Below are positions 1 to 64,000 of a stretch of DNA of 64,000 bases, piece by piece (positions within the stretch are counted from its first letter, which is position 1; every line of letters starts with the position of its first letter). The notes beneath the pieces were generated by a model. The model was given only the letters and a program-made list of their open reading frames with translations. It was not told where the DNA came from and searched no databases. Origin of the DNA: Bacilli bacterium (GTDB lineage: Bacteria; Bacillota_I; Bacilli_A; RF39; UBA660); contig JAVWCU010000001.1 of the NCBI GenBank assembly GCA_036648855.1, positions 3,121 through 67,120 on the forward strand. The letters are read 5' to 3'. The translations under genes and the position numbers were made by a program.

Positions 1-268
1 TTTCCATATTAGCTTTTAAAAGATCTAAACTTTCTGGTGAAGCGATAGCTCTTGGTCTTAATGCTCCTTCTGTTACTTTTAAACTTGTTGAATTATCTTT
101 TATCTCTTCTTTTATAGACATTCTATTTTCTGAACATTTTGTACCACATCCACTTAATGATTCACATACATCATTACATGATGTGTATCTAGAACAACTT
201 ATACAACAATTGTAACTTTTACTTAAACTACAATCTTCATCACATAAATATACTTTATCTTTTTTCAT
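1..268 (-). CDS. hypothetical Cys-rich protein, 5' part only (gene runs off the left edge of the window)
   Basis: ATG at 268 (minus strand) 8 nt downstream of GGAGAC. Frame stays open to position 1. Translation begins MKKDKVYLCDEDCSLSKSYNCCISCSRYTSCNDVCESLSGCGTKCSEN. No in-frame TGA. Confidence 0.45.
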   Translation of the reverse strand, partial: MKKDKVYLCDEDCSLSKSYNCCISCSRYTSCNDVCESLSGCGTKCSENRMSIKEEIKDNSTSLKVTEGALRPRAIASPESLDLLKANME

Positions 269-292
269 TTTTTGTCTCCATTTCTTTTATTG

Positions 293-472
293 TTATTTTA
301 TTATATTATCTATAGTTATACTTATATTACATACGCCTTCTATATACAAACAAGAAGAACCATTTTTAGTTTTATATTCCATATTTGTATATATATCTAC
401 AAGCTCTTTATTAGATAATTCGTATTGGCATATCATATTAAAACATTTACTACATACATTACTACTATTCAT
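293..472 (-). CDS. small hypothetical protein, member of a paralogous small-protein family with a C-terminal E-I-x-G-V-C-[DN]-I-[ST]-I-[ST]-I motif
   Basis: ORF-track 293..478. The first ATG, at 472, has AGGAGAAG 5 nt upstream; 478 is a GTG extension. TAA stop. C-terminus ends LYIEGVCNISITIDNIIK. Confidence 0.45.
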   Translation of the reverse strand: MNSSNVCSKCFNMICQYELSNKELVDIYTNMEYKTKNGSSCLYIEGVCNISITIDNIIK

Positions 473-486
473 ATCCACTTCTCCTA

Positions 487-783
487 TTATATAATTCCAT
501 CTTCTATAGCTCTATGTATACTATCTAGTTTATTTAATAAATCATCTACATTATCTGTATAATATATATAATCATTTATTTTTACTTCTATTTTGTCTAT
601 GCATATTATCTCTATACGTACCTTTTGATTACAATACGCATATATCCAATCTCCATATAAGTATTTTCCTATTCTTATTATGTCTTCACATTTATTATTT
701 TCATGTAAGCGTCTTTCTAATTCATAAGCTTTTAAATACACGTCTTGTTCAATCTTCTTTAATTCTATAGACTTTGAACTCAT
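487..783 (-). CDS. hypothetical protein (98 aa)
   Basis: AAGGAGA RBS 7 nt upstream of ATG at 783. TAA stop. The C-terminus KVRIEIICIDKIEVKIN weakly resembles the family motif of the flanking small genes. Confidence 0.5.
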   Translation of the reverse strand: MSSKSIELKKIEQDVYLKAYELERRLHENNKCEDIIRIGKYLYGDWIYAYCNQKVRIEIICIDKIEVKINDYIYYTDNVDDLLNKLDSIHRAIEDGII

Positions 784-1045
784 GTTTATTTATCTCCTTT
801 TATTCATGTTTAATTAATTGGGGGGCCATAACCCCCAACTATTAATGTGTAAAAAAATACATTACTCTATATATACATATTGCTATAACTAATAACAATA
901 TTGTCTGTATTATTTCTACTATACTTATTATCATGTTATATATCTCTCCTACCTCTTAATATATTTCTTATAACGAGCTCTCTTATTACATTATACCTAT
1001 TCCATATAACACTACCATAACTACAGCTACTCCTATTATTATTTA

Positions 1046-1357
1046 TTATTCTATTGTTGTCTTTATTTTCTCTATACTTATAGTAATATCACATACTCCT
1101 ATTATCTCTAATTCTCTTCCTCCTACAGTAGCATATTTTTCTCCTACATATAACTCACTTACTTCTTCTAACGTATATGTTAATACTTGACCTATAACAC
1201 ATAAGTCTACCCTAGAACCTGGTCTTTTGATCATTCTTACTAATTCTTTTTCTTCACTTATATGACTATGTACTAATGCTAAATCGCCTGTTTCTAATTT
1301 TAATTTATTTTCTTTTTTTATTCCACATAATCTGTGTAATGTTACTTTACTATTCAT
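1046..1357 (-). CDS. small hypothetical protein, paralog of 293..472
   Basis: AGGAGAG RBS upstream of ATG 1357. TAA stop. C-terminus RELEIIGVCDITISIEKIK aligns with LYIEGVCNISITIDNIIK of 293..472. Confidence 0.5.
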   Translation of the reverse strand: MNSKVTLHRLCGIKKENKLKLETGDLALVHSHISEEKELVRMIKRPGSRVDLCVIGQVLTYTLEEVSELYVGEKYATVGGRELEIIGVCDITISIEKIKTTIE

Positions 1358-1450
1358 ATCTATCTCTCCTATTATTATTTGTTTATATTAATCGGGCCTC
1401 CATTGTTCCCTAACTTAATACTACTTTTATCTAATCTAGAAACGTACTCT

Positions 1451-1561
1451 CTATACTCTTCCTAATACTCCATCTATTACAAACCCTATTACTGTATCCT
1501 TAATGAAATTAACTGCATACATTATGATACTATGTATCCCTGCTATTAACCATGCTAACAT
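1451..1561 (-). CDS. possible 36-aa hydrophobic peptide (MLAWLIAGIHSIIMYAVNFIKDTVIGFVIDGVLGRV)
   Basis: ATG at 1561 with GGAGAG 11 nt upstream (long spacer). TAG stop. Only ORF in the 233-nt gap between 1357 and 1591. Below the ORF-track size cutoff. Confidence 0.2.
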   Translation of the reverse strand: MLAWLIAGIHSIIMYAVNFIKDTVIGFVIDGVLGRV

Positions 1562-1590
1562 ATCCTATAACACTCTCCTTTTTATTCTCT

Positions 1591-2316
1591 TTATATAATT
1601 ATCTTATTATTTATATATCTTTGTATCTCTTTTGCTTTATCACTTATTAAACTAGATATTAATTCCTCTTTACTTACATTCCTTAACATACATTCTATAT
1701 CTATTAACTCGTCTATATTATTGCTGATCTTTGTTTCTACTTTTACTTCCACTTTGTCTGTATTTATATTAGAAGCTGATTTACTTTTATTATCGCTAAC
1801 TATATCTTTTACTTTTATTTTTACTGTATTAAATCTTTTTGCTATTGTATAATCATTATCTACTGATTTATATATATAAATATATTCTTTACTAAATAAT
1901 TCTATTATCTTCTTTTTATATTTTGATAATAATATTTCATCTTTATAAAACTCATAATCTTTAAATATATATCTTCTTATATATAACTTTATTGCTCTTC
2001 TTAAATCTTTTGATTTTCGGGAAGTTGATATATCAACTATTTCTGAAACACTATATTCATTTAATGTGAACATATATATATTATCTGCTACCGTACTTTC
2101 TCTAAGCTTTATATCCACTACCATCTTCTCTGGTAATGCTCTTTGATATGTTCCTGTATTATTTATAACTGAATCTATTGCTGATATCTTTTGTCTTGCT
2201 GTACCTGTACAATCTTTTCCTACATTTATTAGTATCCTTTTCTTTTCCTCATTTGCAATAACTACTATTCCTTCCTGATTTAAATCATACATGTAATCTG
2301 GTCCTATTCCTACCAT
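1591..2316 (-). CDS. hypothetical protein (241 aa)
   Basis: GGAGGA RBS 8 nt upstream of ATG at 2316. TAA stop. Lys/Ile-rich, no recognisable motif. Confidence 0.55.
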   Translation of the reverse strand: MVGIGPDYMYDLNQEGIVVIANEEKKRILINVGKDCTGTARQKISAIDSVINNTGTYQRALPEKMVVDIKLRESTVADNIYMFTLNEYSVSEIVDISTSRKSKDLRRAIKLYIRRYIFKDYEFYKDEILLSKYKKKIIELFSKEYIYIYKSVDNDYTIAKRFNTVKIKVKDIVSDNKSKSASNINTDKVEVKVETKISNNIDELIDIECMLRNVSKEELISSLISDKAKEIQRYINNKIII

Positions 2317-2610
2317 CTTTATATTCCTCCAATATTTTTGTTTTTATTTCTTACTTTATTGTCTTCTGTCTTTTATGTGTATTTAGCTATTATACACATA
2401 GTAACTATATTTAGTTTATCTTATATTACTCATACAAGCAATTATACATACTTTTCCATAACTATACCGTATCTTAACGATACTGATCCTTCGCTTCGCT
2501 CAGGATGCTAATATAGTAAAACGATACATAAGTTATTATTTTCTATAATGGTTTGCTATTTTATTTCTCTTGTTTGGATTCTTATTCTCTTTGTTTTATA
2601 TTATTCGATT

Positions 2611-2649
2611 CTCTTGTATTATTCTCTTGTATTATTCTCTTGTATTATT
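2611..2649. repeat. tandem direct repeat CTCTTGTATTATT x3, flanked on both sides by ATTCGATT
   Basis: read directly from the sequence (2603-2654 including flanks). Intergenic, between the GIY-YIG gene and 1591..2316. Confidence 0.8.
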
Positions 2650-2710
2650 CGATTGGACTAGGTCTTTCCCCAAAGAAATACAATTTTTTGTAGTAAATTC
2701 TAAAACGGAT

Positions 2711-2750
2711 ATAAGCTGATAAGCTTCTGATAAGCTTCTGATAAGCAATA
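2711..2750. repeat. array of four GATAAGC boxes (ATAAGCTGATAAGCTTCTGATAAGCTTCTGATAAGC), 8-11 nt apart
   Basis: read directly from the sequence. Followed by a TGCAAG...CTTGCA inverted repeat at 2753-2782. Confidence 0.8.
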
Positions 2751-2830
2751 AAATGCAAGAAGTGATATATCAACTTGCAAAATCACACTAATATTAAGTG
2801 TCTTTCCCTAGGAGATTCTGCAAGATTGTA

Positions 2831-3415
2831 TTATCTTTTATTCATAAATGGCTTTAATTCTTTGTTTATCAAAGGGATTCCATTATGATTTTTAATAGCT
2901 TCTTCTTCTGCTTGCAGTAGCGTGTCTTTATTATTAGAATTGATTTCTTTTAGCATTGCAAACTTTGTATCAGGATGTTCTAATATTTCTATTGGAATAT
3001 ATTTTTGAGTTAAATGCCTTTCTAGCCTTGATAAAAAATTAATTGAAGTAGATCCTATATATGATTTGTTTAATGTATTATTATAAACATAATAGACTCC
3101 TTTTTTATCCTTTAAGTCGCCAACTATATTGGCTACAAGTTGCTTATGATGTGTTATAACTGTTTTTCGTAATGTAGCTATGTTATTAAATAATAATATT
3201 TCATATTCAGGGAATTCTAAAGTAAGAATATCCTCATGATAAGAGTCATTATGTATTTCTACGTCGCCTGTTTTAGATATAAGACAACTAGCTTTTGTTG
3301 AGTATATTGCCTCAAAAACCTCAAAGATGTTTCCAAATTTAAAGTAAAAGATTGTTTTGTTTTCATGGCATATTATTGATATGCTGCTTGTTTTGCTGTC
3401 CAATTTTATTTTCAA
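2831..3415 (-). CDS. GIY-YIG family endonuclease-like protein (194 aa), TTG start
   Basis: GVYYVYNNTLNKSYIGSTSINFLSRLERH gives GIY-(x10)-YIG followed by conserved R and H, located in the C-terminal half. AAGGAGA 6 nt upstream of TTG at 3415. TAA stop. Confidence 0.65.
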   Translation of the reverse strand: MKIKLDSKTSSISIICHENKTIFYFKFGNIFEVFEAIYSTKASCLISKTGDVEIHNDSYHEDILTLEFPEYEILLFNNIATLRKTVITHHKQLVANIVGDLKDKKGVYYVYNNTLNKSYIGSTSINFLSRLERHLTQKYIPIEILEHPDTKFAMLKEINSNNKDTLLQAEEEAIKNHNGIPLINKELKPFMNKR

Positions 3416-3498
3416 TGTTGTTCTCCTTTGTAGTTATATCTATATATGATAACTGTTTATAATTATACTTCGTATAATAAATGTCCGCATACGCTACC

Positions 3499-3522
3499 AG
3501 CCTCGGCCCTTCGGGCCTCGGC
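3499..3522. other. GC-rich hairpin GGCCC-TTC-GGGCC flanked by direct repeat GCCTCGG
   Basis: stands out in AT-rich intergenic DNA between 2831..3415 and the small ORF 3541..3711. Confidence 0.5.
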
Positions 3523-3540
3523 ATGATATGAGATGCATGT

Positions 3541-3711
3541 TTATAAACAGCTTTCTATAAGAAGCTCATCATAATCCATAGATAAATCATCATAGTCAGC
3601 TATATTAATATCTTTTTCTATAGCGTCATTAATAATGCTGTCCATGATATCATTATCATTAAGTATATCTATTAAACTAAAAGCTCCTTTTAAATTTCTA
3701 ATGCTAGTCAT
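3541..3711 (-). CDS. possible small acidic protein (56 aa; MTSIRNLKGAFSLIDILNDNDIMDSIINDAIEKDINIADYDDLSMDYDELLIESCL)
   Basis: ATG at 3711 abuts the TAA of the upstream gene (TAAATG), with GAGGA 7 nt upstream. Below the ORF-track cutoff. Confidence 0.35.
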   Translation of the reverse strand: MTSIRNLKGAFSLIDILNDNDIMDSIINDAIEKDINIADYDDLSMDYDELLIESCL

Positions 3712-3993
3712 TTATATTTCCTCACTTTCAATATAATTATCACAATGTAGGCAATTATATTCATCTATATATGAATGATGATCTAAACATAGTTGACATT
3801 CCATAGTAGCTATACAATCTTTAGCTATTAAACAATTATCACATTGAGATTCACTACATTCTATATCATTCATATTAGACATTTGTATAATCCATTGTCT
3901 TTTAGTATCTTTATCAGTACAAGCAGCTATTAAATCAATAAGCCTATCTCTTTTTGCTGTCATATCAGTATTTAGTTTCATTTTTATTCTCAC
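3712..3993 (-). CDS. Cys-rich hypothetical protein (paired CxxC motifs; 93 aa from GTG 3993 or 89 aa from ATG 3981)
   Basis: ORF-track 3712..3993. TAA stop. CSESQCDNC...CQLCLDHH...CLHCDNY suggests a zinc-binding fold. Confidence 0.5.
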   Translation of the reverse strand: MRIKMKLNTDMTAKRDRLIDLIAACTDKDTKRQWIIQMSNMNDIECSESQCDNCLIAKDCIATMECQLCLDHHSYIDEYNCLHCDNYIESEEI

Positions 3994-4130
3994 TTTCTAT
4001 TTTTTCTATTGTATTTTAATACTACATTATTTCTGAAATTAAAGTAACCTTTAGATTTATCAGGAATTATTCCATACAATTCACTTTTATTATCCCATGC
4101 TATATCTATTTGTTTTATAAGTTGTGGCAT
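3984..4130 (-). CDS. possible 48-aa protein (MPQLIKQIDIAWDNKSELYGIIPDKSKGYFNFRNNVVLKYNRKNRKWE)
   Basis: ATG 4130 with GGAGA 6 nt upstream. One TGA two codons before the TAA, so the product is nearly the same under either code. Overlaps the start of 3712..3993. Confidence 0.2.
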
Positions 4131-4159
4131 AACTAATCTCCTGTCTATAATTAATCAAT

Positions 4160-4197
4160 ATTTAAAAAAAGAAGATGCCAATTAAGACATCTCCTGT
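4160..4197 (-). terminator. hairpin plus U7 tract on the minus strand, 30 nt after the stop of 4228..4992
   Basis: plus-strand AAAAAAAGAAGATGCCAATTAAGACATCTCC. The minus-strand RNA forms an AGAUG/CAUCU stem followed by UUUUUUU. Confidence 0.45.
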
Positions 4198-4227
4198 AAA
4201 GTAATTTTCTAAAAGCGAAGCTTGGTT

Positions 4228-4992
4228 TTATAGAGCACCAAATCCTCTAGATATTTGTTTATTGTTCTTATTAGCTTTAAGAGATTTTATAGTTCCTAGT
4301 AAAGATTGAACATTGTCTCCCTTTAAAAGTTCTTTGTGATTTAAATCTCTAATTACTGTATTAGCAACACAAGCAGTAGCTTCTACAGCAGTTTTAACAG
4401 TTCCAACACCTACTACAGCACCAATTTCTACAGCAGCTAAAGTTACTTCTCTACCTACTCTATTAGCAACTTGTGCAGTTGAACCACCTATCATACCAGC
4501 TCTTTTAGCCCAGTTTGTTACTTTAATTCCTTGTTGTGCTACTTTAGTACTAAGCTCTATAGCAGACATTTGATCTTCTGAAAGATTAACAGCTATTACA
4601 ACATATATTAAACTGTTATACATCTTAGGTGCAAATGGTTGTTGTAGAGTTACTATTTGTAAATCATTAACCTTAGCTCCTCTTAAAATATCGTTTCTTA
4701 CTATTTCATATTTCTCTGGCGATGTAGCTGTTAAAGAAAAACTATTTGCTACTAAATTCTCATTAACTTCATATGCTTCAGCTGGTAATACTCCACCTTG
4801 GATTCTTGCTGATATAGCTGACTCAATAATCATTATTTGACTATCAGTTAAAGCTTCTTCATCAAACTTAAGTGTTGTTATTTTTGTTTCTTCATCTGTC
4901 ATTACTTCTGCAACACCAACTGCTACCATTTCAAATAAATTTGCTAACAACTCGTCTATTAATGCCTTTTCTGTTGATTGAATAACTTTCAT
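4228..4992 (-). CDS. hypothetical protein (254 aa) with Ala/Val-rich C-terminal half
   Basis: AAGGAGA 8 nt upstream of ATG 4992. TAA stop. The conserved ATTTTCTAWAAGCGAAGCTTGGTTTTA element overlaps its stop codon. Confidence 0.6.
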   Translation of the reverse strand: MKVIQSTEKALIDELLANLFEMVAVGVAEVMTDEETKITTLKFDEEALTDSQIMIIESAISARIQGGVLPAEAYEVNENLVANSFSLTATSPEKYEIVRNDILRGAKVNDLQIVTLQQPFAPKMYNSLIYVVIAVNLSEDQMSAIELSTKVAQQGIKVTNWAKRAGMIGGSTAQVANRVGREVTLAAVEIGAVVGVGTVKTAVEATACVANTVIRDLNHKELLKGDNVQSLLGTIKSLKANKNNKQISRGFGAL

Positions 4993-5081
4993 ATTATTAT
5001 CTCCTTCTATACTCTGTATTTTATTATTATGAGCCTAGATATTTCTACCCAGACTCATGTAAAATCATTTTCTATTTGTTT

Positions 5082-5801
5082 TTAGAATTGAGGTTGTGCT
5101 CCTCCTGCCGATTCAAATTTAATTGGATCATCATTTGTATTATCTGTATTATCTTTAGTTACAGGTTTATTATCTCCTGCATTGTTCTTATCCTCAAAAG
5201 CTGGTGGGGATATTGGAGCTGGTCCAGATGATACTACTTCTGGTTCTCTTAAATTCTTACGTTCTGCCATTAGCATTTTCATAGTGTCGAAATCTTTATT
5301 TATCATACATTCTTTTATTTGAGCATCGAACATATCTCTAAGTTCTTTATCTGGATCAACTGTTACTGCTGTTCCTCTAGATACGCCTACAGATTTTTCA
5401 TATACTGCTAATTCATCATATGCTGATTTCTTTAAGTTTTGCATAGCCACATTATCTGTTTTTATATATTTAACTAAACTAAATCTTATATTTAATATCC
5501 TTTCAGCATACAACTTATATATATCTTTAAATGCATTTATTTCATCAACACTTAATGTCGTTCCAGAAAGAGTTTTCCCAGACTTAACATATTCTACTGC
5601 TGAACCACTCATCAAACCTTGTATTGTGTCCATAATATGTATATTTACAGTTTCACATGGTTCTATAGATATAGATTCTAATACTTCTTTTAATGCTAAT
5701 AAACTAGGCATAAATACTCCTGTACCTGATTTACAAATCTTTGTTCCTTCACTTAATGCCACTGCATTTCCTTGTCTTGCTACTATCATTACGTTTTTCA
5801 T
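5082..5801 (-). CDS. hypothetical protein (239 aa)
   Basis: AGGAGG 7 nt upstream of ATG 5801, preceded by conserved 52-nt leader copy A. TAA stop. Confidence 0.6.
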   Translation of the reverse strand: MKNVMIVARQGNAVALSEGTKICKSGTGVFMPSLLALKEVLESISIEPCETVNIHIMDTIQGLMSGSAVEYVKSGKTLSGTTLSVDEINAFKDIYKLYAERILNIRFSLVKYIKTDNVAMQNLKKSAYDELAVYEKSVGVSRGTAVTVDPDKELRDMFDAQIKECMINKDFDTMKMLMAERKNLREPEVVSSGPAPISPPAFEDKNNAGDNKPVTKDNTDNTNDDPIKFESAGGAQPQF

Positions 5802-5806
5802 AACGT

Positions 5807-5864
5807 ACCTCCTATAATTTAAATTTCATAAAAAACTATTTTCTATAAGCGAAGCTTGGTTTTA
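5807..5864 (-). promoter_or_regulatory. conserved promoter/leader element, copy A (minus-strand sense AAAACCAAGCTTCGCTTATAGAAAATAGTTTTTTATGAAATTTAAATTATAGGAGGT)
   Basis: about 48 of 52 nt identical to copy B at 6966-7017. The same box recurs at 4203-4230, 6405-6425 and at least five times in 7395-7720. Confidence 0.5.
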
Positions 5865-5877
5865 GTTTTTTAATTTC

Positions 5878-5905
5878 TAAAAACGGTTTTGAAAGGACCG
5901 TAAAC
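5878..5905 (-). terminator. short hairpin (ACGGU/ACCGU) followed by UUUUAG on the minus strand, just after the stop of 5915..6358
   Basis: plus-strand AAAAACGGTTTTGAAAGGACCGTAAACCTTTT. Weak 5-bp stem. Confidence 0.3.
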
Positions 5906-5914
5906 CTTTTATAT

Positions 5915-6358
5915 CTAAAATGAAAAGGCGTTTATAGCCATTAAATGTCTCAACTCATGTTTACATTCATGCAAAGTTTTTATATCTATTTCTTTATGAT
6001 GATATGCTCTATCACACATATCGTCTGTTGTTTTTATTATTTCTAAAGCATTTTCTATATCCCTTGTTTCTAGCAATTGTTTTATACTATTTATATTATT
6101 GTTATATACATAGCTAAATGTTTCATCTGTTTCTTGTTTTGAATTTTCTATTCTTTCATCTATTTCAATAGCCTTATTAAAAGCTTTTTCTAGATCTTCT
6201 AACATTTCTGGCAATTCTTTAACTAATGTTTTAACAAAATCTTTTCCTGCAGTAAGCAATTGTATAGCATCTGTTGCTGTGTACTCTTGTTCTAATGTAA
6301 TGTTTCCAATCTTAATATCTCTAACTTCTATATTTTCTATTTTGAATAATGTTTTCAT
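5915..6358 (-). CDS. hypothetical acidic protein (147 aa from ATG 6358)
   Basis: ORF-track 5915..6364. ATG 6358 has AGGAGG 9 nt upstream. TAG stop. Confidence 0.55.
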   Translation of the reverse strand: MKTLFKIENIEVRDIKIGNITLEQEYTATDAIQLLTAGKDFVKTLVKELPEMLEDLEKAFNKAIEIDERIENSKQETDETFSYVYNNNINSIKQLLETRDIENALEIIKTTDDMCDRAYHHKEIDIKTLHECKHELRHLMAINAFSF

Positions 6359-6477
6359 AACCAATGACCTCCTACAGTCTATAATATATTTTATTTGATA
6401 AGAGTATTTTAACTCTCATAAGTAACAATTTTCTATAAGCTTTAGCTTGTTTTTATTTCTCCCCCGAAGGGAAAAGA

Positions 6478-6957
6478 CTAAAATGCATCTACTGCACTTA
6501 TAGTCTTTGGTTTTTCTACTATTTGATTCATCAAATTCCAACTAGCATTTATGTAACTATTGAACACTGGAGATTTAATCCCTTTTTGTCCAAACAATCT
6601 AACATTTGTATTTAGTTCATTTAATTGCTTATGTAACTCTTTAACTTGTACTAATACTGCTGGATTTATTTCTTTTTTGTCTTCACCTTTAGTGTGACCT
6701 TTTTCAATCCAATATGATCTAGTATCTTCGTAAGCTAAAAAGCTAACTGTATTGCATAGTAAGAAAGTAACAGGTGTTTCAAATCTAGTATTTCTAGGTA
6801 TCCTAGCTAGAGTTTTATTAAGAGCTTTAAGAGCTTCTAATTGAGTATCTTCACCTTTGAAAGTTTCATAACTTCCTGAACCGTTTGCGTTTAATTTAGA
6901 ATCTGTAACTATTGCAGTGCCGCCTCTGCCTACTATTGTAAATATTCTTTGTGCCAT
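6478..6957 (-). CDS. hypothetical protein (159 aa from ATG 6957)
   Basis: ORF-track 6478..6966. ATG 6957 has AGGAGG 9 nt upstream, preceded by conserved leader copy B. TAG stop. Confidence 0.55.
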   Translation of the reverse strand: MAQRIFTIVGRGGTAIVTDSKLNANGSGSYETFKGEDTQLEALKALNKTLARIPRNTRFETPVTFLLCNTVSFLAYEDTRSYWIEKGHTKGEDKKEINPAVLVQVKELHKQLNELNTNVRLFGQKGIKSPVFNSYINASWNLMNQIVEKPKTISAVDAF

Positions 6958-6965
6958 AATTGACA

Positions 6966-7017
6966 ACCTCCTATAATTTAAATTTCATAAAATATAATTT
7001 TCTATAAGCGTAGCTTT
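6966..7017 (-). promoter_or_regulatory. conserved promoter/leader element, copy B
   Basis: near-identical to 5807-5858: ACCTCCTATAATTTAAATTTCATAAAA..ATTTTCTATAAGCG.AGCTT. Confidence 0.5.
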
Positions 7018-7403
7018 ATAATAATGTCTTTTGATAATCAGCTATATTAACTAATTATCAAAAAACATTATTTTCTACCCCCGAAGGGGAGAACCTAACT
7101 GCTGTAATCAGCTAGATCCTTTTGATAGACGAGTTACAGTCTCTCTATCTCAACTTACATCCCAATACTTCTTGAAGGCTCCGAAGTTTTAACGGATTTT
7201 ACAAGAATACACTTTACGCAGCTATGCGGTCTAGAGCTACTAGATAATACAAGGGTTTAACCTACGATCCCCTTAAGGTTAAAAATACGACATAACAGAC
7301 AGCGAATCCGTTATGAAGGTATGCACCTGGCTATTCAAGAGCATACACTCTCATCAGTCAATAGCAACTGCCTATCACTTTAGTCGATTAGGTAACTTTT
7401 TGT

Positions 7404-7654
7404 TTCATAAAAGACAATTTTCTATAGCGTCAGCTTAAGCTCTTAAAAAGCTTTTACCAAAACTATAAAAGAATTATCTTTCATAAGACATAATTTTCTA
7501 ATGCAATTTTAATTGCACTTGTTATTATGTCCTGAGACTGCACTCGTCAGTATTACTGAAAAGTATAGCTTCATAAAAGACAATTTTCTATAGCTTTAGC
7601 TTAAGCTTTTAAAAAGCTTTCACCAAAACTATAAAAGAATTATCTTTCATAAGA
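7404..7654. repeat. two 85-nt direct repeat units (7404-7488 and 7570-7654, about 90 % identical)
   Basis: each unit carries TTCATAAAAGACAATTTTCTATAGC, an AAGCTTTTAAAAAGCTT hairpin, and ends in TCATAAGA. Confidence 0.7.
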
Positions 7655-7719
7655 AACTATTTTCTATAAGGCTTTAGCCTTTAAGAAGCTTTAATGTCTC
7701 ATTAAAGATTATTTTCTAT

Positions 7720-7779
7720 GAGCACTGCCAGGGAAGCAAACGTAGCCGTGGCTATGGATTGCGACCGTAGGCAGTGCTC
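7720..7779. other. 60-nt palindromic stem-loop GAGCACTGCC...GGCAGTGCTC with nested inner hairpins
   Basis: perfect 10-bp outer stem read directly. Too short and wrongly proportioned for a tRNA cloverleaf. Confidence 0.6.
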
Positions 7780-7815
7780 TTTTATAATAACCCGTAGGGC
7801 TAGAGCTTTAGAATT

Positions 7816-7831
7816 ATCCCCCGAAGGGGAT
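7816..7831 (-). terminator. AUCCCC-UUCG-GGGGAU hairpin directly after the TAA of 7836..9323 (no clear U tract)
   Basis: plus-strand ATCCCCCGAAGGGGAT. On the minus-strand RNA this is a UUCG-tetraloop-capped 6-bp GC stem. Confidence 0.35.
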
Positions 7832-7835
7832 TACT

Positions 7836-9323
7836 TTAGAACGTAAAACGTGCTCCTCTCATAGATTTGCTTGACATAACTGCTTTTGGTTTTTCTTTAT
7901 CAACATCACCTACCCTTTCGTCATTATTATTTTTCGCTTTTTGAGCAGCTACCATAGCTTCGAATTCTTCTTGTTCTTTACGATCTGCTTCAATAGATTC
8001 GTTGTGAACTTGTGTATTCTTCACTTTCTCTTGTTCCTCAACATTTTGGAAAGCTATAACATCTTTTTGGTATTGCTCATACATCTTGCTAACAAATCTA
8101 GCTATTGGTTCAATTACTTTACTATGAGCATTTCCTTTTTGCCCTTTCATTAAACTACTTAAATGGTATACAACAGGTATATCATTAACAGCAGGTCTCC
8201 AAGTCCATAGCATAATTTGATTTCTCTTCTTATCTATTTCATATCCACTGTATAGATCATTGCTATTAAATTTACATACACCTTCAGCTGCGTGCACTCT
8301 AGCAAAATATCCTCTTCTATATCCTTCTTTTAAATCAACAGTAACAGGTGATACAAGTACTTTATTTTTAGGATGGCCAATCTTAACTAGCTCTTCTTTA
8401 TATAAAGCAACATCAGCTTCTGTTATTTCAGTATCAAAAGTCTTAGGAATAATAGTTATATTCTCACAACTTGGACTAGCCATTATAAAATGTTTTTCTG
8501 TAGAATATAAACACTCTTCATTCTTTCTTGACTTGAAGCTTGAAACCTTTTGTAATATATCTGATTTAGTTTCTACAATTACTATTTCAGACACGTGATT
8601 TACTTTCATTGCTTCTGGTTCAACTGTTTTAGTTTGTTCTTCTTCTAAACTAGACGCCTCTAACTCAGCAGCTATTCTTTCATCTTCTATCTGTCTTAAA
8701 ATTTCTTCATCTGTCATAACAGGCTTATTATTTTCTATTGGTTTATCATTTTCTTCTACATTATTTAATTTAATTTTTAGTTTTGAACATTTACTTTGGA
8801 ATGTTTCAGAACTCTTTTTATATGTATCAGCTTTAGCATTAGCTTCTTCTAATTGTTTCTTTAATTCAGCCATAGCATCATAACAATCACTTAACTCATC
8901 TTTAGTATTTACTAATGCACAATCTAATTGATTCACTTGTTTCTTTAAATCTGCTATTTCATTTTTGTTTGTTAATGTTACATTATTTGATCTGAATGAC
9001 TGTAATTCTTCTTTTAAATCTTTTTTATCTTTTGTTAAGCTTTTTATTTCTAACTTTAATTCTTCATTCTTGTTCTTATATTTAGTAGCTTGACCTCTTG
9101 CAGTTTTAAGTTCTGACTTAATAGCATTTAACTCATCTATTTTATTAGCTAATTTTACTTCTAAATCATTTGATACAGTAACAACTGGTGTAGATTCTAA
9201 CATATCTATGCAACCTAATAATTCTAATTCTTCTCTTAATCTTATTATTCTTATTTCCGCTAAGCTTTTTCTTTCTTGTGTTTGTCTTTCTAATAACTCT
9301 ATTATCATCATATCTGTATTCAT
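7836..9323 (-). CDS. hypothetical coiled-coil protein (495 aa)
   Basis: AAGGAGAA RBS upstream of ATG 9323. TAA stop. The N-terminal 230 aa are Lys/Glu/Leu heptad-rich. The C-terminal globular domain contains GYRRGYFARVHAAEG. Confidence 0.6.
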   Translation of the reverse strand: MNTDMMIIELLERQTQERKSLAEIRIIRLREELELLGCIDMLESTPVVTVSNDLEVKLANKIDELNAIKSELKTARGQATKYKNKNEELKLEIKSLTKDKKDLKEELQSFRSNNVTLTNKNEIADLKKQVNQLDCALVNTKDELSDCYDAMAELKKQLEEANAKADTYKKSSETFQSKCSKLKIKLNNVEENDKPIENNKPVMTDEEILRQIEDERIAAELEASSLEEEQTKTVEPEAMKVNHVSEIVIVETKSDILQKVSSFKSRKNEECLYSTEKHFIMASPSCENITIIPKTFDTEITEADVALYKEELVKIGHPKNKVLVSPVTVDLKEGYRRGYFARVHAAEGVCKFNSNDLYSGYEIDKKRNQIMLWTWRPAVNDIPVVYHLSSLMKGQKGNAHSKVIEPIARFVSKMYEQYQKDVIAFQNVEEQEKVKNTQVHNESIEADRKEQEEFEAMVAAQKAKNNNDERVGDVDKEKPKAVMSSKSMRGARFTF

Positions 9324-9366
9324 TTTAATTCTCCTTAGTTTTTAAATTATTTTTATATTTTTGTAT

Positions 9367-9395
9367 TAAAAAGAGACATAGATATCTATGCCTCT
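9367..9395 (-). terminator. rho-independent terminator after 9406..11484
   Basis: plus-strand AAAAGAGACATAGATATCTATGCCTCT. The minus-strand RNA forms a palindromic CAUAGAUAUCUAUG stem followed by a UCUUUUU run. Confidence 0.5.
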
Positions 9396-9405
9396 AATAT
9401 TTATA

Positions 9406-11484
9406 TTACTTTGCTATTAATATAGCTCCAACAGGTGTAGCTATTGTGTTAACAGCTTTTGCATTACTTAATTTGTCAGTTAAATAAAAATCATTTATGT
9501 CGCCTAACATTCTTCCATAGCTTTCTTTTCCTTCTTCATTTAACTTAGTCATATACATTTTATTGTCACCAGAATGCATTTTGAATTCTGCATCTAGTAC
9601 AAATTGCATATAATTGCTCCAATTAGCTAATGGTTTAGCTAACTTTTCTGCAACAATCTTTAAAGCTATGTCATCAGCATTTCTTGGAGCAGTATCTATA
9701 AGCTTAGATCTATTATATACCCTTGAATATACTGTCTTATCTTGCTCATATAGAGATGTCATTTCCATTATTAAGTCCTCTGATAATACATTGTCTTCCA
9801 TTGCTACATTAGATATAGAATCAAATAAGAAGTATTGAACTTCTTCAAATACATATGGATTTATATATTCTTTAAATTCTAAATATCCTTCTTCATTTAC
9901 TTTAATAATAATTGGACCTGTAAAATCCTCTTTATCTATTCTTAAAGCATACATCTCGCCACCATCATTATCCATACCTATATATGCTTGACCTTTATTA
10001 AATTCTAATAATTGTCCATCACATATTGCATCTTCAACTTCGAATATAGTTTCTGGTAATTCTATATCTACATTCTTAGTCATCTCAGACTTGTTAAAGT
10101 GACATTTTAATTCATTAGAGAATAAAGCTTCAACGGCTTTAAATCTATAATTTGAATTAGGCATATTATTTCTATAGAACCATCCAGCATTTACTGCTAT
10201 AAACATAGTATCTTGAGGTGAGAATCCTCTAATTTTACCAGCAGTATATATTACATTTCTACCAGTCATAGCTAATTCTTCAACTTTAGTCATAGATACA
10301 AATTTGTTATATTTAAATGTAGAATTTATCATCTCCATTATAATTACAGCTATTTCTTGAATTTCATTTACGGCTTCTTTTATTTTTACTTTTTCATTTG
10401 GATCAGTTATTCCAACAGTATATGATTTATCAAATTGACTAAATAAATTCATATTAGAAGCACTGTAATGAACATTTACTAATTCCTCTAAGTAATTGTT
10501 TAAATGCTTTATCATACCTTCAGATACTTGAGAAATAGGATCTACTATTACACATTCTTTTAGTAATTCAGCTCTCATTTTATAAAGATCTTTATCTGCT
10601 TGCTCTTGTGTAACTATTAAGTTTCCTTTATTATCTTGATTTGACTTATAGTATCTTTCAGTATTCTCTTTAACTAGTTTTTCATAATCAAATAATAAAG
10701 GTCTATCATTTAATATTTCATGTTTAAATTCATCAACATCATTATTTATATAACCCTTTTTCTTAGATATTATGTCGTTAAAGTTATTTTGAGTTGATAA
10801 ATTTCTAGATTTAAGTATCATTTCATCTGACATGAATTCTGATATCTCTAATAGTCCTTTTTTCAATTCAGGTTTCTTAGCAGCATCTATTTCTATTTCT
10901 GACATAACAGTTGCTATTATTCCTAAGTCTTGCCCAATCCTTACTAAGTCTTCTTGAGATGCTTGTCCTATATTAGCTATAGCTTCAGCGAATTCATTAA
11001 TTCTTTCTTTAACAGCTAAAAGAATCAATTGCTTTCTTCCATCTTTAGAAGTAACTTTTATGAATTCTTCTTTTTTAAATATCTTGTCGTATCCTACATT
11101 GATTCCTGTTCCAAACTTTTTAAATACTTTAGTAATTTTTGTGTTACATACTCTATCAGTACCTGGAACTAAGAATTGTTGATTCAATTCATTATCAACT
11201 AAAGTATCTGCTATTGATAAAGATACTATTATTAAACCAATTTGAGAACCTGCTGAGAAACTTATCTTAGCTAAAGCAGCAACAACTCCTATTTCATTGT
11301 TAGCTTTGCATAGTTCCATTAAATTTAATTCCATTTGTTCAAACTTACTACTTCTTAATACATTAACAGCTTGTAAATCATTTTCCATTTGTGTAGTTAA
11401 ACATTTTAATACATCAGTTTGATGTTGGTTATTAGCTTTTTCTTTAAACATATTGAATCCTCTTTGTTGTATATTAGTGTTCAT
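9406..11484 (-). CDS. hypothetical protein (692 aa)
   Basis: GAGGAGAA 7 nt upstream of ATG 11484. TAA stop. No in-frame TGA. No motif recognised. Confidence 0.6.
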   Translation of the reverse strand: MNTNIQQRGFNMFKEKANNQHQTDVLKCLTTQMENDLQAVNVLRSSKFEQMELNLMELCKANNEIGVVAALAKISFSAGSQIGLIIVSLSIADTLVDNELNQQFLVPGTDRVCNTKITKVFKKFGTGINVGYDKIFKKEEFIKVTSKDGRKQLILLAVKERINEFAEAIANIGQASQEDLVRIGQDLGIIATVMSEIEIDAAKKPELKKGLLEISEFMSDEMILKSRNLSTQNNFNDIISKKKGYINNDVDEFKHEILNDRPLLFDYEKLVKENTERYYKSNQDNKGNLIVTQEQADKDLYKMRAELLKECVIVDPISQVSEGMIKHLNNYLEELVNVHYSASNMNLFSQFDKSYTVGITDPNEKVKIKEAVNEIQEIAVIIMEMINSTFKYNKFVSMTKVEELAMTGRNVIYTAGKIRGFSPQDTMFIAVNAGWFYRNNMPNSNYRFKAVEALFSNELKCHFNKSEMTKNVDIELPETIFEVEDAICDGQLLEFNKGQAYIGMDNDGGEMYALRIDKEDFTGPIIIKVNEEGYLEFKEYINPYVFEEVQYFLFDSISNVAMEDNVLSEDLIMEMTSLYEQDKTVYSRVYNRSKLIDTAPRNADDIALKIVAEKLAKPLANWSNYMQFVLDAEFKMHSGDNKMYMTKLNEEGKESYGRMLGDINDFYLTDKLSNAKAVNTIATPVGAILIAK

Positions 11485-11551
11485 TTTTATTTTCTCCTCG
11501 GGACTTTATCTCCCATACCATTTATAATTTTTGTTTTTGTAATTTAAATAT

Positions 11552-11581
11552 AAAAAAAGAGGATGCATTAAATACATCCTC
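11552..11581 (-). terminator. rho-independent terminator after 11593..13773
   Basis: plus-strand AAAAAAAGAGGATGCATTAAATACATCCTC. The minus-strand RNA forms a GAGGAUG/CAUCCUC stem followed by U7. Confidence 0.6.
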
Positions 11582-11592
11582 ATAAAATATTA

Positions 11593-13773
11593 CTATTGAA
11601 CAGTTTTCTTAATAGTTACACCATCATTATCAGCGTTCTTTTCTAATAATATATCAACTAACTCTTTCTCAAATACTGTTGCAACACCATCATAATCTGT
11701 ATCCATACCAGCTAATCTATGCTTAACAGTATTATTTGGAGCCATTTTTATTACACCATAAGATGTATTTATAAAGTAATCTAATAAAATAATCTTTTCT
11801 TTATCAGATAATACTTCTAATTCAGTTATTCTCTTAACTAATCTATCTTTAGTTAAGAATGTCATTATACAATTTTCATCAGCAGATGGAGATGGATATT
11901 TGAATGTTACACCAGTTAATAATTCATCTATTGCTTTATCTTTATTAACTATCGAATCATCAGCCATTATTTCAGCTATTTCATCTTGGAATCTTAATTC
12001 TACATCATAAGAATAAGCTTCTAATCTTCCAGTGTTTTCATTAGCACCTAGTACACCATCAATCTTACCCTTTGTTAAGAAGAATGAGCAATCAAATAAA
12101 GCTCTTAAGAATACAGCATCTATTTCTATCTTAAACTTTTGTATTTGTGATTTTATTTGAGTTAACTCTTGCTTTATGTAGCTTTCTAATGCAGCTTCAT
12201 TTATTAAACCGTCTTCTACATATCTGAAGATGAATTGGGCTAAAGAACAATTTTTAGCATTTACATCTCCATTCATTAACTCATCTACTCTATTGTTATA
12301 TTGCTTATCTATTAAATTAATTAAAACTTTCATAGCTTTTTCTTTATTAGCATATATAAACTTTTGTAACATTTGACTTGCAGTTTGAGTAATAGAGCAT
12401 TTAGCTATATCTAATAAATAGTTTTGGAAACCACCATTTACTATTGCTTGTAAACTTACGTCTTTTAATGTTTTACCACCATTTCCATCTATTATCATAC
12501 CTAAACAATTTTCATTACCAACTATTATTAAATCATAATCAGCTTTGTTTAATTTAGATACGTCTGTACCAGCAGCTACTTTAAGTATTCTCTTGTTGTC
12601 TACAGTATCAATTAATACATCTTTCATATGTTGCATAACATCTTGACTATTAGCTTCACCAAATATTTTAGTAAATACTACATTACATCTAGCTTGTATA
12701 GCTAATAAAGCTGCTTGTGCTTTACTTATCTTTCTTCCAAGTAAAGCACACATATAAACCATATATTCTACAGAGAAGTATCCAGCACCATCATATGTAT
12801 TTCTATCTATAACAATATTGTTCTTTTCTAATTCTTCTAAAGCTTCAGGCATATAATCTTCTGGTCCTTCTATTTCTCCCATGTATATAACAACACCGAA
12901 TTCAGAATTTCCAAGTGTACCTGCTTCAATGCAAGGTGTACCAAGTTGTCCTATTCTTTTAGCAAATTTCTTAAGCTTGCCTATAGAATTCTGTACTGCT
13001 GTTGCTAAAGATAATGCAAATCCACCTACTTCATCTATTATGTCACAAGCTATCATGTTATCTACTGATGTAAACATAGCAGTTTCATTTCTTTCGTTAG
13101 ATGGAGACCAACTTATTATATTGTATGTCATTATATTATCTTGCTGATTTTTAGATTTACTAAAGTATACGTTATCTTCATCATCCAAACTAATACCTTT
13201 AGTCATAATGCTATTAATAATCTTATCTTTAGTATCTTTCATTGTATTTTTCTTGACTTTTAGATTTTTAAATTTAGTTTTCTTAAATACATTTTTAATA
13301 TCTCTATCTAACATAGAAAAATCTAATGTAGCTATAGAAGCTGCTTCTATATATCTTTTATCTGAATACGCATCTATATCACCGCATCTAACATCATATT
13401 TAGGTTGTATAGAATTGTTTTCTTTATCGTATTCTGATATTTTTATTGTACATGCTTCATTTACTTGGTCTTCTCCAGTGTATGCAACTAATGCTCTAGT
13501 GTATGGATTATTAGAACCTAACATGTTAAATGCTTCACCTTTTACAGCATAATTACCTTTAGTTCCAACTCTCTCAGCTCTTATCATTATACATTTTGTA
13601 ACATAACCTGTTTCGTATATAGAACTTGTTAATACTTTTACTAATGCTGCATGTCCTTTAGGTGATAATGTACCTCTTACTGGTATTGATAATCCATTAA
13701 TTATACTATCTACTACCTTTTGAATCTTTTCTGCCATTGATACTTTTCTGTTGTTAAATAAATAGTTGTTCAT
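11593..13773 (-). CDS. hypothetical protein (726 aa)
   Basis: AGGAGGAA 7 nt upstream of ATG 13773. TAG stop. No in-frame TGA. No confident motif; GNGGKT is not a canonical P-loop. Confidence 0.6.
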   Translation of the reverse strand: MNNYLFNNRKVSMAEKIQKVVDSIINGLSIPVRGTLSPKGHAALVKVLTSSIYETGYVTKCIMIRAERVGTKGNYAVKGEAFNMLGSNNPYTRALVAYTGEDQVNEACTIKISEYDKENNSIQPKYDVRCGDIDAYSDKRYIEAASIATLDFSMLDRDIKNVFKKTKFKNLKVKKNTMKDTKDKIINSIMTKGISLDDEDNVYFSKSKNQQDNIMTYNIISWSPSNERNETAMFTSVDNMIACDIIDEVGGFALSLATAVQNSIGKLKKFAKRIGQLGTPCIEAGTLGNSEFGVVIYMGEIEGPEDYMPEALEELEKNNIVIDRNTYDGAGYFSVEYMVYMCALLGRKISKAQAALLAIQARCNVVFTKIFGEANSQDVMQHMKDVLIDTVDNKRILKVAAGTDVSKLNKADYDLIIVGNENCLGMIIDGNGGKTLKDVSLQAIVNGGFQNYLLDIAKCSITQTASQMLQKFIYANKEKAMKVLINLIDKQYNNRVDELMNGDVNAKNCSLAQFIFRYVEDGLINEAALESYIKQELTQIKSQIQKFKIEIDAVFLRALFDCSFFLTKGKIDGVLGANENTGRLEAYSYDVELRFQDEIAEIMADDSIVNKDKAIDELLTGVTFKYPSPSADENCIMTFLTKDRLVKRITELEVLSDKEKIILLDYFINTSYGVIKMAPNNTVKHRLAGMDTDYDGVATVFEKELVDILLEKNADNDGVTIKKTVQ

Positions 13774-14149
13774 TTTTATTTCCTCCTGTGACTAACTATT
13801 CTTAGCTAGTCTACCTAATTAATTTTTTGTTTTTATATTTTAATTTTAAATTGTTGCCTTAATACATTTTGAAACTATTAGCTGCCTTCGTTATGACAAT
13901 ATCAACAAAGTATGGCCTCTCCCCCAATATTACTCCCTAAATGGAAGTTGCATGGAACTGCTGCCAGTAATGTCATAACTGAGTTGATGCTTAAAGATAT
14001 TGCCATTGTCATGAGATTAATAAGTAACATTGTTGAATTTACCTTTCTTGATTTATTAATCCCCCCCATTGGTGCTACTAATGTATTAACCACATGCAAG
14101 TCGTAGCTCCTAGCAAGTTTTCCCCAATGATTAATACGATTGTCAAGCC

Positions 14150-14211
14150 TGTATAGGTGTCCAAAACTATTTATTAAATAATATTAATAAACACTTCAAG
14201 ACACCTATACA
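14150..14211. repeat. perfect 12-bp inverted repeat TGTATAGGTGTC ... GACACCTATACA separated by a 38-nt AT-rich spacer
   Basis: read directly from the sequence. Lies in the 610-nt intergenic region between 11593..13773 and 14384..14884. Confidence 0.7.
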
Positions 14212-14383
14212 TGACGTCTTTTAAACTTATGACCCCCACTAACATTGTCAGTTTAAAATTTTGACTAATTATTACAATCTAAATTGTGTAATATTTCCAA
14301 TGTTGAAGATTAGTAACATAACCTATATGATGTTGGTTATGACATACCGTGTTGAATTTTATTTTGTAATAGAGAAGCTATAG

Positions 14384-14884
14384 TTATAGTTCCTCTTGTT
14401 TTTCAAAGCTTGTTCCAAAGATATCTAAAAGATCAGTTTTAGTAACATTCCATTCTCCATTTGGATTGTATACTTCTACATAACCTTTTTTAACAAGATC
14501 ATTAAAGAATGATTTGAATGTGATCTCGCTATTAATTCTTTTAATTAATAAGCCTTCTCTAAGTAGATCCGAAATAGTTCCACATGCTATGTTAAAATGT
14601 TTATAATTTAATTCATAAGCATGAGAGTAGTCTAGCATCTTGTTTCGAAAATATTCTACCTCGTCTTCTAGCTTTTTAATTCTGATTTCCATACCTTGTT
14701 TTGATGATTCAAGACTGCAAATCTTTGTTTGTAAATTTCTTTTTAGAGCTGATGTTTCTCTTTTGTGAGTATAGTTTTTCATGTTCTTAGCCATCTTTCT
14801 AATATTGATAGCTAGACAAGTAGTAACAAGGCTTAATAGCCCTGTCACTACTATAAGTATCATACATAATACTTTATAATTCAT
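14384..14884 (-). CDS. membrane-anchored coiled-coil protein (166 aa; N-terminal TM helix)
   Basis: GGGAGGA RBS upstream of ATG 14884. TAA stop. Hydrophobic N-terminus LCMILIVVTGLLSLVTTCLAI followed by heptad repeats. Confidence 0.55.
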   Translation of the reverse strand: MNYKVLCMILIVVTGLLSLVTTCLAINIRKMAKNMKNYTHKRETSALKRNLQTKICSLESSKQGMEIRIKKLEDEVEYFRNKMLDYSHAYELNYKHFNIACGTISDLLREGLLIKRINSEITFKSFFNDLVKKGYVEVYNPNGEWNVTKTDLLDIFGTSFEKQEEL

Positions 14885-14915
14885 AATTGTTTCCTCCCAA
14901 ATATAATATTAGAAT

Positions 14916-15101
14916 CTAGTTGTTATTCACTAAAGCGATTAATCGTCTTAGATTATATTCAGCTTCTTCTATTATGTCAGATCCATAGTTGTCTATTAAA
15001 TCAGATTTTTGTTCATCATATATTCCTAAGTCTACAAGACGTAATACTATATGCTTCACTTCATCTAATTCATCTTTGTATCTGCTGGCAAGGACTCTCA
15101 C
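14916..15101 (-). CDS. small acidic hypothetical protein (61 aa), GTG start
   Basis: AAGGAGGA 7 nt upstream of GTG 15101. TAG stop. Confidence 0.4.
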   Translation of the reverse strand: MRVLASRYKDELDEVKHIVLRLVDLGIYDEQKSDLIDNYGSDIIEEAEYNLRRLIALVNNN

Positions 15102-15198
15102 TATACTATCCTCCTTTCTTTTTTATCTGTTTCGTCTTAATTTTCAAAGACTCATCAGGGAGCATCTACACTCCGACAGATAAGAATCAATAGCCAAA

Positions 15199-15741
15199 TT
15201 ATCTTCGACTATTAATTCTTTTAGTAGTTTTATATTTTTCAAAATATATATATTCACTTATAGAATAAGCTTCTATTTCATGAAGTCTTTTTTTATACTC
15301 TTTCTCATAATCAAATTCATATCCTGGTATACGATATTGAGCGGCATGTATTAATTCATGTATCAACGTTAATTCTCTTTCTTCATCATTACAATACTCA
15401 GCTATTTCTATAGAACGATACTCGGCAATTCCTCCTAGCCTTTCATCTTCTCCTATGTCATCTTTAGAGTACATTAAATCTCTTTCATCAAATACTTTAA
15501 ATAAATCAACTTTAGGTAATTCAAAGCTAGATTCTAATAAATTGACAGTATCATAAGTATTTTCTTCTTCGTTGAAGTAAGTAACTTTTACATTGTTTGC
15601 TACCATTATAGATAAGATTTTTATCATTTTGTCTAATACAACATCACATGGTTGTGAAATGTAGTATTTTGTTAATGCATTCACTTCAGTACATAATTCA
15701 ACATTTGTTCTAAAATCTTGTTGCATAATTCTTCTTCTCAT
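15199..15741 (-). CDS. HExxH zinc-metallopeptidase-like protein (180 aa), ImmA/IrrE/SprT-like
   Basis: motif LTLIHELIHAAQY. AAGGAGAA 6 nt upstream of ATG 15741. TAA stop. Confidence 0.6.
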   Translation of the reverse strand: MRRRIMQQDFRTNVELCTEVNALTKYYISQPCDVVLDKMIKILSIMVANNVKVTYFNEEENTYDTVNLLESSFELPKVDLFKVFDERDLMYSKDDIGEDERLGGIAEYRSIEIAEYCNDEERELTLIHELIHAAQYRIPGYEFDYEKEYKKRLHEIEAYSISEYIYFEKYKTTKRINSRR

Positions 15742-15844
15742 AATATTCTCCTTGCTGTTATTGGCACGTCAGCTTAGCCTATTTTTAAAAATGTTTAAAT
15801 AAACACAAAAAAGCCTAGTAAATTACTAGACTCTATCTATCTAT

Positions 15845-16300
15845 TTAAGCAGCTATATAGTTATAGTTACATGATAATCTTTTAGCTGTTTCATTAGCAT
15901 GTTTTTCATGCCAAGAGTTCTTGTAAGATACCTTCTTACTTCTTAACTCTTTTAAGCTCTTTTTGTATTTATCATGCATATACTTATCTTGATAAGCATG
16001 TGTTAATTCATGTATTATTGTATACACAATATCATCTATACTTCTTTTGTTATCAATGAATATGATAATTCTTTTAGTTAAATCATTATAGATACCATTT
16101 ATATTTGGACTTGTAAAATTCTTTTTATCTTTCGAATTTACAAATATAATCTCTGTATCCAACTTTAAATCTTTTTTAATACAAGTAGCAGTTCTTCTAA
16201 AGACTTTACATTCTTTTCTATCCATTTCATATTGCTTAACCAACATAGTCATGTTAATTAATTGTTTTGTGTATTTTATAGTTGTTTTCATTTTATTCAT
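15845..16300 (-). CDS. HExxH zinc-metallopeptidase-like protein (151 aa), paralog of 15199..15741
   Basis: motif YTIIHELTHAYQD, the same HEL[IT]HA[AY]Q signature as its neighbour. AAAGGAA RBS upstream of ATG 16300. TAA stop. Confidence 0.6.
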   Translation of the reverse strand: MNKMKTTIKYTKQLINMTMLVKQYEMDRKECKVFRRTATCIKKDLKLDTEIIFVNSKDKKNFTSPNINGIYNDLTKRIIIFIDNKRSIDDIVYTIIHELTHAYQDKYMHDKYKKSLKELRSKKVSYKNSWHEKHANETAKRLSCNYNYIAA

Positions 16301-16564
16301 ATTCCTTTTCTAATTGCTTTATTATTATTTTTATTTCTTTTGTTTCTTTTGCTTCCTTAATAGTCATTGCTATTAAGCTTATTGATACGATCATTGCTAA
16401 TACTATTATTAATATCATTGCTACATCTCCTAAGCTCTTTAAGGTATCTCCACCATTATGTTTTTGTATTGACTCTGTATTTTACACTGGCTTGTCACAG
16501 TCCTTGGCTACATTAATACAAATTAGGAAATAAGCTATATAAGCTCATTCCCTAATAACAGTAT

Positions 16565-17083
16565 CTATTTTGTAAGTTGTATATACTTATTTAGTTTTTT
16601 TTCTAAGCTAGTTGAATACAGTTTTAATCTTCTTCCTAGATGATTAGACGTAAAACCGTATTCAATTTCATACTCTTGATATGCAGCTAATAAGTATCTT
16701 ACTTTGTCTTCTAACTTATTTATTGCAATTGTTAGCTCTTCTATTTCAGCTTCTTTAGCTATTTCAGCTTCTTTAGCTAATTTAGCAGCTTCTCTATCAG
16801 CTTCCCATTTAAGGTCCATTTCTGCTAACCAAAGTCTATGAGCTTTATCTCTTTCTATCATATCTAAGAATTCTAAAGAGTTATCTTCTAATTTATCATA
16901 TACTTCACCAATAGAAAGATTGTTTCTTTTAGAATACTTTTCTACTATTTCATAAACAAAGTCTTCAGCTTCTTCTAAACTAATATGTCTATTGATATAA
17001 TCAAATGAACAAATATCAATAGCTATGTTTAAATTATCACTACATTCTTTACTTACTACTGGACTCTTACTTACGTATAACAT
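16565..17083 (-). CDS. hypothetical protein (172 aa) with KEAEIAKEAEIEE repeat and coiled coil
   Basis: ATG 17083 preceded by conserved class II leader (GGAGGTGTATTATG). TAG stop. Confidence 0.55.
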   Translation of the reverse strand: MLYVSKSPVVSKECSDNLNIAIDICSFDYINRHISLEEAEDFVYEIVEKYSKRNNLSIGEVYDKLEDNSLEFLDMIERDKAHRLWLAEMDLKWEADREAAKLAKEAEIAKEAEIEELTIAINKLEDKVRYLLAAYQEYEIEYGFTSNHLGRRLKLYSTSLEKKLNKYIQLTK

Positions 17084-17145
17084 AATACACCTCTATGGTA
17101 GTGGTACGTCATTGCGTATTTTTCCAATCTACCGGTTATATAAAA
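17084..17145 (-). promoter_or_regulatory. conserved class II 5' leader, copy 1
   Basis: plus-strand TAATACACCTCTATGGTAGTGGTACGTCATTGCGTATTTTTCCAATCTACC. About 75 % identical over 55 nt to 17792-17850. Confidence 0.45.
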
Positions 17146-17197
17146 AGAAGAGCAGATTATATCATCTACTCTTCTAATGAACTACTTATTACTACTA

Positions 17198-17791
17198 TTA
17201 GTAATTAATACTTAAACGAATCTTATCCATCTTCATGCTTATGTATCTACATATATCATTTGATAGCATTCCAAATTCATTTACTAATCTTTGATTAAAG
17301 TTAACAAACTCTTCAAAGCTTAACTCTTTAGCATCACATTCAAATGCTTCTATTACTTCATCTATATCAGTACTTAATGATGTAACGTTGTTAGCTATAC
17401 ATCCTTTTAATCTTGATATGTGTAATTCTACTTCTTCTAACTTTTCTTTAGCATAGCTATAAAATACTGTTCCAAGAGTAAGCTTTATAAATGCTTCTTC
17501 TAAAGGGAACTCTATTTTCATTGCTTCTAATCTAAATCCTAATTCATCATATTCATTATTAACAACTGCTTTAGAAAGGTCTTCTATAGCTTGTGCACTT
17601 AATAACTCTATTGTATCTATGATGTTTAAAGACTCATCTATAGTAGATGCTTCTTCATTTCTTACAACTACAACAACATCATTTAAAACAGCAGTAGCTT
17701 TAACAGCTTCTGAAGTTAATAAACTACTTAATACAGGTAAAACAACAACTAAAACAAGACAAACGATTAATACGATTAATACGTTTAACAT
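17198..17791 (-). CDS. secreted or membrane protein (197 aa from ATG 17791; signal-peptide-like N-terminus)
   Basis: ORF-track 17198..17815. ATG 17791 gives MLNVLIVLIVCLVLVVVLPVLSS and has GGAGGTG 4 nt upstream. TAA stop. Confidence 0.55.
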   Translation of the reverse strand: MLNVLIVLIVCLVLVVVLPVLSSLLTSEAVKATAVLNDVVVVVRNEEASTIDESLNIIDTIELLSAQAIEDLSKAVVNNEYDELGFRLEAMKIEFPLEEAFIKLTLGTVFYSYAKEKLEEVELHISRLKGCIANNVTSLSTDIDEVIEAFECDAKELSFEEFVNFNQRLVNEFGMLSNDICRYISMKMDKIRLSINY

Positions 17792-17852
17792 AATACACCT
17801 CCGTGATAGTGGCATGACGTTGCATGTGATTCCAATCTATCTGTGTACATTG
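17792..17852 (-). promoter_or_regulatory. conserved class II 5' leader, copy 2
   Basis: plus-strand TAATACACCTCCGTGATAGTGGCATGACGTTGCATGTGATTCCAATCTATC. Confidence 0.45.
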
Positions 17853-17895
17853 AGATTACTAACCTGCCTACCATCCTCCCAGGTAATCTCTCGTG
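17850..17895. other. large hairpin GAGATTAC...GTAATCTC (8-9 bp stem, 21-nt loop) in the divergent switch region
   Basis: read directly from the sequence. The region 17816-18469 has no credible ORF. Confidence 0.5.
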
Positions 17896-18469
17896 CATCC
17901 CAACCAATGCAATTGTATACTTAGTTACTTCCCCCATGTTCTCTTAGTATAAGTAAGAACTTGGTATGCTTATCTTTATATAGAATAAGCAAACTATCCA
18001 TCTATTTATTTATACAGTTAAGATAAGATCACTGTAGCTCCTATAGAACCCTTGCGGGAGAAAGAATAAGAGCTTTAATGAGACATTTTTAATGTTCCAT
18101 TAGAATAGCATTTAGCAACTGTGTGCGGTAAATCATAAGTGAATAGGCTTGGTGTTTTACTCCCAATGAATTCATAACTCAGTGTAGTATTAAGTTGACT
18201 GACATAATTGTTTCCACCAACTTAATATACCCCGGGCTAAAATTCTTGCCTCTTTTCCACTTATCATATACTAGGTACCCTCTCGCAAAATATAAAATTT
18301 TAAATATCATATACCAATTTTTAAATATTCTGACAATTATAATATATAATACAAAAATTACCTATAAAAAGTTTTCAGAAAATTCTGAACATTTAAAGAT
18401 ATAGTTAATATAAGACCATGTAAGAGGTTCTAATATAATATAAATAAGAAAAACAATGGAGGTAAAAAA

Positions 18470-18850
18470 ATGGCAATATTAAAAATAACAGATGGAAGCA
18501 ACAATGAAATAGAAGTAAAAGGAAGGATGACATTTAAGATAAGCAAAGTAGTAGATGAAAATGGTGAAGAATCTCAAGTTTGTTTAGGCCAAATGGCAAC
18601 TCATAAATACTTTGAAGAGATAACTAAAATAGAAACAGATAGATTCAAATTAGAAAATGTAGAAGTAATAGAAGAAACTTTTGGAACAAATGATTTTAAT
18701 ATCTTATATGATTTTGAAGTCAACGATTTTGGATGATCTGTTAAAGAGAATTATTTATCAGAAGAAACTATCAATAAGATAGAAGAAGATGAATATAAAG
18801 ATGATGAAGGAGATAAATATATGCTCTTAGAAAAAGGAAGTGATAAATAA
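18470..18850 (+). CDS. acidic hypothetical protein (126 aa); one in-frame TGA (18734) read as Trp
   Basis: GGAGGT 7 nt upstream of ATG. Track fragment 18470..18736 continues in frame for 37 codons to TAA 18848-18850; checked codon by codon. TAATG overlap with the next gene. Confidence 0.55.
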
Positions 18851-19515
18851 TGGATATAAGACATGAAATGGAAGATGCAAAAGTTCAAGAAGCTATTTCA
18901 CTTAGAGAAAACTTTGAAAATAATATATCTAATGTTTGGGGCCACAGTCCTCTTGGTTTAGAAGCTAAATCTGCAGCTATGTCTATGTTATCTACTAAGA
19001 CAGGTTTATATGCAAGAGTACCTATTACTTGTAAAGCTAATGGATGTCCTTATGAAGATTCATGTGCATTGCTTCCATATGGATTAGCACCTCTTGGTGA
19101 AAAGTGTCCATGAGAAACTGCATTAATAGAAACAAGATATGCTGGCTATATGAAAGACTACGATTTAGATCAAGCAAGTTATACTGATTCAACTCTTATT
19201 AGCGAACTCATAAATATAGATGTAATGCTAGAAAGAACTAAAGCTTTAATGGCTAAAGAAGAAACTCCTATTACAGATGTAGTTGCAGGTATGACAGAAT
19301 CAGGGGAACAATATACTAGACCTGAAATTTCTAAAGCTTCTGAAATATATGATAAAAATCTTAATAGAAAAGAAAGAATATTAGACTTAATGCTTGGAAC
19401 TAGAAAATCTAAAAAAGGTGATAAAAATGAAAATATCTCTGTTATGGATATTTTACATGGAGCTATAGATCAAACAGAATTTATCATAGAGGAAAAACCA
19501 GATAATTTCAAGTAA
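18850..19515 (+). CDS. hypothetical protein (221 aa) with KANGCPYEDSC...EKCPW Cys cluster; one in-frame TGA (19111)
   Basis: fragments 18850..19113 and 19150..19515 share a frame with no TAA/TAG between them. Confidence 0.55.
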
Positions 19516-19560
19516 TAATATAGTTAGCAATAAAAAATAAATAAGAAAGGAAGTGTTTAC

Positions 19561-20115
19561 ATGGCAAGTATAGGTAGACAAATTGCAGAAAGTGCTAAGA
19601 ACATAGCAAGTGATTTTTATAATGGGGCTGTTAAAGGAGTTAAAAAAGCTAACTTTACAGTTGATAATGCTTTTAAAAAAAGCTCTATGCCAAACAAACT
19701 TAATAACAATGCTAGTAAAAAAAGTATCATTAATACTGTTAAAGCTATACAACCTGATGCACCAACAGATCAGATTAGAGGACTTCGATTAGGACCTAAT
19801 GGTGCTAAAATAAAAAATGCTCCTGTAAAAGCAAAAATGAATTATAACAACGGTTCTATTGGTGCACAAGCTGGTAATTTTGTTGGGGGCGGAACTAGAG
19901 ATTCTTTTAATGCTTATAAAAATATGAAAGGTGATAATAAGAGTATTATAAATTCTATTAAACAAGGACATAAAAAAGCAGATGGTAAATATGATACTAA
20001 GAAAATAGCAGGTACTGCTTTTGGAGTTGGAGTTGCTGGAAGAATAGCGACTGGCGGCGGACTTTACAAAGATCAATATGGTAATACAAATTTACCAGGA
20101 GTACCATTTATATAA
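19561..20115 (+). CDS. Gly/Lys-rich hypothetical protein (184 aa), possible virion internal protein
   Basis: AAGGAAG 7 nt upstream of ATG. TAA stop. No TGA. Confidence 0.55.
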   Translation: MASIGRQIAESAKNIASDFYNGAVKGVKKANFTVDNAFKKSSMPNKLNNNASKKSIINTVKAIQPDAPTDQIRGLRLGPNGAKIKNAPVKAKMNYNNGSIGAQAGNFVGGGTRDSFNAYKNMKGDNKSIINSIKQGHKKADGKYDTKKIAGTAFGVGVAGRIATGGGLYKDQYGNTNLPGVPFI

Positions 20116-20124
20116 GTAATAATT

Positions 20125-20153
20125 TAGTGCAGTTATATACTGCACTATTTTTA
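20125..20153 (+). terminator. rho-independent terminator
   Basis: TAGTGCAG-TTATATA-CTGCACTA followed by TTTTTAAAT. Confidence 0.6.
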
Positions 20154-20172
20154 AATAAAGAGGTGATACAAA

Positions 20173-20874
20173 ATGTTAGACTACGTTGGTAGAGTAGTTA
20201 AAAAAACTGGAAATGTAATAGTAGGCTTAGCTAATAGTGGCTTAGTAAGTGGAGCATCTAAACTTGGTACTGGAGTATTAAAAGCTGGTGTTGAAGGTGG
20301 AGCAGGCTTACTTAACAAAGGAATTAAAGGTGCTCAAAAGAACATACCTAAATTAAAAAATATCAGTGGAAAACAAATTAGCGATGGCGTAGGAACAGCA
20401 GTTAATAAAACCATGGTTGGAAGAGGATCAGATTATAAACCTAAAGGAAGCTTTAGAGGTTCTCGTAAAAGTAGCGGAAGACCAAAAACTACTTATGTAT
20501 CAACTAATGATTCTTTTGGAGCATTAGATGCTATAACTGATAGAGCTAAAACATATATGGATGGAGCTGCTCATATTTTACAAGGAGATAGTTATTTAAC
20601 TGGTAAACAAGCTTTAATAAAAACAGGCTCTGATAATTATATGCCTTTTGGTTTAAAAGCTACAGGTCTTGGTACTACATTAGCAATAGGAGCTTCAGCT
20701 GCTTCAGGAATACCAGATGCTGCTAAACAATGAAATGATGGTAGAAAAGGATATAATCAAGATACACAACCTATGAGTATTGCACCACAAACACCAGCTT
20801 ATGCTAATAATGGTGGGGCTACAGGTGATTTAGTTTTCGCTTTAAATAATCTTAGAAATGGAGGAATGATGTAA
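20173..20874 (+). CDS. Gly-rich hypothetical protein (233 aa); one in-frame TGA (20731)
   Basis: AGAGGTGA RBS. Fragment 20173..20733 continues in frame to TAA 20872-20874 (checked). ATG of the next gene overlaps the TAA. Confidence 0.55.
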
Positions 20875-22832
20875 TGGCTCTTAATAAAACATATTATGAA
20901 GACGGGAAAATAAAAACTGTTGAAAGTGTTAATAAAAAAGGCGTACCTAAGTGAAAAAAAATCTATAATAAAAGCAATGAATTAACAGGAAGATTAGATT
21001 ATGGACCTAATGGTAAACTTTCTAAAGAAAATTATTTTAATAAAAATTCTAGAATTATATCAGAAAGTGTAAGCAGTTATCATCCATCTTTATTAGTAAA
21101 TCATAAATACGATGGAGAAAATCATTTAAAACAAGTTATTCATTACACTGGTGAAACTTTAGATTATTCTATTATTAAAGAATATACAAATGGAAACTTG
21201 AGCTTAAAAGGTTATCAAAATTCTGGAGAATTGCCTGTTCTAGAATCTGTAAATAACGAAAATATTAAAATAAATACAGATAACAATTTAGAAGTTAACG
21301 CAGTAGATAAAGTGCAACAAGATTTATTTGATGAAGAATCATTAAAAAGTTCTGAAGCTTATTATGAACAGCAGTATAAAAATAGACTTGAAACTGAACG
21401 TCAAGAAAAAGAATATCAAGAAATGTTAGCAAAAGAACAAAGAAGAGAAGAAGGAGAAAGAAAAGCAAAAGAAAAACTTGAACAAGAAAAAATAAAAGAA
21501 CAAAAAAATGCTAATATTAATCAAGAAAAGAAAAGAAGAACTGGAGCATATAAAGATGGAACGCTAATAGGAGCGACAGAAGAAAGTAATTTAACATCTT
21601 CAAATTGAAAGGCCATTTCAAAAGAAACTCCTGTAGAGAATGTAGTAGAAGAAGTCATAGAAAACACACCTCAAATAGAGACAGCTTTACCAGAACTTAA
21701 AGTGCCTGACGATGCAATTAATGAAGCTAAGTTAAACAAAGATTTGGATAATTTAAATTCAGAATATAGTAACGCCAGAGTAAATATAGATTCTGAGCAT
21801 TCAGAAGCTTTAAAGATGAATCAAGAAATTGATAAGCCTAAAATAAAAGAAGCGAAAGAAAGGTTAAGAGCAGATAAAAAAGAAGCAAGAAAAGAGAAAA
21901 AACAAAGAAAGCAAATATCAAAAAAAGAAAGACGTGCTAACAAAAAAGATATAAGAAATACTAAAAAAAGTATCAAGCTGGTAAATAGAGAAGAAAGAAA
22001 AGAAGCATCTGAAGCTCTTAAAAAAGAAACTGAAATAACTAACTTAGATAAACAAGTAAAAGAAAAATATTATAATAGTAGACAACTAGAATTAGAAGAA
22101 ACATTTTCTGATACAGAAACTTTAGAGAAGATCAATAGAGATGCTGTTTGAAATCAAAGAGAAACTGATGTTGATTACTTTGATGACTGAGAACAAAGAA
22201 AAGAAGAACATGCAGTTAAAATAGAAAATGAAAAAGATATTCCAGATAGTATTAAAGAATATGAAAAAAGAAAAAAACAATATGAAAAAAGAAAAAAACA
22301 ATATGTACATGATAATCCAGAAGCTGCTGCAGAATTAGAAGTAAAAAGAGCAGAATTAGAAGCAAAAAGAGAAAAGAAAAAAGCTCTCAAAGAAGGTGTT
22401 GAAGAAACTGGAGAAGATGTCGCTAAAAATTTAAAGAAGTCTACTATGAGAAACTTCGGCCACGTAATGAACTTAGGTTTTGGTGTAATGGATTATAAAG
22501 ATTCAAGAGAAGCTGGTAATAGCGTAGGAAAGTCTGTAGTAAAAGCAGGGGCAGAATTTGCTAAAGGTGAATTACTTGGTGGATGATATATGGCGGCAAT
22601 GGCTGCTAAAGCTGTGCCTACAATAGCTGTATCTGCAATAGAAGGTGTTAATAAGATGTCTAGAAGCATGAACTCTATGCAAGGGCGACAAGTCTTTGGA
22701 GATTCTCAATTCATGGATACTCCTCAATTAGCTACCATGAGACAATCAGGTATGGAATTAGCTAAGATGAGTCAATATAATTTACAACAATCTATGATGG
22801 GTAATGAAGCTGAATATATGCATAGACTTTAA
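20874..22832 (+). CDS. 652-aa protein: N-terminal MORN/YwqK-like repeats, central Lys/Glu-rich coiled coil with tandem EYEKRKKQY repeat, Gly/Ala/Met-rich C-terminus; five in-frame TGA (20952, 21606, 22149, 22188, 22584)
   Basis: track fragments 21198.., 21702.. and 22590.. are all in frame with ATG 20874. Every gap was checked codon by codon with no TAA/TAG. A 21-nt tandem repeat lies at 22262-22303. Confidence 0.6.
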
Positions 22833-22873
22833 TATAATAAATATATATCAAATTATCAAGGGGGATTTATTAT

Positions 22874-23563
22874 ATGGAAAAGATTAATTTTTTAGATTAT
22901 ATAGAAAGACATTATGGGTTTCAATTAACAAGTTCTCAGCTTAAATATTATTTTACAACAAATAAGTATGTTGTTATGACTAGTCCAAGAAAGGGCGGTA
23001 AAACTTTTATTGCTTCTTTAGACGCTTTACAAACTTGTACTACTCCTAATAAAAATGTATGTATTGTAATAGGAAGTGAAATAGAAAGAAGATTTATACA
23101 AAATTACATAATAGATATAGTAGAATCATTAAATGGTTATATAACTATCGACTTTATAAATGATAATCAAATTAAATTCACGAATAATTCTAATATTTAT
23201 TTTAAATCAAATGAATTTGATTCTAGAGGAACTAAATTTAATAAAGCTATAATATCGGAACCAGATTCTATAAATGATATGGAAGATTTAATATTAAGAT
23301 TAGAACTTTGCATGGCAATATGCCCAGATGCACAAATAAAACTAGTAGGAACACATATGAGAAATAAAACAAATTTAATATCTTATATGCTTAATCCTTA
23401 TTATGAAAAAATACAAATAACATATAACCAGTTACATTATAGACATAGTGAAGAAGATTTAAGAAAAATAAGAGAAATAATGGATACAGTGTCTTATAAT
23501 TTAGAGATTCTTAATAATATTAGTCCAAATGTAATTGGAGCTATGTTTCAAAGGAGTGAATAA
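22874..23563 (+). CDS. terminase large-subunit ATPase-domain paralog (229 aa; no nuclease domain)
   Basis: Walker A VVMTSPRKGGKTF. AIISEPD sits where Walker B (hhhhDE) belongs and VGT where the coupling motif belongs. Same block order as the real TerL exon 1/2 product. AAGGGGGA RBS. No TGA. Confidence 0.55.
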   Translation: MEKINFLDYIERHYGFQLTSSQLKYYFTTNKYVVMTSPRKGGKTFIASLDALQTCTTPNKNVCIVIGSEIERRFIQNYIIDIVESLNGYITIDFINDNQIKFTNNSNIYFKSNEFDSRGTKFNKAIISEPDSINDMEDLILRLELCMAICPDAQIKLVGTHMRNKTNLISYMLNPYYEKIQITYNQLHYRHSEEDLRKIREIMDTVSYNLEILNNISPNVIGAMFQRSE

Positions 23564-23567
23564 TCAA

Positions 23568-26500
23568 ATGGCATTAGCCAAATCACAAGCAGCTAAATTA
23601 AATGAAATAATGAGTGATCCTATTAAATGAGCACAAACTTTCCTTAGAACATTTAATTCAAAAACAAAACAAATAGAACCATGAACAGCTAGATGATATC
23701 AAGTAGAAATGTTAAGAGATAACCATACTAGAAAAGTATATAGATGTGGAAGGCGTATTGGAAAGACAGAGACAATGGTAGTTGAAATGTTATATCTTGC
23801 ATTTACTAAAAAGAACTTTAGAGTTTTAATGGCAGCACCCTACGAGAATCAAATTCGTAATATGTTTACACGTCTAAATGAATTAATAGCAGAATCTCCG
23901 TTAATAAAACAAGCAGTTGTTTCTACAACAAAAAACCCAGCTAAAATAGAATTCGCAAACGGATCTATGATACTGGGATTTACTACTGGGGACGATGCAG
24001 CTTCTGTCAGAGGACAGAGAGCAGATTTCAAAGATATATCAATATATATATTATTTGTTTAAAAGCTAAACCTCTTAGTAATAATTAGATGAGGTGATTA
24101 CAATGAATGACAAGAAATACATTAATAGAGAATGACTAAAAAAACAATTCGAAGAGTACAAAACTCCTTCATTAGTATCCACAATGACAGGCTATCCTAG
24201 AACTTGTATAACAAGATATGCTATTAAATATAATATCTATGAAAAGAAATATACAAGAGATAAGACTAATTATGTCAATGAAGATTATTTTAACAAAATA
24301 AATACTTCTGATAAAGCATATTTCCTTGGTTTTATAATGGCAGATGGAAATATGTATCAAAGAAGTAATGGTAAATATCAATTCTCTATTAAAATTAAAA
24401 GTTCTGATAAAGATATATTACTTAAATTTGCACAAGCAATTGACTTTAATATAGAAAAAATTACAGAAAGAAATGAAACTAGAAATGAAACAATTACAAG
24501 ATGTGCAGAAATCAAAATATACAATCAAACATTTTGTGAGAATTTAATAAAGCAAGGAGTTATTCCTAGAAAAACTGGAAAGGAATATATACCAAATATA
24601 AGTAGCAAATACTTAAAAGACTTTATTAGAGGCTATATAGATGGAGATGGATGAATAGGTAAAGATAACTTCCAGTTAGGATATTGTTCTTCTTCATATG
24701 AAATGATGCAACAAATTACTTCTTATATAAAAGAAGCTATTAATATAGACATGAAGATAAAAGAACAAAATAATATATATGTAGCAAAGATATACGCTAA
24801 AAAGAAAGTTTATCATTTATTAAAACATTTTTACTATGAAGGATGCACAGCTTTAGATAGAAAAAATAATTTAGCTAAACAAAAACAAATAGATTTATAT
24901 AACGATTTAATCGGTCTGCTATAATCTAGGTTAATTGACGGGAACAGGCTTAGAGCTTCATACACCAACTTATTATAGCGATACAATAAGGGCGTTGCTA
25001 ATCACAACGATATGGTAACAGAGATGAAGATTGCTTAATCCGCAGCCAAGCTCTTAATAGCTTTATTAAGATGAAGGTTCAACGACTAGTCCATTGGACG
25101 TAGGATTCAAGTGAATTCGAAACACCTAGCTAGAAAGATATAGTCTCGACATTTGGGGAAAACCCAAAGAGGATATATGGAAACGATATATCCGTAAGAT
25201 AACGTGAATATTTATAGATGAGGTTGACTTTATGAGCGAATACTGTTTTGAAGTTGTAGCAGCAGTAGCCATAGAAAGATCTGATATAGGAATAACAGTT
25301 TCTTCAACGCCGCTTGGTAAACGTAGTAAATTTTATCAAATGTGTACAGATACAAAAATGAATTATTCTCAACATTACCATCCATCAACTCATAATCCAA
25401 ACTGAGATTCTCAAATGGAAGCAGAGCTTAGAGCACAGTTAACAACAGAAGGTTACATACATGAAGTTTTAGCAGAGTTTGGTACACAAGAAAAAGGGGT
25501 GTTTGATAAAGACAAAATAGATGCTTCAATGAAAATATTGAATTATGCTTATAATGAATTAGATTTCTTCCAGCAAAAAGTTATAGCTGAAGAAGGAAGA
25601 GAAATGCCAGAAATGTTAATGTATAATCATTCTAATAGACCGCCAACAAATGTGTTTAGAACTATGGGAGTAGATTGAGATAAAAAAGATCATTGTCACA
25701 AACAACTTGCATAACTAATTGATTTTATCATATATTACATTTGAGGTGATTATATGATAACTAAAGAAGAATTAGAAAAATATATAAATAAAAAGATTTC
25801 TTTTAAGCAAGTATCAGTAGAATTAAATATTAGTTATAATACGGTTTTAAGATATGCAAAAAAATATAATTTAAAATCGGGAATAGGAACAAAAGGAGCA
25901 CAAAAACACACTATTAATGAAAACTATTTTGAAATGATAGATACAGAAGAAAAAGCTTATTGGTTAGGATTTATAGCTGCTGATGGAAATATCCATAGTT
26001 CTGTAAAAAACAAACCTATTAATAGATTACAAATAAATCTAAAAGGAAATGACATTGGTCATTTAAAAGCTTTTAATTCCACTTTGTTATCTTCTTATAA
26101 TGTAGAAGAAAAACAAGTAAACAAATATAATGTGTGTCAACTAAAAATAAATTCTACAAAGCTTTGTTCAGACTTGCAGAAATTAGGAATAACTCCGAGA
26201 AAGTCTTTAAATGTAGAAATGCCAATTTTGCCTAAAGAACTAATAAAACATTTCATAAGAGGGTATTTTGATGGGGATGGCAATATTAAAAATTTCACAG
26301 ATAAAAACGGAAGACATAGATACAATTTTAATATTGTTGGCGGCATAGATATGTTAACAGCTATTAAAAACAATATTCCTTGTGAAACATTGATATATAA
26401 TTTAAAAAGACAAGCCCCAATATACTCTTTAGAAACAACTAAAAAAGATAATCTTATTACAATTTATAATTATTTATATAAAAATGCTAATATATATCTT

Positions 26501-28751
26501 AATAGAAAAAAAGATATATTCGACAATTTAATGTCTCGCTTTACAGAAATGTAAAGGCAATAACCTTTTGAATTCAGGGAAACTCCAGAACGGACAACCT
26601 CTGAGCCAAGCCTAGAAATAGGAAGGTGCAACGACTATCGAAAACACGAATATCCGAGAAACACGGTTTTTGAAAGTGAGTAGAGTAGGGTCAAGCGACT
26701 CGAAGCGGAAGGGCTCTTAACAGATAAAGCTGAAGAGTATGATATAGTCTGAGCTATATGGGAACATATAGAAGGATGGAAATAGCGATTCCATTCGTAA
26801 CATAACTGAAATACGGAGCTTCGTCTTCTATATTAATACTTGACTATGATATGCAACTTGGCAAGTTTAAAGTATTTAAAAGAATAGAAGTTCCTAGATC
26901 AGAATACTCTTATGATGCAGCTGTTAATCTTATAATAGAATTAAATGAGATATATAATCCTTCATTTATATATTGTGATGCTGGTAGTGGTGAAATACAA
27001 ATTTATTAATTACATATAATAAGATTATTAAACTAATCGGAGGTATATGTATGTTTCCAATATGGATAAACAAAGCAATTGAATTAAGAAAAAACGGACT
27101 ATCTTACGCTAAGATAGGAAAGCTATTAAACACAGATAGAAAGAAGGTTAGTTTTTATCTACAAGAAAAAGGATATGGTCCTTCTAAAGCATATAAAAAA
27201 GCAAAGGAATTTAATCAACCAAATAAAAAAGCTATTAATGAAAATGTATTTGAAAAAATAGATACAGAAGAAAAAGCATATTGGTTGGGATTCATGTATG
27301 CTGATGGATGTGTTAATAGAACTTCTAACAGAATAGAATTATCTTTAAAAGAAGAAGATTATAGTCATATTGTTAAATTTAAAAACTTTTTAGAAAGTGA
27401 ACATATAATAGGAAAGAAATCTAAAACAATTAAAGATAAAACATATATAAGTTATCGACTTGGAATAACAAATGAAAAATTAAAAAATGATTTAATAAAG
27501 CACGGATGCGTGCCTAATAAAACTAAAGTTCTTCAATTTCCTAAATTAAATAAAAAACTTGTTAAACATTTTATAAGAGGATATTTAGATGGAGATGGAT
27601 GCATTACTCATCAAGCTACTTCTAAAATGAGTTTAGAAATATTAGGTACAGAAGAATTTTTAAGAGCTATATTAGATTATTATAATTTTCCAAATGACAA
27701 ATACATTTATACTTTTAAGCATTCAGATATAAAAAGGTTAATCTTATCTGGTCCAAAAGCTTTTGAAGTAATAGATGACTTATATAAAAAATCTAATATT
27801 TATTTAGAACGTAAATTCAATTTGTATAATAAATTCGCCCCTTTATTTAGAGATAAATAAAGAGTAGCGGGCAAAATCGGTAGAGGTGTTAGCGTGCTAG
27901 TACCGAGGTAACATATATGATAATCATATTGTACCGTAACGCATAGTGACTGAAAAGATATAATGTCGCCAAGAGTGTCCGCCACAGAGTCTTACCAACT
28001 CTCTTAGCCTAAGTAATAACTTAGGGTGAAAATGTATGCTAGACTGAACATGAAATAACATGTTGATGAAAATGAGTGAAAGCTCCAGAGCCTAAGATAA
28101 AAAGCTTAGGGTTAATAACATTCGGAATATCAAATAGAAAGATTACATATCTACGGAGAGGAGAATCCTCGTTCTGGATTAAAAGCCAAAGTTAAAAGAT
28201 GACAGTTTTCTAACAAGTTAGATATCATGGACCCAATAACAAAAGAAATAGAAAAGAAGCCACTTAAACCATTTATGGTCAATCAGCTTCAAATAGTCTT
28301 TGAAAGAGATAAATTAATATTATCTCCATACGATGCAATTCTTACTAAACAATTAGTAGATTATGAAGTTGAAAAAATAACAGAAGCGGGTATTCCCAAA
28401 TACACTTCTGAAAATGAACATTTTGTTGACGCATTAGGTTTAGCATATCTTGCAATGGTTCTTGAGTTTAAAGACTTAACAGGAGTTATAGAAGATATAC
28501 AAACTACTAGCGATTTCTTTATCTCTCATAAACAAGTAGGTGGAAATGCTATGAAAATTCAAGCAGAAACAAGAGCTAGAGCTGATAATAGAATAACAAA
28601 CTTTTATGAAAATACAGACTTTAGAGATTTAGAAGGCGATAGACAAAAGTGGGTAAAAGTAGATATGGAGTATCGTTCACCAAAAGTTCAATCAAGTAGA
28701 GGTGCAAGAGGTTGAGGTTCTAGGTCCGCAGGTAGTTTTAGCAGATTTTAA
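23568..28751 (+). CDS. terL: terminase large subunit, split into four exons (approximately 23568-24026, 25205-25675, 26830-26995 and 28215-28751) by three group I introns
   Basis: Exon 1: adenine-binding W-YQ plus Walker A RCGRRIGKTE. Exon 2: WIFIDE Walker B, SST coupling motif, NPNWDSQMEAELRAQL. Exon 3: IYCDAGSGE nuclease motif. Exon 4: LQIVFERDKLIL...NEHFVDALGLAYLAM nuclease C-terminus. The order matches T4 gp17. Each exon-frame ORF ends at a TAA inside the following intron. Six in-frame TGA across the exons. AAGGAGTG RBS before ATG 23568. Confidence 0.75.
24027..25204 (+). mobile_element. group I intron 1 in terL (boundaries approximate) carrying a LAGLIDADG endonuclease ORF
   Basis: splitting after GAT (..RGQRAD) and resuming at TGAATATTT restores RGQRADWIFIDE, which aligns with T4 RGNSFAMIYIDE. 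The 3' 300 nt are GC-richer and contain P7-like GACTA ... ATAGTC. The intron would end in G. Confidence 0.6.
24103..24924 (+). CDS. LAGLIDADG homing endonuclease (273 aa) with N-terminal HTH-like domain; two in-frame TGA (24133, 24652)
   Basis: motifs AYFLGFIMADGNM and FIRGYIDGDGW. Own RBS GAGGTGATTACAATG. TAA stop 24922-24924. Confidence 0.75.
25676..26829 (+). mobile_element. group I intron 2 in terL (boundaries approximate, +/-30 nt)
   Basis: non-coding 26555-26829 is GC-richer with CAACGACTA ... ATGATATAGTC, a P7-like pair, like intron 1. Confidence 0.55.
25754..26554 (+). CDS. LAGLIDADG homing endonuclease (266 aa), paralog of 24103..24924
   Basis: AYWLGFIAADGNI and FIRGYFDGDGNI. RBS GAGGTGATTATATG. 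No TGA. Confidence 0.75.
   Translation: MITKEELEKYINKKISFKQVSVELNISYNTVLRYAKKYNLKSGIGTKGAQKHTINENYFEMIDTEEKAYWLGFIAADGNIHSSVKNKPINRLQINLKGNDIGHLKAFNSTLLSSYNVEEKQVNKYNVCQLKINSTKLCSDLQKLGITPRKSLNVEMPILPKELIKHFIRGYFDGDGNIKNFTDKNGRHRYNFNIVGGIDMLTAIKNNIPCETLIYNLKRQAPIYSLETTKKDNLITIYNYLYKNANIYLNRKKDIFDNLMSRFTEM
26996..28214 (+). mobile_element. group I intron 3 in terL (boundaries approximate)
   Basis: HE ORF followed by about 350 nt of GC-richer structured RNA (27861-28214). The exon 4 reading frame opens at about 28215. Confidence 0.5.
27051..27860 (+). CDS. LAGLIDADG homing endonuclease (269 aa), third paralog
   Basis: AYWLGFMYADGCV and FIRGYLDGDGCI. RBS GGAGGTATATGTATG. No TGA. Confidence 0.75.
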   Translation: MFPIWINKAIELRKNGLSYAKIGKLLNTDRKKVSFYLQEKGYGPSKAYKKAKEFNQPNKKAINENVFEKIDTEEKAYWLGFMYADGCVNRTSNRIELSLKEEDYSHIVKFKNFLESEHIIGKKSKTIKDKTYISYRLGITNEKLKNDLIKHGCVPNKTKVLQFPKLNKKLVKHFIRGYLDGDGCITHQATSKMSLEILGTEEFLRAILDYYNFPNDKYIYTFKHSDIKRLILSGPKAFEVIDDLYKKSNIYLERKFNLYNKFAPLFRDK

Positions 28752-28762
28752 CAGTAATATAA

Positions 28763-28797
28763 TAGCGATGGTTAATAAACCATCGCTAATTTTATAT
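28763..28797 (+). terminator. rho-independent terminator after terL
   Basis: TAGCGATGG-TTAATAAA-CCATCGCTA followed by ATTTTATATATT. Confidence 0.6.
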
Positions 28798-28823
28798 ATT
28801 AAATAATGAAAGGAATGATATAA

Positions 28824-29804
28824 ATGGATGATTTTAAAAAAGTAGGTTATAGACCCAATCTTCAATATACAGATGAATATGAAGCTGACATTGATTTTAA
28901 ATTAAATAATGAAATTGAAGACAATGATGATGATAACTCTTTAATTGATGATTTGCTTGAACAAGGAGATGCTTTAGACAACATGATTGACAAGTTGCCA
29001 GGTTTTATTGGAGATTTCATTAAAGACCCTTTAGATCCTATTATCAGTTTTGTAAAAGATGAATTATATGGCAAAGATTTAGAAAGAGTTCCAGTTGAAT
29101 TAGATTGGACATATGATCCTAATATTCCTGGAGATTCTCCAGATGTAGATACCTCAGAGAAACCTGGACCAGATGACCAAGAAGAATTAGATCCATGGGG
29201 ACCTGAAGATGATATAATAATTAAAATAGAAAACCATACTAAAACAGAAGTTATAGAAAAAGAATATGTAAAAAACGTATATGATATTTTCAATGATTAC
29301 TATACTAATCTTCATAATATAGTCTCTAATTTTTGGTCAGGTTTTTTATATTCAATAATGAATAAAGACACAAGTGAAATTAAAACTATCATGGATAATA
29401 TAATATTAAGTAGCAGTGATATAAAAGACAATAAGAAACATTTATTAGATTCTTCTGTAAGATCAGAAATTAATAGAGATATGAAATTTAGATATTATGC
29501 TAACAATTTTGATGCAGAAGGTTCTATTAAACACTTAAAGAATTTTAAAGCTATGTATGAACTTAGAATAAGATACTCTAAGATAGATAAAAATGAAAAT
29601 CCAGTATCTAGAGCAGATCAAATGTCTAACAACATATTAAAAGGAATGAGTATGTCATATGATTCTAAATATGATAAAGCATTTGAAAATTTACATAGAT
29701 ATTTAAAAAGTTCTAATACAGTATTAAATGATTCATTACAAGCTGCTATGCAATCAATGAAATCAAAACAAACTTTAATAGATACGAAAGGTGTGAAAAA
29801 TTAA
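28824..29804 (+). CDS. acidic hypothetical protein (326 aa)
   Basis: AAAGGAATG RBS. TAA stop overlaps the ATG of groES. No TGA. Confidence 0.55.
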   Translation: MDDFKKVGYRPNLQYTDEYEADIDFKLNNEIEDNDDDNSLIDDLLEQGDALDNMIDKLPGFIGDFIKDPLDPIISFVKDELYGKDLERVPVELDWTYDPNIPGDSPDVDTSEKPGPDDQEELDPWGPEDDIIIKIENHTKTEVIEKEYVKNVYDIFNDYYTNLHNIVSNFWSGFLYSIMNKDTSEIKTIMDNIILSSSDIKDNKKHLLDSSVRSEINRDMKFRYYANNFDAEGSIKHLKNFKAMYELRIRYSKIDKNENPVSRADQMSNNILKGMSMSYDSKYDKAFENLHRYLKSSNTVLNDSLQAAMQSMKSKQTLIDTKGVKN

Positions 29805-30106
29805 TGATATTACAACCAATAGGAGATAATTTAATAATAAAAATAAAAGACAAAGAAAAAGAAGAAGTGACTCAATCTGGATTAATCCTTTTAAATCAAG
29901 GAACACAACAATCGCTTAGAACAGATGTTGGAGAAGTCATAGCAGTTGGAGAAGGTAGAATGTTAAACAATGGACAATTACTTCCACTTACTGCAAAAAC
30001 AGGAGAAAAAGTTTTATATAATAAATACGCTGGAACAGAGGTAATAGTAGATACAGATAAGTATTTAATAATAAAAGAAACAGATATATTAGCAGTAGTA
30101 AAATAA
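29804..30106 (+). CDS. groES: co-chaperonin GroES (Hsp10), 100 aa
   Basis: MILQPIGDNLIIKI...TQSGLIL...GEVIAVGEGRMLNNGQLLPLTAKTGEKVLYNKYAGTEV...DILAVVK aligns along the full length with bacterial GroES. Confidence 0.85.
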   Translation: MILQPIGDNLIIKIKDKEKEEVTQSGLILLNQGTQQSLRTDVGEVIAVGEGRMLNNGQLLPLTAKTGEKVLYNKYAGTEVIVDTDKYLIIKETDILAVVK

Positions 30107-30128
30107 TAATAGAAAGTTAGGTGATTAA

Positions 30129-32267
30129 ATGGCATGGTATAGCTCTAAAAAAAGAAAAGCTGAACTAGATGAAGCACCTAGGCCAAATCAACCAAATCAA
30201 TCAAATCAATCAATTACAGTAAATAAAAACAAAATGAAAGATTTCGTTGTAAAAGCTCTAGGCAATATTTTAAGTCAGTCTGATTCTAGAGAGAGATTTA
30301 CACGTCCAGAATATAACTTATGAGAAATAAAAGAAGCAGCTGAAGCAGATTCTTATATCAAAATAAGTTTATCTAAATATTCCTATCTTATTTACAAAGC
30401 AGGATCAAGTTTAAAAGGAGAAGATGAAAGAGTTGCATATCTTGAAAAAAGATTTAGAATGATGTCATTCGCTACTCAAAAACCAATGGAAATTCTATTC
30501 CAAGAACTTGCAGATGATTTAACTAAATATTCAAATACTTTTTTAGTTAAAAGAAGAGTCGATAATATCCCAGGAATAAAAGCTATGCCGATGCTTGCTG
30601 ATAAAATAGTAGGCGGATATTTCAGAGTAGATCCAGCTTCTGTAAAAATCAAAAGAGACAAAAATGGTAATGTGACTAAATATGAACAAGGTTATGGGGA
30701 TAATAAAAGAGAATTTTTTCCAAGAGATGTTGTTCATATATACATGGATAGAGATGCAAACAATGCTTTTGGTACGCCAAGAATAATAGCTGCTCTTGAT
30801 GATGTTAAGTTACTTAGAAAAATAGAAGGAAACGTAACAGCCCTTGTATATAGATTCTCTATGCCGCTATACCAATGGATGGTAGGCCTTCCTCAAGCAG
30901 GACTGCAAGCTACTGATCCAGAAATAAATAAAGCACAAAGAGAAATAGAAATGTCTACTTTAGATGGAATTGTAGTAACAAATGAAAGAACAACTATAAA
31001 AGCTATAGGTGCAGAAGGTACAGCATTAAGTGCTGAAGGATATTTAAAATATTTCGAAGAAAGATGTTTTGCAGCACTTGGGGTATCTGCTTCTCAAATG
31101 GGTAGAGGTGGAGCTAAACAAGATGCTGATTCTATGGAAGCTCAAACACATGATACAGTTAAATATATACAACGTATATTGGCTATATTTATTCAAGAAA
31201 AAATACTTAATGAACTTTTACTTGAAGGCGGATTCAATCCTATATTAAATGAAGAAGATATAGTAACTTATGAATTTGATGAAATATCATTAGAAACAAA
31301 AGTTAAAAAAGAAAATCATGAAATGCTTAAATGGCAAGGAAATGTTACTACATCAGATGAAACTAGACGTAAGTTAGGCATGAAAGATGTTGCAGCAGAT
31401 GAAGAACGTTTATACAAAAATATGATTGAAAAGAATTCTAGATTAGCTGAAATAGATAGAACTGCTGAACACCAATTGGAATTAGCAAAAGAAAATGCTA
31501 AGAATAAACCAACTGGAAGTGGTAATAGCAGTTCATCTACTGGTAATAAAGCACCGAGAAGCTCTAAGAGTTCTAGTCCAAGTAAAGCAGTAACAAATAA
31601 TAATAGACCTCAAAATCAACATGGAACTCATTCTGTAAAAATAAAAGAGACACATGATATAGATGCTAATAATCATAAAAAACAATTTAAGCATATATAT
31701 GATTCTTACAAAGAAGCTAGTATTGATATAGATGAAGGGGAAAACTTAGATTTAATTTTACCATTAGTTGCAGAAACATTAAATCATGAAATAAATTTAT
31801 TAATAGATCAAAAATCTATTAAAGGTATGTCAGATGCCATGAAAGATATCCATGATATAGACTCAACTAAATTATTCCCAAATAAAGAAATATCTATGAC
31901 AGATTTTTATGAAGAGGTAGAAAACAAAGTTAAAGACATGATGAATACAATTAAAAAAGAAATAGCATCAGATAAAAATGACATTCCTACTATATTTGAC
32001 AAGCAAGAATATAAGCTAAGATTCTTAACAGATTTTATACTTAGAAAAGCTTATTGATATTCTTATGTTAAAACAGGTGCCTTTGTCGGTGTTAATAAAG
32101 CATATATTATATTTAACAGCGAAAAAGATGCTAAAGGTAGAAATGATTATATAGATACTAAAGCTTTTACTGTAGATGATATTCCAGCATATCATTCATT
32201 CTGCGACTGTGAAATAACTTACAATAAGGAAAAAAAGGCAGGTGAAAAAAGTGGCAATAGAAATTAA
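30129..32267 (+). CDS. putative portal protein (712 aa); two in-frame TGA (30321, 32055)
   Basis: size, and position right after terL and groES and before the protease/scaffold. Fragments 30129..30323 and 30459..32057 plus a 70-codon tail are in one frame with no TAA/TAG (checked). AGGTGA RBS. Confidence 0.5.
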
Positions 32268-33744
32268 AGAGTACGTTGGTCATAAATTTACTTCAGTTAG
32301 TGGTTCTAATAACTTCTTGAATTTAACAGAAGGTTATACAGAAACATACATGGCAGAAGATTCTATAATGGTGGACATGGAAGCTATACATTCTAGAATA
32401 ACTAGAAATAACACTTACTATTCACCAAACTGTCTTAAAGAATCTGTTCCTTATTGGACTAGTCCGTACAAAGTACCAGTCATAATGCACCATAATGAAA
32501 AAGATGGTCATATAATAGGTAGAGTACATTCTACTGAATATACTGAAGTAAATACAAGAGGTAATACTCCAGCACTAATATTTACTATAAATGTTGGTGA
32601 TGAAGAAGGTAAAAAAGGAATTAAAAATGGAACATTATCAACTGTTTCAATAGGAGTCATCGCTCATGATTTAAGATGTTCTATATGTGGAACCAATCTT
32701 GCTGAAGAGGGAATGTGTGAACATGAAAAAGGTGAATTTTATGATATAGATGATAAACAAAAATTATGTTATTGGATAATTGAAAAAATGGAACCAAAAG
32801 AGGTTTCATATGTAATAGTTCCATCAGACGCATATGCTCATAATTTAAAAGTTTATGATGCTATTAAGAAAAAGAAAAGCGAGGTGAAAGAATCAGTGGA
32901 AATATACAACCCATTTGCTGATCTTATAGAAGCAACTAAAGTTAAAACTAAAGTTGATGTACAAGAAGGGAAGCAAATAGATGAAGAAGTAGATAAAAAA
33001 ACAGATGTTTCTAAAAAAGAAGAAACTACTGAAGATAATAAAACTACTGAAAACAAATCAGAAGATAAAACTGAAGGACATGAAGATCCTGCAGGAGAAC
33101 CTGGAGTAGAAGGTAATAGAGAATCTGATACAAAAACTGAGGAGACTAATGAAGAAGAAATTTCTGAAGAAACTAAAGTAACTGAAAAAGAAACTAAGAC
33201 TGACGAAGAAGTGAACGATGATGAAAAATCAAAAGAAGATGAAGCTTCTAAAGAAACTGAAAACAATAAAGAATTAGAACTTGCTAAAGAAGAAATAGCT
33301 CAATTAAAAAAAGATTTAGAAGCTGTTAAACAAGAAAAATCTAAATTAGAAAACAAATTAGAAAAAGTTACAGAAACTAAAGAATCAGTTGAAAGAGAAT
33401 TAGTTAAGTTTAAAGCTGAAAAGAAAAAACAATTAGTAGAACAAATCTCAGAATTAAGAAATCAATTGAGCTTACCTAAAGAAGATGAACAAACGCTTAT
33501 CGAATCATCTGAAGAATCTCTACAAACAGTAATTAAAAATTTAAATGAATTTACTCAAGTTCAAAGAAATGCGTTTGGTTTACAAACGATAACTTCTCCT
33601 GTAGCTGTGTCTGAATCAAAAGATAATACAATATTAGAAGTAGAAAAATCAAATAAAAAAAATCTAAATGTAAAAGAATCATTTGAAAAGAGTAATAAAA
33701 CTCTTGAAGATCAAGTTATAAATCTTATGGAAAATTTATTTTAA
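32242..33744 (+). CDS. prohead protease (HK97 gp4/S78-like N-terminal domain) fused to an acidic coiled-coil scaffold-like C-terminus
   Basis: VPVIMHHNEKDGHIIGRV matches the S78 VPLLwnHD..PiG signature. TLSTVSIGV is the candidate Ser region. The C-terminal 250 aa are Glu/Lys/Thr-rich heptads. GTG start at 32242 or 32251; overlaps the portal gene end. Confidence 0.5.
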   Translation: MKKVAIEIKEYVGHKFTSVSGSNNFLNLTEGYTETYMAEDSIMVDMEAIHSRITRNNTYYSPNCLKESVPYWTSPYKVPVIMHHNEKDGHIIGRVHSTEYTEVNTRGNTPALIFTINVGDEEGKKGIKNGTLSTVSIGVIAHDLRCSICGTNLAEEGMCEHEKGEFYDIDDKQKLCYWIIEKMEPKEVSYVIVPSDAYAHNLKVYDAIKKKKSEVKESVEIYNPFADLIEATKVKTKVDVQEGKQIDEEVDKKTDVSKKEETTEDNKTTENKSEDKTEGHEDPAGEPGVEGNRESDTKTEETNEEEISEETKVTEKETKTDEEVNDDEKSKEDEASKETENNKELELAKEEIAQLKKDLEAVKQEKSKLENKLEKVTETKESVERELVKFKAEKKKQLVEQISELRNQLSLPKEDEQTLIESSEESLQTVIKNLNEFTQVQRNAFGLQTITSPVAVSESKDNTILEVEKSNKKNLNVKESFEKSNKTLEDQVINLMENLF

Positions 33745-33813
33745 CGAAATAAAACAAAAATTTATTTTAAAACAAAAACTTATTTTAAACAATAACTAAG
33801 GAGTGTGAATTAA

Positions 33814-35247
33814 ATGGCTTTACAACCATACAGCTTCTCATCTAGAGAGGTATTACAACCTGGTGCTAACGGTGGAGCGTTCAAGAACAACGGTATCCCA
33901 GGACATAGAACGAATGATGATAGAATAAATAGAACTAACAATGCTTTATTAATGAATGAGCATGACGTATTAAATATAAAATACGCAATGGACCCAAGAC
34001 TTAAGTCTATGTTTAGATATGGATGGGCTTACGGATATAATCAAATAGTAATGCCTAAAGGAAGAATAGTTGCTGCTGACCCTTACTTAACGGTAATGGA
34101 TACAGATACTATGCACTACTTCAATGCATTAACATTAGCTAATGGTGGAAAAGATGCCGAATTAGATACATCTAAAGGATTTGCTACTTGGAAAGAATCA
34201 ACAGAAGCATTCGCAGTAGATATAGATGGAAAACATAAAGGTACTAAAAAAGATGTAGTAAGACCTGCTAATATTCCAATAGGAATAATGGGAAGAAATG
34301 AATACACTAGAGATATAGATGCTTTTAATGGTATTATGCCAGGACCTATACATACTGATGCATTAATAGATATGCCTTGGTTTACAGACGCAGATCATGC
34401 AGAAGCTAATCCATGGGGATCAGTTATAGGAAATATTAAACCAGGAGATTTAGTTAAAGCTGATATTAACGGAAGAATAATTGTTTCTCCATTATCTAAT
34501 ACAGAAGAAGTAGCTAAAATGTCAATGGCTAATTATGAAAAAGAAAGACAACAAGTTTTAGGAACTGTATATTCTACAGATAGATCTTTATTACCAGAGG
34601 GTGCTGCAAGATTTGCTCAATGGGCTTTAGATGATAGAAAGAACTTTAATGATTTCAATCCTTATATCTGGCCAAATTCTAACAGAGCTGGAGAAGATTT
34701 TGTTTCTAATCCTCCAACAATGTTACAATCGGAATTTGTTTACCCAGGATATCCATATGAAAAGAATTACATATCTAACGATTTGCATATGCTAGCTTCT
34801 TCAAGAGAAGGTGCATTTGATCCAAGAATAGATGAAGCAATGAGATTAGATAGAGGTATACCAGGATTAACAGATGGAGCTAATGCTGTATCTAAAGAAT
34901 ATGGTACTGGTGAGACATTAACTATAACTCATTTAATATCATTAGAAAATGAAGCTGAAGCTCAAGAAATAATGATAAGATTACCAGAAGTAAACTTAGA
35001 AACTGCTAAAGTTAAAATAGGAGATAGTGCTGCTGTATCAATAGCTGTTAATGCTACTATAGGTGAATTCACTGTAACTTATGCTGATTTACATAAAGGT
35101 ATATTCTCAGTTAAGCAAACATCTACTGGTGATGGAACAAACAAAGCCGTAAACGTATCTTATACAAAAAGAGGTATGGCTGGAGTTCCAACATATATGG
35201 ACTGGGATGGATGTCAAGGTATGGTATCTGTTCTTTTACAAAAATAA
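33814..35247 (+). CDS. virion structural protein, candidate major capsid protein (477 aa)
   Basis: position between protease/scaffold and the gp23/gp24-like gene. AAGGAGTG RBS. Seven Trp, all TGG, and no TGA, like sheath and tube. Confidence 0.4.
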   Translation: MALQPYSFSSREVLQPGANGGAFKNNGIPGHRTNDDRINRTNNALLMNEHDVLNIKYAMDPRLKSMFRYGWAYGYNQIVMPKGRIVAADPYLTVMDTDTMHYFNALTLANGGKDAELDTSKGFATWKESTEAFAVDIDGKHKGTKKDVVRPANIPIGIMGRNEYTRDIDAFNGIMPGPIHTDALIDMPWFTDADHAEANPWGSVIGNIKPGDLVKADINGRIIVSPLSNTEEVAKMSMANYEKERQQVLGTVYSTDRSLLPEGAARFAQWALDDRKNFNDFNPYIWPNSNRAGEDFVSNPPTMLQSEFVYPGYPYEKNYISNDLHMLASSREGAFDPRIDEAMRLDRGIPGLTDGANAVSKEYGTGETLTITHLISLENEAEAQEIMIRLPEVNLETAKVKIGDSAAVSIAVNATIGEFTVTYADLHKGIFSVKQTSTGDGTNKAVNVSYTKRGMAGVPTYMDWDGCQGMVSVLLQK

Positions 35248-35297
35248 TTTAATTTTAAAAAAGATTTAAATTAATTGATTAATATAATAGAACTATT

Positions 35298-35318
35298 AGA
35301 GGGAGTAAAATTCCCTCT
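35298..35318 (+). terminator. hairpin AGAGGGA-GTAAAAT-TCCCTCT (no strong U tract)
   Basis: read directly from the sequence. Lies between 33814..35247 and 35386..36600. Confidence 0.3.
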
Positions 35319-35385
35319 CTACATAAACAAAAAATTGAAACTAACAAAAATAAATAAAAAACGTCTTTAAGGAGGAAACAAACAG

Positions 35386-36600
35386 ATGGGTTTACAATTA
35401 CAAGAAACTTTAAATAATATAGAAACACTTAGAACTCAAGTTAAAGAAATGACAGAAAAAAAAGAAACATCTCCTATATCATTAGGTTCATTAGATATGG
35501 TGGAAAAAATGGCAAGAAACTTACATGGTGATTATACAAAAGGTAAAGCTACTATACAAGAAGCTATAACTACTACTGATGCTGTTAAATTAATACCTAA
35601 AGTAATAGAAGGTAAATTAAGAGAAGCTGCAGAGCCTGAATATTTAGGTACAAGATTTTTCCAAACTGTAAGAGTAGATGGAGGTAATTCAGCTGTTTAC
35701 GTTATACCAGTTGTAGGTGAAGTAACTGCTTACGAGGTTGGAGAAGGAACTAGATATAAAGAGACTGCTTTAGATTACAATACACTAGAAAATGCTACTC
35801 TAGAAATAAGAGTAAAGAAAATAGGTGTTAAAGTATCTATAACAGAAGAAGCTATATCTGATTCGTCTTGGGATATACTTGGAATAAATGTAAGAAAAAT
35901 GGGTCGTGCTATGGCAAGATACAAAGAAGAAATGATATTTAATGCATTCTCTAATCACGGACATGTAGTATTTGATAACAATATGAGAAAAGCTCAACCA
36001 GCTGCAGGAACTACTGGACTTGGTAAAGATGGTGGAATGAATGATACATTATCTGTAGAAGACTTCTTAGATTTAACGTTAGCTTTAATGGGTAATGGAT
36101 ATAACCCAACTGACGTAATAATGCATCCTCTTACTTGAGTTGTTTTCGCTAGAAACTCAATGATAGGTAATGGATTGACATTCGGTGCTTTAGGTGGAAA
36201 CAATGTTCATCCTAATGGCGGAATCCAAGGAACAAATGCAGCATTCGGAATGGCTAATAATGGAAATGGTCAAAAGATGATAATGACTCCTGAGCAAGTT
36301 CAAAATAGACTTCCAGTACCAATGGCTATAAACTTCAGCCCATGAGTTAAGTTCGATAAATTAACTAAGCGATTTGATATGTACGTGGTCGATAATAGTG
36401 AGGTAGGAATCGTAGCTCAAAGAGAAGGATTATCTACAGAGAACTGGACAGATCCAGAAAAAGATATCAGAAATCTTAAAGCTAAAGAAAGATATGGAAT
36501 AGGAATCTTAAACAACGGTAGAGGAATAACTGTTGCTAAGAACATAGCTGTAGCTGCTTCTTATCCAGCTGCACCAGTAATAACTGTAAATACAAAATAA
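35386..36600 (+). CDS. HK97-fold capsid protein of the T4 gp23/gp24 family (404 aa); two in-frame TGA (36136, 36343)
   Basis: N-terminal coiled-coil delta-like region. SVEDFLDLTLALMGNGYNPTDVIMHP and KAKERYGIGI (compare T4 gp23 FKTRYGIGINPF). Three track fragments in one frame; gaps checked. Confidence 0.55.
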
Positions 36601-36625
36601 TAAACTTTAAGGAGGTTATACCTAA

Positions 36626-37111
36626 ATGAGAAGACCAATAGCAAGGATAAAAATCAATGCAGGAAATCCAGGATGGTATGACCCTCTTACTAATATACAT
36701 TTAACAATAACAAGACCAGAGGCAATAGTATATGAAGGTTCTAACACTATAAATATAAAAAAAGGTGTTGCTTTTAAACTTGTTAGTGTTGTAGATGGTA
36801 ATTTAGATGTAAACATTGCTTTTATAAATGAAAGTAAAAAAGCAGTTGAAACAGTAAGAGAGGTCGCTCATCAACCTATTACGCAAGAGGAAGTTAAAGC
36901 TCCTCCTGTTGAAGAAACAAAGGTTGAAGAAGAAACTATAACTGAACCTGTAATAACAGAAGAAGTAATAGAAAAAACTATAACTGAAACAGTAGAGGAA
37001 GAAATAAAAACTATTGAAGAAGTTGTACAAGAAAATGTTGAAATAGTAGAAGAGGTTATAGAAGAAAAACCTAAAAAGAAAACTACTAAGAAAACAAAAG
37101 CTAAAAAATAA
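36626..37111 (+). CDS. hypothetical protein with repetitive acidic E/V/I/T-rich C-terminus and poly-Lys tail (161 aa); possible head decoration protein
   Basis: AAGGAGGT RBS. TAA stop. Confidence 0.5.
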   Translation: MRRPIARIKINAGNPGWYDPLTNIHLTITRPEAIVYEGSNTINIKKGVAFKLVSVVDGNLDVNIAFINESKKAVETVREVAHQPITQEEVKAPPVEETKVEEETITEPVITEEVIEKTITETVEEEIKTIEEVVQENVEIVEEVIEEKPKKKTTKKTKAKK

Positions 37112-37124
37112 GAGGTGATAGATA

Positions 37125-38042
37125 ATGCAAAGCTTATTTAATGTTACATCTATTAATACAGATTATACTAATAAACAAATAGTAATTAATACTACGTTTA
37201 CGTTAAATCCTAAAACTGTTAATAGAAAAAATGTTGAAGTATTAGCTGCATCATCTGGAGCTGCTGTAATATATAAACTAACTGTTGACAATGATAAGAT
37301 AATAGCAACTTTGAAAGACTGGCCAGAAATTCATGAGAGCTATTATATAGTTAAAATAGTTGGAATTAAAGACAAACTCGATAGAGACTTAATACACCCA
37401 ATAACTAAAAATGTTATATTCAAAGCTGATACAAAGCTTAAAATTAGAATATTAAGCCCTAATGATAATGAAGCTGTAATAATAAAACATAATGTAGTAA
37501 ACTTTTCTATAAAACAAATTAATCCTGATGGCACAGAAACAGTTAAACCTATACCTGATTCTGATGACACTCCTACGCTGCCAAATGAGGAGACAGGAAA
37601 AGAAGAAGCTATGACGGAAGATGAATCGGATGTTACATATCATTTTGAATTCGCTTCAGACATAGCTTTTTTTGATATAGTAAAAGAGTATAAAACTCCT
37701 TATACTGAAGGCTTCATACAGCTTGACAATGGACAATATTATATGCGTGTTAGAGCTATTGAAAATAATATGAATGGAGATTGATCTCATGTTCATACAT
37801 TTACAGTTGTTCCAGATTCATGTAGTGAAGAACTTAATGAAATGTCTCAAGCTAAAAAAGATTATATAGAAGATATAATGGCTCCTGTAGAATTCTTTTT
37901 AGATGATATAAATGATGTTTTTGAAATAGTATCTCGTTCTAGCAATGGTGTTACATATCCTGAATTTTATATAGAATTCAGTAAAGATGTAGACAAAGAT
38001 AAATTACCAGAAACTTTAATTGCATATAGGAGGGATCTATAA
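37125..38042 (+). CDS. hypothetical structural protein (305 aa); one in-frame TGA (37782)
   Basis: fragments 37125..37784 and 37842..38042 share a frame; the gap was checked. The stop overlaps the next ATG. Confidence 0.5.
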
Positions 38043-38803
38043 TGAGACAAGATAGATTTATTTGTAGTTTAACTACAGATGAGCATGAAGCTAATGTTTT
38101 AATAATTAAACCTTTTCATTTAAAAGATTTTGACAATGATAGTATTTATGATTTTAAGATGCCTAGCATTTACTCTACAGATGGAATGTTATTAAATAGT
38201 CATAAGATAAAATACATAACTGCACCATCTTTAGCTTACGCTTCGATAGAAGACGTTAGAGCTAATCTGGGGGACGTTGATTTATTAGATGAGAAAATAC
38301 TTTATCATATAAGAGAAGCTTCTAGACTTGCAGAAGTGATAGTTGCTAAAGCTTATGAAAAACAAAATATACCTTTTTCAAAAGAAGACTTAATGGAGTA
38401 CAGAAATAGTATTGAACAAATGAAAGATGAACATTGGGTATTATGGCAATTCGTTGTATTAAAAGCAGCTTATGAAAGTTTGATGAGTTTATACATAACA
38501 ATGGCTACAAGACCAGATAGGATAAAAGAAATTTTATCAGATTTATCTAAAGAAATCACTTTCAATTTAAAAGCTATTAAAGACTTATTAGATGACTTAA
38601 AGAAAAGATATGAAGATATAATAGAAAAAATTTACACAGTAGCTGATCCTAAGTTTGCACTTAGAGGAAAACTTGCTGTTCCTATTTATCCTAATATGCA
38701 TGCTCCTTATCATGGACTTAATGGTATGGGCGGCTATGGTAGAAGCTATAACACTACAAGTTATGGCGGAGGCCAATATGGTAATAGAGGAGGTCGTTTC
38801 TAA
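38042..38803 (+). CDS. hypothetical protein (253 aa) with Gly/Tyr-rich C-terminus
   Basis: ATGA overlap with the upstream gene. TAA overlaps the next ATG. Confidence 0.5.
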   Translation: MRQDRFICSLTTDEHEANVLIIKPFHLKDFDNDSIYDFKMPSIYSTDGMLLNSHKIKYITAPSLAYASIEDVRANLGDVDLLDEKILYHIREASRLAEVIVAKAYEKQNIPFSKEDLMEYRNSIEQMKDEHWVLWQFVVLKAAYESLMSLYITMATRPDRIKEILSDLSKEITFNLKAIKDLLDDLKKRYEDIIEKIYTVADPKFALRGKLAVPIYPNMHAPYHGLNGMGGYGRSYNTTSYGGGQYGNRGGRF

Positions 38804-39261
38804 TGTTTAATAAAATAGAAAGCATAGCTCAAGAGGTAATAGACTCTTGGGACTATGACTTTTGAATAATAAAACAAATAACTCAAATACAATGCAAGTG
38901 TGTTGATCCAACAACTAAACAAGCTAAGCTTGATTGCAAAAGCTGTTTAGGCCTTGGACATAAAATAAAGATATATAAAGCTAGAGGAGCTTCAAGAGAA
39001 TCTAAAGAATTTGAAGCACTTAGAGCAGAATTCCCTACAGTTACCCCAAAGATATTTTACATAAAAACAAAAATGTTTATTGAAAAACAAGATCTAATCA
39101 TAGATGAAGAAGGTGTATACACTGTATATGCAACTCAATTCCATAGAGGACTCAATGGTAAATTTAAATTTACTAGATGTGTTTGTCCTAATCAGAAATT
39201 TGGTAAAAAACATGTCATAAAAAACTTTAAGGAGCTTGTCCATGGATTTAAAAGTAAGTAG
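38803..39261 (+). CDS. hypothetical Cys-containing protein (152 aa; CKC...CKSC); one in-frame TGA (38863)
   Basis: ATG 38803 is in frame with track ORF 39073..39261. All 90 intervening codons were checked, with no TAA/TAG. Confidence 0.5.
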
Positions 39262-40303
39262 TGGTACGATAAATAAAAGTTTATTTAACATTAATAGCAA
39301 AAAGAAAATCTTAATTGCTGGTCCAGCAATTAATACTTATAAAGCAAGAGAAATAATCTTACCTGTAAATAAAAACGAAGTATTATCTTTATATGGTGAA
39401 TCACCTATATATGATGCTTATTGTTTACTTATAGATAATTTTAATTTAACTAATGTTTATGTTAGTAATTGCTTTGCCAATTCTGATTATATAAGACTTA
39501 CAGATAAAATAATTCATTATGATTTTGATTTTTTTGCACCAATTGGAATATATTTTGGAGATAAATTTTATAATCCTCTAGAAGATAAAGACCAGTATTA
39601 TAATGAATATATATTAACTCAACTATCTATTGTTAAAAGCCTAACTACTTTAATAATGACTGAAAGACATGCTAGTTTATATGAAGATTTTGATCACTAT
39701 ATATCTTCTATGAATGATGTAGAAACATTCTTTATGGAAAATCATAACTTTGATACTTCTGATTTCTTAAATTTATATGGCAATAATTTATTGTTTATAT
39801 ACAATAACTTAAAAGATATACCACATGCTAACGTAGTATTAGCTGGTTTATTTGCTAATAGGGATTACGCTAAATATCTTACAGCATTAAAAATGAATAC
39901 AGCTGTATTCGATATAGACTCTTTTGACATTATGGGACTTAGAGCAATGTATTTCAAAAATAATACTTATGTAAAAAATATAACTGTTGAAAATACTTTT
40001 AATTTTAGAAGTACACAAGATATATATTCTAATGCTTTAATAGATGACATAATAAAAAGTACTATTAAAAGCGTAGATTTAGAATCGTTCAAAGGGAAGC
40101 TTTATAATCAATATACAGCATTGCAAATAGAGTCAACTGTAAATAATTCTTTAAAAGTACTCAATGGAGTATTGTTTAAGGAATATACTATAAATAAGAT
40201 AGGATTTAAAAAAACAGAAATAGGTGCAGGTGCAATTATAGTAGATTTTAGTATAGTGCCTTTTGGTACATTAGAATCACTTAATGTAGTAATGGGGGTA
40301 TAG
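39242..40303 (+). CDS. hypothetical tail-module protein (353 aa)
   Basis: AAGGAG 7 nt upstream of ATG 39242 (track start 39236 is a TTG extension). TAG stop. Confidence 0.5.
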   Translation: MDLKVSSGTINKSLFNINSKKKILIAGPAINTYKAREIILPVNKNEVLSLYGESPIYDAYCLLIDNFNLTNVYVSNCFANSDYIRLTDKIIHYDFDFFAPIGIYFGDKFYNPLEDKDQYYNEYILTQLSIVKSLTTLIMTERHASLYEDFDHYISSMNDVETFFMENHNFDTSDFLNLYGNNLLFIYNNLKDIPHANVVLAGLFANRDYAKYLTALKMNTAVFDIDSFDIMGLRAMYFKNNTYVKNITVENTFNFRSTQDIYSNALIDDIIKSTIKSVDLESFKGKLYNQYTALQIESTVNNSLKVLNGVLFKEYTINKIGFKKTEIGAGAIIVDFSIVPFGTLESLNVVMGV

Positions 40304-40304
40304 T

Positions 40305-40973
40305 ATGAACGATTTAGAACTTCTATTAAAAGAGAAAGAAGAAACAAAAATCAAAACAAGTATGCCAACGTTCATAGATAATTGTGAAATACCTCATGGA
40401 GGAACAGCTGTTAATATGCAACGTGCTAACAAAGATGCTTCACTATATGACTTTTTAGACATGCTTGCTTTAATAACTGACTACTCTATGAAAAAACATG
40501 GGGTAGAATTTGTAACTGAAGACAAAGAACATAAGTTAACAGATCCTGAAATCCCTTTTAACCATCCTTATATTTCATATAGATTAATCTCAAGACGACC
40601 AATGAAAGAATACAAGCCTATAGCTAGAGAAGAAATTGTTGAATGTGATGAACATAACAAACAACGATTTGGAACTGTCTATGGACAAAAATTTGATTGC
40701 ATTGTTCAATTTAATGTCTTTGCGAGTGAAAATAGAGTCGCAAACAAAGTAATGGAAAGTTTTGAAGAGCTAATGATATCTTATGCTGGATACTTTAAAG
40801 AACAAGGTGTTAGAGACTTATACTTCAAAGAACAAGTAACTGATACTGACTATAATAACTTTAGAGAAACTTTATCTGTTAGAAATATTAGATATTATGT
40901 GCAGATAGAAAAATTAATGGTAATATTCAATAGAAGTATCTCTGATGTAGAAACATCTGGAGAAATAAACTAA
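40305..40973 (+). CDS. hypothetical tail-module protein (222 aa)
   Basis: ATG 40305 immediately after the upstream TAG. TAA stop. Confidence 0.5.
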   Translation: MNDLELLLKEKEETKIKTSMPTFIDNCEIPHGGTAVNMQRANKDASLYDFLDMLALITDYSMKKHGVEFVTEDKEHKLTDPEIPFNHPYISYRLISRRPMKEYKPIAREEIVECDEHNKQRFGTVYGQKFDCIVQFNVFASENRVANKVMESFEELMISYAGYFKEQGVRDLYFKEQVTDTDYNNFRETLSVRNIRYYVQIEKLMVIFNRSISDVETSGEIN

Positions 40974-41013
40974 AAAATAAAAAATCAATTCAATTTTGAG
41001 GAGGAATGCTTTT

Positions 41014-43854
41014 ATGGCAAATACAGGAATATTCGATAACGATTTAATCCTACCTGGTGTTATCACAGAAATAATACCAGATTATGCACAGGATTATGAT
41101 ACAAGTGCATTTGGTACTACAGAGTCAGTTACTATAATAGGGACGGCTTTTAATGGACCAGTTGGGGTAGTAGTTCCAATATATTCTCCAGAGCATGCTA
41201 AATACATATTTGGTGATTCATTTGATTCAGCTACAAGAAGAGAAGCTTCATTAGTAGCGGAAGTATATGATGCTTGGGACAAAGGATGCAGAACAATCTA
41301 CGCTGTTAGAGTTTCAGGTAAAGAAATATCTAAAGATTACAACTTCGCTACAGAAACAAAATTAAAGTTAAGAGTTAGTGGTATCTTCCCATCTAACGAC
41401 AATAAAGAAGTATTTATGAATTTCGTAACAACTCAAGGAGCTGGAAATGAAGTAGGTACTTTAAAGATTTACAAACCTTCTAGTAGAAGTAATATGAAAG
41501 AAAAAATGCAAGGTCTTGTTTTAAATCAAAACCAAATGCTTATAACTGATGTTAAGTTAGGTGGATATGGAATAACTAAAAACTCTAGATTAGTTGATGT
41601 TATAGATATCGTAAACAACATTGAAACAAACAACGTATTAAGACTTGCAATAGTAAATGAAGACGGTGCAGATGTTACTACTTCTTCTAAAGAAGCTCAA
41701 TCATTATCTGTTGGTGTAATGTTCCCAGGAATATATACAATAGGTAGAGATAAAGTAACAGAATCAGTTTTACCTAGAACAGATTTAAACTTTGTTTTAT
41801 CTAAAGATTCTAAACCTCATTCAAATTATCAAGATGCTGTATGGAGAGAATTAGTAGTAAACTCTAACGTTGCTGTTGGATATCCAATATACGCTAAGTC
41901 AAATGCAGAATTAAATGCTTTATTATCTGGAATATCTGTTGATAATGCTGGAGAATGGTTAAAGCCACTTGGAGTGCTTGATAAAGTAACCGTTAAAGAT
42001 GAAGTAGATTACGAAGAAGCAGAACTAGCTGAATTCGATTTATACAAAAGATTAGGTTCTGGATTTGCTCAAACTGCTCAAATAGTAGAAGTAAAAGGAA
42101 CTGATGGAGAAATCAAAGGATATAAAGTAGCAATACCAGATTCTAATGATCCAAATAGAGTATTAAATATACCAGATGGTGTTTACTCTATGTTAGAGAA
42201 CCATTCTACAGATTATACAGTAATGGCTAATGCTAATGCTGAAACAAAAATATCTGGTAGACTTCCAAGAAAAGAATCTTTCAAAAAGAGAAAAGCTGGA
42301 ACTATAGAATTAAAAGATGAATCAACTTCTGTGATAGAATTAACAGCTGAAATAAATGAAAAAGATTTTACAGATGCATTAAGTTACACTGTAGAAGTCA
42401 CTTCTTTAGAAAAAGGAATAGATGCTGCTGATATACTTAATAGTTTATCTACTGTAAACAAATATGAAAGAATAGTTGCTTCTACTGAAGAACAAGCAGT
42501 TAATTTAAAGTTAGCTGAAGGTACTAAAGTAATGATAACTAACGCTGAAGGTACAGAAGGTACTTATGCATTAAAAATCATAAAAGACAAAATATTAATT
42601 GAATCTGATGAAGAAAACTTCTTCATAATAGAAAAAGAAAACAAATTAATACCTGTTCACTTTAGTTCTTCTAAATATGAAAATCAAACAATAGAAGAAA
42701 ATAAAACAATAATCGGTACTAACTTTGAAACTGCTAATGTATATAAAGCTAAAGCAGATAGTTCATTAGAGCCTGTATGTATACTTGGGCAAGTATCTAT
42801 GTTAGATGCAGAAGAAGATTATACAGTGTGCTTCGTAGAAAGAGTTGCTAACAATGTAGCTGTTAAAATATTCTCTACTGAAACTCAATGGATGTCTTAC
42901 GATGAATTAGCTCAAAGATTAAATGAAGATGGGATATTCTCAGAATTATTTACTGCTGTAGCAATAACTCCAGATGTTGAAGTAGCAAAAGCTTTAACTG
43001 GAGAAGGAGAAGATAGATTAGAATCTTATTATGATACTGCTATGTATGTTCCTTATACTACTTCAGATAACTTTGCTAGACATTTAGCACAACATTGTTT
43101 ATACACTTCTCTTAAAACTTATCCAACTCACGGAATCATGGGATGTGCAAAATTAAATGGTGTAAACTTAACTACTGTAGCTGATAGAGTAAATCAAATA
43201 TTAGAACTTGATTTAGATTTATACGCTAAAAAAGGTAACGGAAATAATATGTTAAATAACAATAATGTTCCTCATCCAATAGGTAGATGTTTATCAATAC
43301 CATTTATGCAATATACAGTAACAACTGGTAATGGATATAACTATGTATCAAATGGAGCAGCAGGATACTCTGGAATGATTTCTACTTTACCAGCTGATAG
43401 ATCTTCAACTAACCAACCTATAAGAATAGGAAATATATCTTTCGAACTTTCTAACTATCAATTATCTAAATTAACTGGAAAAGGAATAGTAACTTGTAAA
43501 AAGACTACTCAAGGTTTAGTTATAACTGATGGTATAACTATGGCTCCAGTAGATTCAGCTTACAGAAGATTATCTACTACTAAAGTTATAAACATAGTTG
43601 ACAAGTCTTTAAGACAAGTTATAGATCCATTTATAGGACTTCAAGATAACCTAGCTACTAAAAACTCATTAAATACAGCTATAACTTCTGTACTTAATAA
43701 GTTAAAAGAAAGCTTAATCAAATACTATGATTTCAAAATAGTAACTGATCCAGCTTCTGAGAGATTAGGTATAATCAAAATCCAATATACTATAATCCCA
43801 ACAAATGAAATAAAAGAAGTTAGAAACACAGTTTCTGTTCAAGAGAACAACTAA
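41014..43854 (+). CDS. contractile tail sheath protein (946 aa)
   Basis: N-terminus LPGVITEI...FGTTESVTIIGTAFNGPVGVVVPIYSPEHAKYIFG...LVAEVYDAWDKGCRTIYAVRV follows the sheath N-domain pattern (compare T4 gp18 SPGIELKE...GKFQWGPAF...NTFG...DLRVVRAV). GAGGAGG RBS before ATG 41014. No TGA. Confidence 0.75.
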   Translation: MANTGIFDNDLILPGVITEIIPDYAQDYDTSAFGTTESVTIIGTAFNGPVGVVVPIYSPEHAKYIFGDSFDSATRREASLVAEVYDAWDKGCRTIYAVRVSGKEISKDYNFATETKLKLRVSGIFPSNDNKEVFMNFVTTQGAGNEVGTLKIYKPSSRSNMKEKMQGLVLNQNQMLITDVKLGGYGITKNSRLVDVIDIVNNIETNNVLRLAIVNEDGADVTTSSKEAQSLSVGVMFPGIYTIGRDKVTESVLPRTDLNFVLSKDSKPHSNYQDAVWRELVVNSNVAVGYPIYAKSNAELNALLSGISVDNAGEWLKPLGVLDKVTVKDEVDYEEAELAEFDLYKRLGSGFAQTAQIVEVKGTDGEIKGYKVAIPDSNDPNRVLNIPDGVYSMLENHSTDYTVMANANAETKISGRLPRKESFKKRKAGTIELKDESTSVIELTAEINEKDFTDALSYTVEVTSLEKGIDAADILNSLSTVNKYERIVASTEEQAVNLKLAEGTKVMITNAEGTEGTYALKIIKDKILIESDEENFFIIEKENKLIPVHFSSSKYENQTIEENKTIIGTNFETANVYKAKADSSLEPVCILGQVSMLDAEEDYTVCFVERVANNVAVKIFSTETQWMSYDELAQRLNEDGIFSELFTAVAITPDVEVAKALTGEGEDRLESYYDTAMYVPYTTSDNFARHLAQHCLYTSLKTYPTHGIMGCAKLNGVNLTTVADRVNQILELDLDLYAKKGNGNNMLNNNNVPHPIGRCLSIPFMQYTVTTGNGYNYVSNGAAGYSGMISTLPADRSSTNQPIRIGNISFELSNYQLSKLTGKGIVTCKKTTQGLVITDGITMAPVDSAYRRLSTTKVINIVDKSLRQVIDPFIGLQDNLATKNSLNTAITSVLNKLKESLIKYYDFKIVTDPASERLGIIKIQYTIIPTNEIKEVRNTVSVQENN

Positions 43855-43857
43855 TAG

Positions 43858-43886
43858 AAAGAGGCTATATGCCTCTTTCATATTCA
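43858..43886 (+). terminator. terminator hairpin AAAGAGGC-TATAT-GCCTCTTT followed by CATATTC
   Basis: read directly from the sequence. Confidence 0.5.
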
Positions 43887-43920
43887 AATAATAACTCAAA
43901 TAAAAGGAGGAATGTTCAAA

Positions 43921-44589
43921 ATGGCTAACAACATGTCTAGTGAACAATATACTAAAACGTATACTACTTTTGGTGGTAGTGATATAGTAGCTACTTTCAA
44001 TGGAAAAGTTATAGGTGAATTACAAGCAATCACTTATTCAATAACAAGAGAGAAGGTTCCTGTTTACACTATGGGTTCTGCAGAGCCAAGATCATTCTCA
44101 AGAGGAAAAAGAGGGATCGCAGGAAACTTAGTATTTGTAACTTTCAATAGAGATGCTTTACTTTCTGAATTAGCTGATGGACCATTAATACAAAAATATA
44201 AAGCTAATAACCAATTCACTCAAGGTGATAATGGAGCTGCTCAATTCATGTCAATAGAAGAGTGGGACGCTCATATGTCTTCTCTATCTGGTGGTGGAAA
44301 AAATAATGGAGATGGAACTACTGGTAAAAGTTTAAGTGACATGGTAAGTACATACAAAGCAAGATATGCTGATGAAATACTTCCATTTGATATAACTATC
44401 ACTTTCGCTAATGAATATGGTAACAAAGCTTCTACAGTATTATATGGTGTAGAATTATTAAATGAAGGAACAGGATACTCTATAGATGCTCCTACTTCAG
44501 AAAGAGCTTATACATTTGTTTGTAGATCAGTTGAAACTATGAAACCAATAAATGATGAATACAAAGGATTCATAAGCACTACTTGGTAA
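43921..44589 (+). CDS. tail tube protein (222 aa)
   Basis: directly downstream of the sheath gene. AAAGGAGG RBS. Followed by a strong terminator. N-terminal core is shared with the next two genes. No TGA. Confidence 0.6.
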   Translation: MANNMSSEQYTKTYTTFGGSDIVATFNGKVIGELQAITYSITREKVPVYTMGSAEPRSFSRGKRGIAGNLVFVTFNRDALLSELADGPLIQKYKANNQFTQGDNGAAQFMSIEEWDAHMSSLSGGGKNNGDGTTGKSLSDMVSTYKARYADEILPFDITITFANEYGNKASTVLYGVELLNEGTGYSIDAPTSERAYTFVCRSVETMKPINDEYKGFISTTW

Positions 44590-44598
44590 TAACCACAA

Positions 44599-44632
44599 GG
44601 AGAGGGAAAGAGATTTCTCTCTCTTTTTTATT
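44599..44632 (+). terminator. rho-independent terminator after the tube gene
   Basis: GGAGAGGGAAAGAG-ATTT-CTCTCTC followed by TTTTTTATT. Confidence 0.6.
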
Positions 44633-44675
44633 GCATATAATAAAAACATTAAACTTATACATAAAGGAGGACAAT

Positions 44676-47264
44676 ATGGCTACATTTAATTTAAATGGTT
44701 ATGATAGCTATTCTGGTTGCGATATCGTTGTTACTGCTAGACTAAATACTATAAGTGGTGGTAATGGCTCAGGAAAAGAAAAAGTATATACACTAGGCTC
44801 TATACAAACTCTTAGTATCTCCACACATCAAGATAAAAAACCTGTTAGAGTAATAGGAAGTGTAAATGCTCTTGATTATACAATGGGACAAAGAACAATA
44901 GCAGGTTCTTTAGTATTTGCTGTATTTGACCAACATTTTGCAACAGAGATGTTTAAAGACTTAGAAAAGATTACAGGTAAAACATTTTTCTTGCCAGATG
45001 AACTTCCAGCAATAGACTTAACAATTACTTTTGCTAATGAATATGGAAGAACATCTAGGATGGCTATATACGGAGTTAGAATAATTAATGAAGGGCAAGT
45101 AATGTCTATAAATGATTTATATACAGAAAACACTTATCAGTTTGTTGCTAACTCAATGGAGCCTTTAAAAAAGGGAACGCAAACAGGATCTAATTCAGAT
45201 AAGAATAAAGAAATACAAATAGCAACTAATTCTGATTTAGGAGATTCTAATCCTGTTTACAATGGAGAAGATATATTTACATATTCATTTGATAAAGATG
45301 AAAGCTCTTTAAAAAGAGTACTACTAAACGTAGATGTAGAGCAACCTACTTATGAAGGACAAGATGGTATTGCTAAATTTGGATTATCGCCTATTCAAAA
45401 AACAGGACTAGTAATTGTTTACAATCAACTTCAAGATAAAATAGAAACAGAGATATACATAACAAATGAACATACAAATATATATACAGTCTTATTAGAA
45501 CAAGGTTTATACTCTGCATGGTATGAAGACAATGGTCAAACTTTATCTAATACAGTAGTATTTTCTATAGATAAGGTAGGAAATTATAATATGAATTATG
45601 ATGATTCACCAATCATAGAAGATGTCAGTATTGATAAAATACAAATCTTATCCAACAATCCTTCTCATACAGCAGCGGTTTGTATTAATAATATATCCAA
45701 TAAATATTTAGAAATGGATTTATCATCTAGAAAATGTACATTTAAAAATCTAGAAGAAAATACAACTTATACTATTTATACTAAACATGAAAATTCGAAC
45801 TCTAAAAACATAATGTGTAAAACTTTAACAAAACAAGAAGAATATGTTACAGGTTTTAAAAGTTATGTTTATTATAATTCTAATTTATTATCTACAGATA
45901 TTGAAAACTACAAAGAAATATTAGATGAACTTAATAATGACCAAGAAGTATTATATACATTGTCAAAAAATAAATCTGATAAAGCTAAAGAAATTATATA
46001 TATGGCAACTAAATATAAAAATGAATTTAATAGAATCATTAATGAAGATAAAATTAATCTTATTCCAACTAAGAATTTAGATAATATATTTGGAAATACT
46101 TTTAAATTTAATAGTGGAGCATTAAAAGGAAATATATTTTCTGTTAAAAATAAAAAAGAATATTTTGTTTATTCAGAAAGTTATCCTATTGAAATAACTT
46201 ATAATGGAAAACAAAATTGGACATATAGTGCTACATCTATAGCTAACGATTATATAAAGTCTCCTAAATATGTTTATTATAATTTTGCTGAAAATGATAA
46301 AGCAAAAATAAGCAATTTATATGGAGAGGCTAATGTTTTAGATAAAATAGATTTAACAGACTATATTGCGAAAAATAGAAAATACTCAAATAATATATTA
46401 CAATGTTTAGCTGTTAAAGATAATAAGAATATAGATTTAAAATTATTAAAAGCTCCTCATGTAACATTAGATGAATATAGCAATATGATATTCGATGTAA
46501 ACTATAAAGACTTATTAGGAACAAGTAATAAAAACTACTTTATTTGTATATCCAATATTGCAGAATCTTTAGATAAAACATCATTTAGAAAAATTGGAAT
46601 AAAAGATAAAGATGAAAATATATTCGCAACTAAATATCTAACTGCTGCAAATCAAAATGATATTTTTGTAGTATGGATAGAAGATGAAAATAACAACATT
46701 ATATCAGACGTAGCTTTTTGTTCTATGTTAGAAGAAGTAGGAGATTTTAATATGACTCAAATTGAAAAAGCTATAGAAAAAATATTAGCACAAATGAGTT
46801 CATTCTCTTCTAAAAATAATATGTATGACATCATCTATTCTATAGCTAATGAAAATGTATCTATGAAAAACTTATATTATGAAATGGCAAAAACATTTAT
46901 AGACTTAAATATAACTAATTTAAATTCATCTTTATTTGACTTATTTAAAGTTAAATTTAATGAATACTATATAAATCAAGATAAGTATAGAAAAGTATTT
47001 TATAACAAAAATGAAAATAAAATAAGCTTTGAAACATTAAGTAAAAACGCACAATTAGTTAACATAAAGTTCAAACAAAATTATAATTATGAAATAGAAG
47101 TTAAAGATGAGCTTAGTACGACATTAGATACAGAATATGATTATCATTTAGTATATTTAATAGATAGTAATCCAATTATAAAATCTGGTTTTATATTTAT
47201 AGATTCTGGATACAAAGCTAATGCTCATAGTATTAGCATAGAGGAGGTAGAATGTAATGACTAA
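44676..47264 (+). CDS. tube-domain protein with ~670-aa C-terminal extension (862 aa)
   Basis: N-terminal 190 aa are paralogous to the tube protein (IDLTITFANEYGRTSRMAIYGVRIINEG versus FDITITFANEYGNKASTVLYGVELLNEG). AAAGGAGG 5 nt upstream of ATG 44676. No TGA. Confidence 0.55.
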   Translation: MATFNLNGYDSYSGCDIVVTARLNTISGGNGSGKEKVYTLGSIQTLSISTHQDKKPVRVIGSVNALDYTMGQRTIAGSLVFAVFDQHFATEMFKDLEKITGKTFFLPDELPAIDLTITFANEYGRTSRMAIYGVRIINEGQVMSINDLYTENTYQFVANSMEPLKKGTQTGSNSDKNKEIQIATNSDLGDSNPVYNGEDIFTYSFDKDESSLKRVLLNVDVEQPTYEGQDGIAKFGLSPIQKTGLVIVYNQLQDKIETEIYITNEHTNIYTVLLEQGLYSAWYEDNGQTLSNTVVFSIDKVGNYNMNYDDSPIIEDVSIDKIQILSNNPSHTAAVCINNISNKYLEMDLSSRKCTFKNLEENTTYTIYTKHENSNSKNIMCKTLTKQEEYVTGFKSYVYYNSNLLSTDIENYKEILDELNNDQEVLYTLSKNKSDKAKEIIYMATKYKNEFNRIINEDKINLIPTKNLDNIFGNTFKFNSGALKGNIFSVKNKKEYFVYSESYPIEITYNGKQNWTYSATSIANDYIKSPKYVYYNFAENDKAKISNLYGEANVLDKIDLTDYIAKNRKYSNNILQCLAVKDNKNIDLKLLKAPHVTLDEYSNMIFDVNYKDLLGTSNKNYFICISNIAESLDKTSFRKIGIKDKDENIFATKYLTAANQNDIFVVWIEDENNNIISDVAFCSMLEEVGDFNMTQIEKAIEKILAQMSSFSSKNNMYDIIYSIANENVSMKNLYYEMAKTFIDLNITNLNSSLFDLFKVKFNEYYINQDKYRKVFYNKNENKISFETLSKNAQLVNIKFKQNYNYEIEVKDELSTTLDTEYDYHLVYLIDSNPIIKSGFIFIDSGYKANAHSISIEEVECND

Positions 47265-48351
47265 ACCTTATTTTACTTATGGTGCTTCTGCTAGTGATAG
47301 AGATCTCATAACAAGTACGACTACTTATAGTGGAGTACATAAAAGATATTTCTCTTCTTTAGATGCAGAAGTATTTGCTGGAGAAGAAAGACTTTTAGAT
47401 ATAGTTAGAATAGATTTTTCATATGAAGAAAAGAAGCTACCTTATTATGGATTTAATAGTTTTGTTCCTTCAAAAATATTTGTAGGACAAAAGATAGTAC
47501 AAGGTACGTTTGTAATAAATTTCACAGAAGCAGGATATATGGCTAAGCTTCTTCAAAAAATAGATAAATCTGAATTATCAAGCGATTATGATTTAATAGG
47601 GCAGTCATGTAATAATGAAAATGCTCCACTGTTTGGAAAACAGTTTGATATATTAGTAGGTTATGGAGGACACAAAGTAGCTTCAGAAACTTCATTAAAT
47701 AGTACACATATGGTTATTCAAGGTGTTTGTATAAATGGATATCAACAAATATTAGATACATCCGGAGAGCCAGTAATGGAAGTATATAGCTTTATTGCAA
47801 AAGCTATCAAATTTGATGGATTTAAATATCCTGAAAAACAAGATACTCCTATTATTAATGAAGATAATAGTGATGATACAGATAAGAATAAAGAATGAAT
47901 TTATGAAATAGTAGAAAAGAGTGACGCTCATTCAGTTAAGGAACTTAAAGAAAAATGTGCTAAAGATGAAAAAATATTAGGAATAGTAGTAGATGTTTCT
48001 CATAGTTTACATAAAAATAAAAACGATAAAGAATCGCATATATATGTTGATTTTGTAGAACAATTTAATGCTACTAATAAATCTAATGTTAATGGTACGG
48101 TTACTCTACATATATCAGACCATGAAGTAGCTATACACCAGCCATTAGAAATGAAGAAAACTACAGGAACTGATGGACATTATGGAAGAAGAATGAATAG
48201 TAGTGATACTGCAAAAATCAAAAAGAAATTAGATGTGAATTCTAAAAAAATAGTATCTTGTAATCTTAAATTTAATCTAATATTAAATGGAGAAATAGCT
48301 AAAGAAGAAAAAAGTTTTAATTGTGGTATGAGAAGAGGACTTAATTATTAG
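47257..48351 (+). CDS. third tube-like paralog (364 aa); one in-frame TGA (47896)
   Basis: fragments 47257..47898 and 48151..48351 share a frame. All 84 intervening codons were checked, with no TAA/TAG. Confidence 0.5.
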
Positions 48352-48389
48352 TCATATAATAAAAATAAAAACATAACGGAGGTAACAAC

Positions 48390-48812
48390 ATGAAAAAAGA
48401 AACAACTAAAAAAACAGAAGAAACTTTAAAAGAGTTAAATACAATAGCAAAAAAAGCTGTTAAGAAAATAGAAGAACAAGAAGTTATTTTAGCTAAAGAA
48501 AAAACAATAGAAAAGATAGCAGAAGACTTAAAAAAGGAACATAAAGAAGTATATATAACTGATATAGCAGGACTTCAAATAGTTTGGAGAAAATTAAAAA
48601 GAAGTGAATACAAAGAATTAATGACAACTACATTTGATGAAAATGAAGAATTACAATTCTTAGAAAAGCAAGATTTTGTTGCTAAGAAAGTTATCTTATT
48701 CCCAGAAAACGTAGAAGAATTAATAGAAGAGTATGCAGGTATTGCAGATTTAATAGCTACAGAGTCAATGGTTAAAACAGGATTTGGATTAACAAATACA
48801 AGAGCTGTGTAA
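48390..48812 (+). CDS. putative tail assembly chaperone (140 aa)
   Basis: position between tube genes and tape measure. Acidic, helical. ACGGAGGT RBS. Confidence 0.35.
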   Translation: MKKETTKKTEETLKELNTIAKKAVKKIEEQEVILAKEKTIEKIAEDLKKEHKEVYITDIAGLQIVWRKLKRSEYKELMTTTFDENEELQFLEKQDFVAKKVILFPENVEELIEEYAGIADLIATESMVKTGFGLTNTRAV

Positions 48813-48813
48813 T

Positions 48814-49599
48814 ATGAGAATATCAAAGCATATAGAAAATCCAAAAACAGAAGCCGACTTCGATTTAATAATTAAGCAGATGTTCGCTGAATATGGCAAC
48901 ATTTGCTTTGGTGAATACAATGATGAAATATATATTTATAAATTATTAAACAGAAAGGCTTATAAGAATTTAATTTCAAATCCTAATTTAACCCAAATAG
49001 AAAAAGAAGACGAAGTATGTAAAGAATGTATATTATGGCCTAGAGACTTTAACCCAGATGTATGTGATGCTGGTTTGCCTACTCATTTATTTGAGCAAAT
49101 AATGACTAACTCTTTTTTAACTGGTGTTGATGATATGATAACATTAATAGAGGTATCGAGAGAAGAAGCTGATAATTTAGATTCACAAATGAGTTGCATT
49201 ATAAACGAAGCTTTTCCTAATTATTCTATAGAAGAAATAGAAGAGTGGGATATGATTAAGTTTTGTAAAATGTTTACAAAAGCAGAATGAAAATTAAAAA
49301 GCTTAAGAAGTTTGACTTTTGAAACAGATATGCTTGATTTCTTAAAAGAAATGACTCATGAAGATGAGTCTGTAAAGCAAGAAGCTACAAAACAAGAAGA
49401 AACAAAAGAAGTTCAACAACCTACAAGCAATTCTAAAAAAGTAAAAGTAGGTTCAAAAGAAATGACTCCCGAAGAATATAAGCAATATCAAGATATACAA
49501 AGAATGTTTCCAGATATAGATTGGGGAGCAGATGCAATGTATACAGGTTATGAAACTCAAACTATAAGTTCAGTACCTACTCCACTTAGAGTAAAATAA
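48814..49599 (+). CDS. hypothetical protein (261 aa), possible second tail chaperone; one in-frame TGA (49288)
   Basis: fragments 48814..49290 and 49312..49599 share a frame; the gap was checked. Confidence 0.4.
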
Positions 49600-49624
49600 A
49601 TAAAATACAAGAAGGTGAATTGAT

Positions 49625-52600
49625 TTGGCTAAAAAAAGAAGAGATAAAGAACGAGACCCCTCTTCAATAGAACAAGTTGCCAAAGTTGGAAAAGCTGCAT
49701 TATCTTTAGGGATTGGTGCAGCTTCTTTTACTAAAAAGGGATATGCTAGAAAACTTACTAGTGAAGTAGCACCAGCTTTAATTGGTACAACTAGAGCTAT
49801 TAAAAAAGATGTGCGTAACATTCGTTCAACTAAAAAAGGCATAAGCAAAAGATTAGATATCAAAGATTTAGAAAGCGTTTATAAAAGTCATTTAAAAGAA
49901 AATAAAACTTTTAAAAAACAATTAAAAGAAAACGCAATTGGTAAAAAGAAAAATGTTAAATTAAATATTGATGGTAAAAATAAATCTATCTTTGGTCAAT
50001 ACATAAACTATCAACAAGTAGTTAGTAATGAACTTAGAAGAACTTCTAGAGATTTGTATAGAGGTAAAAAAGAAACAGATTTTATAAATAATCAATTAAC
50101 AGGTTTATTTAAAAATAAAAATACTGACCATTTAAGAGAAGCTGCTTTTGATGCATTTGCTAAAATAGAAGAATTTACAACTGTTAATTCCAAGGGCGAG
50201 AAATTCTTTTCTCCTTTCATAGATGATAGTATTAAAAGATTAGATTTTGACAAAAAAGAAAGACAAATATTCTTAGAAAAAATATGAAATGAAAAAGAAA
50301 AAATTATCAAAGATTCGAAAGAAGAGCAGAAATACTCTGGCATAGAAAAGAATATTAAAAAGTTACTTGAAGAAAAACTTATGAAAAGTAAAAAGCAATC
50401 TGATACAACTTTTGGAAAGCTATCATCATTAGTAAAAAAAGTAACAAATAAAGACGTAGATTTAGAAATGGAAATATTGAATTCTCGTGGATTAACAGTA
50501 GGAGAATTCTTAGAAACTATAAATGATTCTAAAAATAAAGATATGTTTGATATGTCTCAATTTAATGTTAAATTAAAAAATAATGTTGGTAACAAAAATA
50601 ATAAGTATCAAGAAAAAAATATTATTGAAGAATTGACAGAATATGTAAGAAAAAATGAAGATTTCAAAAATGTATTAGTTGATGATTCATTAAGAATCGG
50701 TAGAGATGGACAAATATTTGATACTAATGATATGGATAATTTAAATGCAGCTATGTATAGAAAGTTTTCATCTTCTACTTTAGGCTCATTATTTTGGCAA
50801 ACAGATGTTAGATTAGGAAGAGAAACTCCGATACTTGCTCATGTTAGAGCAGGGCTTACAGGATCAGAAGCTGTTTATGAAGCTGGTAATAAAGGAGAAA
50901 CTTTACTTAAAGAAGGTAAAGTCATGTTAGCTAATGGTAGAACTAGATCAGCTGATTTATATGAAGTTAAATTAAACAGCAATGACGAATTAGTTTTAGA
51001 TATGAATCCTTTATCTGTTGATGGTTATATAAAAAATAATAAACATGGTAAAATGTCTAGAGCAAATAGAGAAGTAGTAGGTTCTAATAGAGATCCACTA
51101 GCAGCTATAGACGATGAATTTTTACAGCTACTTGATATAGGACAATCAGGCTCTCCAACATTAGCAGATAAATTAAAATCTAGATTTTCAAAAGGAAGCA
51201 ATTCTGATTGAATTAAAAATATTATAGATAGAACAAAGTCATTAGTTAACGATGATATGTCTGTTCAAGAAAGAATAGATATAACTGCTAAAAACAAATT
51301 AGCAGGTTCATTAACGAATGACGACTATGCAAATCAAATACTATATGAAGAATCTAGAGCAACTATAGCTGCACAATTACTTAAAGATACTAAAGAAGTA
51401 TCGTCTTTATTAAATGATTATACAGCTATGCACCAAATAGATTCTAATACTATAACTTCTTTACTAAATTCAACTATAGCAAATGATAATGGAGAAATCA
51501 CTAACTTAATTAAAGATGAACACTCAAGAAGAATATTACAAGCTTTAAGTAGCTTAGATGATATGAATACATCTCCTATGAATATCTTATCAGCGATATC
51601 TGCGAAAGAAGGCTCTTTCACTTTTGAAAAACTTTACAATAAAGATTTAGAGAATATCATAAATAGAGGACTTGTAAATACAGACCATATTATTCATATG
51701 CAAAATATTTCTCAACTTAAATGGGCAAGTTTCATTAATAATGAAGCAACTAATGTTATGGAAATAAAAGATATTATTAGAAGAGAAAGTATGAAAGAAG
51801 TATTACTAAGAGAAACTGCTGGAGGCATGGGAGTAACTGGAGATGTTATTTTTAATTCTGAAAGTATTAGTAGTTTAGAGAAAATACTATCTCATGAGAA
51901 CTTAACAAAAGAACAAGCTAATAATTTAAGATACGTAGCAAACTGGGGAGTAATGCAAAGTTCTTTAGGTATGTACAACGATACAGATGCTACTTTAAAC
52001 CTTTTAGATATTATGGGACCAGATGGTACAATAACTAAATTTGAAAACTTAATGAAAACTAATCCTAACTTTAAAGCAGAGTATAAAAGAATGTTAGATG
52101 ATATGTCATCAAATTATAATATATTTGATGCTGGAACTATAGGAAATATAAATGAAAACTATGCAGATGAATTTGCTAACTTTACATATAGTAAAAAATC
52201 AGCTCTGCATATTGATAACATATTGAATATAAATTCTATAAATGATGCTATCAAGTTAGCTGGTCAAGCTAAAAATGAAATCTTAGCTGGAAGACATGAC
52301 CTTGAAAATTATACTACATTAACTCAAATACCACAGTTTATGGTATCAAGACTTTCATGGGGATTAGAAGATTTAGGCTTAGGCTTTTCTAATAAAAGCA
52401 CAAGTTCTACTTTAGAACAAATAAAATCAATTGCTTTAAAAAGAGTTTTACCTGTAGCAGCAGCATTGAGCATATATGATTATATGGATTATGAATCAGA
52501 AAACTTTACAGGTGTATCTATGACAGGAGCAGCAGCTAATACTTTATCAAATTTTGACATAGCTTCTAGAAAATTAGCTTATTCAACTGGAGTAGGACAA

Positions 52601-55600
52601 GCATTAGATTGGTTTAAAGAATCGTCTATTGTAGGAGAATACTGGACAGGAACAACTGATTATCAAACAGCTGAAGAAAGAGAAGAATGGTATGAAAATG
52701 GATACCAAGCTGTTAGAGGAGGGCGTTTTTGGGGAATAGGTTCTACTTCAGAATTCAGAGGCTCTGCTATTCAATATTATCAACCTAACTATTTGAAAAG
52801 AGCACATTCTAATTGAAAAGAAATAGGTATATATGGAGATGCAGAAGAGAAATTCTCTCACAGCTGATTGCCTTCACTTAGACATCCTTTATCACCTCTC
52901 AAAGCAGCATTTGACCCATATTGATTAGAAAAAAAGAATATGGAAGATAGACCATACCCTATGACAGGTAAGATGTTCTCTGAAGGAACTCCTTGGGGAG
53001 CAGTGCTTAATCCTACTATTGGAGAAATATTAAAACCTGTTAGAACTTTGCCAGAAGTTAGAAGAAGACTTGGCAATGACGGTAGGGATATAAGATCTGT
53101 TGTAGAAGGAATAAATGAAAGAATAAAAAATAGAGCTAATGAAAATGATGATATGCTTATCATTAAAGGTACTGATATTAGAAATGCTTCTTATATTCCT
53201 TATGCTTCTCCTAATGATGGCTCTATGAATATTACATTTAGAGATGGAATGGCTATGGCTCCTGGAATAGGATATATGGAAGATGTATCTAATTTAAAAG
53301 GTTTTGTTCCTGCTAATGGAGAAATCAATGGAAATATGGATATGTCTTTAGTTGATGGAGATACAGAATTTGAACAAGCTGCTATAGGTATAACACAAGA
53401 ACTAAAACAAACTTCATATGATTCTAATTTAGTAGTTAATGATATATTATCAAATATAAATAAAGGTATTAAAAACTTAGGAGCTAAGTTTACATCTTAT
53501 GCTGGCGGCTCAAATAGTGCTTATAGTACAGATGGAACTATGCCAGATTTAGCACAAGGGACATATGTATATCAAAACTTAGTTAATCAAAGAAAAGTAT
53601 TTAATAGCAATTATTATGCTGATAACTATGACTATAAAATGCTTGATAGGAATATAGCAAATAATTACATGAGAGATTTTACAGGTTCTGTAAGAGAATT
53701 ATCTGGTATATATAATTTCTTAGGTGGTCTTGCATTTGGTGAAGATAGTTGAACATTTGAACTTGAAAATGCAAATAATATGACGAGTTTTTCTAGGCAT
53801 TTCTGAGATTCACAAGCTGGTGGAGTTGGTGGAGAATTCATGGAGATTGCTAGACGTTTTTTTGCATCAGAAGATAAATCTAGAATTAAATATAATCCTC
53901 TTAAAAATAGTATGGAAGAATGATTACCTTCAAGATTCTTAACAGGTGACCCATATACTGAACTTCCTAAAGGAGAAATGAGACTTCCTGGCAAGGGCTT
54001 TGAATCTATACATGATTTACATCCAGACCAGTTCGGTGAGTATGGTGCCTTTGATAGAATGAAGATACTTGGAGATGTTGCTCCTACTTCTGAAGAATAT
54101 AAGATATGGAGAAACATAGCTAGAAATACTATATCTGACGAAAACTTAATGAAGCAAATGGATGATATAGAACACCGTGCTCAGAAGATGTCTTCTAAAC
54201 ATGAGTTTTATGATTATAGATATTACAATAATAATCTAGATACTAAACACGGTATTGTTAAAAGTTGGAATAAAAATGTTGTAACTTTATCAAGTGGAGA
54301 ACAATTGAGACTTGGTGGTATTAATTTAACAGAAGAGGCTGACTTATCACAAGTGTTAACCGTTGGTCAAAAAATACATTACAGCTCATCTAAAGATGCT
54401 ATTAAAAAATTAGAAGATGGTATAGTAACTAATGCTGTTATCTATGAAAAACAAGGAGCATTTGGAACTAACATAAATAAATCTTTAGTAGATATGGGAA
54501 TGGCTGAAAGAGATGATCAAGATAAATCTGCTATAGGATATATGGCTAACGCTTCCAGTCTTCAACAAAGTTTAGGTATGGTCCAAGAAATGATAGGACA
54601 TGCCAATATCCCATTTGTACATAACAAATTCTTAAATATAGAAACTGCTAGAGAGTCTTATAAAAATGAGCATGTATATGGAACAACATTTGCTACTTGG
54701 GATCATCCAATAAAAGGTTTTGTTCAACCAATGTTAAATCAAACGTTTGGACAAAGTATGGCACAACATGCACTTGCAGTAGGCTCTTCTGCTTTATACT
54801 TTAGACTCAAAGAACATGGCACTAGCAAAGGTGTTAAATTTGCAGCAGGAGCAGCCATGGCTACAGCTAACCCTTCGGTTCTACTTGGTATGGGAGTAGA
54901 GTTTATAAATAAATTAGGTGTCAATGCAGTAGGTGGAGGAAGCAATTCTTTAAATATAGAAAGAGGGGCAAAGATAGGTTCTGTTATAGGGACTATAGGC
55001 TGAGGGCTTGCTAATGCAGAAAACCCATTAAAAGCAACTGCTTCATTTGCTATAGCTGGTGAAACTATATCAACTTATCTTAAAGCTGGAGAACATTATG
55101 GAGTAGGAAAAGGAGCCTTAATAGGAGCTGGTATTGGACTTGCAGTATCAGCAATAAAGAATCCTGGATTCTCTAAAGAGATGTTTAGAAGTAAGTGAAT
55201 ACCTAAAGATACTGAAAAGAAATATGAAATGGATGAATACTTTGATAGGCTTGAATACATAAAAAATAAAGGTTTATATGAACAAGCTTCTTTAAGAGCT
55301 GGATTGTTCGAAGGTAATCATACCATAAAAGCAGTATTTAGAAAATTAGATAAAAATAAAGAAAAAATAGGAAGGCTTACAAAAAAGGCTGAAAAACTTA
55401 GTAATAAACATTCAGCAGGTGGTTATGAGTATGAACAAGAAATGCTCAAAATTAATGAAAAGATAATGGCCCTTCAATCACAACAAACAGCTTTTAAAGG
55501 TGGTAAGTATACTAAGGCAGCAGTAGCTTACAAAAAAGCAATGGACTCTACCATATATGGAATGAGCGAAGGAGCAACGCCAGACGAAATATTATCTTCT

Positions 55601-56152
55601 GTACCTGTTCAATATAAAGACCACTTTAAATCTTTCATAGACGAAAGAAGTAAAAGTGAACGAAAAAAAATATTAAAAGAATTACCAGAATATCTACGTA
55701 AGCCTTTACAAATTGCTTGGGGTGAAAATGTTGACAAAATAGATAGTAATGGAAAGTTTTTCAAAAAACATGAATTACCATCTATGGCATGAAAAGGATG
55801 AAAGCCTAGCATAAATCTAAAACATGTTAAGATGAAAACTATTCAAAACGAAGGTATGTTGCTTTCTAATTTTGGATATTACGATTCTGAAAAATCTAAA
55901 ATGGAATATCATATGGCACCTGATATAAATAATTTTGATAAAGGCGGTAGCAGTGGCTTAAGTTATATGGCCAGTATGACGGCAGCATTGTCAGGAGTTG
56001 GAATGACAGTACAAAACATTACTGTTGAACCAACATCCGCTCCAGGATTATGAATAGTTGGAGATATAAAACAAACTGCTAAAGATATAGGTAAGATAGG
56101 TGATTATGCAGTAAACTCAGGAATTCAAACTCTAACTTCACTATTATTCTAA
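49625..56152 (+). CDS. tail tape measure protein (2175 aa) with 13 in-frame TGA
   Basis: seven track ORFs (49625, 50381, 51257, 52940, 53978, 55229, 55832) are all in one frame. Every gap was checked codon by codon and contains only TGA, never TAA/TAG, until TAA 56150-56152. Gly-rich hydrophobic stretch GALIGAGIGLAVSAI near the C-terminus. Sits after the chaperones. GAAGGTGA RBS with TTG start. Confidence 0.65.
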
Positions 56153-56166
56153 AGGGGCTGATAAAA

Positions 56167-56463
56167 ATGAATATAACTCAATTTTTAAATCTTGATGCGA
56201 CTATAATAGTAGCAGCTATAGGATTGTTAGGAACTGTTTATACAGTTAGGACAAACACTTTATTACAACACAATAAACAACTTATGGAAATGTTTGAAAT
56301 TCAACAAGATGAATTAATTAAGCTGAAAGAGCAACATTCAGAGGAAACAAGAAGGCTTGAAGAAAAAATATTATTGCTAACAACTGAAAATACCGATTTA
56401 AGAAAAGAAGTTATAGATTTAAAACTTACATTAGGTCGTATTAACAAAGAGTTTAGTATATAA
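56167..56463 (+). CDS. small membrane/coiled-coil protein (98 aa)
   Basis: N-terminal TM helix IIVAAIGLLGTVYTV. AAGGGG RBS. Followed by a strong terminator. Confidence 0.5.
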   Translation: MNITQFLNLDATIIVAAIGLLGTVYTVRTNTLLQHNKQLMEMFEIQQDELIKLKEQHSEETRRLEEKILLLTTENTDLRKEVIDLKLTLGRINKEFSI

Positions 56464-56480
56464 AAAATATCATGAAATTA

Positions 56481-56508
56481 AGACCACTAATTAAGGTGGT
56501 CTTTTTTC
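56481..56508 (+). terminator. rho-independent terminator
   Basis: AGACCAC-TAATTAAG-GTGGTCT followed by TTTTTT. Confidence 0.65.
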
Positions 56509-56555
56509 TGTAATATAATAACAACTATAATTATTGTTTAGAAAGGAATGATAAC

Positions 56556-59500
56556 ATGGCTTATAATAAAAAGACAACCGTATATGAATCTAATTATGAT
56601 TTAGCTTTAAAAGCTAAGTTAAAACAACAAGCTATCAAAAAGATGGAAGATAGAAACACTATGTCTAAAGAAGATATGTTTAACTATTTAGAATACTTAG
56701 CTCCTGGTAATGATTATGTAAAAGAAAGCAATCTAATAATCAAAGCTAGTAAAAATAAAGTATTGAAAAATAAAAGTTTAAGACCCGATTACAAAGACGT
56801 TAATGATATATTAAAAAACTTAAAAGAATATAATTTTTATGACATTATATCTAATAAAAACCAGACAGGTTCTGAACTGATTAAAAAGACTATAGATTTC
56901 AATGGGAAGATATTTCATAGTAATCAAAAAGGAGGTTCATCAAATGAATCTTTAGGTACATGGAATGAATCTTTTAGAAATTTCACTAGTTTAAAAAAAC
57001 AAGCTAAACTAGGAAATGAAGCAACTGTATTTGGATTTGACTTAGAGACTGTCGGAAGTTCACTTCCTGAAGGCATGTGGAAAGCGGATCACATAACAGA
57101 GTTTTCTATGCAAGAGATGAATTTAGCAACTAATGAAATATTAAGAAATGACACTATTGCTATTGGTCTAACAGAAGACCAAGGTAAGAAAATTATTGAT
57201 GATATAGAAAAAGCTATTAAAAGTGGAACTTTAGAAAAGAACGAAAATTTAAGAGTTTCTGCTATGAGATATAGTTTATATGGAGATGATAAAGTTACAT
57301 ATGAAAAAACAGCTGAAGGATATTATAAATTTACAAATTTTATAGATTCTAAAAAACATGAAATGTATAACATTGAAAAAATCAAAGCTGGTGTAAACAA
57401 GTTCGTCTCTATGGGTAATGACACTGATTATATAAATGGAGTAAGAGCAGATCACTATTATGTAGGACAATCAATAAAACATATGAAAGACAAAGTAGTT
57501 GATAAACAAACTGCTATGTTATTAGGACAAAATCATTTAGGACATGATAATCCTATTATGCAATATCAAATGTCTTTATGAAATGAACTATATAAAGATA
57601 AAACTAATATGTTCGAAAATCTAGATTTAACAATGTCACCAAATCAAACAATAGATTTACTTGGAGGCCTTAGACTTCATTCAGAATATTACGATACAGG
57701 AGATTTATATCCTAAAGCAAAAGGATTAAATATGTCTGAAGTTAAAACTATTAGAGGGCAAGAATACTTAGTACAAAGTCACTTAAAAAAATGGTTTGAA
57801 CAAAAAGGATTAAAACCCCATTTAGCAGAAGATGATGTTACAGCTTTACTTGGATTATTTACTATGGATTCAGAAATATTAAAAAGTGGAACTTTAGTTG
57901 ATTTAATAGGCGATAAGATGTCTAAAGTTAATTATAAAGAAACAGCTTTAGAAACAAATAAGCATATTTTAAAAGCTAAAAAAAGAGCTGGTCTTTATCA
58001 AGGTAAAGGTTATTTAAATTTTGCTAATGACAAAGAAGGGAATATATATACTGCCAGTGATCATATCTTAAGTGATACAGATGGATTTGCTAAATCTAAC
58101 GGAGGAGTTATTCATAATGATTTCAATGTTGGTGCAGGAATCAATAAAGGGGCATTTTATGATTTAAAAGATATACAAGAAATAACTATTGATGACAATA
58201 TAAGATCTCAAATAGATAAAGTAGCACCAGAGTATTCTGGAAATAAATTATACCATGTTAAACTTGGAATGATAACTTCAGATAATCACAAAGATACTAG
58301 ACTTGGAAATTTAGAGCAAAATATAATATTAAAAAGTGAACAAGAATTACAAGGATTCTTAAGTTCTACATTTGATGTTGTAGCAAAAAGAGATGAAAAT
58401 GGAAATATACAAATAGCTAAAGAACATATAGAAGATTTTGATATTAGAAAACTATCAGATGTTAAAGGAAGAGCTGTAGCTAAAGATGTTAATAAAAATT
58501 ATGATAAAAATCATAATGAATTATTAGAATCAGCTGTAGAAGCTCATAATAAAAAGCTATTAGTTTCTAGAGCTGAAAATTCATTTTTACAAGATGATTC
58601 ATTTAATAAATTATCAAAAGCTTTAACTTTAAAAGATGACTTAAAAGATTTCTTAGAACAAGAAAATGTAAAAGTAGAAAGTTTAAAACAAAAAGAAATA
58701 AACCAAATTATGTCTGCTAAAGTTGCTAGTGGCAATATGCCTTTAGGTTTAAATGAAGTACAGCTTGAACATGCCAAAGAAATAATAAATAATGCATTGT
58801 CTTACAAAAAAGATTATGCAGATCCTAATTCAATTACAAGAGTACTTGATTCATCTATAGACAACTATTCATCAGCTATGATTTATGTTGAAAACAATAA
58901 TAATGTATTGTCTAAAATAATAGATACATTAAAACAAAGTGAAATGTTTACAAAAGAAGATGGTAGATATAAAAATTCAACTAAAGAATATAGACAAGAA
59001 GTATTCAATAGAGTTTACAAAAAAGTGAAAGAAGAAACTGCAGAACATATTTATAGAAATCTAAATGTTAACAACCCTATAAAAAACAAAAGTATTTTAA
59101 ATGACGAAACTTTACAAGCTGCTGTAAGTGAATTTAGAAACATATATGAAGTTGATTATAACAAGATAGCTAAAACTCCTAAAGTAAACTTTGTTAGTAT
59201 TGCTAAACCAGAAGAATTACAAAATTTAGTAAAGTTAGATATATCAACAAAAGGTGCTTCATATAAATTAACTGATGCTGCTATAGATGCTGTCTATGGC
59301 AAAGATTATAAAAGAAAAATAGATAATGCTCATAAAAATGTAGCTGTTGCAAAAATGTTTAATTTATTAATGGAAGATGAAAATTTAAAAGAAACAGATG
59401 CTTTTAAAGGTATTATGTCTAGATACGGATATAATGAAAAGACTAAAAGTTTTAAAGAAAATATAAATCATATAGATATATCTGAGCGTATTGTTTCTGG

Positions 59501-62500
59501 CATGCAATCATTAAAAGAAAAGAATGTTACAGCTGGAATAGTTAATACAAAAAGAGCTTTTATGAAATCTTTAGAAGGAACCTCTGGTTATACCAAAGCT
59601 TTAAACAGCGAAGAAGTATTAAATAAAGTAGATGATATAGCAAAAAGTGTTTTAGATAATTTAGATATGACAATTATAAACACAGCTAAACCAAAAGATC
59701 AAATATCAGAATTAGTTGAAAATAAGATATTAAAACATTATATAGCTGATAGCAATACTGTTGAAAAAGCTCAAGATTGGGTTAATAATCCTCAATTAGA
59801 AATGTTATATAAAAAAGGAAAAAAAGATTTAAAAGAATATCTTACTGATACAATATATGGATTTACTAAATTAGGAGCAGAAGTCTCTGTACAAGAAAAT
59901 GGTGCATTAATTGTTTCTAGAAATGGTGAAACAAAAGCTTTAGAAACAATACCTAAAATACTTTTAAATGATAAAACTTTATACACAGAAATAGGCAGTC
60001 AAAAGTTTCAGTTTAATAGAGTGTTAGATATTAAAGGTGGTACAAGATTAGAAGGAGATGTAAAGACTACTATAAGTAGTATCAATAAGTATAGCAATAG
60101 TGCTTATGTTGATAAGTTAGCAGAAGAATTTGATCTTAATAAAGTTTATGATTCTTTATGGTCACGTATAGGAAGAGATATAAATGAAATAAGAAAAGGT
60201 TCAACTATTAATGGATTCAGTGGAAATGATATCATATCGAATTACAATGTTGATATGGGTGAAATCAAAAATGTATTATATGATATATTTAATAAAGATG
60301 GCAATCATTATGGATTATTTGATAACATAGATTTCCCTGATAAACAAATACAAGAAACATTAAAAAAGAAACTAGAAAATGTAGGTCCTAATAAACTTGA
60401 TAATAAAGGACAATTAAAAGAACTAGGGCCAGATATTACTAGAGATATTGCAAAAGATACTATTCATATGTTGCAAGAATTAGCTAATAAACAAGGTTTT
60501 ACAGATGACTTTAAAACAATCGTAGCTCAATTAGGATTATCTGGACAAGAAAAAAGAGTAGCTGGATTAACAGCCTACTCTGGAATAGAAAGACCTACAA
60601 ACTCTGTATTTGGTGTATTCGATAATGTACAAAGACCGCCTATTACTCAGTCTGGTAATGCAAAATTCTTAAGAGAATCTGATATAGAAAAAGCTAAAGA
60701 TTTAAATGTATTAGCTGGAAACGTAATTAGTTCTGCGTCTATGAATGCTAAAGGATATAGAAATTTTGATGGGGTAGGAAAAGCTTCAACAGATGTAATG
60801 ATGGATATATCTTATGTATCTACAAACGCTTTACATGTATTAATGGAGAGTAACTTTGAAGACGTTATTAATAAATCTAGTGTAGAATATGGAACAAAAG
60901 AAGCATCCAAAAAAGCTATGGAGCATTTAAAGAGTACACTATCTACATTTGAACAAGAAAGAATTATTGACTCTAGAGTTCATGAAGCTGTATATGGATT
61001 ACAAACAGCTAATACTCAAAAGCTTAGTAGAAATCTAGATGCAATAGGTATGTCTAAAGAACTTACAGATGAAGAATTCAAAAAGCAATTTGATTTCATA
61101 ACTAATCATAGAGGCAATTTTTCATATTCTAATGGTAAGCTAGAATTTAAATCTTCTGTTGGTACATATGTTAAACGAGGAGAAGGAACTATACAAACTA
61201 AAGGTTTTGCAGATTTACCTACATCGTTCTCTTCTAAAATGAAAGATGGAGTATTTAATTTTAATTTCTATAATGAAAATGGAATGAAACTTAGAGATAA
61301 TGAAATAAATAATTTAATAAATGATAATATAGAACACTTTATTAAAGATGGCAAACTTGTAGATAAAGCAGCTTTGCCAAAAATATTAGAAGATTTATTA
61401 GAAACTAAAAATATTAAAGGTCAATATGCTATAGAAGATGCAGCCGCTTTAGGATACGCTAAAACAATGACTAGCGGTGCTGAAAAAGGTATGACTGATA
61501 TTGTATATGCTACTACTGGTAGATACAATAAAGAAATAGAAAAAGTCTTTAAAAATATTGGCATGTGGGATGATGTTAAAGCAAAAGTTTTAACAGAAGA
61601 AGGAACAGATGCTATATTGAAAAGAGGTATGGATAGATTTATAGGTAAACATACAGATATGACTCCTGAGCAAAATATACTTCATGGAACTAGCTTTAAA
61701 AATATTAAAGAATTAAAATCAGCAATGGAAACAGAAAGACATATGAATTCTAAATTATTGTTTGAACATGTACTTGGCGGTAAGACTCATATGTTAGCAA
61801 ATGATAATATATTAGGACATGAAAACTTTGGAGCGATGTATCAAGGTTCTTTATCTAAAGCTATAGATCTTTTTGGTAAAAATCATAAAGATGGTTCAGA
61901 TGGAGCTATTAAAGAAATTATTGACATCATGAATAATGGTGTTGAAAAAACTTTAAAAGATGGTACTGTAAAGAAGATAGATGCTTCAGAATTTCAATTT
62001 TTAGAAAACTGGAATCTTAAAGATGGTAAAGTTGACATAGGAAACATAGGAGTTCAATATAAAAATGGTCGATTCCATATCAATGAAAATTTTTTAACTA
62101 ATCCAGACAATGTATCTAATCTTAATTCAAAGAAATTCAATAATTTATTAAGAGAGATAGATTCAAGATTTGCTAAAGACGACTCTTCTGATGATAGATT
62201 AGTATGGAATAATGTTTATATGCAAACTGGAGATGTGGACGAAAAAGGAACACCTGTTTTAAAAAAAGTAGATGAAGTCGTTGGTTCATTTTTCACTAGA
62301 GAAATAGATGGAAAAAGAGTAATACTTGGTACTCAATCTAGAGAAAATAATAAATATGTTACAGATGTAGAAACACAATCTGGAGTAACAGATGAATATT
62401 TCCAACTAAAAAAAGCTATTAAAAAAAATAAAATAGATTTAATAAATAATCAAAAGTCATTAAATGAAACTGATGATAAGCATTTAAAAGCATCGCTAAT

Positions 62501-63416
62501 AGAAGAAAAAATTTCATTAGAAGCAAAAGGGCATAAATTAGAATCTGAATTAAGCTCTTATGATGGTGCTGTAAAAACAATGAAAGTATCTGATCAAGAA
62601 TTATCTATTTATAACAGAGTTGCTATAACTCAATCCCATGTTAATAAAGTCAATGATTTAATAAGCGAAGGTAAAATAACTGATGAATCATTAGCAGTAG
62701 ATTCTCTAAGAGGACATGTTATAAAAAATGTTGATGGCCAAATAATGTTAGAAGGCCTTGGGCTTGAAAATGAATTAAATTCAAATAAAGATGTCTATAG
62801 CAAAGGTGGAATTAGAGTACTAGATCCTTTTGTATCAAGATTAAAAGAGAAATTGCTTTTCAATGAATTAGAGGATGAAGTATTAACAATGAAATATGTT
62901 AATAAACATCCAGAACTTCTAGACATATATAATAAAGCAGATAGCAGAGGAGAAACAATAGGAATTAATAAAGCTAAAGAAATACATCAAGGACAGCTCT
63001 CTATAGATTCATATAATTTCAATCTTAGCTCACAAACATCTGAACAAGTTAAAGCATTAGAAAATAAAGGTTTTAGAAGAACTAATATAAATGAATTATC
63101 TTTTGATGCTGATGATGTTGCTACAGAGAATTTATTAATTGACTTTGGTGAGGAATTTAAAGAACATAGATATTTAGCAGTTCCTGGCAACGGTAAATCT
63201 ATAATGGATGAAGATCTTAGAAAAGAAAGTCAAAATCAATTAGCAAGTCTTCAACATAGATACCAAGAGTATGCATCTTACAAAGGAAAAGATCCTGAAA
63301 AAACAGAGCAATTATGAAATAACATCATTAAACAAAGAGATGATGTCATGGATACAATAGAAAATGAGATGTACGGTAAGCATGGTATATTCCATAATGC
63401 TTCTAAAGTTGAAATA
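56556..63416 (+). CDS. giant virion-associated protein (2286 aa); two in-frame TGA (57579, 63315)
   Basis: fragments 56556..57581 and 57609..63317 share a frame. Reading TGA 63315 as Trp adds 33 codons to TAG 63414-63416; checked. Lies downstream of the tape measure gene. Confidence 0.6.
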
Positions 63417-64000
63417 GATAATGCTTCTTATCGTTTAAAAGCTTCTGGTATAATAGGAGACCAAACTAATCCTACTCTTAGAAACTATGCTTCTCATAAT
63501 GGAGTTAATGTTATAGATTCTTCTAAAGCTGGAGTATTAGATATCGCTATAATAGATGGAAAGACAATAACTGAATTAGAAAGCAAAGGAGTTTATCATG
63601 ATTATAAATTTGTATCTAGAGATCAAATGGATAACATGGGATTCTTTAGAGAAGACAGGCTTAAACAATTTGGATTTGAAGATGATGCTAGCAGTACTGC
63701 TATTGAAAAAATGGAGGATTTTTTAAAGACTCATGGTACTATGGATTTATCCGACCGTTATCCAAATACAAAAACAGGTTCTATCTCTACTGCTAGAGTA
63801 TTTTTAGACAGCACTTTAACTGGAAACCAAACTAAGGTTTCAGCATCGTTAGCTCTTAAAGCTAATGGAGACTTTGATGGAGATTCATTCTCTTCTTTCC
63901 ATTTAGAAAAATATGATAGCGAAGGTCGTAGAATAGACGGAGCTTATTATTCTAAAGTAAAAATTGATATAACTAAACAACTCAATGACGAAGGAATACT
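63368..64000 (+). CDS. two-barrel RNA-polymerase-like protein, N-terminal 211 aa (gene runs off the right edge)
   Basis: Frame +2, open from TAA 63329-63331; ATG 63368. GKHGIFHNASKV (63374-63409) resembles the beta motif GRHGNKGVISKI. NGDFDGDSFSSFH (63863-63901) resembles the beta-prime NADFDGD..H motif. No stop to the window end; checked codon by codon. Confidence 0.5.

What the first reader, a model, noticed from the sequence alone, without database searches (positions are those of the whole stretch)
49625..56152. 2175-aa tape measure protein encoded through 13 in-frame TGA codons
Seven ORF-track pieces are co-linear in one frame. The gaps contain only TGA. A single TAA ends the gene at 56150.

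This gene holds a third of all recoded codons in the window, so its translation depends absolutely on TGA suppression. A tape measure of this length implies a tail of about 300 nm, consistent with the 946-aa sheath.
Basis: seen in the sequence. Interest (0 to 1): 0.55.

Follow-up and report, generated by a model that had tools for sequence, protein, structure and literature searches.

The report
Recoded giant tail protein, probable tape measure
A 2175-residue phage tail-module gene really is read through 13 TGA codons as tryptophan, which is a known kind of phage recoding; calling it the tail "tape measure" is plausible but unproven, because its one studied relative was not given that role.

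Summary
Observation confirmed. Window 49625-56152 (+) is one 2175-codon frame with 13 in-frame TGA, no TAA/TAG, and a single TAA at 56150.

TGA means Trp, not Gly or stop. The TGA sites align with invariant or dominant W in standard-code homologues. TGA and TGG swap freely with a 68%-identical relative. No gene in the window ends in TGA. This is the known code-4 type of recoding described for gut phages.

The tape-measure label is only partly supported. The protein is the orthologue of Bacillus phage 0305phi8-36 gp145, a virion protein of unknown role. It is not the orthologue of gp146, which was annotated there as the hypothetical tape measure.

Support for the label:
- It sits directly after the two tail-chaperonin homologues.
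- It is predicted to be largely non-globular and helical, with Gly-rich hydrophobic segments.
- Its length is tightly conserved at 2102-2204 aa.

The rival candidate is the next ORF (56556 to beyond 64000, also read through TGA, about 3000 aa). It turns out to be enzyme-like, with an RNA-polymerase beta'-type fold and an invariant N[AG]DxDGD motif.

No tape-measure family model matches. The 300 nm tail estimate is therefore conditional. The recoding itself is ordinary; the re-reading of the two giant genes is the interesting part.

The parts
49608..49624 (+). Ribosome-binding site (GAAGGTGA) and spacer before the TTG start
   Evidence: Sequence read. The relative L006 also uses a TTG start.
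49625..56152 (+). Single 2175-codon gene (TTG start, TAA stop). It is the orthologue of 0305phi8-36 gp145 and the probable tape measure or tail-lumen protein.
   Evidence: frame. (gp145, Moorella CDS0026 and Edson homology). (full-length homologues of 2102-2169 aa at 39-68% identity).
50285..56053 (+). 13 in-frame TGA codons read as Trp, at 50285, 51209, 52814, 52865, 52922, 53750, 53804, 53921, 55001, 55196, 55790, 55799 and 56051
   Evidence: positions. (aligned to W in standard-code homologues). (TGA/TGG interchange with a relative).
49676..49729 (+). N-terminal hydrophobic Gly/Ala-rich segment (aa 18-35)
   Evidence: Read from the sequence, coordinates. It did not reach the 1.3 hydropathy threshold, whereas the equivalent segment of gp145 (aa 33-51) did.
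52721..53068 (+). Most conserved W/P/G-rich core (aa 1033-1148). It contains three of the TGA codons and is also conserved in Acinetobacter phage ME3 gp35.
   Evidence: 36% identity to gp145. (invariant columns). AlphaFold2 models it as unstructured at low confidence.
53705..54100 (+). Second conserved core (aa 1361-1492), with invariant W at TGA codons 1394 and 1433
54248..54517 (+). Degenerate staphylococcal-nuclease-like OB-fold domain (aa ~1542-1631). The Ca-binding Asp residues are not conserved, so it is probably inactive.
   Evidence: AlphaFold2 beta domain with pLDDT 70-80. Foldseek SND1 SN domains, E 8e-3. Pfam SNase at E 4e-15 in 2 of 21 family members (P0085).
54839..55156 (+). Gly/Ala-rich hydrophobic (membrane-like) segments, aa 1739-1844
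   Evidence: Hydropathy peak at aa 1826-1844. gp145 has equivalents at aa 1538-1599.
55955..56149 (+). Conserved C-terminal tail with a hydrophobic segment
48390..48812 (+). Tail-chaperonin homologue 1 (140 aa; resembles 0305phi8-36 gp143/gp144 and Moorella CDS0024)
   Evidence: E 1e-15 to 1e-8.
48814..49599 (+). Tail-chaperonin homologue 2 (261 aa, one TGA). It shares its N-terminal domain with the 140-aa protein, giving a G/GT-like pair without a frameshift.
   Evidence: E 8e-28 to Moorella CDS0025, 7e-15 to gp144. Hardies 2007, PMC2147016.
47257..48351 (+). gp142-like virion protein (364 aa)
40996..43854 (+). Tail sheath (952 or 946 aa)
   Evidence: PHROG 16991 tail sheath, E 7e-59.
43912..47264 (+). 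Tail tube (43912-44589) and tube paralogue with a long extension (44583-47264)
   Evidence: Both hit PHROG 9206. That family is labelled 'major head protein', but it corresponds in position to 0305phi8-36 gp140/gp141, the tube and tube paralogue.
56167..56463 (+). Small 98-aa ORF with an N-terminal membrane-like segment and a coiled coil. It is conserved in the relative L006 (97 aa).
56556..64000 (+). Downstream giant gene, at least 2481 aa in the window and about 3030 aa in relatives. It is read through TGA 57579 and 63315. It occupies the gp146 ('hypothetical tape measure') position but is enzyme-like. It has exonuclease-like motifs at 57030-57848 and an RNAP beta'-type R-Y-P-N...NGDFDGD at 63753-63887.

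Best explanation
Window 49625-56152 is one gene of a roughly 200-250 kb contractile-tailed phage of the 0305phi8-36 lineage. The 13 in-frame TGA are read as tryptophan (code 4 type), so the full 2175-aa protein can only be made when a UGA-decoding Trp tRNA is available.

The protein is the orthologue of the virion protein gp145 of 0305phi8-36. Its most likely role is that of tape measure or tail-lumen protein:
- It would be loaded by the two chaperonin-like proteins encoded just upstream.
- It would lie extended inside the tail tube.
- After contraction it would be expelled, with its Gly-rich hydrophobic segments helping to form the passage through the host membrane.

What is shown: one gene; TGA = Trp; orthology and gene order; presence of the orthologue in virions.

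What is inferred: the ruler function; the membrane role; and that the recoding works as a late-gene switch in a host that uses the standard code.
For: One gene, TGA = Trp:
- No TAA/TAG in 2175 codons.
- There are 120 listed full-length homologues of 2102-2204 aa, apart from one of 2593 aa that carries a LAGLIDADG-type insertion.
- TGA codons 1394, 1433, 2056 and 2059 align with W in essentially all homologues, including the standard-code Bacillus, Moorella and Acinetobacter phages. None aligns with G.
- In the standard-code relative P0159 (28 TGG, 0 TGA), 9 of the 13 sites are W.
- Against the relative L006 there are 9 TGA/TGA, 3 TGA/TGG and 8 TGG/TGA pairs.
- Stop codons in the window are TAA 40, TAG 7, TGA 0.

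Orthology and gene order:
- 26-39% identity to gp145 over aa 884-2154.
- The gp142-like and gp143/gp144-like genes lie upstream in the same order.
- gp145 was identified in virions by mass spectrometry (GenBank note).

Tape-measure-like character:
- The gene directly follows the chaperonin pair.
- The AlphaFold2 model of the C-terminal 1186 aa of a 68%-identical orthologue (83% in this region) is non-globular: pTM 0.31, 51% helix, 72% helix over model residues 640-1100.
- It has Gly-rich hydrophobic segments.
- Its length is tightly conserved across a large clade.
- The only other candidate in the module is a folded, RNAP beta'-like protein.

Recoding as a late switch:
- The minus-strand block at 1-17.8 kb has 1 TGA against 12 TGG. 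The plus-strand structural block has 39 against 61 (p=0.03).
- Both a standard-code and a code-4 member exist in the same clade.
- The same pattern is described for gut phages by Borges et al. (bioRxiv 10.1101/2021.08.26.457843).
Against: - No tape-measure family model matches this protein, its relatives or gp145. No solved structure matches by sequence.
- A 1930-aa helical gp145 would span about 290 nm, against a tail of about 480 nm. That figure is for Bace-11, which is of almost identical morphology. The 486 nm figure for 0305phi8-36 itself is from my memory.
- The gene is separated from the baseplate hub by two genes.
- The AlphaFold2 model has low confidence. 'Non-globular' may partly reflect a shallow alignment, and the N-terminal 990 aa were not modelled.
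- No suppressor tRNA lies in the window or in the 26.5 kb of relative L006, so the decoding agent was not seen.
- The function of the minus-strand genes, assumed to be 'early', is unknown.
Confidence: 0.55

Rival explanations
1. The ORF is a real, recoded virion protein but not the ruler. On this view it is a gp145-type internal or ejected protein, for example a membrane-inserting pilot protein with a relic nuclease domain. Tail length would be set by the downstream giant protein, as annotated for gp146 in 0305phi8-36, or by both proteins in series.
For: - Hardies et al. assigned the tape measure to orf146, and they note chaperonins 'one gene removed' from it in other phages.
- The gp146-position proteins directly precede the hub. 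They share a conserved C-terminal module of a hydrophobic segment plus a short tail, as tape measures often do.
- gp146 length fits a tail of about 480 nm better (0.19 against 0.25 nm per residue).
- The big ORF has strongly conserved W/P/G-rich motifs and an SNase-like domain, which is unlike fast-diverging rulers.
Against: - At least about 950 aa of the downstream protein fold into a compact RNAP beta'-like structure (pTM 0.63) with an invariant catalytic-type motif. That is hard to reconcile with an extended ruler.
- In the standard-code relative L007, the gp145-like gene is not followed by any giant gene.
- The gp145 family directly follows the chaperonins in every locus examined.
Confidence: 0.3
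2. TGA is read as Trp simply because the host itself uses genetic code 4 (a Mycoplasmatota-type host). On this view there is no phage-controlled switch.
For: - TGA is never a stop in 47 genes of the window.
- GC content is low (about 29%).
- No suppressor tRNA or release-factor gene was seen in the 64 kb.
Against: - TGA makes up only 40 of 113 Trp codons. It is nearly absent (1 of 13) from the minus-strand block, unlike AT-rich native code-4 genomes, where TGA dominates (my knowledge).
- A clade member uses the standard code and even a TGA stop.
- Known relatives infect standard-code Bacillota or Acinetobacter.
- Borges et al. found most TGA-recoded gut phages to have standard-code hosts.
Confidence: 0.25
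3. The stretch is not one functional gene. On this view it is several adjacent genes, a pseudogene, or an assembly artefact, with TGA acting as stop.
For: Under the standard code the frame breaks into 14 pieces.
Against: - There is no TAA/TAG in 6.5 kb of 29% GC DNA.
- The alignment to more than 100 full-length homologues is continuous.
- TGA falls on conserved W columns.
- The TGA positions are shared with an independent assembly.
- Most pieces lack start codons or ribosome-binding sites (sequence).
Confidence: 0.02
4. TGA encodes glycine (code 25, as in Gracilibacteria or Absconditabacteria hosts) or selenocysteine.
For: Code 25 phages exist. GC content is low.
Against: - None of the 13 positions aligns preferentially with G. 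Eleven of the 13 align with W or another aromatic residue in standard-code homologues.
- TGA and TGG interchange between relatives.
- No SECIS-type or other RNA family was found. The only Rfam hit is a hammerhead ribozyme.
Confidence: 0.01

Closest known systems
Bacillus thuringiensis phage 0305phi8-36 gp145 (ABS83703.1, 'virion structural protein') and its relatives: Bacillus phages Edson, WH1 and KLEB27-3 gp031/033, Moorella phage MTATph1 CDS0026, Acinetobacter phage ME3 gp35
   Same: - Homologous over the C-terminal 60% at 26-39% identity.
- Same position directly after the two tail-chaperonin genes and the gp142-like gene.
- Similar size (1263-2025 aa).
- Gly-rich hydrophobic segments and the same conserved Trp residues.
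   Different: - Those genes use the standard code with TGG only; here half of the Trp codons are TGA.
- The N-terminal 880 aa are not recognisably similar.
- The function of gp145 itself has never been determined.
Tape measure proteins of long-tailed phages (lambda gpH, T4 gp29, T5 pb2, TP901-1 TMP)
   Same: - The gene follows the tail assembly chaperone pair.
- It is very long, largely helical or non-globular, and has hydrophobic segments.
- Its length is conserved within the clade.
- It carries an embedded accessory domain, as many tape measures do.
   Different: - No sequence or profile match to any tape-measure family.
- Not adjacent to the hub gene.
- It has long conserved Trp/Pro/Gly-rich stretches that are not predicted helical.
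- The embedded domain is nuclease-like rather than a cell-wall hydrolase.
- The ruler function is untested.
TGA-to-Trp (code 4) recoded gut phages, e.g. the Agate and Jade clades of Borges et al. (bioRxiv 10.1101/2021.08.26.457843; published in Nat Microbiol 2022 per my knowledge)
   Same: - In-frame TGA at Trp positions, concentrated in structural genes and scarce in the oppositely oriented block.
- TGA is not used as a terminator.
- Standard-code relatives exist in the same clade.
   Different: - This is a 0305phi8-36-lineage jumbo-type myovirus. I could not check whether this lineage was in their set.
- No suppressor tRNA, TrpRS or RF gene is visible in the 64 kb available.
For the neighbouring gene: virion-delivered giant RNA polymerases (crAss-like phage gp66, N4 vRNAP) and single-chain two-barrel RNAPs (YonO)
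   Same: - A giant (about 3000 aa) protein of a family whose 0305phi8-36 counterpart, gp146, is a virion protein.
- A beta'-type double-psi beta-barrel with an invariant N[AG]DxDGD and an upstream R-x-P-[NT] motif.
   Different: - It is encoded inside the tail module, at the position annotated as tape measure.
- It has an N-terminal exonuclease-like region and a tape-measure-like C-terminal hydrophobic module.
- A second (beta-type) barrel and any polymerase activity were not demonstrated.
- Iyer et al. 2021 list a different 0305phi8-36 protein as its YonO-like RNAP.

Membership tests
Tape measure protein (functional class) | Gene lies immediately downstream of the tail assembly chaperone pair | tested here: met
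   The 140-aa and 261-aa chaperonin homologues end at 49599 and the ORF starts at 49625. The same holds in all six related loci examined.
Tape measure protein (functional class) | Gene lies immediately upstream of the distal-tail or baseplate-hub genes | tested here: not met
   A 98-aa ORF and a gene of at least 2481 aa intervene. In relatives the hub-sized gene follows that second giant.
Tape measure protein (functional class) | Match to a curated tape-measure family model (Pfam, PHROGs, NCBIfam/TIGRFAM) | tested here: not met
   No hit for the window protein, P0001, P0009, gp145 or ME3 gp35. Tape measures diverge fast, so this counts only weakly against the label.
Tape measure protein (functional class) | Predominantly alpha-helical, extended and non-globular | tested here: inconclusive
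   AlphaFold2 of the C-terminal 1186 aa of an orthologue gives pTM 0.31 and 51% helix, rising to 72% over model residues 640-1100. The first 470 residues are unstructured at low confidence, and a small SNase-like beta domain is present. The N-terminal half was not modelled.
Tape measure protein (functional class) | Protein length proportional to tail length (about 0.15 nm per residue) | not testable with these tools
   There is no micrograph of this phage. For 0305phi8-36, the 1930-aa gp145 against a tail of about 480 nm (Bace-11 value) gives 0.25 nm per residue, which does not fit a pure helix.
Tape measure protein (functional class) | Present in the virion | not testable with these tools
   Known only for the orthologue: gp145 was identified by mass spectrometry (GenBank note).
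0305phi8-36 gp145 family | Significant sequence homology over the conserved C-terminal core, plus conserved gene order | tested here: met
   tblastn E 2e-48. blastp E 2e-54, 9e-43 and 8e-21 in three collinear blocks. The neighbours gp142, gp143 and gp144 are also homologous.
Code-4 (TGA = Trp) recoded phage | In-frame TGA aligns with Trp in standard-code homologues | tested here: met
   Four sites are invariant W, and 9 of 13 are W in the standard-code orthologue P0159.
Code-4 (TGA = Trp) recoded phage | TGA not used as a terminator; coding density is restored under code 4 | tested here: met
   Of 47 stops, 0 are TGA. Genes abut without gaps under code 4.
Code-4 (TGA = Trp) recoded phage | A UGA-decoding tRNA (phage suppressor or host tRNA-Trp UCA) is available | tested here: inconclusive
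   No tRNA in the window (ARAGORN; Rfam) or in L006. The rest of the genome is not available.
Code-4 (TGA = Trp) recoded phage | Recoded codons concentrated in late or structural genes | tested here: met
   1 TGA against 12 TGG in the minus-strand block, and 39 against 61 in the plus-strand structural block (Fisher p=0.03). That the minus-strand block is 'early' is an inference.
Two-barrel RNA polymerase (for the downstream gene) | beta'-type DPBB with the Mg-binding DxDGD triad | tested here: met
   [not shown]
Two-barrel RNA polymerase (for the downstream gene) | Second (beta-type) DPBB supplying the basic residues; polymerase activity | not tested
   Only residues 1830-3028 of P0086 were modelled. 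No second barrel was identified.

The most novel reading that the evidence does not exclude
In the whole 0305phi8-36 lineage, the gene long annotated as the 'hypothetical tape measure' (the gp146 position) may in fact encode a giant virion-delivered enzyme. That enzyme would combine an RNA-polymerase beta'-type catalytic barrel with an exonuclease-like domain. The gp145 family, to which this recoded 2175-aa ORF belongs, would then be the true tape measure. In this phage both giant genes are gated by TGA-to-Trp recoding, so that neither can be completed until UGA suppression is switched on.
Probability: 0.4. Interest if true: 0.6.

Novelty: new member of a known kind. Interest (0 to 1): 0.38.

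Why it matters
The recoding is a clean textbook example of TGA-to-Trp use in a phage structural gene. It shows concretely how standard-code gene calling would shatter a 6.5 kb gene into 14 pieces. It adds a jumbo-type 0305phi8-36-lineage myovirus to the recoded phages, with a standard-code cousin available for comparison.

The larger value lies in annotation. This family has at least 783 sequence clusters in public metagenomes and no functional name. The neighbouring 'tape measure' of the reference phage looks like an RNA-polymerase-like enzyme instead. If the gp145 family is the real ruler, tail-length predictions and the list of proteins thought to be injected by these abundant gut phages both change.

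Tried and rejected
Searches on the big ORF that found nothing:
- Pfam, PHROGs and NCBIfam scans of the ORF, its relatives and gp145 gave no meaningful hit.
- PDB sequence and profile searches gave nothing.
- Megablast of 40-60 kb against phage genomes gave no match.

Downstream giant protein by sequence:
- Neither blastp nor tblastn links it to gp146, apart from motif-level and C-terminal resemblance.
- Pfam on the fused N-terminus found nothing. In that query I mistyped the 9 residues after the first TGA; the true sequence is W-NELYKDKTN-M. This has a negligible effect on the result.
- A PDB search of its N-terminus found nothing, so the DEDDh exonuclease reading rests on motifs only. A Pfam RNase_T hit in the Moorella counterpart is the one piece of support.

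Structure prediction:
- A 68%-identical orthologue (83% in the modelled region) was modelled instead.

Source, host and code machinery:
- Look-ups of window proteins to find the source contig failed.
- Cluster names were uninformative.
- No tRNA or code-change gene was found in the window or in L006.

Literature:
- I found no tail lengths for ME3, MTATph1 or KLEB27-3, so protein length could not be correlated with tail length across the family.
- The BpSp virion 'RNAP beta subunit' could not be tied to this gene family and was dropped as evidence.

Readings rejected: code 25 (Gly), selenocysteine, pseudogene and assembly error, for the reasons given under rival explanations.
Full report
OBSERVATION

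Translating window 49625-56152 (+) gives 2175 sense positions interrupted by 13 stops, all TGA, and a final TAA at 56150. The TGA codons are 221, 529, 1064, 1081, 1100, 1376, 1394, 1433, 1793, 1858, 2056, 2059 and 2143. The frame opens after a TAA at 49601. A GAAGGTGA ribosome-binding site precedes the TTG start, and the closest relative also uses TTG.

The two other frames of the same stretch contain 179 and 207 TAA/TAG, while the coding frame contains none apart from the terminator. The open frame therefore cannot be chance.

Across the window I count 40 in-frame TGA in called genes, 13 of them here, so 'a third' is correct. The gene is not specially enriched, however. TGA makes up 13 of its 26 Trp codons, against 26 of 74 in the other plus-strand genes (p=0.24). 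The gene is simply long and Trp-rich.

WHAT TGA MEANS

I aligned the protein, with X at the TGA sites, against homologues from standard-code phages and metagenomic relatives. The phages were 0305phi8-36 gp145, Moorella MTATph1 CDS0026, Bacillus phage Edson and Acinetobacter ME3 gp35.
- Codons 1394, 1433, 2056 and 2059 fall on columns that are W in essentially every sequence.
- Codons 529, 1081, 1100 and 1858 fall on mostly-W columns.
- No TGA site falls on a Gly column.

A member of the same clade that demonstrably uses the standard code gives the same answer. This is NCBI GCA_045119835.1, contig JBGVED010000022.1. Its orthologue P0159 has 28 TGG and no TGA, and a neighbouring gene stops with TGA. 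P0159 has W at 9 of the 13 sites and Y or F at two more.

Against an independently assembled relative at 68% identity (L006), the window's TGA codons pair with TGA nine times and with TGG three times. The window's TGG codons pair with TGA eight times. That is the behaviour of synonymous codons, and it rules out assembly error.

None of the 47 genes in the window ends in TGA: the count is TAA 40, TAG 7. TGA is therefore Trp. The readings as Gly (code 25), selenocysteine, pseudogene or separate genes are rejected.

RECODING CONTEXT

The window has two transcription blocks, with a GC-skew switch near 18 kb.
- The minus-strand block (1-17.8 kb) holds unknown functions, a GIY-YIG nuclease and a SprT-like protein. 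It has 1 TGA against 12 TGG.
- The plus-strand block holds portal, protease/scaffold, major capsid, sheath and tube genes. It has 39 TGA against 61 TGG (p=0.03).

Borges et al. reported this partition for TGA-recoded gut phages, together with standard-code close relatives, and interpreted it as a late-gene translation switch in standard-code hosts.

No tRNA or code-change gene lies in the 64 kb or in 26.5 kb of a relative. The decoding agent was therefore not seen, and a native code-4 host cannot be excluded. I put that at about 0.25.

WHAT THE PROTEIN IS

No Pfam, PHROG, NCBIfam or PDB sequence match exists.

tblastn against phage genomes finds the C-terminal 60% in 0305phi8-36 ORF145 and its counterparts in Bacillus phages Edson, WH1 and KLEB27-3, Moorella MTATph1 and Acinetobacter ME3. 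The neighbours are homologous too, in the same order: gp142-like, two chaperonin-like genes (gp143/gp144), then this gene.

In the metagenome protein collection the family has at least 783 clusters. Full-length members run from 2102 to 2204 aa, plus one of 2593 aa that carries a LAGLIDADG-type insertion.

GenBank calls gp145 a 'virion structural protein' identified by mass spectrometry, and calls the next gene, gp146, the 'hypothetical tape measure protein'.

THE OTHER GIANT GENE

I therefore examined the gene in the gp146 position. In the window it starts at 56556 and runs off the end at 64000.

It is one gene read through TGA. The standard code splits it at TGA 57579 and TGA 63315. It nevertheless aligns continuously, at 46.7% identity over 2514 aa, with a single 3028-aa protein of the relative, P0086. 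The first TGA falls on a column that is W in 11 of 14 homologues.

It carries a polymerase-type motif.
- All 17 family members that span the site carry N[AG]DxDGDS. The window has NGDFDGDS at nt 63864-63887.
- About 38 residues upstream lies R-Y-P-N/T.
- The same pair of motifs occurs in the gp146-position proteins of Edson, KLEB27-3 and an abundant standard-code gut-phage clade.
- This mirrors the NRAPTLH...NADFDGD signature of RNA polymerase beta' (my knowledge).

Structure prediction agrees. An AlphaFold2 model of P0086 residues 1830-3028 is confident (mean pLDDT 69.5, pTM 0.63).
- Every one of the top 50 Foldseek PDB matches is an RNAP largest-subunit chain. Examples are Thermus beta' at E 4.5e-4 and phage AR9 beta' at E 4.9e-4, probability 1.0.

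It has other features too.
- The N-terminus shows DEDDh-exonuclease-like motifs that straddle the first TGA: FDLETVG, NHLGHD and HLAEDD. This is a lead only, since there is no HMM hit, although the Moorella counterpart hits Pfam RNase_T.
- The C-terminal module, a Gly-rich hydrophobic segment followed by a short conserved tail, resembles that of gp146, Edson and KLEB27-3. It is thus the true counterpart of gp146.

A protein with at least about 950 compactly folded, polymerase-like residues is a poor candidate for an extended ruler.

BACK TO THE ORF IN QUESTION

I modelled the C-terminal 1186 residues of orthologue P0001, which is 68% identical overall and 83% in this region. The model is non-globular and of low confidence (pTM 0.31).
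- It is 51% helix overall and 72% helix over model residues 640-1100.
- The conserved Trp/Pro/Gly-rich first 470 residues are unstructured.
- The only compact element is a small beta domain at window aa ~1542-1631.

That domain resembles staphylococcal-nuclease OB folds (SND1, E 8e-3). Two divergent family members hit Pfam SNase at E 4e-15. In the window protein the Ca-binding aspartates are replaced (sequence), so the domain is probably a relic.

The protein also has Gly-rich hydrophobic segments at aa 1739-1844, at the N-terminus and near the C-terminus. In the one relative where no second giant gene follows (L007), the gp145-like gene still directly follows the chaperonins.

WEIGHING

For the tape-measure reading:
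- Position directly after the chaperone pair in every locus examined.
- Non-globular, helical character.
- Membrane-like segments.
- Conserved length.
- Virion presence of the orthologue.
- Loss of credibility of the competing candidate.

Against it:
- No family match.
- Not adjacent to the hub.
- Unusually conserved non-helical motifs.
- A length mismatch in 0305phi8-36. The 1930-aa orthologue spans about 290 nm at 0.15 nm per residue, while the tail is about 480 nm. That figure is the Bace-11 value, of 'almost identical' morphology; 486 nm for 0305phi8-36 itself is from memory.

I put the tape-measure or tail-lumen role at about 0.55, and 'virion protein but not the ruler' at about 0.3. The tail-length figure is correspondingly soft: 2175 aa gives about 325 nm at 0.15 nm per residue, but about 540 nm at the ratio implied by 0305phi8-36.

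NOVELTY AND SCORE

- TGA-to-Trp recoding of phage structural genes is known. This gene is a new, very clear member of that kind, in a lineage (0305phi8-36-like) whose isolates all use the standard code.
- The tape-measure label is plausible but untested.
- The more interesting result is a by-product. The 'hypothetical tape measure' position of this lineage encodes an RNAP beta'-like giant protein, which would shift the ruler role to the gp145 family.
- Interest in the finding as stated is about 0.38. If the reassignment is right, it would merit about 0.6.

Noticed in passing
[not shown]
   Followed up: yes
window 15124-15182 (-): A type III hammerhead ribozyme (Rfam RF00008, 53.7 bits against a gathering score of 48.5, E 4.5e-9). 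It lies in the gap between two minus-strand genes (15199-15741 and 14384-14884). Its role here is unknown.
   Followed up: no
L007 (NCBI GCA_045119835.1, JBGVED010000022.1, 238 kb contig), gene at 6201-12569: A clade member uses the standard code. Its 2122-aa orthologue has 28 TGG and no TGA, and the next gene stops with TGA. No second giant gene follows it; instead come a sigma-like protein, an amidase, RecJ and DNA polymerase III alpha. Both genetic codes therefore exist within one phage clade.
   Followed up: partly
window 54248-54517 (+), inside the big ORF: A degenerate staphylococcal-nuclease-like OB-fold domain is embedded in the protein. Two divergent family members retain a clear Pfam SNase match (E 4e-15). 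In the window copy the metal-binding Asp residues are replaced.
   Followed up: partly
window 1-17815 (-) versus 18470-64000 (+): Two divergent transcription blocks with a GC-skew sign change near 18 kb. The minus-strand block almost lacks TGA (1 against 12 TGG), while the structural block uses it freely (39 against 61). Stop codons throughout are TAA 40, TAG 7, TGA 0.
   Followed up: yes
window 43912-44589 and 44583-47264 (+): The tube and its long paralogue match PHROG 9206, which is labelled 'major head protein'. By position they correspond to 0305phi8-36 gp140/gp141 (tail tube and tube paralogue), so the PHROG label looks wrong for this family. Moorella phage MTATph1 carries the same mislabel in GenBank.
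   Followed up: partly
window 2831-3415 (-): An ORF with a GIY-YIG nuclease domain (Pfam E 6e-8), possibly a homing endonuclease. Related family members show mobile insertions in the big gene itself. P0145 is 2593 aa with a LAGLIDADG domain. KLEB27-3 has the gene split into gp031 and gp033 around a small ORF.
   Followed up: no
window 20874-22832 (+): A 652-aa Lys/Glu-rich protein with 5 in-frame TGA and a Gly/Ala-rich hydrophobic C-terminus. It has no family match, and it has the second-highest TGA count in the window.
   Followed up: no
window 56167-56463 (+): A small 98-aa ORF between the two giant genes, with an N-terminal membrane-like segment and a coiled coil. It is conserved in the close relative L006 (97 aa) but not in the standard-code relative.
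   Followed up: partly

Follow-up and report, generated by a model that had tools for sequence, protein, structure and literature searches.

To our knowledge, virion-delivered two-barrel RNA polymerases (RNAPs) have been shown experimentally in few systems, namely the split enzymes of PhiKZ and AR9, gp66 of crAss-like phages, and gp96 of P23-45. The crAss-like gp66 (phage phi14:2; PDB 6VR4) is delivered with the DNA, transcribes the early genes and is associated with two neighbouring virion proteins. P23-45 gp96 is a two-barrel RNAP that lacks a clamp and is fused to the tape-measure protein, for which tail ejection and transcription of pre-early genes have been proposed. The 64,000-nucleotide stretch of DNA analysed here (the window) ends within the gene of a giant protein that we consider, with somewhat more than even confidence, to be a virion-borne, ejected RNAP fused to an exonuclease and encoded by one late gene in which TGA stands for tryptophan. 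The best reading is that this exonuclease-RNAP giant represents a new variant among enzymes of the gp66 and gp96 type.

Much of the layout is shared with gp66, such as a giant single polypeptide (>2,000 aa) encoded beside other giant genes in a conserved trio within the structural region, and an RNAP-type aspartate-triad motif is present in both. However, the two proteins have no detectable sequence similarity, and the DxDGD motif of the giant protein carries glycine as in cellular RNAPs, whereas gp66 has DFD(I/V)D; the features that define the gp66 family (DFDxD with Ile or Val, and gp66 homology) are thus absent. The best structural matches of the giant protein are multisubunit beta' chains and not QDE-1 or gp66, its two putative barrels lie ~790 residues apart compared with ~140 in gp66 and QDE-1, and an N-terminal DEDDh exonuclease and a C-terminal hydrophobic helix are unreported for gp66. 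The biological setting differs as well, with a Firmicutes host and a contractile tail here, while gp66 stems from a crAss-like phage of Cellulophaga baltica. With P23-45 gp96 it shares an RNAP-like module, here a putative two-barrel one, that is physically tied to tail-lumen and tape-measure genes, but there the polymerase forms the N-terminus of the tape-measure protein, while here it bears an exonuclease and occupies a separate gene downstream of the tape-measure-like gene, from which a terminator-like hairpin and a small ORF separate it. The R-x-P...DFDGD signature and a predicted beta'-matching fold link it to the beta' and beta subunits of multisubunit RNAPs; in contrast to the cellular and the split PhiKZ/AR9 enzymes, both parts would be joined in one chain, in beta-to-beta' order, within a 3,000-aa protein.

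The gene starts with the ATG at 56556 on the + strand, 8 nt after a ribosome-binding site (AAAGGA, 56542..56547, + strand), and a very long coding frame follows. Two TGA codons aside, this frame stays open to 63998, and it exits the window at 64000 without TAA or TAG, i.e. after at least 2481 codons. Such a length far exceeds chance: in these 2481 codons, no TAA and no TAG were observed against 132 and 53 expected from composition, while the remaining two frames of the same stretch contain 239 and 259 stops. Positions 56556..64000 (+ strand), where the gene runs off the window, hold residues 1-2481 of a protein for which open frame and homologue coverage predict ~3,000 aa, with ~560-610 further residues expected by homology after DxDGD. 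The N-terminus aligns with those of the homologues, which are 2,850-3,170 aa long. Since these homologues are single chains covering 99-100% of the query, the RNAP-like ORF that had been listed separately forms the end of this gene, and since they are uninterrupted proteins, a frameshift need not be invoked. The two supposed ORFs, giant and RNAP-like, make up one gene in a single frame, ~3,000 residues long.

The sequence-only reading was correct in describing a very large Lys/Asn/Glu-rich ORF: the gene is the largest in the window and its product is rich in K, L, N, D, and E (K 10.8%, N 8.4%, E 7.4%). The 2286-aa ORF that it placed at 56556-63416 does not exist. Translation table 11 yields two pieces, 341 aa at 56556-57581 and 1902 aa at 57609-63317, and the codon at 63414-63416, ATA, specifies Ile instead of ending the frame. 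The supposed 3' overlap with an RNAP-like ORF dissolves into a single frame, and the -1 frameshift suggested at 63350-63370 was rejected because the join is an in-frame TGA and the downstream part shares the frame. Stop/start overlaps of the ATGA type at the TTATGAAAT sites were rejected likewise, as the +2-frame ATG meets a stop at once. Nor does the gene follow directly upon the tape measure, because a 98-aa ORF (56167-56463) intervenes, which is followed by a terminator-like hairpin (56480-56503, 9-bp stem) with a T-run (together 56480..56510, + strand). One such hairpin was found against 0.1 expected from shuffles.

Both in-frame TGAs are sense codons. The first (codon 342, 57579..57581, + strand) lies between the exonuclease motifs ExoII and ExoIII, and in its alignment column the 10 closest homologues have Trp, while most remoter ones have Phe or Tyr. 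At the second (codon 2254, 63315..63317, + strand), where the NCBI annotation and the sequence-only reading end the ORF, close homologues have F, L, M, or I, and none of the homologues shows a break in the sequence at this point. Across the window, 38 in-frame TGAs are spread over 21 + strand genes, 12-14 of them in the tape-measure-like gene, and none of 48 genes ends in TGA. Some relatives lack any TGA in the giant gene, and the homologues are contiguous. A special codon context was rejected, as 39 in-frame contexts show no common motif, and genes for a suppressor tRNA or a code change were not seen in this window. Judged from these alignments, TGA is read as Trp in the giant gene. This resembles recoded gut phages such as the Agate clade (Borges et al., bioRxiv 10.1101/2021.08.26.457843), in which the reassignment of TGA to Trp affects structural and late genes and spares the other module, and which likewise have close relatives on the standard code, Firmicutes hosts, and large genomes.

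The public record instead separates RR406_00400 (341 aa), RR406_00405 (1902 aa), and a remainder, i.e. three genes in which TGA is a true stop or is occasionally bypassed by readthrough or frameshifting. The ORF calls under table 11 agree with this annotation, and an in-frame ATG does occur within 9-10 codons after each TGA. We consider such a split extremely improbable, as the first TGA would sever the exonuclease between two of its catalytic motifs at a position where the closest homologues have Trp, relatives using the standard code encode a single uninterrupted protein, and the in-frame TGAs recur in so many + strand genes of which none terminates in TGA.

The N-terminus, in which no motif had been recognised by eye, carries the canonical DEDDh motif set. 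The domain spans residues ~150-435 (57003..57860, + strand) and contains ExoI FGFDLET (D162, E164; 57030-57050), ExoII GQNHLGHD (N326, D331; 57525-57548), and ExoIII HLAEDD (H422, D427; 57819-57836), all on the + strand. The three motifs are found in this order, and none of their six catalytic residues varies among 23 sequences. Searched against the PDB with hmmsearch, the domain profile (A3) matched zebrafish Plex9.1 (9mrd_A and 9mrc_A, E = 7.5e-4 and 7.7e-4) and 9l85_A (E = 8.6e-3), and the alignment to Plex9.1 consists of three ordered blocks that fall on ExoI, ExoII, and ExoIII. Plex9.1 (9MRC) is an active DEDD exonuclease. On the other hand, Pfam PF00929 (RNase_T) was not significant for the domain and hhalign of A3 against E. 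coli DnaQ gave Prob < 1%. The motifs and the profile match identify residues ~150-435 as a predicted 3'-5' exonuclease of the DEDDh type whose catalytic set is complete and invariant. It shares D-x-E, N-x4-D, and H-x4-D with the DnaQ/TREX1/Plex9-type enzymes and differs from them by large insertions (~165 aa separate ExoI from ExoII, and ~95 aa lie between ExoII and ExoIII), by its fusion to a giant phage protein, and by escaping detection with RNase_T.

The far end of the protein within the window holds a beta'-like catalytic signature (63753..63887, + strand), made up of DRYPNTKTGS with R2401-x-P2403, 35 residues, and NGDFDGDS, whose D2439, D2441, G2442, and D2443 (DxDGD, nt 63870-63884, + strand) are invariant. 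Each of the 30 family members has the pattern [RK]xP-x35-37-DxDGD, with R, P, D, D, G, and D unchanged, and its counterpart in E. coli beta' is R425AP...D460FDGD. [RK]xP-x(20-100)-DxDxD has been published as a filter for two-barrel RNAPs (PMC10770324 Supplementary Data 4), and the giant protein passes it with R2401-Y-P2403-x35-D2439FDGD2443. Because the window ends the gene 38 residues past DFDGD, the polymerase part was modelled with AF2 on a 49%-identical orthologue (model 1), with a pLDDT of 70.6 overall and 85-94 around the catalytic motif. Foldseek of this orthologue model against the PDB gave 46 matches at E <= 1e-3, all of them beta'/A190, the largest RNAP subunits. The model shows the ~2400-2443 region and the ~600 following homologue residues with a predicted fold like the catalytic part of beta'. 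At the sequence level, profile A2 of the polymerase core returned noise only in a PDB hmmsearch and Prob < 1% in hhalign against E. coli beta', the Pfam RNA_pol families matched neither the giant protein nor six homologues, and other RNAP subunit genes were not seen in the window. Beyond the window, the invariant segment AKTGLAATGxVN, which resembles beta' ARKGLADTALKTANSGY, falls within a 50-residue helix predicted for residues 1092-1141 of model 1. It was located 195-240 aa after DxDGD in three members checked, and the search pattern missed it in the three most divergent ones, P0031, P0033, and P0034. From this resemblance and the predicted long helix, the segment is a candidate bridge helix.

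A candidate beta-like second barrel precedes this region at 60618..61496 (+ strand), where invariant or near-invariant columns cluster in the motifs FDNVQRPPITQSGNA (60618-60662), TFEQERIIDSR (60945-60977), and AKTMTSGAEKGMT (61458-61496), the latter holding K1636-x7-K1644-G (all + strand). Of 30 members, 27 have K-x7-KG, spaced as in E. coli beta (K1065-x7-K1073-G), and the motif order N-x-QR / FE(D/Q) / K-x7-KG is common to the giant protein and E. coli beta (NMQRQ at 684, NFEDS at 812, K1065). For a model of residues 1150-1950 (model 2, pLDDT 81), Foldseek returned nothing at E <= 1e-3; among weak matches (E 2-5), 6 of the top 15 were second-largest RNAP subunits. The middle profile (A4) gave noise only in the PDB hmmsearch and Prob < 1% in hhalign against E. 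coli beta. The motifs suggest that residues ~1355-1650 might form a second, beta-like barrel with two lysines, and we infer that this candidate barrel and the DxDGD region together would make up a single-chain two-barrel RNA polymerase.

The gene is embedded in a structural region, with portal, protease, major head, and sheath genes upstream and, in relatives, a baseplate wedge gene downstream. An array of three giants (tape-measure-like, exonuclease-RNAP, and nuclease-bearing) is conserved in 12 loci, and it sits between sheath/tube genes and baseplate-wedge genes. The third giant matches PF13930 at E = 1.8e-22, the name of the tape-measure-like gene rests on its position, neither Pfam nor PHROGs having matched it, and BLAST among the three giants revealed no shared domain. 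PHROGs returned essentially nothing for ten minus-strand genes. Upstream of the TGA-free early genes, a non-random motif occurs with 19 matches against 6.0 +/- 2.5 expected; TAGAAAAT-N6-TTATGA could be a phage-specific promoter, and an iteron or operator array is equally possible.

The giant protein belongs to a large unannotated family in tail modules of big Firmicutes phages, which comprises 254 clusters at 50% identity. One relative occurs in the Paraclostridium dentum assembly GCA_051651445.1. Homologue C-termini carry a hydrophobic, transmembrane-like helix and a conserved end domain of ~100 aa. Neither Pfam nor PHROGs matched the 2481-aa product, six divergent full-length homologues, or the L010 orthologue. 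There was no match to 50,697 phage records by megablast and tblastn (window protein, P0033, and P0018) or to 72,556 plasmids (P0012). In the PDB, the full-length profile (A1) gave noise only with hmmsearch, and a profile of the N-terminal alignment recovered family fragments only from a 5.8-billion-protein database. Standard-code annotation fragments the giant gene and its neighbours, producing at least three NCBI “hypothetical proteins” for this one gene, and it is this shredding that leaves the 254-cluster family invisible in Pfam, PHROGs, and GenBank phages.

We infer virion location and ejection from gene position and precedent only, and this leaves some room for a late enzyme that is not packaged and acts in the same infection cycle, either a non-virion RNAP or a replication/repair polymerase encoded in the structural region by chance. 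The polymerase fold evidence fits such an enzyme equally well, and PhiKZ and P23-45 also possess non-virion two-barrel RNAPs. Yet it seems unlikely given that the gene lies between tape-measure-like and baseplate genes in 12 of 12 relatives and is TGA-recoded like the structural genes, hence translated only after the late code switch and too late for transcribing middle or late genes. Further, the protein recalls ejected polyvalent proteins in its size of ~3,000 aa, the hydrophobic helix at its C-terminus, and the nuclease-bearing giants encoded beside it.

Its place in the tail module might also point to a structural or ejected tail protein (a second tape-measure-like protein, hub, or polyvalent effector) with the exonuclease as sole enzyme and a polymerase module that is a relic or no polymerase at all. 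The absence of sequence-level RNAP similarity, a second barrel drawn from motifs with a weak fold match, and the transmembrane-like helix of the homologues, as in membrane-inserting ejection proteins, would agree with this. We nevertheless judge it quite unlikely, since R-x-P, D-x-D-G-D, and K-x7-K stay invariant or nearly so in comparisons spanning sequences merely 19-49% identical, which argues for purifying selection on a catalytic site, and since Pfam and PHROGs found no fibre, hub, wedge, tape-measure, or baseplate domain. Of the roles the sequence-only reading had offered, the ordinary fibre or baseplate component is disfavoured by this lack of domains, while an injected protein or part of a virion transcription machine gains from the RNAP signature, the predicted beta'-like fold, and the tail module. 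The union of a DEDDh exonuclease with a polymerase is also the classic arrangement of a proofreading DNA polymerase, and PolD has the same two-barrel core. A PolD-like enzyme proofreading in cis is very improbable, however, because the significant structural matches are all largest subunits of RNAPs and none is PolD DP2, ~900 residues lie between the exonuclease and the first polymerase motif, and the gene resides in the tail module, outside the replication module.

The preferred reading, an ejected exonuclease-RNAP, can be outlined as follows. Containing TGA, the giant gene would be translatable only late, and for an RNAP that is produced late from a gene within the tail module, carriage into the next cell is the simplest explanation. 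The protein would be part of the virion, located either in the tail or in some other compartment that is ejected, and would enter the cell alongside the DNA, where the polymerase might transcribe the TGA-free early genes before the cell has been switched to TGA as Trp. The exonuclease might act at entry, either by resecting DNA ends to yield a single-stranded template or by degrading host or defence nucleic acids, while the C-terminal helix and end domain seen in homologues may anchor or target the protein. More tentatively, and with a good deal of doubt, the protein could be the founding member of a widespread group of ejected single-chain beta/beta'-type RNAPs fused to an active exonuclease, which prepares the DNA or clears host and defence nucleic acids while early genes are transcribed from phage promoters prior to the switch. 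The family would add a lineage of virion RNAPs that is structurally nearer to cellular beta' than the QDE-1/YonO clade and joined to a nuclease, and it would bear on the diversification of viral RNAPs and on how phage transcription starts without the host enzyme. It would also tie the timing of transcription to stop-codon recoding, as a polymerase produced after the switch would need to be carried to the next cell.

The gene that starts at ATG 56556 on the forward strand runs past the window end in a single frame, with residues 1-2481 inside the window. Translated to the window end, this frame is interrupted only twice, by TGA at 57579-57581 and TGA at 63315-63317. Its 2481 codons contain neither TAA nor TAG, where composition predicts 132 and 53, respectively, and where the other two frames of the stretch hold 239 and 259 TAA/TAG stops; the frame is therefore real and very long. 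The start agrees with the one that a sequence-only reading had placed at 56556; it is preceded by a ribosome-binding site (AAAGGA, 8 nt upstream of the ATG) and by a terminator-like hairpin (56480-56503, +). That reading had also described a 2286-aa ORF (56556-63416) overlapping a separate RNAP-like ORF. Under the bacterial code this ORF is absent: codon 63414-63416 is ATA, and what this frame yields instead is one ORF of 341 aa (56556-57581) and another of 1902 aa (57609-63317). Nor is there an overlap, as the RNAP-like ORF is the same frame continued off the window end. Because the public record uses table 11, it shows the gene in pieces: RR406_00400 (341 aa), RR406_00405 (1902 aa) and a remainder. 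It is almost certain that this is one gene in which TGA encodes Trp.

Several other + strand genes, besides the tape-measure-like gene upstream, also grow longer once TGA is allowed as sense. The + strand genes contain 38 in-frame TGA and 61 TGG in 14,080 codons, compared with a single TGA, in a 73-aa ORF that is itself doubtful, and 15 TGG in the 4,279 codons of the 19 minus-strand genes (Fisher p = 0.011), and none of the 48 gene stops in the window is TGA (TAA 41, TAG 7). When 29 homologues are aligned, the column of TGA 57579-57581, which falls between ExoII and ExoIII of a single enzymatic domain, holds Trp in the ten closest homologues and Phe/Tyr in most distant homologues, and the column of TGA 63315-63317 holds Phe, Leu, Met or Ile in close homologues. 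No tRNA genes were found in the window. TGA-to-Trp recoding is limited to the + strand structural module (18400-64000), with minus-strand genes occupying 1-18000, and the strand switch near 18 kb coincides with a sign change of GC and AT skew. Recoding is lineage-specific, since in several relatives all three giant genes are free of in-frame TGA while two (L002 and L019) have many, in agreement with the published picture for Firmicutes gut phages (bioRxiv 10.1101/2021.08.26.457843).

The full product matched 34 proteins, the full-length ones being 2,851-3,065 aa, at 21-49% identity and 96-100% query coverage, except for three distant members at 14-55% coverage. An exhaustive search of 1.84 billion representatives with a polymerase-core alignment profile yielded 254 clusters at E <= 1e-3 (149 of them at E <= 1e-30), nearly all 2,700-3,300 aa long with the core in the same position. 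None of the 254 clusters has a Pfam domain on record, Pfam and PHROG scans gave no match for the query or six divergent members, and no family member occurs among 50,697 GenBank phage records and 72,556 plasmids.

The polymerase core is marked by the invariant columns R2401-x-P2403 and, 35 residues further on, D2439-F-D-G-D2443 (nt 63870-63884). The pattern [RK]xP-x(20-100)-DxDxD, a published filter for two-barrel RNAPs (PMC10770324), was found in 30 of 30 family members, and the same signature is present in E. coli beta' (R425-A-P...D460FDGD). We consider a beta'-like RNAP module highly likely. Further towards the N-terminus, a candidate beta-like region has the invariant motifs N-V-QR-PP (aa 1357), T-FEQ-ER (aa 1464) and K1636-x7-K1644-G, which recur in the same order in E. 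coli beta as N-M-QR-Q (684), N-FED-S (812) and K1065-x7-K1073-G; a second barrel with two conserved lysines is among the defining features of the two-barrel RNAP class. A model of residues 1150-1950 (pLDDT 81.3) places K1636 and K1644 in a beta-rich, high-confidence region. Foldseek returned no significant match for this model; six of its 15 top weak matches (E 2-5) were second-largest RNAP subunits. That the residues including K1636 and K1644 form the second barrel is likely but unproven.

The N-terminal part very probably contains a real DEDDh exonuclease domain, a call made with slightly more confidence than that of the polymerase module. A 23-sequence alignment shows all three DEDDh motifs with invariant residues: ExoI (D162/E164), ExoII (N326/D331) and ExoIII (H422/D427; window-protein numbering). 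A profile built on residues 100-500 hits the solved chains 9mrd, 9mrc and 9l85 (~195 aa; E = 7.5e-4 to 8.6e-3) in three ordered blocks, FDLETtG, GhNxxxFDxPi and HxAxxDv; 9MRC is the TREX1-related zebrafish protein Plex9.1, which is active as a 3'-5' DEDD exonuclease. Neither Pfam RNase_T nor an hhalign comparison with E. coli DnaQ reached significance for this region, because long insertions separate the motifs, although ExoI and ExoII do line up in the DnaQ alignment.

Portal, protease and major head protein genes are present in the window together with a gene for a 946-aa tail sheath, which makes the tail a contractile one. Just after the sheath gene, the first 180 residues of an 862-aa protein (44676-47264, +) match PHROG 9206 (E = 4e-35), whose label ‘major head protein’ is odd for this position; the protein may carry a tube-related or decoration-like domain, or the label may be wrong. 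The tape-measure-like gene (49604-56152, +), broken into six ORFs by table 11, forms one frame of ~1,920-2,182 codons, 12-14 of which are TGA. Neither Pfam nor PHROGs match its standard-code orthologue (L010:2924-9397), so the name ‘tape measure’ reflects position only. Between it and the giant gene lies a 98-aa ORF (56167-56463, +) whose N-terminal part has a hydrophobic segment and whose C-terminus is coiled-coil-like; the terminator-like hairpin comes after it.

Relatives come from IMG/VR contigs (132-265 kb), from a contig of a Clostridium sp. MAG and from one of a Paraclostridium dentum assembly. All share the array of a ~2,100-aa tape-measure-like gene, the giant gene and a third giant of ~3,000 aa, which always follows the giant gene (L010:18864-28004; also L002, L004, L015 and L019). 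PF13930, a DNA/RNA non-specific endonuclease domain, was detected in the third giant (E = 1.8e-22), which also matches PHROG 20474 (1,954 positions, label ‘endolysin’, E = 6.7e-156), and downstream of this giant is a gene for a baseplate wedge (phrog_6, E = 1.6e-11); BLAST detected no domains shared among the three giants. The P. dentum array (L019; GCA_051651445.1, contig JBOFSH010000242.1, 117 kb), a 44%-identical relative of the whole three-giant array, is also TGA-recoded (18, 3 and 9 in-frame TGAs) and fragmented in the standard-code annotation. It offers a possible way to a culturable system, if the strain is available.

On the minus-strand side, a conserved ~29-nt motif, TCATAA-N6-ATTTTCTA (read along the minus-strand genes, TAGAAAAT-N6-TTATGA), occurs on the + strand at 2526-7718, most densely at 5826-7718, with 19 matches against 6.0 +/- 2.5 expected. 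The best 12 copies all lie on one strand within 2.5-7.7 kb, and several precede the starts of genes 5082-5801, 5915-6358 and 6478-6957 by 25-60 nt, consistent with a candidate phage-specific early promoter. Five copies fall in the intergenic region 6957-7836, which contains two 97-nt repeats (7404-7500 and 7570-7666), and the motif could instead be an iteron or operator array. Nearest the strand switch, a 65-nt direct repeat (17072-17136 and 17780-17844, 78% identity) adjoins the starts of minus-strand genes 16565-17083 and 17198-17815.

The analysis shows a single gene, placed in the tail module, with an intact set of exonuclease motifs and a beta'-like catalytic module; its mechanism is an inference. 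Being TGA-containing like the structural genes, the giant gene is translatable only after the code switch, and a polymerase produced so late would be of use chiefly in the next cell, to which it would have to be carried. The giant protein would be built into the virion and ejected into the cell, where its polymerase would transcribe the TGA-free early genes and its exonuclease might act on incoming or host nucleic acid. We favour, with moderate confidence, the interpretation that it is a functional RNA polymerase and is ejected. crAss gp66, which has two virion giants as neighbours, and P23-45 gp96, which is fused to the TMP, serve as precedents. The protein is predicted to work like a virion two-barrel RNAP, yet it is outside the gp66 family: its motif has Gly at position 4, the sequences are not similar, and its best structural neighbours, as modelled, are multisubunit beta' proteins. 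A jumbo-phage survey records only PhiKZ-type split and YonO-like single-chain enzymes. New here are the exonuclease in cis, the distance of ~790 residues from one putative barrel to the other, the C-terminal hydrophobic helix and conserved end domain seen in homologues, and the setting in a contractile-tailed phage of a Firmicutes host.

What the first reader, a model, noticed from the sequence alone, without database searches (positions are those of the whole stretch)
63332..64000. Overlapping downstream ORF with beta-like and beta-prime-like RNA polymerase signature motifs: candidate virion/two-barrel RNAP
In frame +2, opening inside the last 85 nt of the giant gene, the translation reads ENEMYGKHGIFHNASKV ... 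(155 aa) ... ANGDFDGDSFSSFH.

The first block matches the universal beta-subunit motif (GDK)MAGRHGNKGVISKI in spacing and key residues: M-x-G-[RK]-H-G ... S-K-[IV].

The second block matches the beta-prime catalytic NADFDGD(QMAV)H Mg-binding triad. Beta-like before beta-prime-like is the order seen in single-chain two-DPBB polymerases (crAss-like phage vRNAP, YonO, QDE-1).

The ORF starts at ATG 63368 with a poor RBS. It overlaps the 3' end of the 2286-aa giant gene by 49 nt in the -1 frame. A separate coupled gene or a -1 frameshift fusion to the giant protein are both possible.

The location, downstream of the tape measure among giant virion proteins, fits an injected virion RNAP. Such an enzyme could transcribe the TGA-free early genes.
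Basis: partly seen in the sequence, partly recalled or inferred. Interest (0 to 1): 0.8.

Follow-up and report, generated by a model that had tools for sequence, protein, structure and literature searches.

The report
RNA polymerase core inside giant phage protein
The supposed small overlapping gene is really the tail end of one roughly 3,000-residue phage protein, read through a TGA codon that here codes for an amino acid. That protein contains a fused two-barrel RNA polymerase core of a family not described before, probably carried in the virus particle.

Summary
The DFDGD motif is real (nt 63870-63884). It is the only D-x-D-G-D in all six frames and is invariant in homologs down to about 20% identity.

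There is no separate or frameshifted ORF. The region is in the same frame as the giant gene starting at 56556. The only break is TGA 63315, a sense codon: late genes here carry many in-frame TGAs. About 30 homologs of 2,900-3,050 aa align across it without a gap. The gene runs off the window, and about 500 residues are missing.

So a fused beta + beta-prime two-barrel core exists. The true beta-like module lies about 600 aa upstream.

Pfam, PHROGs and GenBank phages give no hits. The protein also has an N-terminal DEDDh exonuclease-like domain. Its position after the sheath and tube genes and its late-gene TGA coding fit a virion RNAP, but packaging and activity are untested.

The parts
56556..64000 (+). 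Giant gene, one ORF of at least 2,481 codons when TGA is read as sense. It is open at the window end. Full length is inferred as ~2,900-3,050 aa from homologs.
   Evidence: Stop map. Code-4 ORF list. Homologs P0002-P0034 cover 99-100% of the query as single proteins. NCBI's code-11 annotation splits it into RR406_00405 (P0001, 57609-63317) and RR406_00410 (P0035, from ATG 63348).
57579..57581 (+). In-frame TGA (aa 342) read as an amino acid, most likely Trp.
   Evidence: Aligned column is W in 10 homologs, F in 6, Y in 4.
63315..63317 (+). In-frame TGA (aa 2254). This 'stop' created the apparent downstream ORF. It is a sense codon in a variable position.
   Evidence: Homologs align across it with no gap. 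TGA positions differ between related phages, so it is not a conserved programmed stop. A TGA of the related phage L002 aligns with a TGG-encoded Trp of this protein.
57003..57875 (+). N-terminal DEDDh 3'-5' exonuclease-like domain (aa ~150-440). Motifs: FGFDLETVG, GQNHLGHDNPI, HLAEDDVTAL.
   Evidence: D, E, N, D, H, D are invariant in the family. The profile hits 195-aa PDB exonucleases 9mrd_A/9mrc_A on all three motifs in order, E = 0.0012. Pfam gives no hit.
60546..63044 (+). Beta-like (second-largest-subunit-like) module, window aa ~1331-2163. It includes family-invariant K1636, E1643, K1644.
63165..64000 (+). Beta-prime-like double-psi beta-barrel (aa ~2204 to beyond 2481), cut by the window end. 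This is the finding's region.
63360..63410 (+). Only K2275 (63378-63380) is invariant.
   Evidence: Alignments. In the model the Lys lies in a loop after two long helices, just before the strand YRxKxSGxV (63429-63449). My reading of it as the counterpart of beta-prime 'GKRVDYSGRSVI' is by eye only.
63753..63767 (+). DRYPN: the R-x-P element preceding the catalytic loop, counterpart of beta-prime NRAPTLH.
   Evidence: R, P and the following S are invariant. HMMER aligns it to the RNPT/RQPS of AR9, PhiKZ and ASFV largest subunits. Spacing to the Asp triad is 38 aa, against 35 in E. coli beta-prime.
63870..63884 (+). DFDGD: candidate Mg-binding Asp triad (D2439, D2441, D2443).
   Evidence: Invariant D-x-D-G-D. 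Unique in the window. Aligned to NADFDGD of RNAP largest subunits.

Best explanation
Region 63332-64000 is the interior of one giant late gene (56556 to beyond 64000; ~3,000 aa in full) of a contractile-tailed phage. In this phage's late genes TGA codes for an amino acid, almost certainly Trp.

The protein carries these parts in order:
1. A DEDDh exonuclease-like domain.
2. About 900 residues of unknown fold.
3. A beta-like module.
4. A beta-prime-like double-psi barrel with the D-x-D-G-D Mg site (the finding).
5. Beyond the window, a helical region with a bridge-helix-like AKTGLAATG motif, a hydrophobic segment and a conserved tail.

It is therefore a single-chain fusion of both catalytic modules of a multisubunit-type two-barrel RNA polymerase.

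Shown: the single ORF, the family, the folds and the invariant catalytic residues.

Inferred: that it is an active DNA-dependent RNA polymerase; that it is made late and packaged into the virion with the neighbouring giant proteins; and that it is injected to transcribe the TGA-free leftward early genes before the recoding machinery exists.
For: Single ORF:
- Same frame; the only interruptions are TGA codons.
- The neighbouring gene 50381-56152 has 12 in-frame TGAs, while the minus-strand genes 1591-17815 have none.
- 29 full-length homologs of 2,850-3,065 aa cover the junction without a gap.
- P0003's gene has 9 in-frame TGAs called as W.
- TGA positions are not conserved between relatives.

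Fold:
- AlphaFold model of P0003 1330-2529: pLDDT 82, pTM 0.80.
- Foldseek top 50 are all largest subunits.
- The C-terminal model matches only largest subunits and DPBB proteins.
- The PDB sequence-profile search is topped by AR9 and PhiKZ beta-prime-like chains on the catalytic segment.

Conservation:
- K2275, R-x-P, S and D-x-D-G-D-S are invariant or nearly so.
- 72 representatives in 1.84 billion proteins match; nearly all full-length ones are giants of 2,700-3,350 aa with the match at the same relative position.

Context:
- Portal, major head protein, sheath and tube lie just upstream.
- Synteny with a further 3,087-aa gene downstream is seen in L001.
Against: - No sequence-level significance to any known RNAP: best PDB E-value 0.13; Pfam and PHROGs empty.
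- The models are of a 49%-identical homolog, not the window protein. Residue-level superposition on an RNAP active site could not be done.
- The beta-like assignment rests on structure prediction only (searches found nothing by sequence).
- There is no evidence on packaging, activity or template.
- A DEDDh exonuclease is more typical of DNA polymerases than of RNAPs.
- No suppressor tRNA occurs in the window.
Confidence: 0.65

Rival explanations
1. One reading: a separate downstream gene starting near ATG 63368 that overlaps the giant gene, or a -1 frameshift fusion to it.
For: NCBI's standard-code annotation of the same contig calls a separate 446-aa protein from ATG 63348 (P0035, RR406_00410).
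Against: The two parts are in the same frame, separated only by TGA 63315. All full-length homologs are continuous here. In-frame TGAs are abundant in the late genes. In the relatives examined (L001, L002) the in-frame TGAs lie at other positions. No frameshift is needed.
Confidence: 0.02
2. The two-barrel core is a real RNA polymerase but is not packaged. It acts inside the infected cell, for example for late transcription, and merely sits in the structural gene block.
For: No proteomic data exist. PhiKZ/AR9-type phages have non-virion enzymes of this fold, and these are among the best structural matches.
Against: It has in-frame TGAs and sits in the block of TGA-containing genes on the structural strand. 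That fits late expression, which is too late to drive early or middle transcription. It is fused into a ~3,000-aa protein with a C-terminal hydrophobic segment and is flanked by other giant proteins right after the sheath and tube genes, as are known injected proteins. A separate candidate early RNAP exists at 11596-13773.
Confidence: 0.15
3. The two-barrel module works on DNA, as a PolD-like DNA polymerase, primase or repair enzyme with the DEDDh exonuclease as proofreader. It is not a transcriptase.
Confidence: 0.08
4. The module is a catalytically dead structural relic inside an ejection or tail protein.
For: Extreme divergence from all known RNAPs. crAss gp66 was crystallised with its catalytic loop in an inactive conformation (bioRxiv 10.1101/2020.03.07.982082).
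Against: The three Asp, the Gly, the R-x-P, the Ser and Lys 2275 are invariant across homologs at 18-50% identity. That pattern is expected only under selection for catalysis.
Confidence: 0.05

Closest known systems
Multisubunit RNA polymerases of jumbo phages (Bacillus phage AR9 and Pseudomonas phage PhiKZ virion and non-virion RNAPs)
   Different: In those phages beta and beta-prime are split into several polypeptides. Here both modules are fused, in beta then beta-prime order, inside one ~3,000-aa protein that also has an exonuclease-like domain. There is no detectable sequence homology (tblastn against GenBank phages gave no match).
crAss-like phage virion RNAP gp66 (phi14:2; PDB 6VR4)
   Same: A very large (2,180-aa) single-chain virion protein with two DPBB domains, a DxDxD motif and mostly unknown flanking domains. 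It is flanked by other giant virion proteins and transcribes early genes (10.1101/2020.03.07.982082). Recoded stop codons also occur in late genes of many crAss-like phages.
Thermus phage P23-45 gp96, a tape-measure-fused virion RNAP, with gp64 as the non-virion RNAP
   Different: In gp96 the RNAP is the N-terminal part of a true tape measure, and it belongs to the single-subunit phage/plasmid/RNAi clade. Here the RNAP core is in the C-terminal half, is of multisubunit type, and tape-measure identity is not established.
Natural beta-beta-prime fusions of cellular RNAP (the two subunits are fused in some bacteria)
   Same: Both have the beta module followed by the beta-prime module in one chain. 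The P23-45 paper's supplement notes such fusions. The distance from the invariant K-x7-K-G (K1636/K1644), which I read by eye as the beta Lys pair, to the beta-prime-like Lys is 631 aa here. In E. coli rpoB and rpoC joined end to end it is ~615 aa. That correspondence has no sequence or residue-level support.
   Different: Cellular fusions are full-length, easily recognisable orthologs. This protein is unrecognisable by sequence and lacks any detectable alpha/omega partners.

Membership tests
Two-barrel (double-psi beta-barrel) RNA polymerase superfamily | A DPBB domain carrying the D-x-D-x-D metal-binding loop, preceded by [RK]-x-P at 20-100 aa (the filter used in PMC10770324, Supplementary Data 4) | tested here: met
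   R2401-Y-P ... 36 aa ... D2439-F-D-G-D, invariant in the family. The fold matches largest RNAP subunits and minimal DPBB proteins.
Two-barrel (double-psi beta-barrel) RNA polymerase superfamily | A second, beta-type DPBB module contributing basic residues to the active site | tested here: inconclusive
Two-barrel (double-psi beta-barrel) RNA polymerase superfamily | Bridge helix and trigger loop after the catalytic barrel | tested here: inconclusive
   A conserved AKTGLAATG..N..N motif lies at aa ~2673, beyond the window in P0035. It sits at a helix-helix junction in model 2. Largest-subunit alignments lengthen to 272-346 residues when the downstream part is included. The motif resemblance is by eye only.
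Two-barrel (double-psi beta-barrel) RNA polymerase superfamily | Template-dependent RNA synthesis | not testable with these tools
   Needs biochemistry.
crAss-like gp66 vRNAP family | Sequence homology to gp66 orthologs, a QDE-1-like connector, and a crAss-like podovirus genome context | tested here: not met
Virion-packaged (injected) RNA polymerases | Presence in the virion and delivery into the host with the DNA | not testable with these tools
   Only indirect evidence: late/structural block position, TGA-containing gene, giant neighbours, C-terminal hydrophobic segment.
Phage late-gene stop-codon recoding (TGA to Trp, code 4 type) | In-frame TGAs confined to late/structural genes, aligned with Trp or aromatic residues in homologs, with early genes free of TGA | tested here: met
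   Under code 4, plus-strand ORFs include 0 to 12 TGAs each and minus-strand genes 1591-17815 have none. TGA aligns with W/F/Y at aa 342. An L002 TGA aligns with a window TGG Trp. No suppressor tRNA was found in the window.
DEDDh (DnaQ/TREX-like) 3'-5' exonucleases (N-terminal domain of the same protein) | Exo I D-x-E, Exo II N/D...D and Exo III H-x4-D motifs in order | tested here: met
   All six residues are invariant. The profile aligns the three motifs to PDB exonucleases 9mrd_A/9mrc_A, E 0.0012. The fold was not modelled.

The most novel reading that the evidence does not exclude
A previously undescribed lineage of multisubunit-type RNA polymerase in which beta and beta-prime are fused inside a ~3,000-residue injected tail-module protein, together with a DEDDh exonuclease. 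It operates in relay with a second, QDE-1/YonO-like single-chain RNAP encoded among the TGA-free early genes (11596-13773). The packaged enzyme would start transcription in a host that cannot yet read the phage's recoded late genes.
Probability: 0.35. Interest if true: 0.8.

Novelty: new variant of a known kind. Interest (0 to 1): 0.68.

Why it matters
Virion-carried two-barrel RNA polymerases are known from only a few phage groups: PhiKZ-like phages, crAss-like phages and P23-45. Each has changed how the origin of cellular and RNAi polymerases is viewed.

This family (about 70 representative clusters, no annotation anywhere) would add a fourth architecture. It is a fused beta-beta-prime core of multisubunit type, in a giant protein of a sheathed phage whose relative sits in a Paraclostridium (Firmicutes) assembly, joined to an exonuclease.

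It also gives a concrete rationale for late-gene TGA recoding: early genes are TGA-free and could be transcribed by an injected enzyme.

On the practical side, standard-code annotation cuts this gene into meaningless 'hypothetical proteins' in GenBank.

Tried and rejected
- Pfam and PHROGs on the 2,481-aa window protein, and Pfam on three divergent homologs: no meaningful hit.
- tblastn against 50,697 GenBank phage records: no match.
- Whole-protein profile against PDB sequences: nothing.
- Recovering the rest of the contig: P0001 is not on record in the contig index. An exact 52-mer is absent from the GTDB representative genomes and from IMG/VR. The continuation came instead from NCBI protein P0035.
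A homolog fragment was used instead.
- hhalign of the catalytic-region profile to E. coli RpoC was uninformative.
- A conserved programmed stop at 63315 was rejected, because TGA positions differ among relatives.
- The idea that the upstream 1,923-aa protein is a tape measure could not be tested: no PHROG hit.
- The candidate early RNAP shows no relation to the giant's catalytic profile by hhalign and has no PDB sequence hit.

Full report
**1. What is in the sequence**

The window is 29% G+C. In the frame with position mod 3 = 0, after TAA 56511 the only stop codons up to the window end are TGA 57579 and TGA 63315.
- ENEMYGKHGIFHNASKV at 63360-63410
- DRYPN at 63753-63767
- DFDGD at 63870-63884

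So the 'downstream ORF' is in the same frame as the giant gene that starts at ATG 56556. It is not in a -1 frame and does not overlap it. ATGs lie at 63348 and 63369, not 63368.

**2. TGA is a sense codon here**

When TGA is read as sense, the plus-strand block becomes a set of long ORFs. Examples are 50381-56152 (1,923 aa, 12 in-frame TGAs) and 56556 to beyond 64000 (at least 2,481 aa, 2 TGAs). The minus-strand genes at 1591-17815 contain no TGA at all.

A database search with the joined 2,481-aa protein returned 34 proteins:
- The 1,902-aa standard-code fragment of this very gene: NCBI MAG 'Bacilli bacterium' RR406_00405, on a 79,031-bp contig.
- About 29 full-length relatives of 2,850-3,065 aa at 21-49% identity that cover 96-100% of the query.

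These relatives align through aa 2254 (TGA 63315) without any gap. That column is variable: I, K, L, R or M. The other TGA (aa 342) aligns with W (10 homologs), F (6) and Y (4).

The gene for homolog P0003 has nine in-frame TGAs, all called as W. A related phage sits on a 117-kb contig of a Paraclostridium dentum assembly. It has three in-frame TGAs at different positions, and one aligns with a TGG-encoded Trp of the window protein.

The TGA at 63315 is therefore an ordinary recoded codon. It is not a gene boundary, a frameshift site or a conserved programmed stop.

NCBI's code-11 annotation calls the remainder a separate 446-aa protein (P0035, RR406_00410). P0035 starts at ATG 63348 and extends 229 aa beyond the window, up to the next in-frame TGA.

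**3. Is the motif more than chance?**

D-x-D-G-D occurs once in all six frames of the window. Across the family, the following are invariant or nearly so, down to 18-22% overall identity:
- D2439, D2441, G2442, D2443 and S2444
- R2401, P2403 and S2409
- K2275

M, H and the second G are not conserved (YGKNA, FNKNA, SKDG, GKES). Only the Lys is invariant, and the downstream Y-R-x-K-x-S-G is conserved.

**4. What the protein is**

Sequence methods fail:
- Pfam and PHROGs find nothing.
- tblastn against GenBank phages finds nothing.
- A whole-protein profile finds nothing in PDB.

A profile of only the catalytic region gives sub-significant hits. The top two, and six of the top eight, are RNAP largest-subunit chains: AR9 beta-prime-like 7s01_d (E 0.13), PhiKZ 7ogp_A (0.2) and ASFV RPB1 homologs (1.1). 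All are aligned on R-x-P-x4-S ... D-x-D-G-D.

An AlphaFold2 model of P0003 residues 1330-2529 is confident: mean pLDDT 82, pTM 0.80. This segment is 57% identical to the window protein over the part covered by P0001.

Foldseek against the PDB returned only largest RNAP subunits in its top 50. These include AR9, bacterial beta-prime, Pol I A190, archaeal A', PhiKZ gp55 and, at rank 43, crAss gp66. E-values start at about 4e-3 and probabilities reach 1.0.

- Then P23-45 gp96 (6.8) and PolD DP2 (6.3).

The beta-like module therefore lies upstream, at window aa ~1331-2163 (nt ~60546-63044). The finding's region is the beta-prime-like barrel. In the model the barrel has these features:
- K2275 lies in a loop after two long helices.
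- Y-R-x-K-x-S-G-x-V forms the first long strand.
- R-Y-P follows another strand.
- D-x-D-G-D lies in the loop before the last strand.

I read it by eye as the counterpart of beta-prime G-K-R-V-D-Y-S-G-R-S-V-I with a ~12-aa insertion. That reading is unverified.

My eye-based candidates for the beta elements are NVQRPP, FEQERIIDSR and the invariant K1636-x7-K1644-G. No profile comparison supported them, so they remain leads only.

Beyond the window, P0035 carries a conserved AKTGLAATG motif that resembles the bridge-helix signature. This is also by eye only.

**5. Other parts of the protein**

The N-terminal ~150-440 aa has invariant D-x-E, N...D and H-x4-D motifs. Its profile hits 195-aa PDB exonucleases on all three motifs in order, E 0.0012.

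The family consensus also ends with a Gly/Ala-rich hydrophobic segment and a conserved tail. That part lies outside the window.

A full scan of 1.84 billion representative proteins with P0035 found 72 relatives. Nearly all the full-length ones are giants of 2,700-3,350 aa with the match at the same relative position. No ordinary beta-prime protein was found. This is a distinct, modest-sized family.

**6. Context and mechanism**

Upstream on the same strand are a portal, a head protease, a major head protein, a 946-aa tail sheath and tube-like proteins. A 1,923-aa protein with no family hit follows, then this gene. In relative L001 the order is the same, and another 3,087-aa gene follows.

The position after the sheath and tube genes, the giant neighbours and the in-frame TGAs on the structural strand all fit a virion-packaged, injected enzyme. 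Such an enzyme would transcribe the TGA-free leftward genes, as in crAss-like phages, P23-45 and PhiKZ. Packaging and activity are inferred, not shown.

**7. Comparison with known systems**

It works like a virion two-barrel RNAP. It is not a member of the crAss gp66 family: there is no sequence relation, the structural match is weak, and the phage type is different.

Structurally it is closest to multisubunit-type enzymes, especially the phage AR9/PhiKZ ones. It differs from them in being fused beta then beta-prime in one chain and embedded in a giant protein with an exonuclease-like domain. I classify it as a new variant of a known kind.

**8. Verdict**

- Confidence in the single ORF is about 0.97.
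- Confidence in the two-barrel RNAP-like fold is about 0.9.
- Confidence in an active RNAP is about 0.65.
- Confidence in virion delivery is about 0.5.

Noticed in passing
window 11596-13773 (- strand): A TGA-free 726-aa early-strand protein ends with invariant K-Y-P-S-P-S-x-D-E ... (about 50 aa) ... K-H-x-L-A-G-M-D-T-D-Y-D-G. This fits the published [RK]xPx{20,100}DxDxD filter for two-barrel RNAPs. It has 71 homolog clusters of ~705-750 aa, and some sit on the same contigs as homologs of the giant protein. One of 19 members hits Pfam RdRP (QDE-1 family, PF05183) at E 2.2e-4. It is a candidate non-virion RNAP.
   Followed up: partly
window 4204-7602 (- strand): The motif AAGCTNNGCTTATAGAAAAT occurs five times (up to 3 mismatches), always on the minus strand in intergenic DNA upstream of leftward genes. 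None of 100 shuffles reached five (mean 0.39). It is a candidate phage-specific promoter.
   Followed up: partly
window 23568-28751 (+ strand): The large terminase gene appears to be in pieces. The N-terminal ATPase piece 23568-24062 hits terminase PHROGs. Three LAGLIDADG homing-endonuclease ORFs interrupt the region (24103-24924, 25754-26554, 27051-27860; Pfam E 5e-12 to 2e-6), which suggests introns or inteins. The other pieces (25232-25714, 28227-28751) were not verified.
   Followed up: partly
window 1-64000: Strand-asymmetric genetic code. Plus-strand (structural) genes carry in-frame TGAs (up to 12 per gene), while minus-strand genes at 1591-17815 have none. No tRNA or suppressor tRNA gene occurs in the window. 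GenBank annotates the contig with the standard code and so fragments these genes.
   Followed up: partly
window 50381-56152 (+ strand): A 1,923-aa protein with 12 in-frame TGAs lies immediately upstream of the giant gene. It has Gly/Ala-rich hydrophobic stretches near its C-terminus and no PHROG hit. L001 has a 2,169-aa counterpart and a further 3,087-aa gene downstream of the RNAP-like gene.
   Followed up: partly
window 43912-47264 (+ strand): Two adjacent genes (225 aa and 862 aa) share an N-terminal domain matching the same PHROG (9206, labelled 'major head protein', E 2e-50 and 4e-35). They follow the sheath gene, where a tail tube would be expected. The family label looks doubtful.
   Followed up: no
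window 1591-17815 (- strand): Ten of the larger leftward proteins (159-726 aa) have no significant Pfam family; the only match is a sub-threshold SprT-like hit at 15202-15741. No recognisable DNA polymerase, helicase or primase was found among those tested.
   Followed up: no
L002 9545-18571 (Paraclostridium dentum assembly GCA_051651445.1, contig JBOFSH010000242.1): A 46%-identical copy of the giant gene lies on a 117-kb contig of an isolate-labelled assembly. It is also fragmented by standard-code gene calling (1,890 + 442 + 515 aa). This points to a Clostridia host and a possibly cultivable relative.
   Followed up: partly
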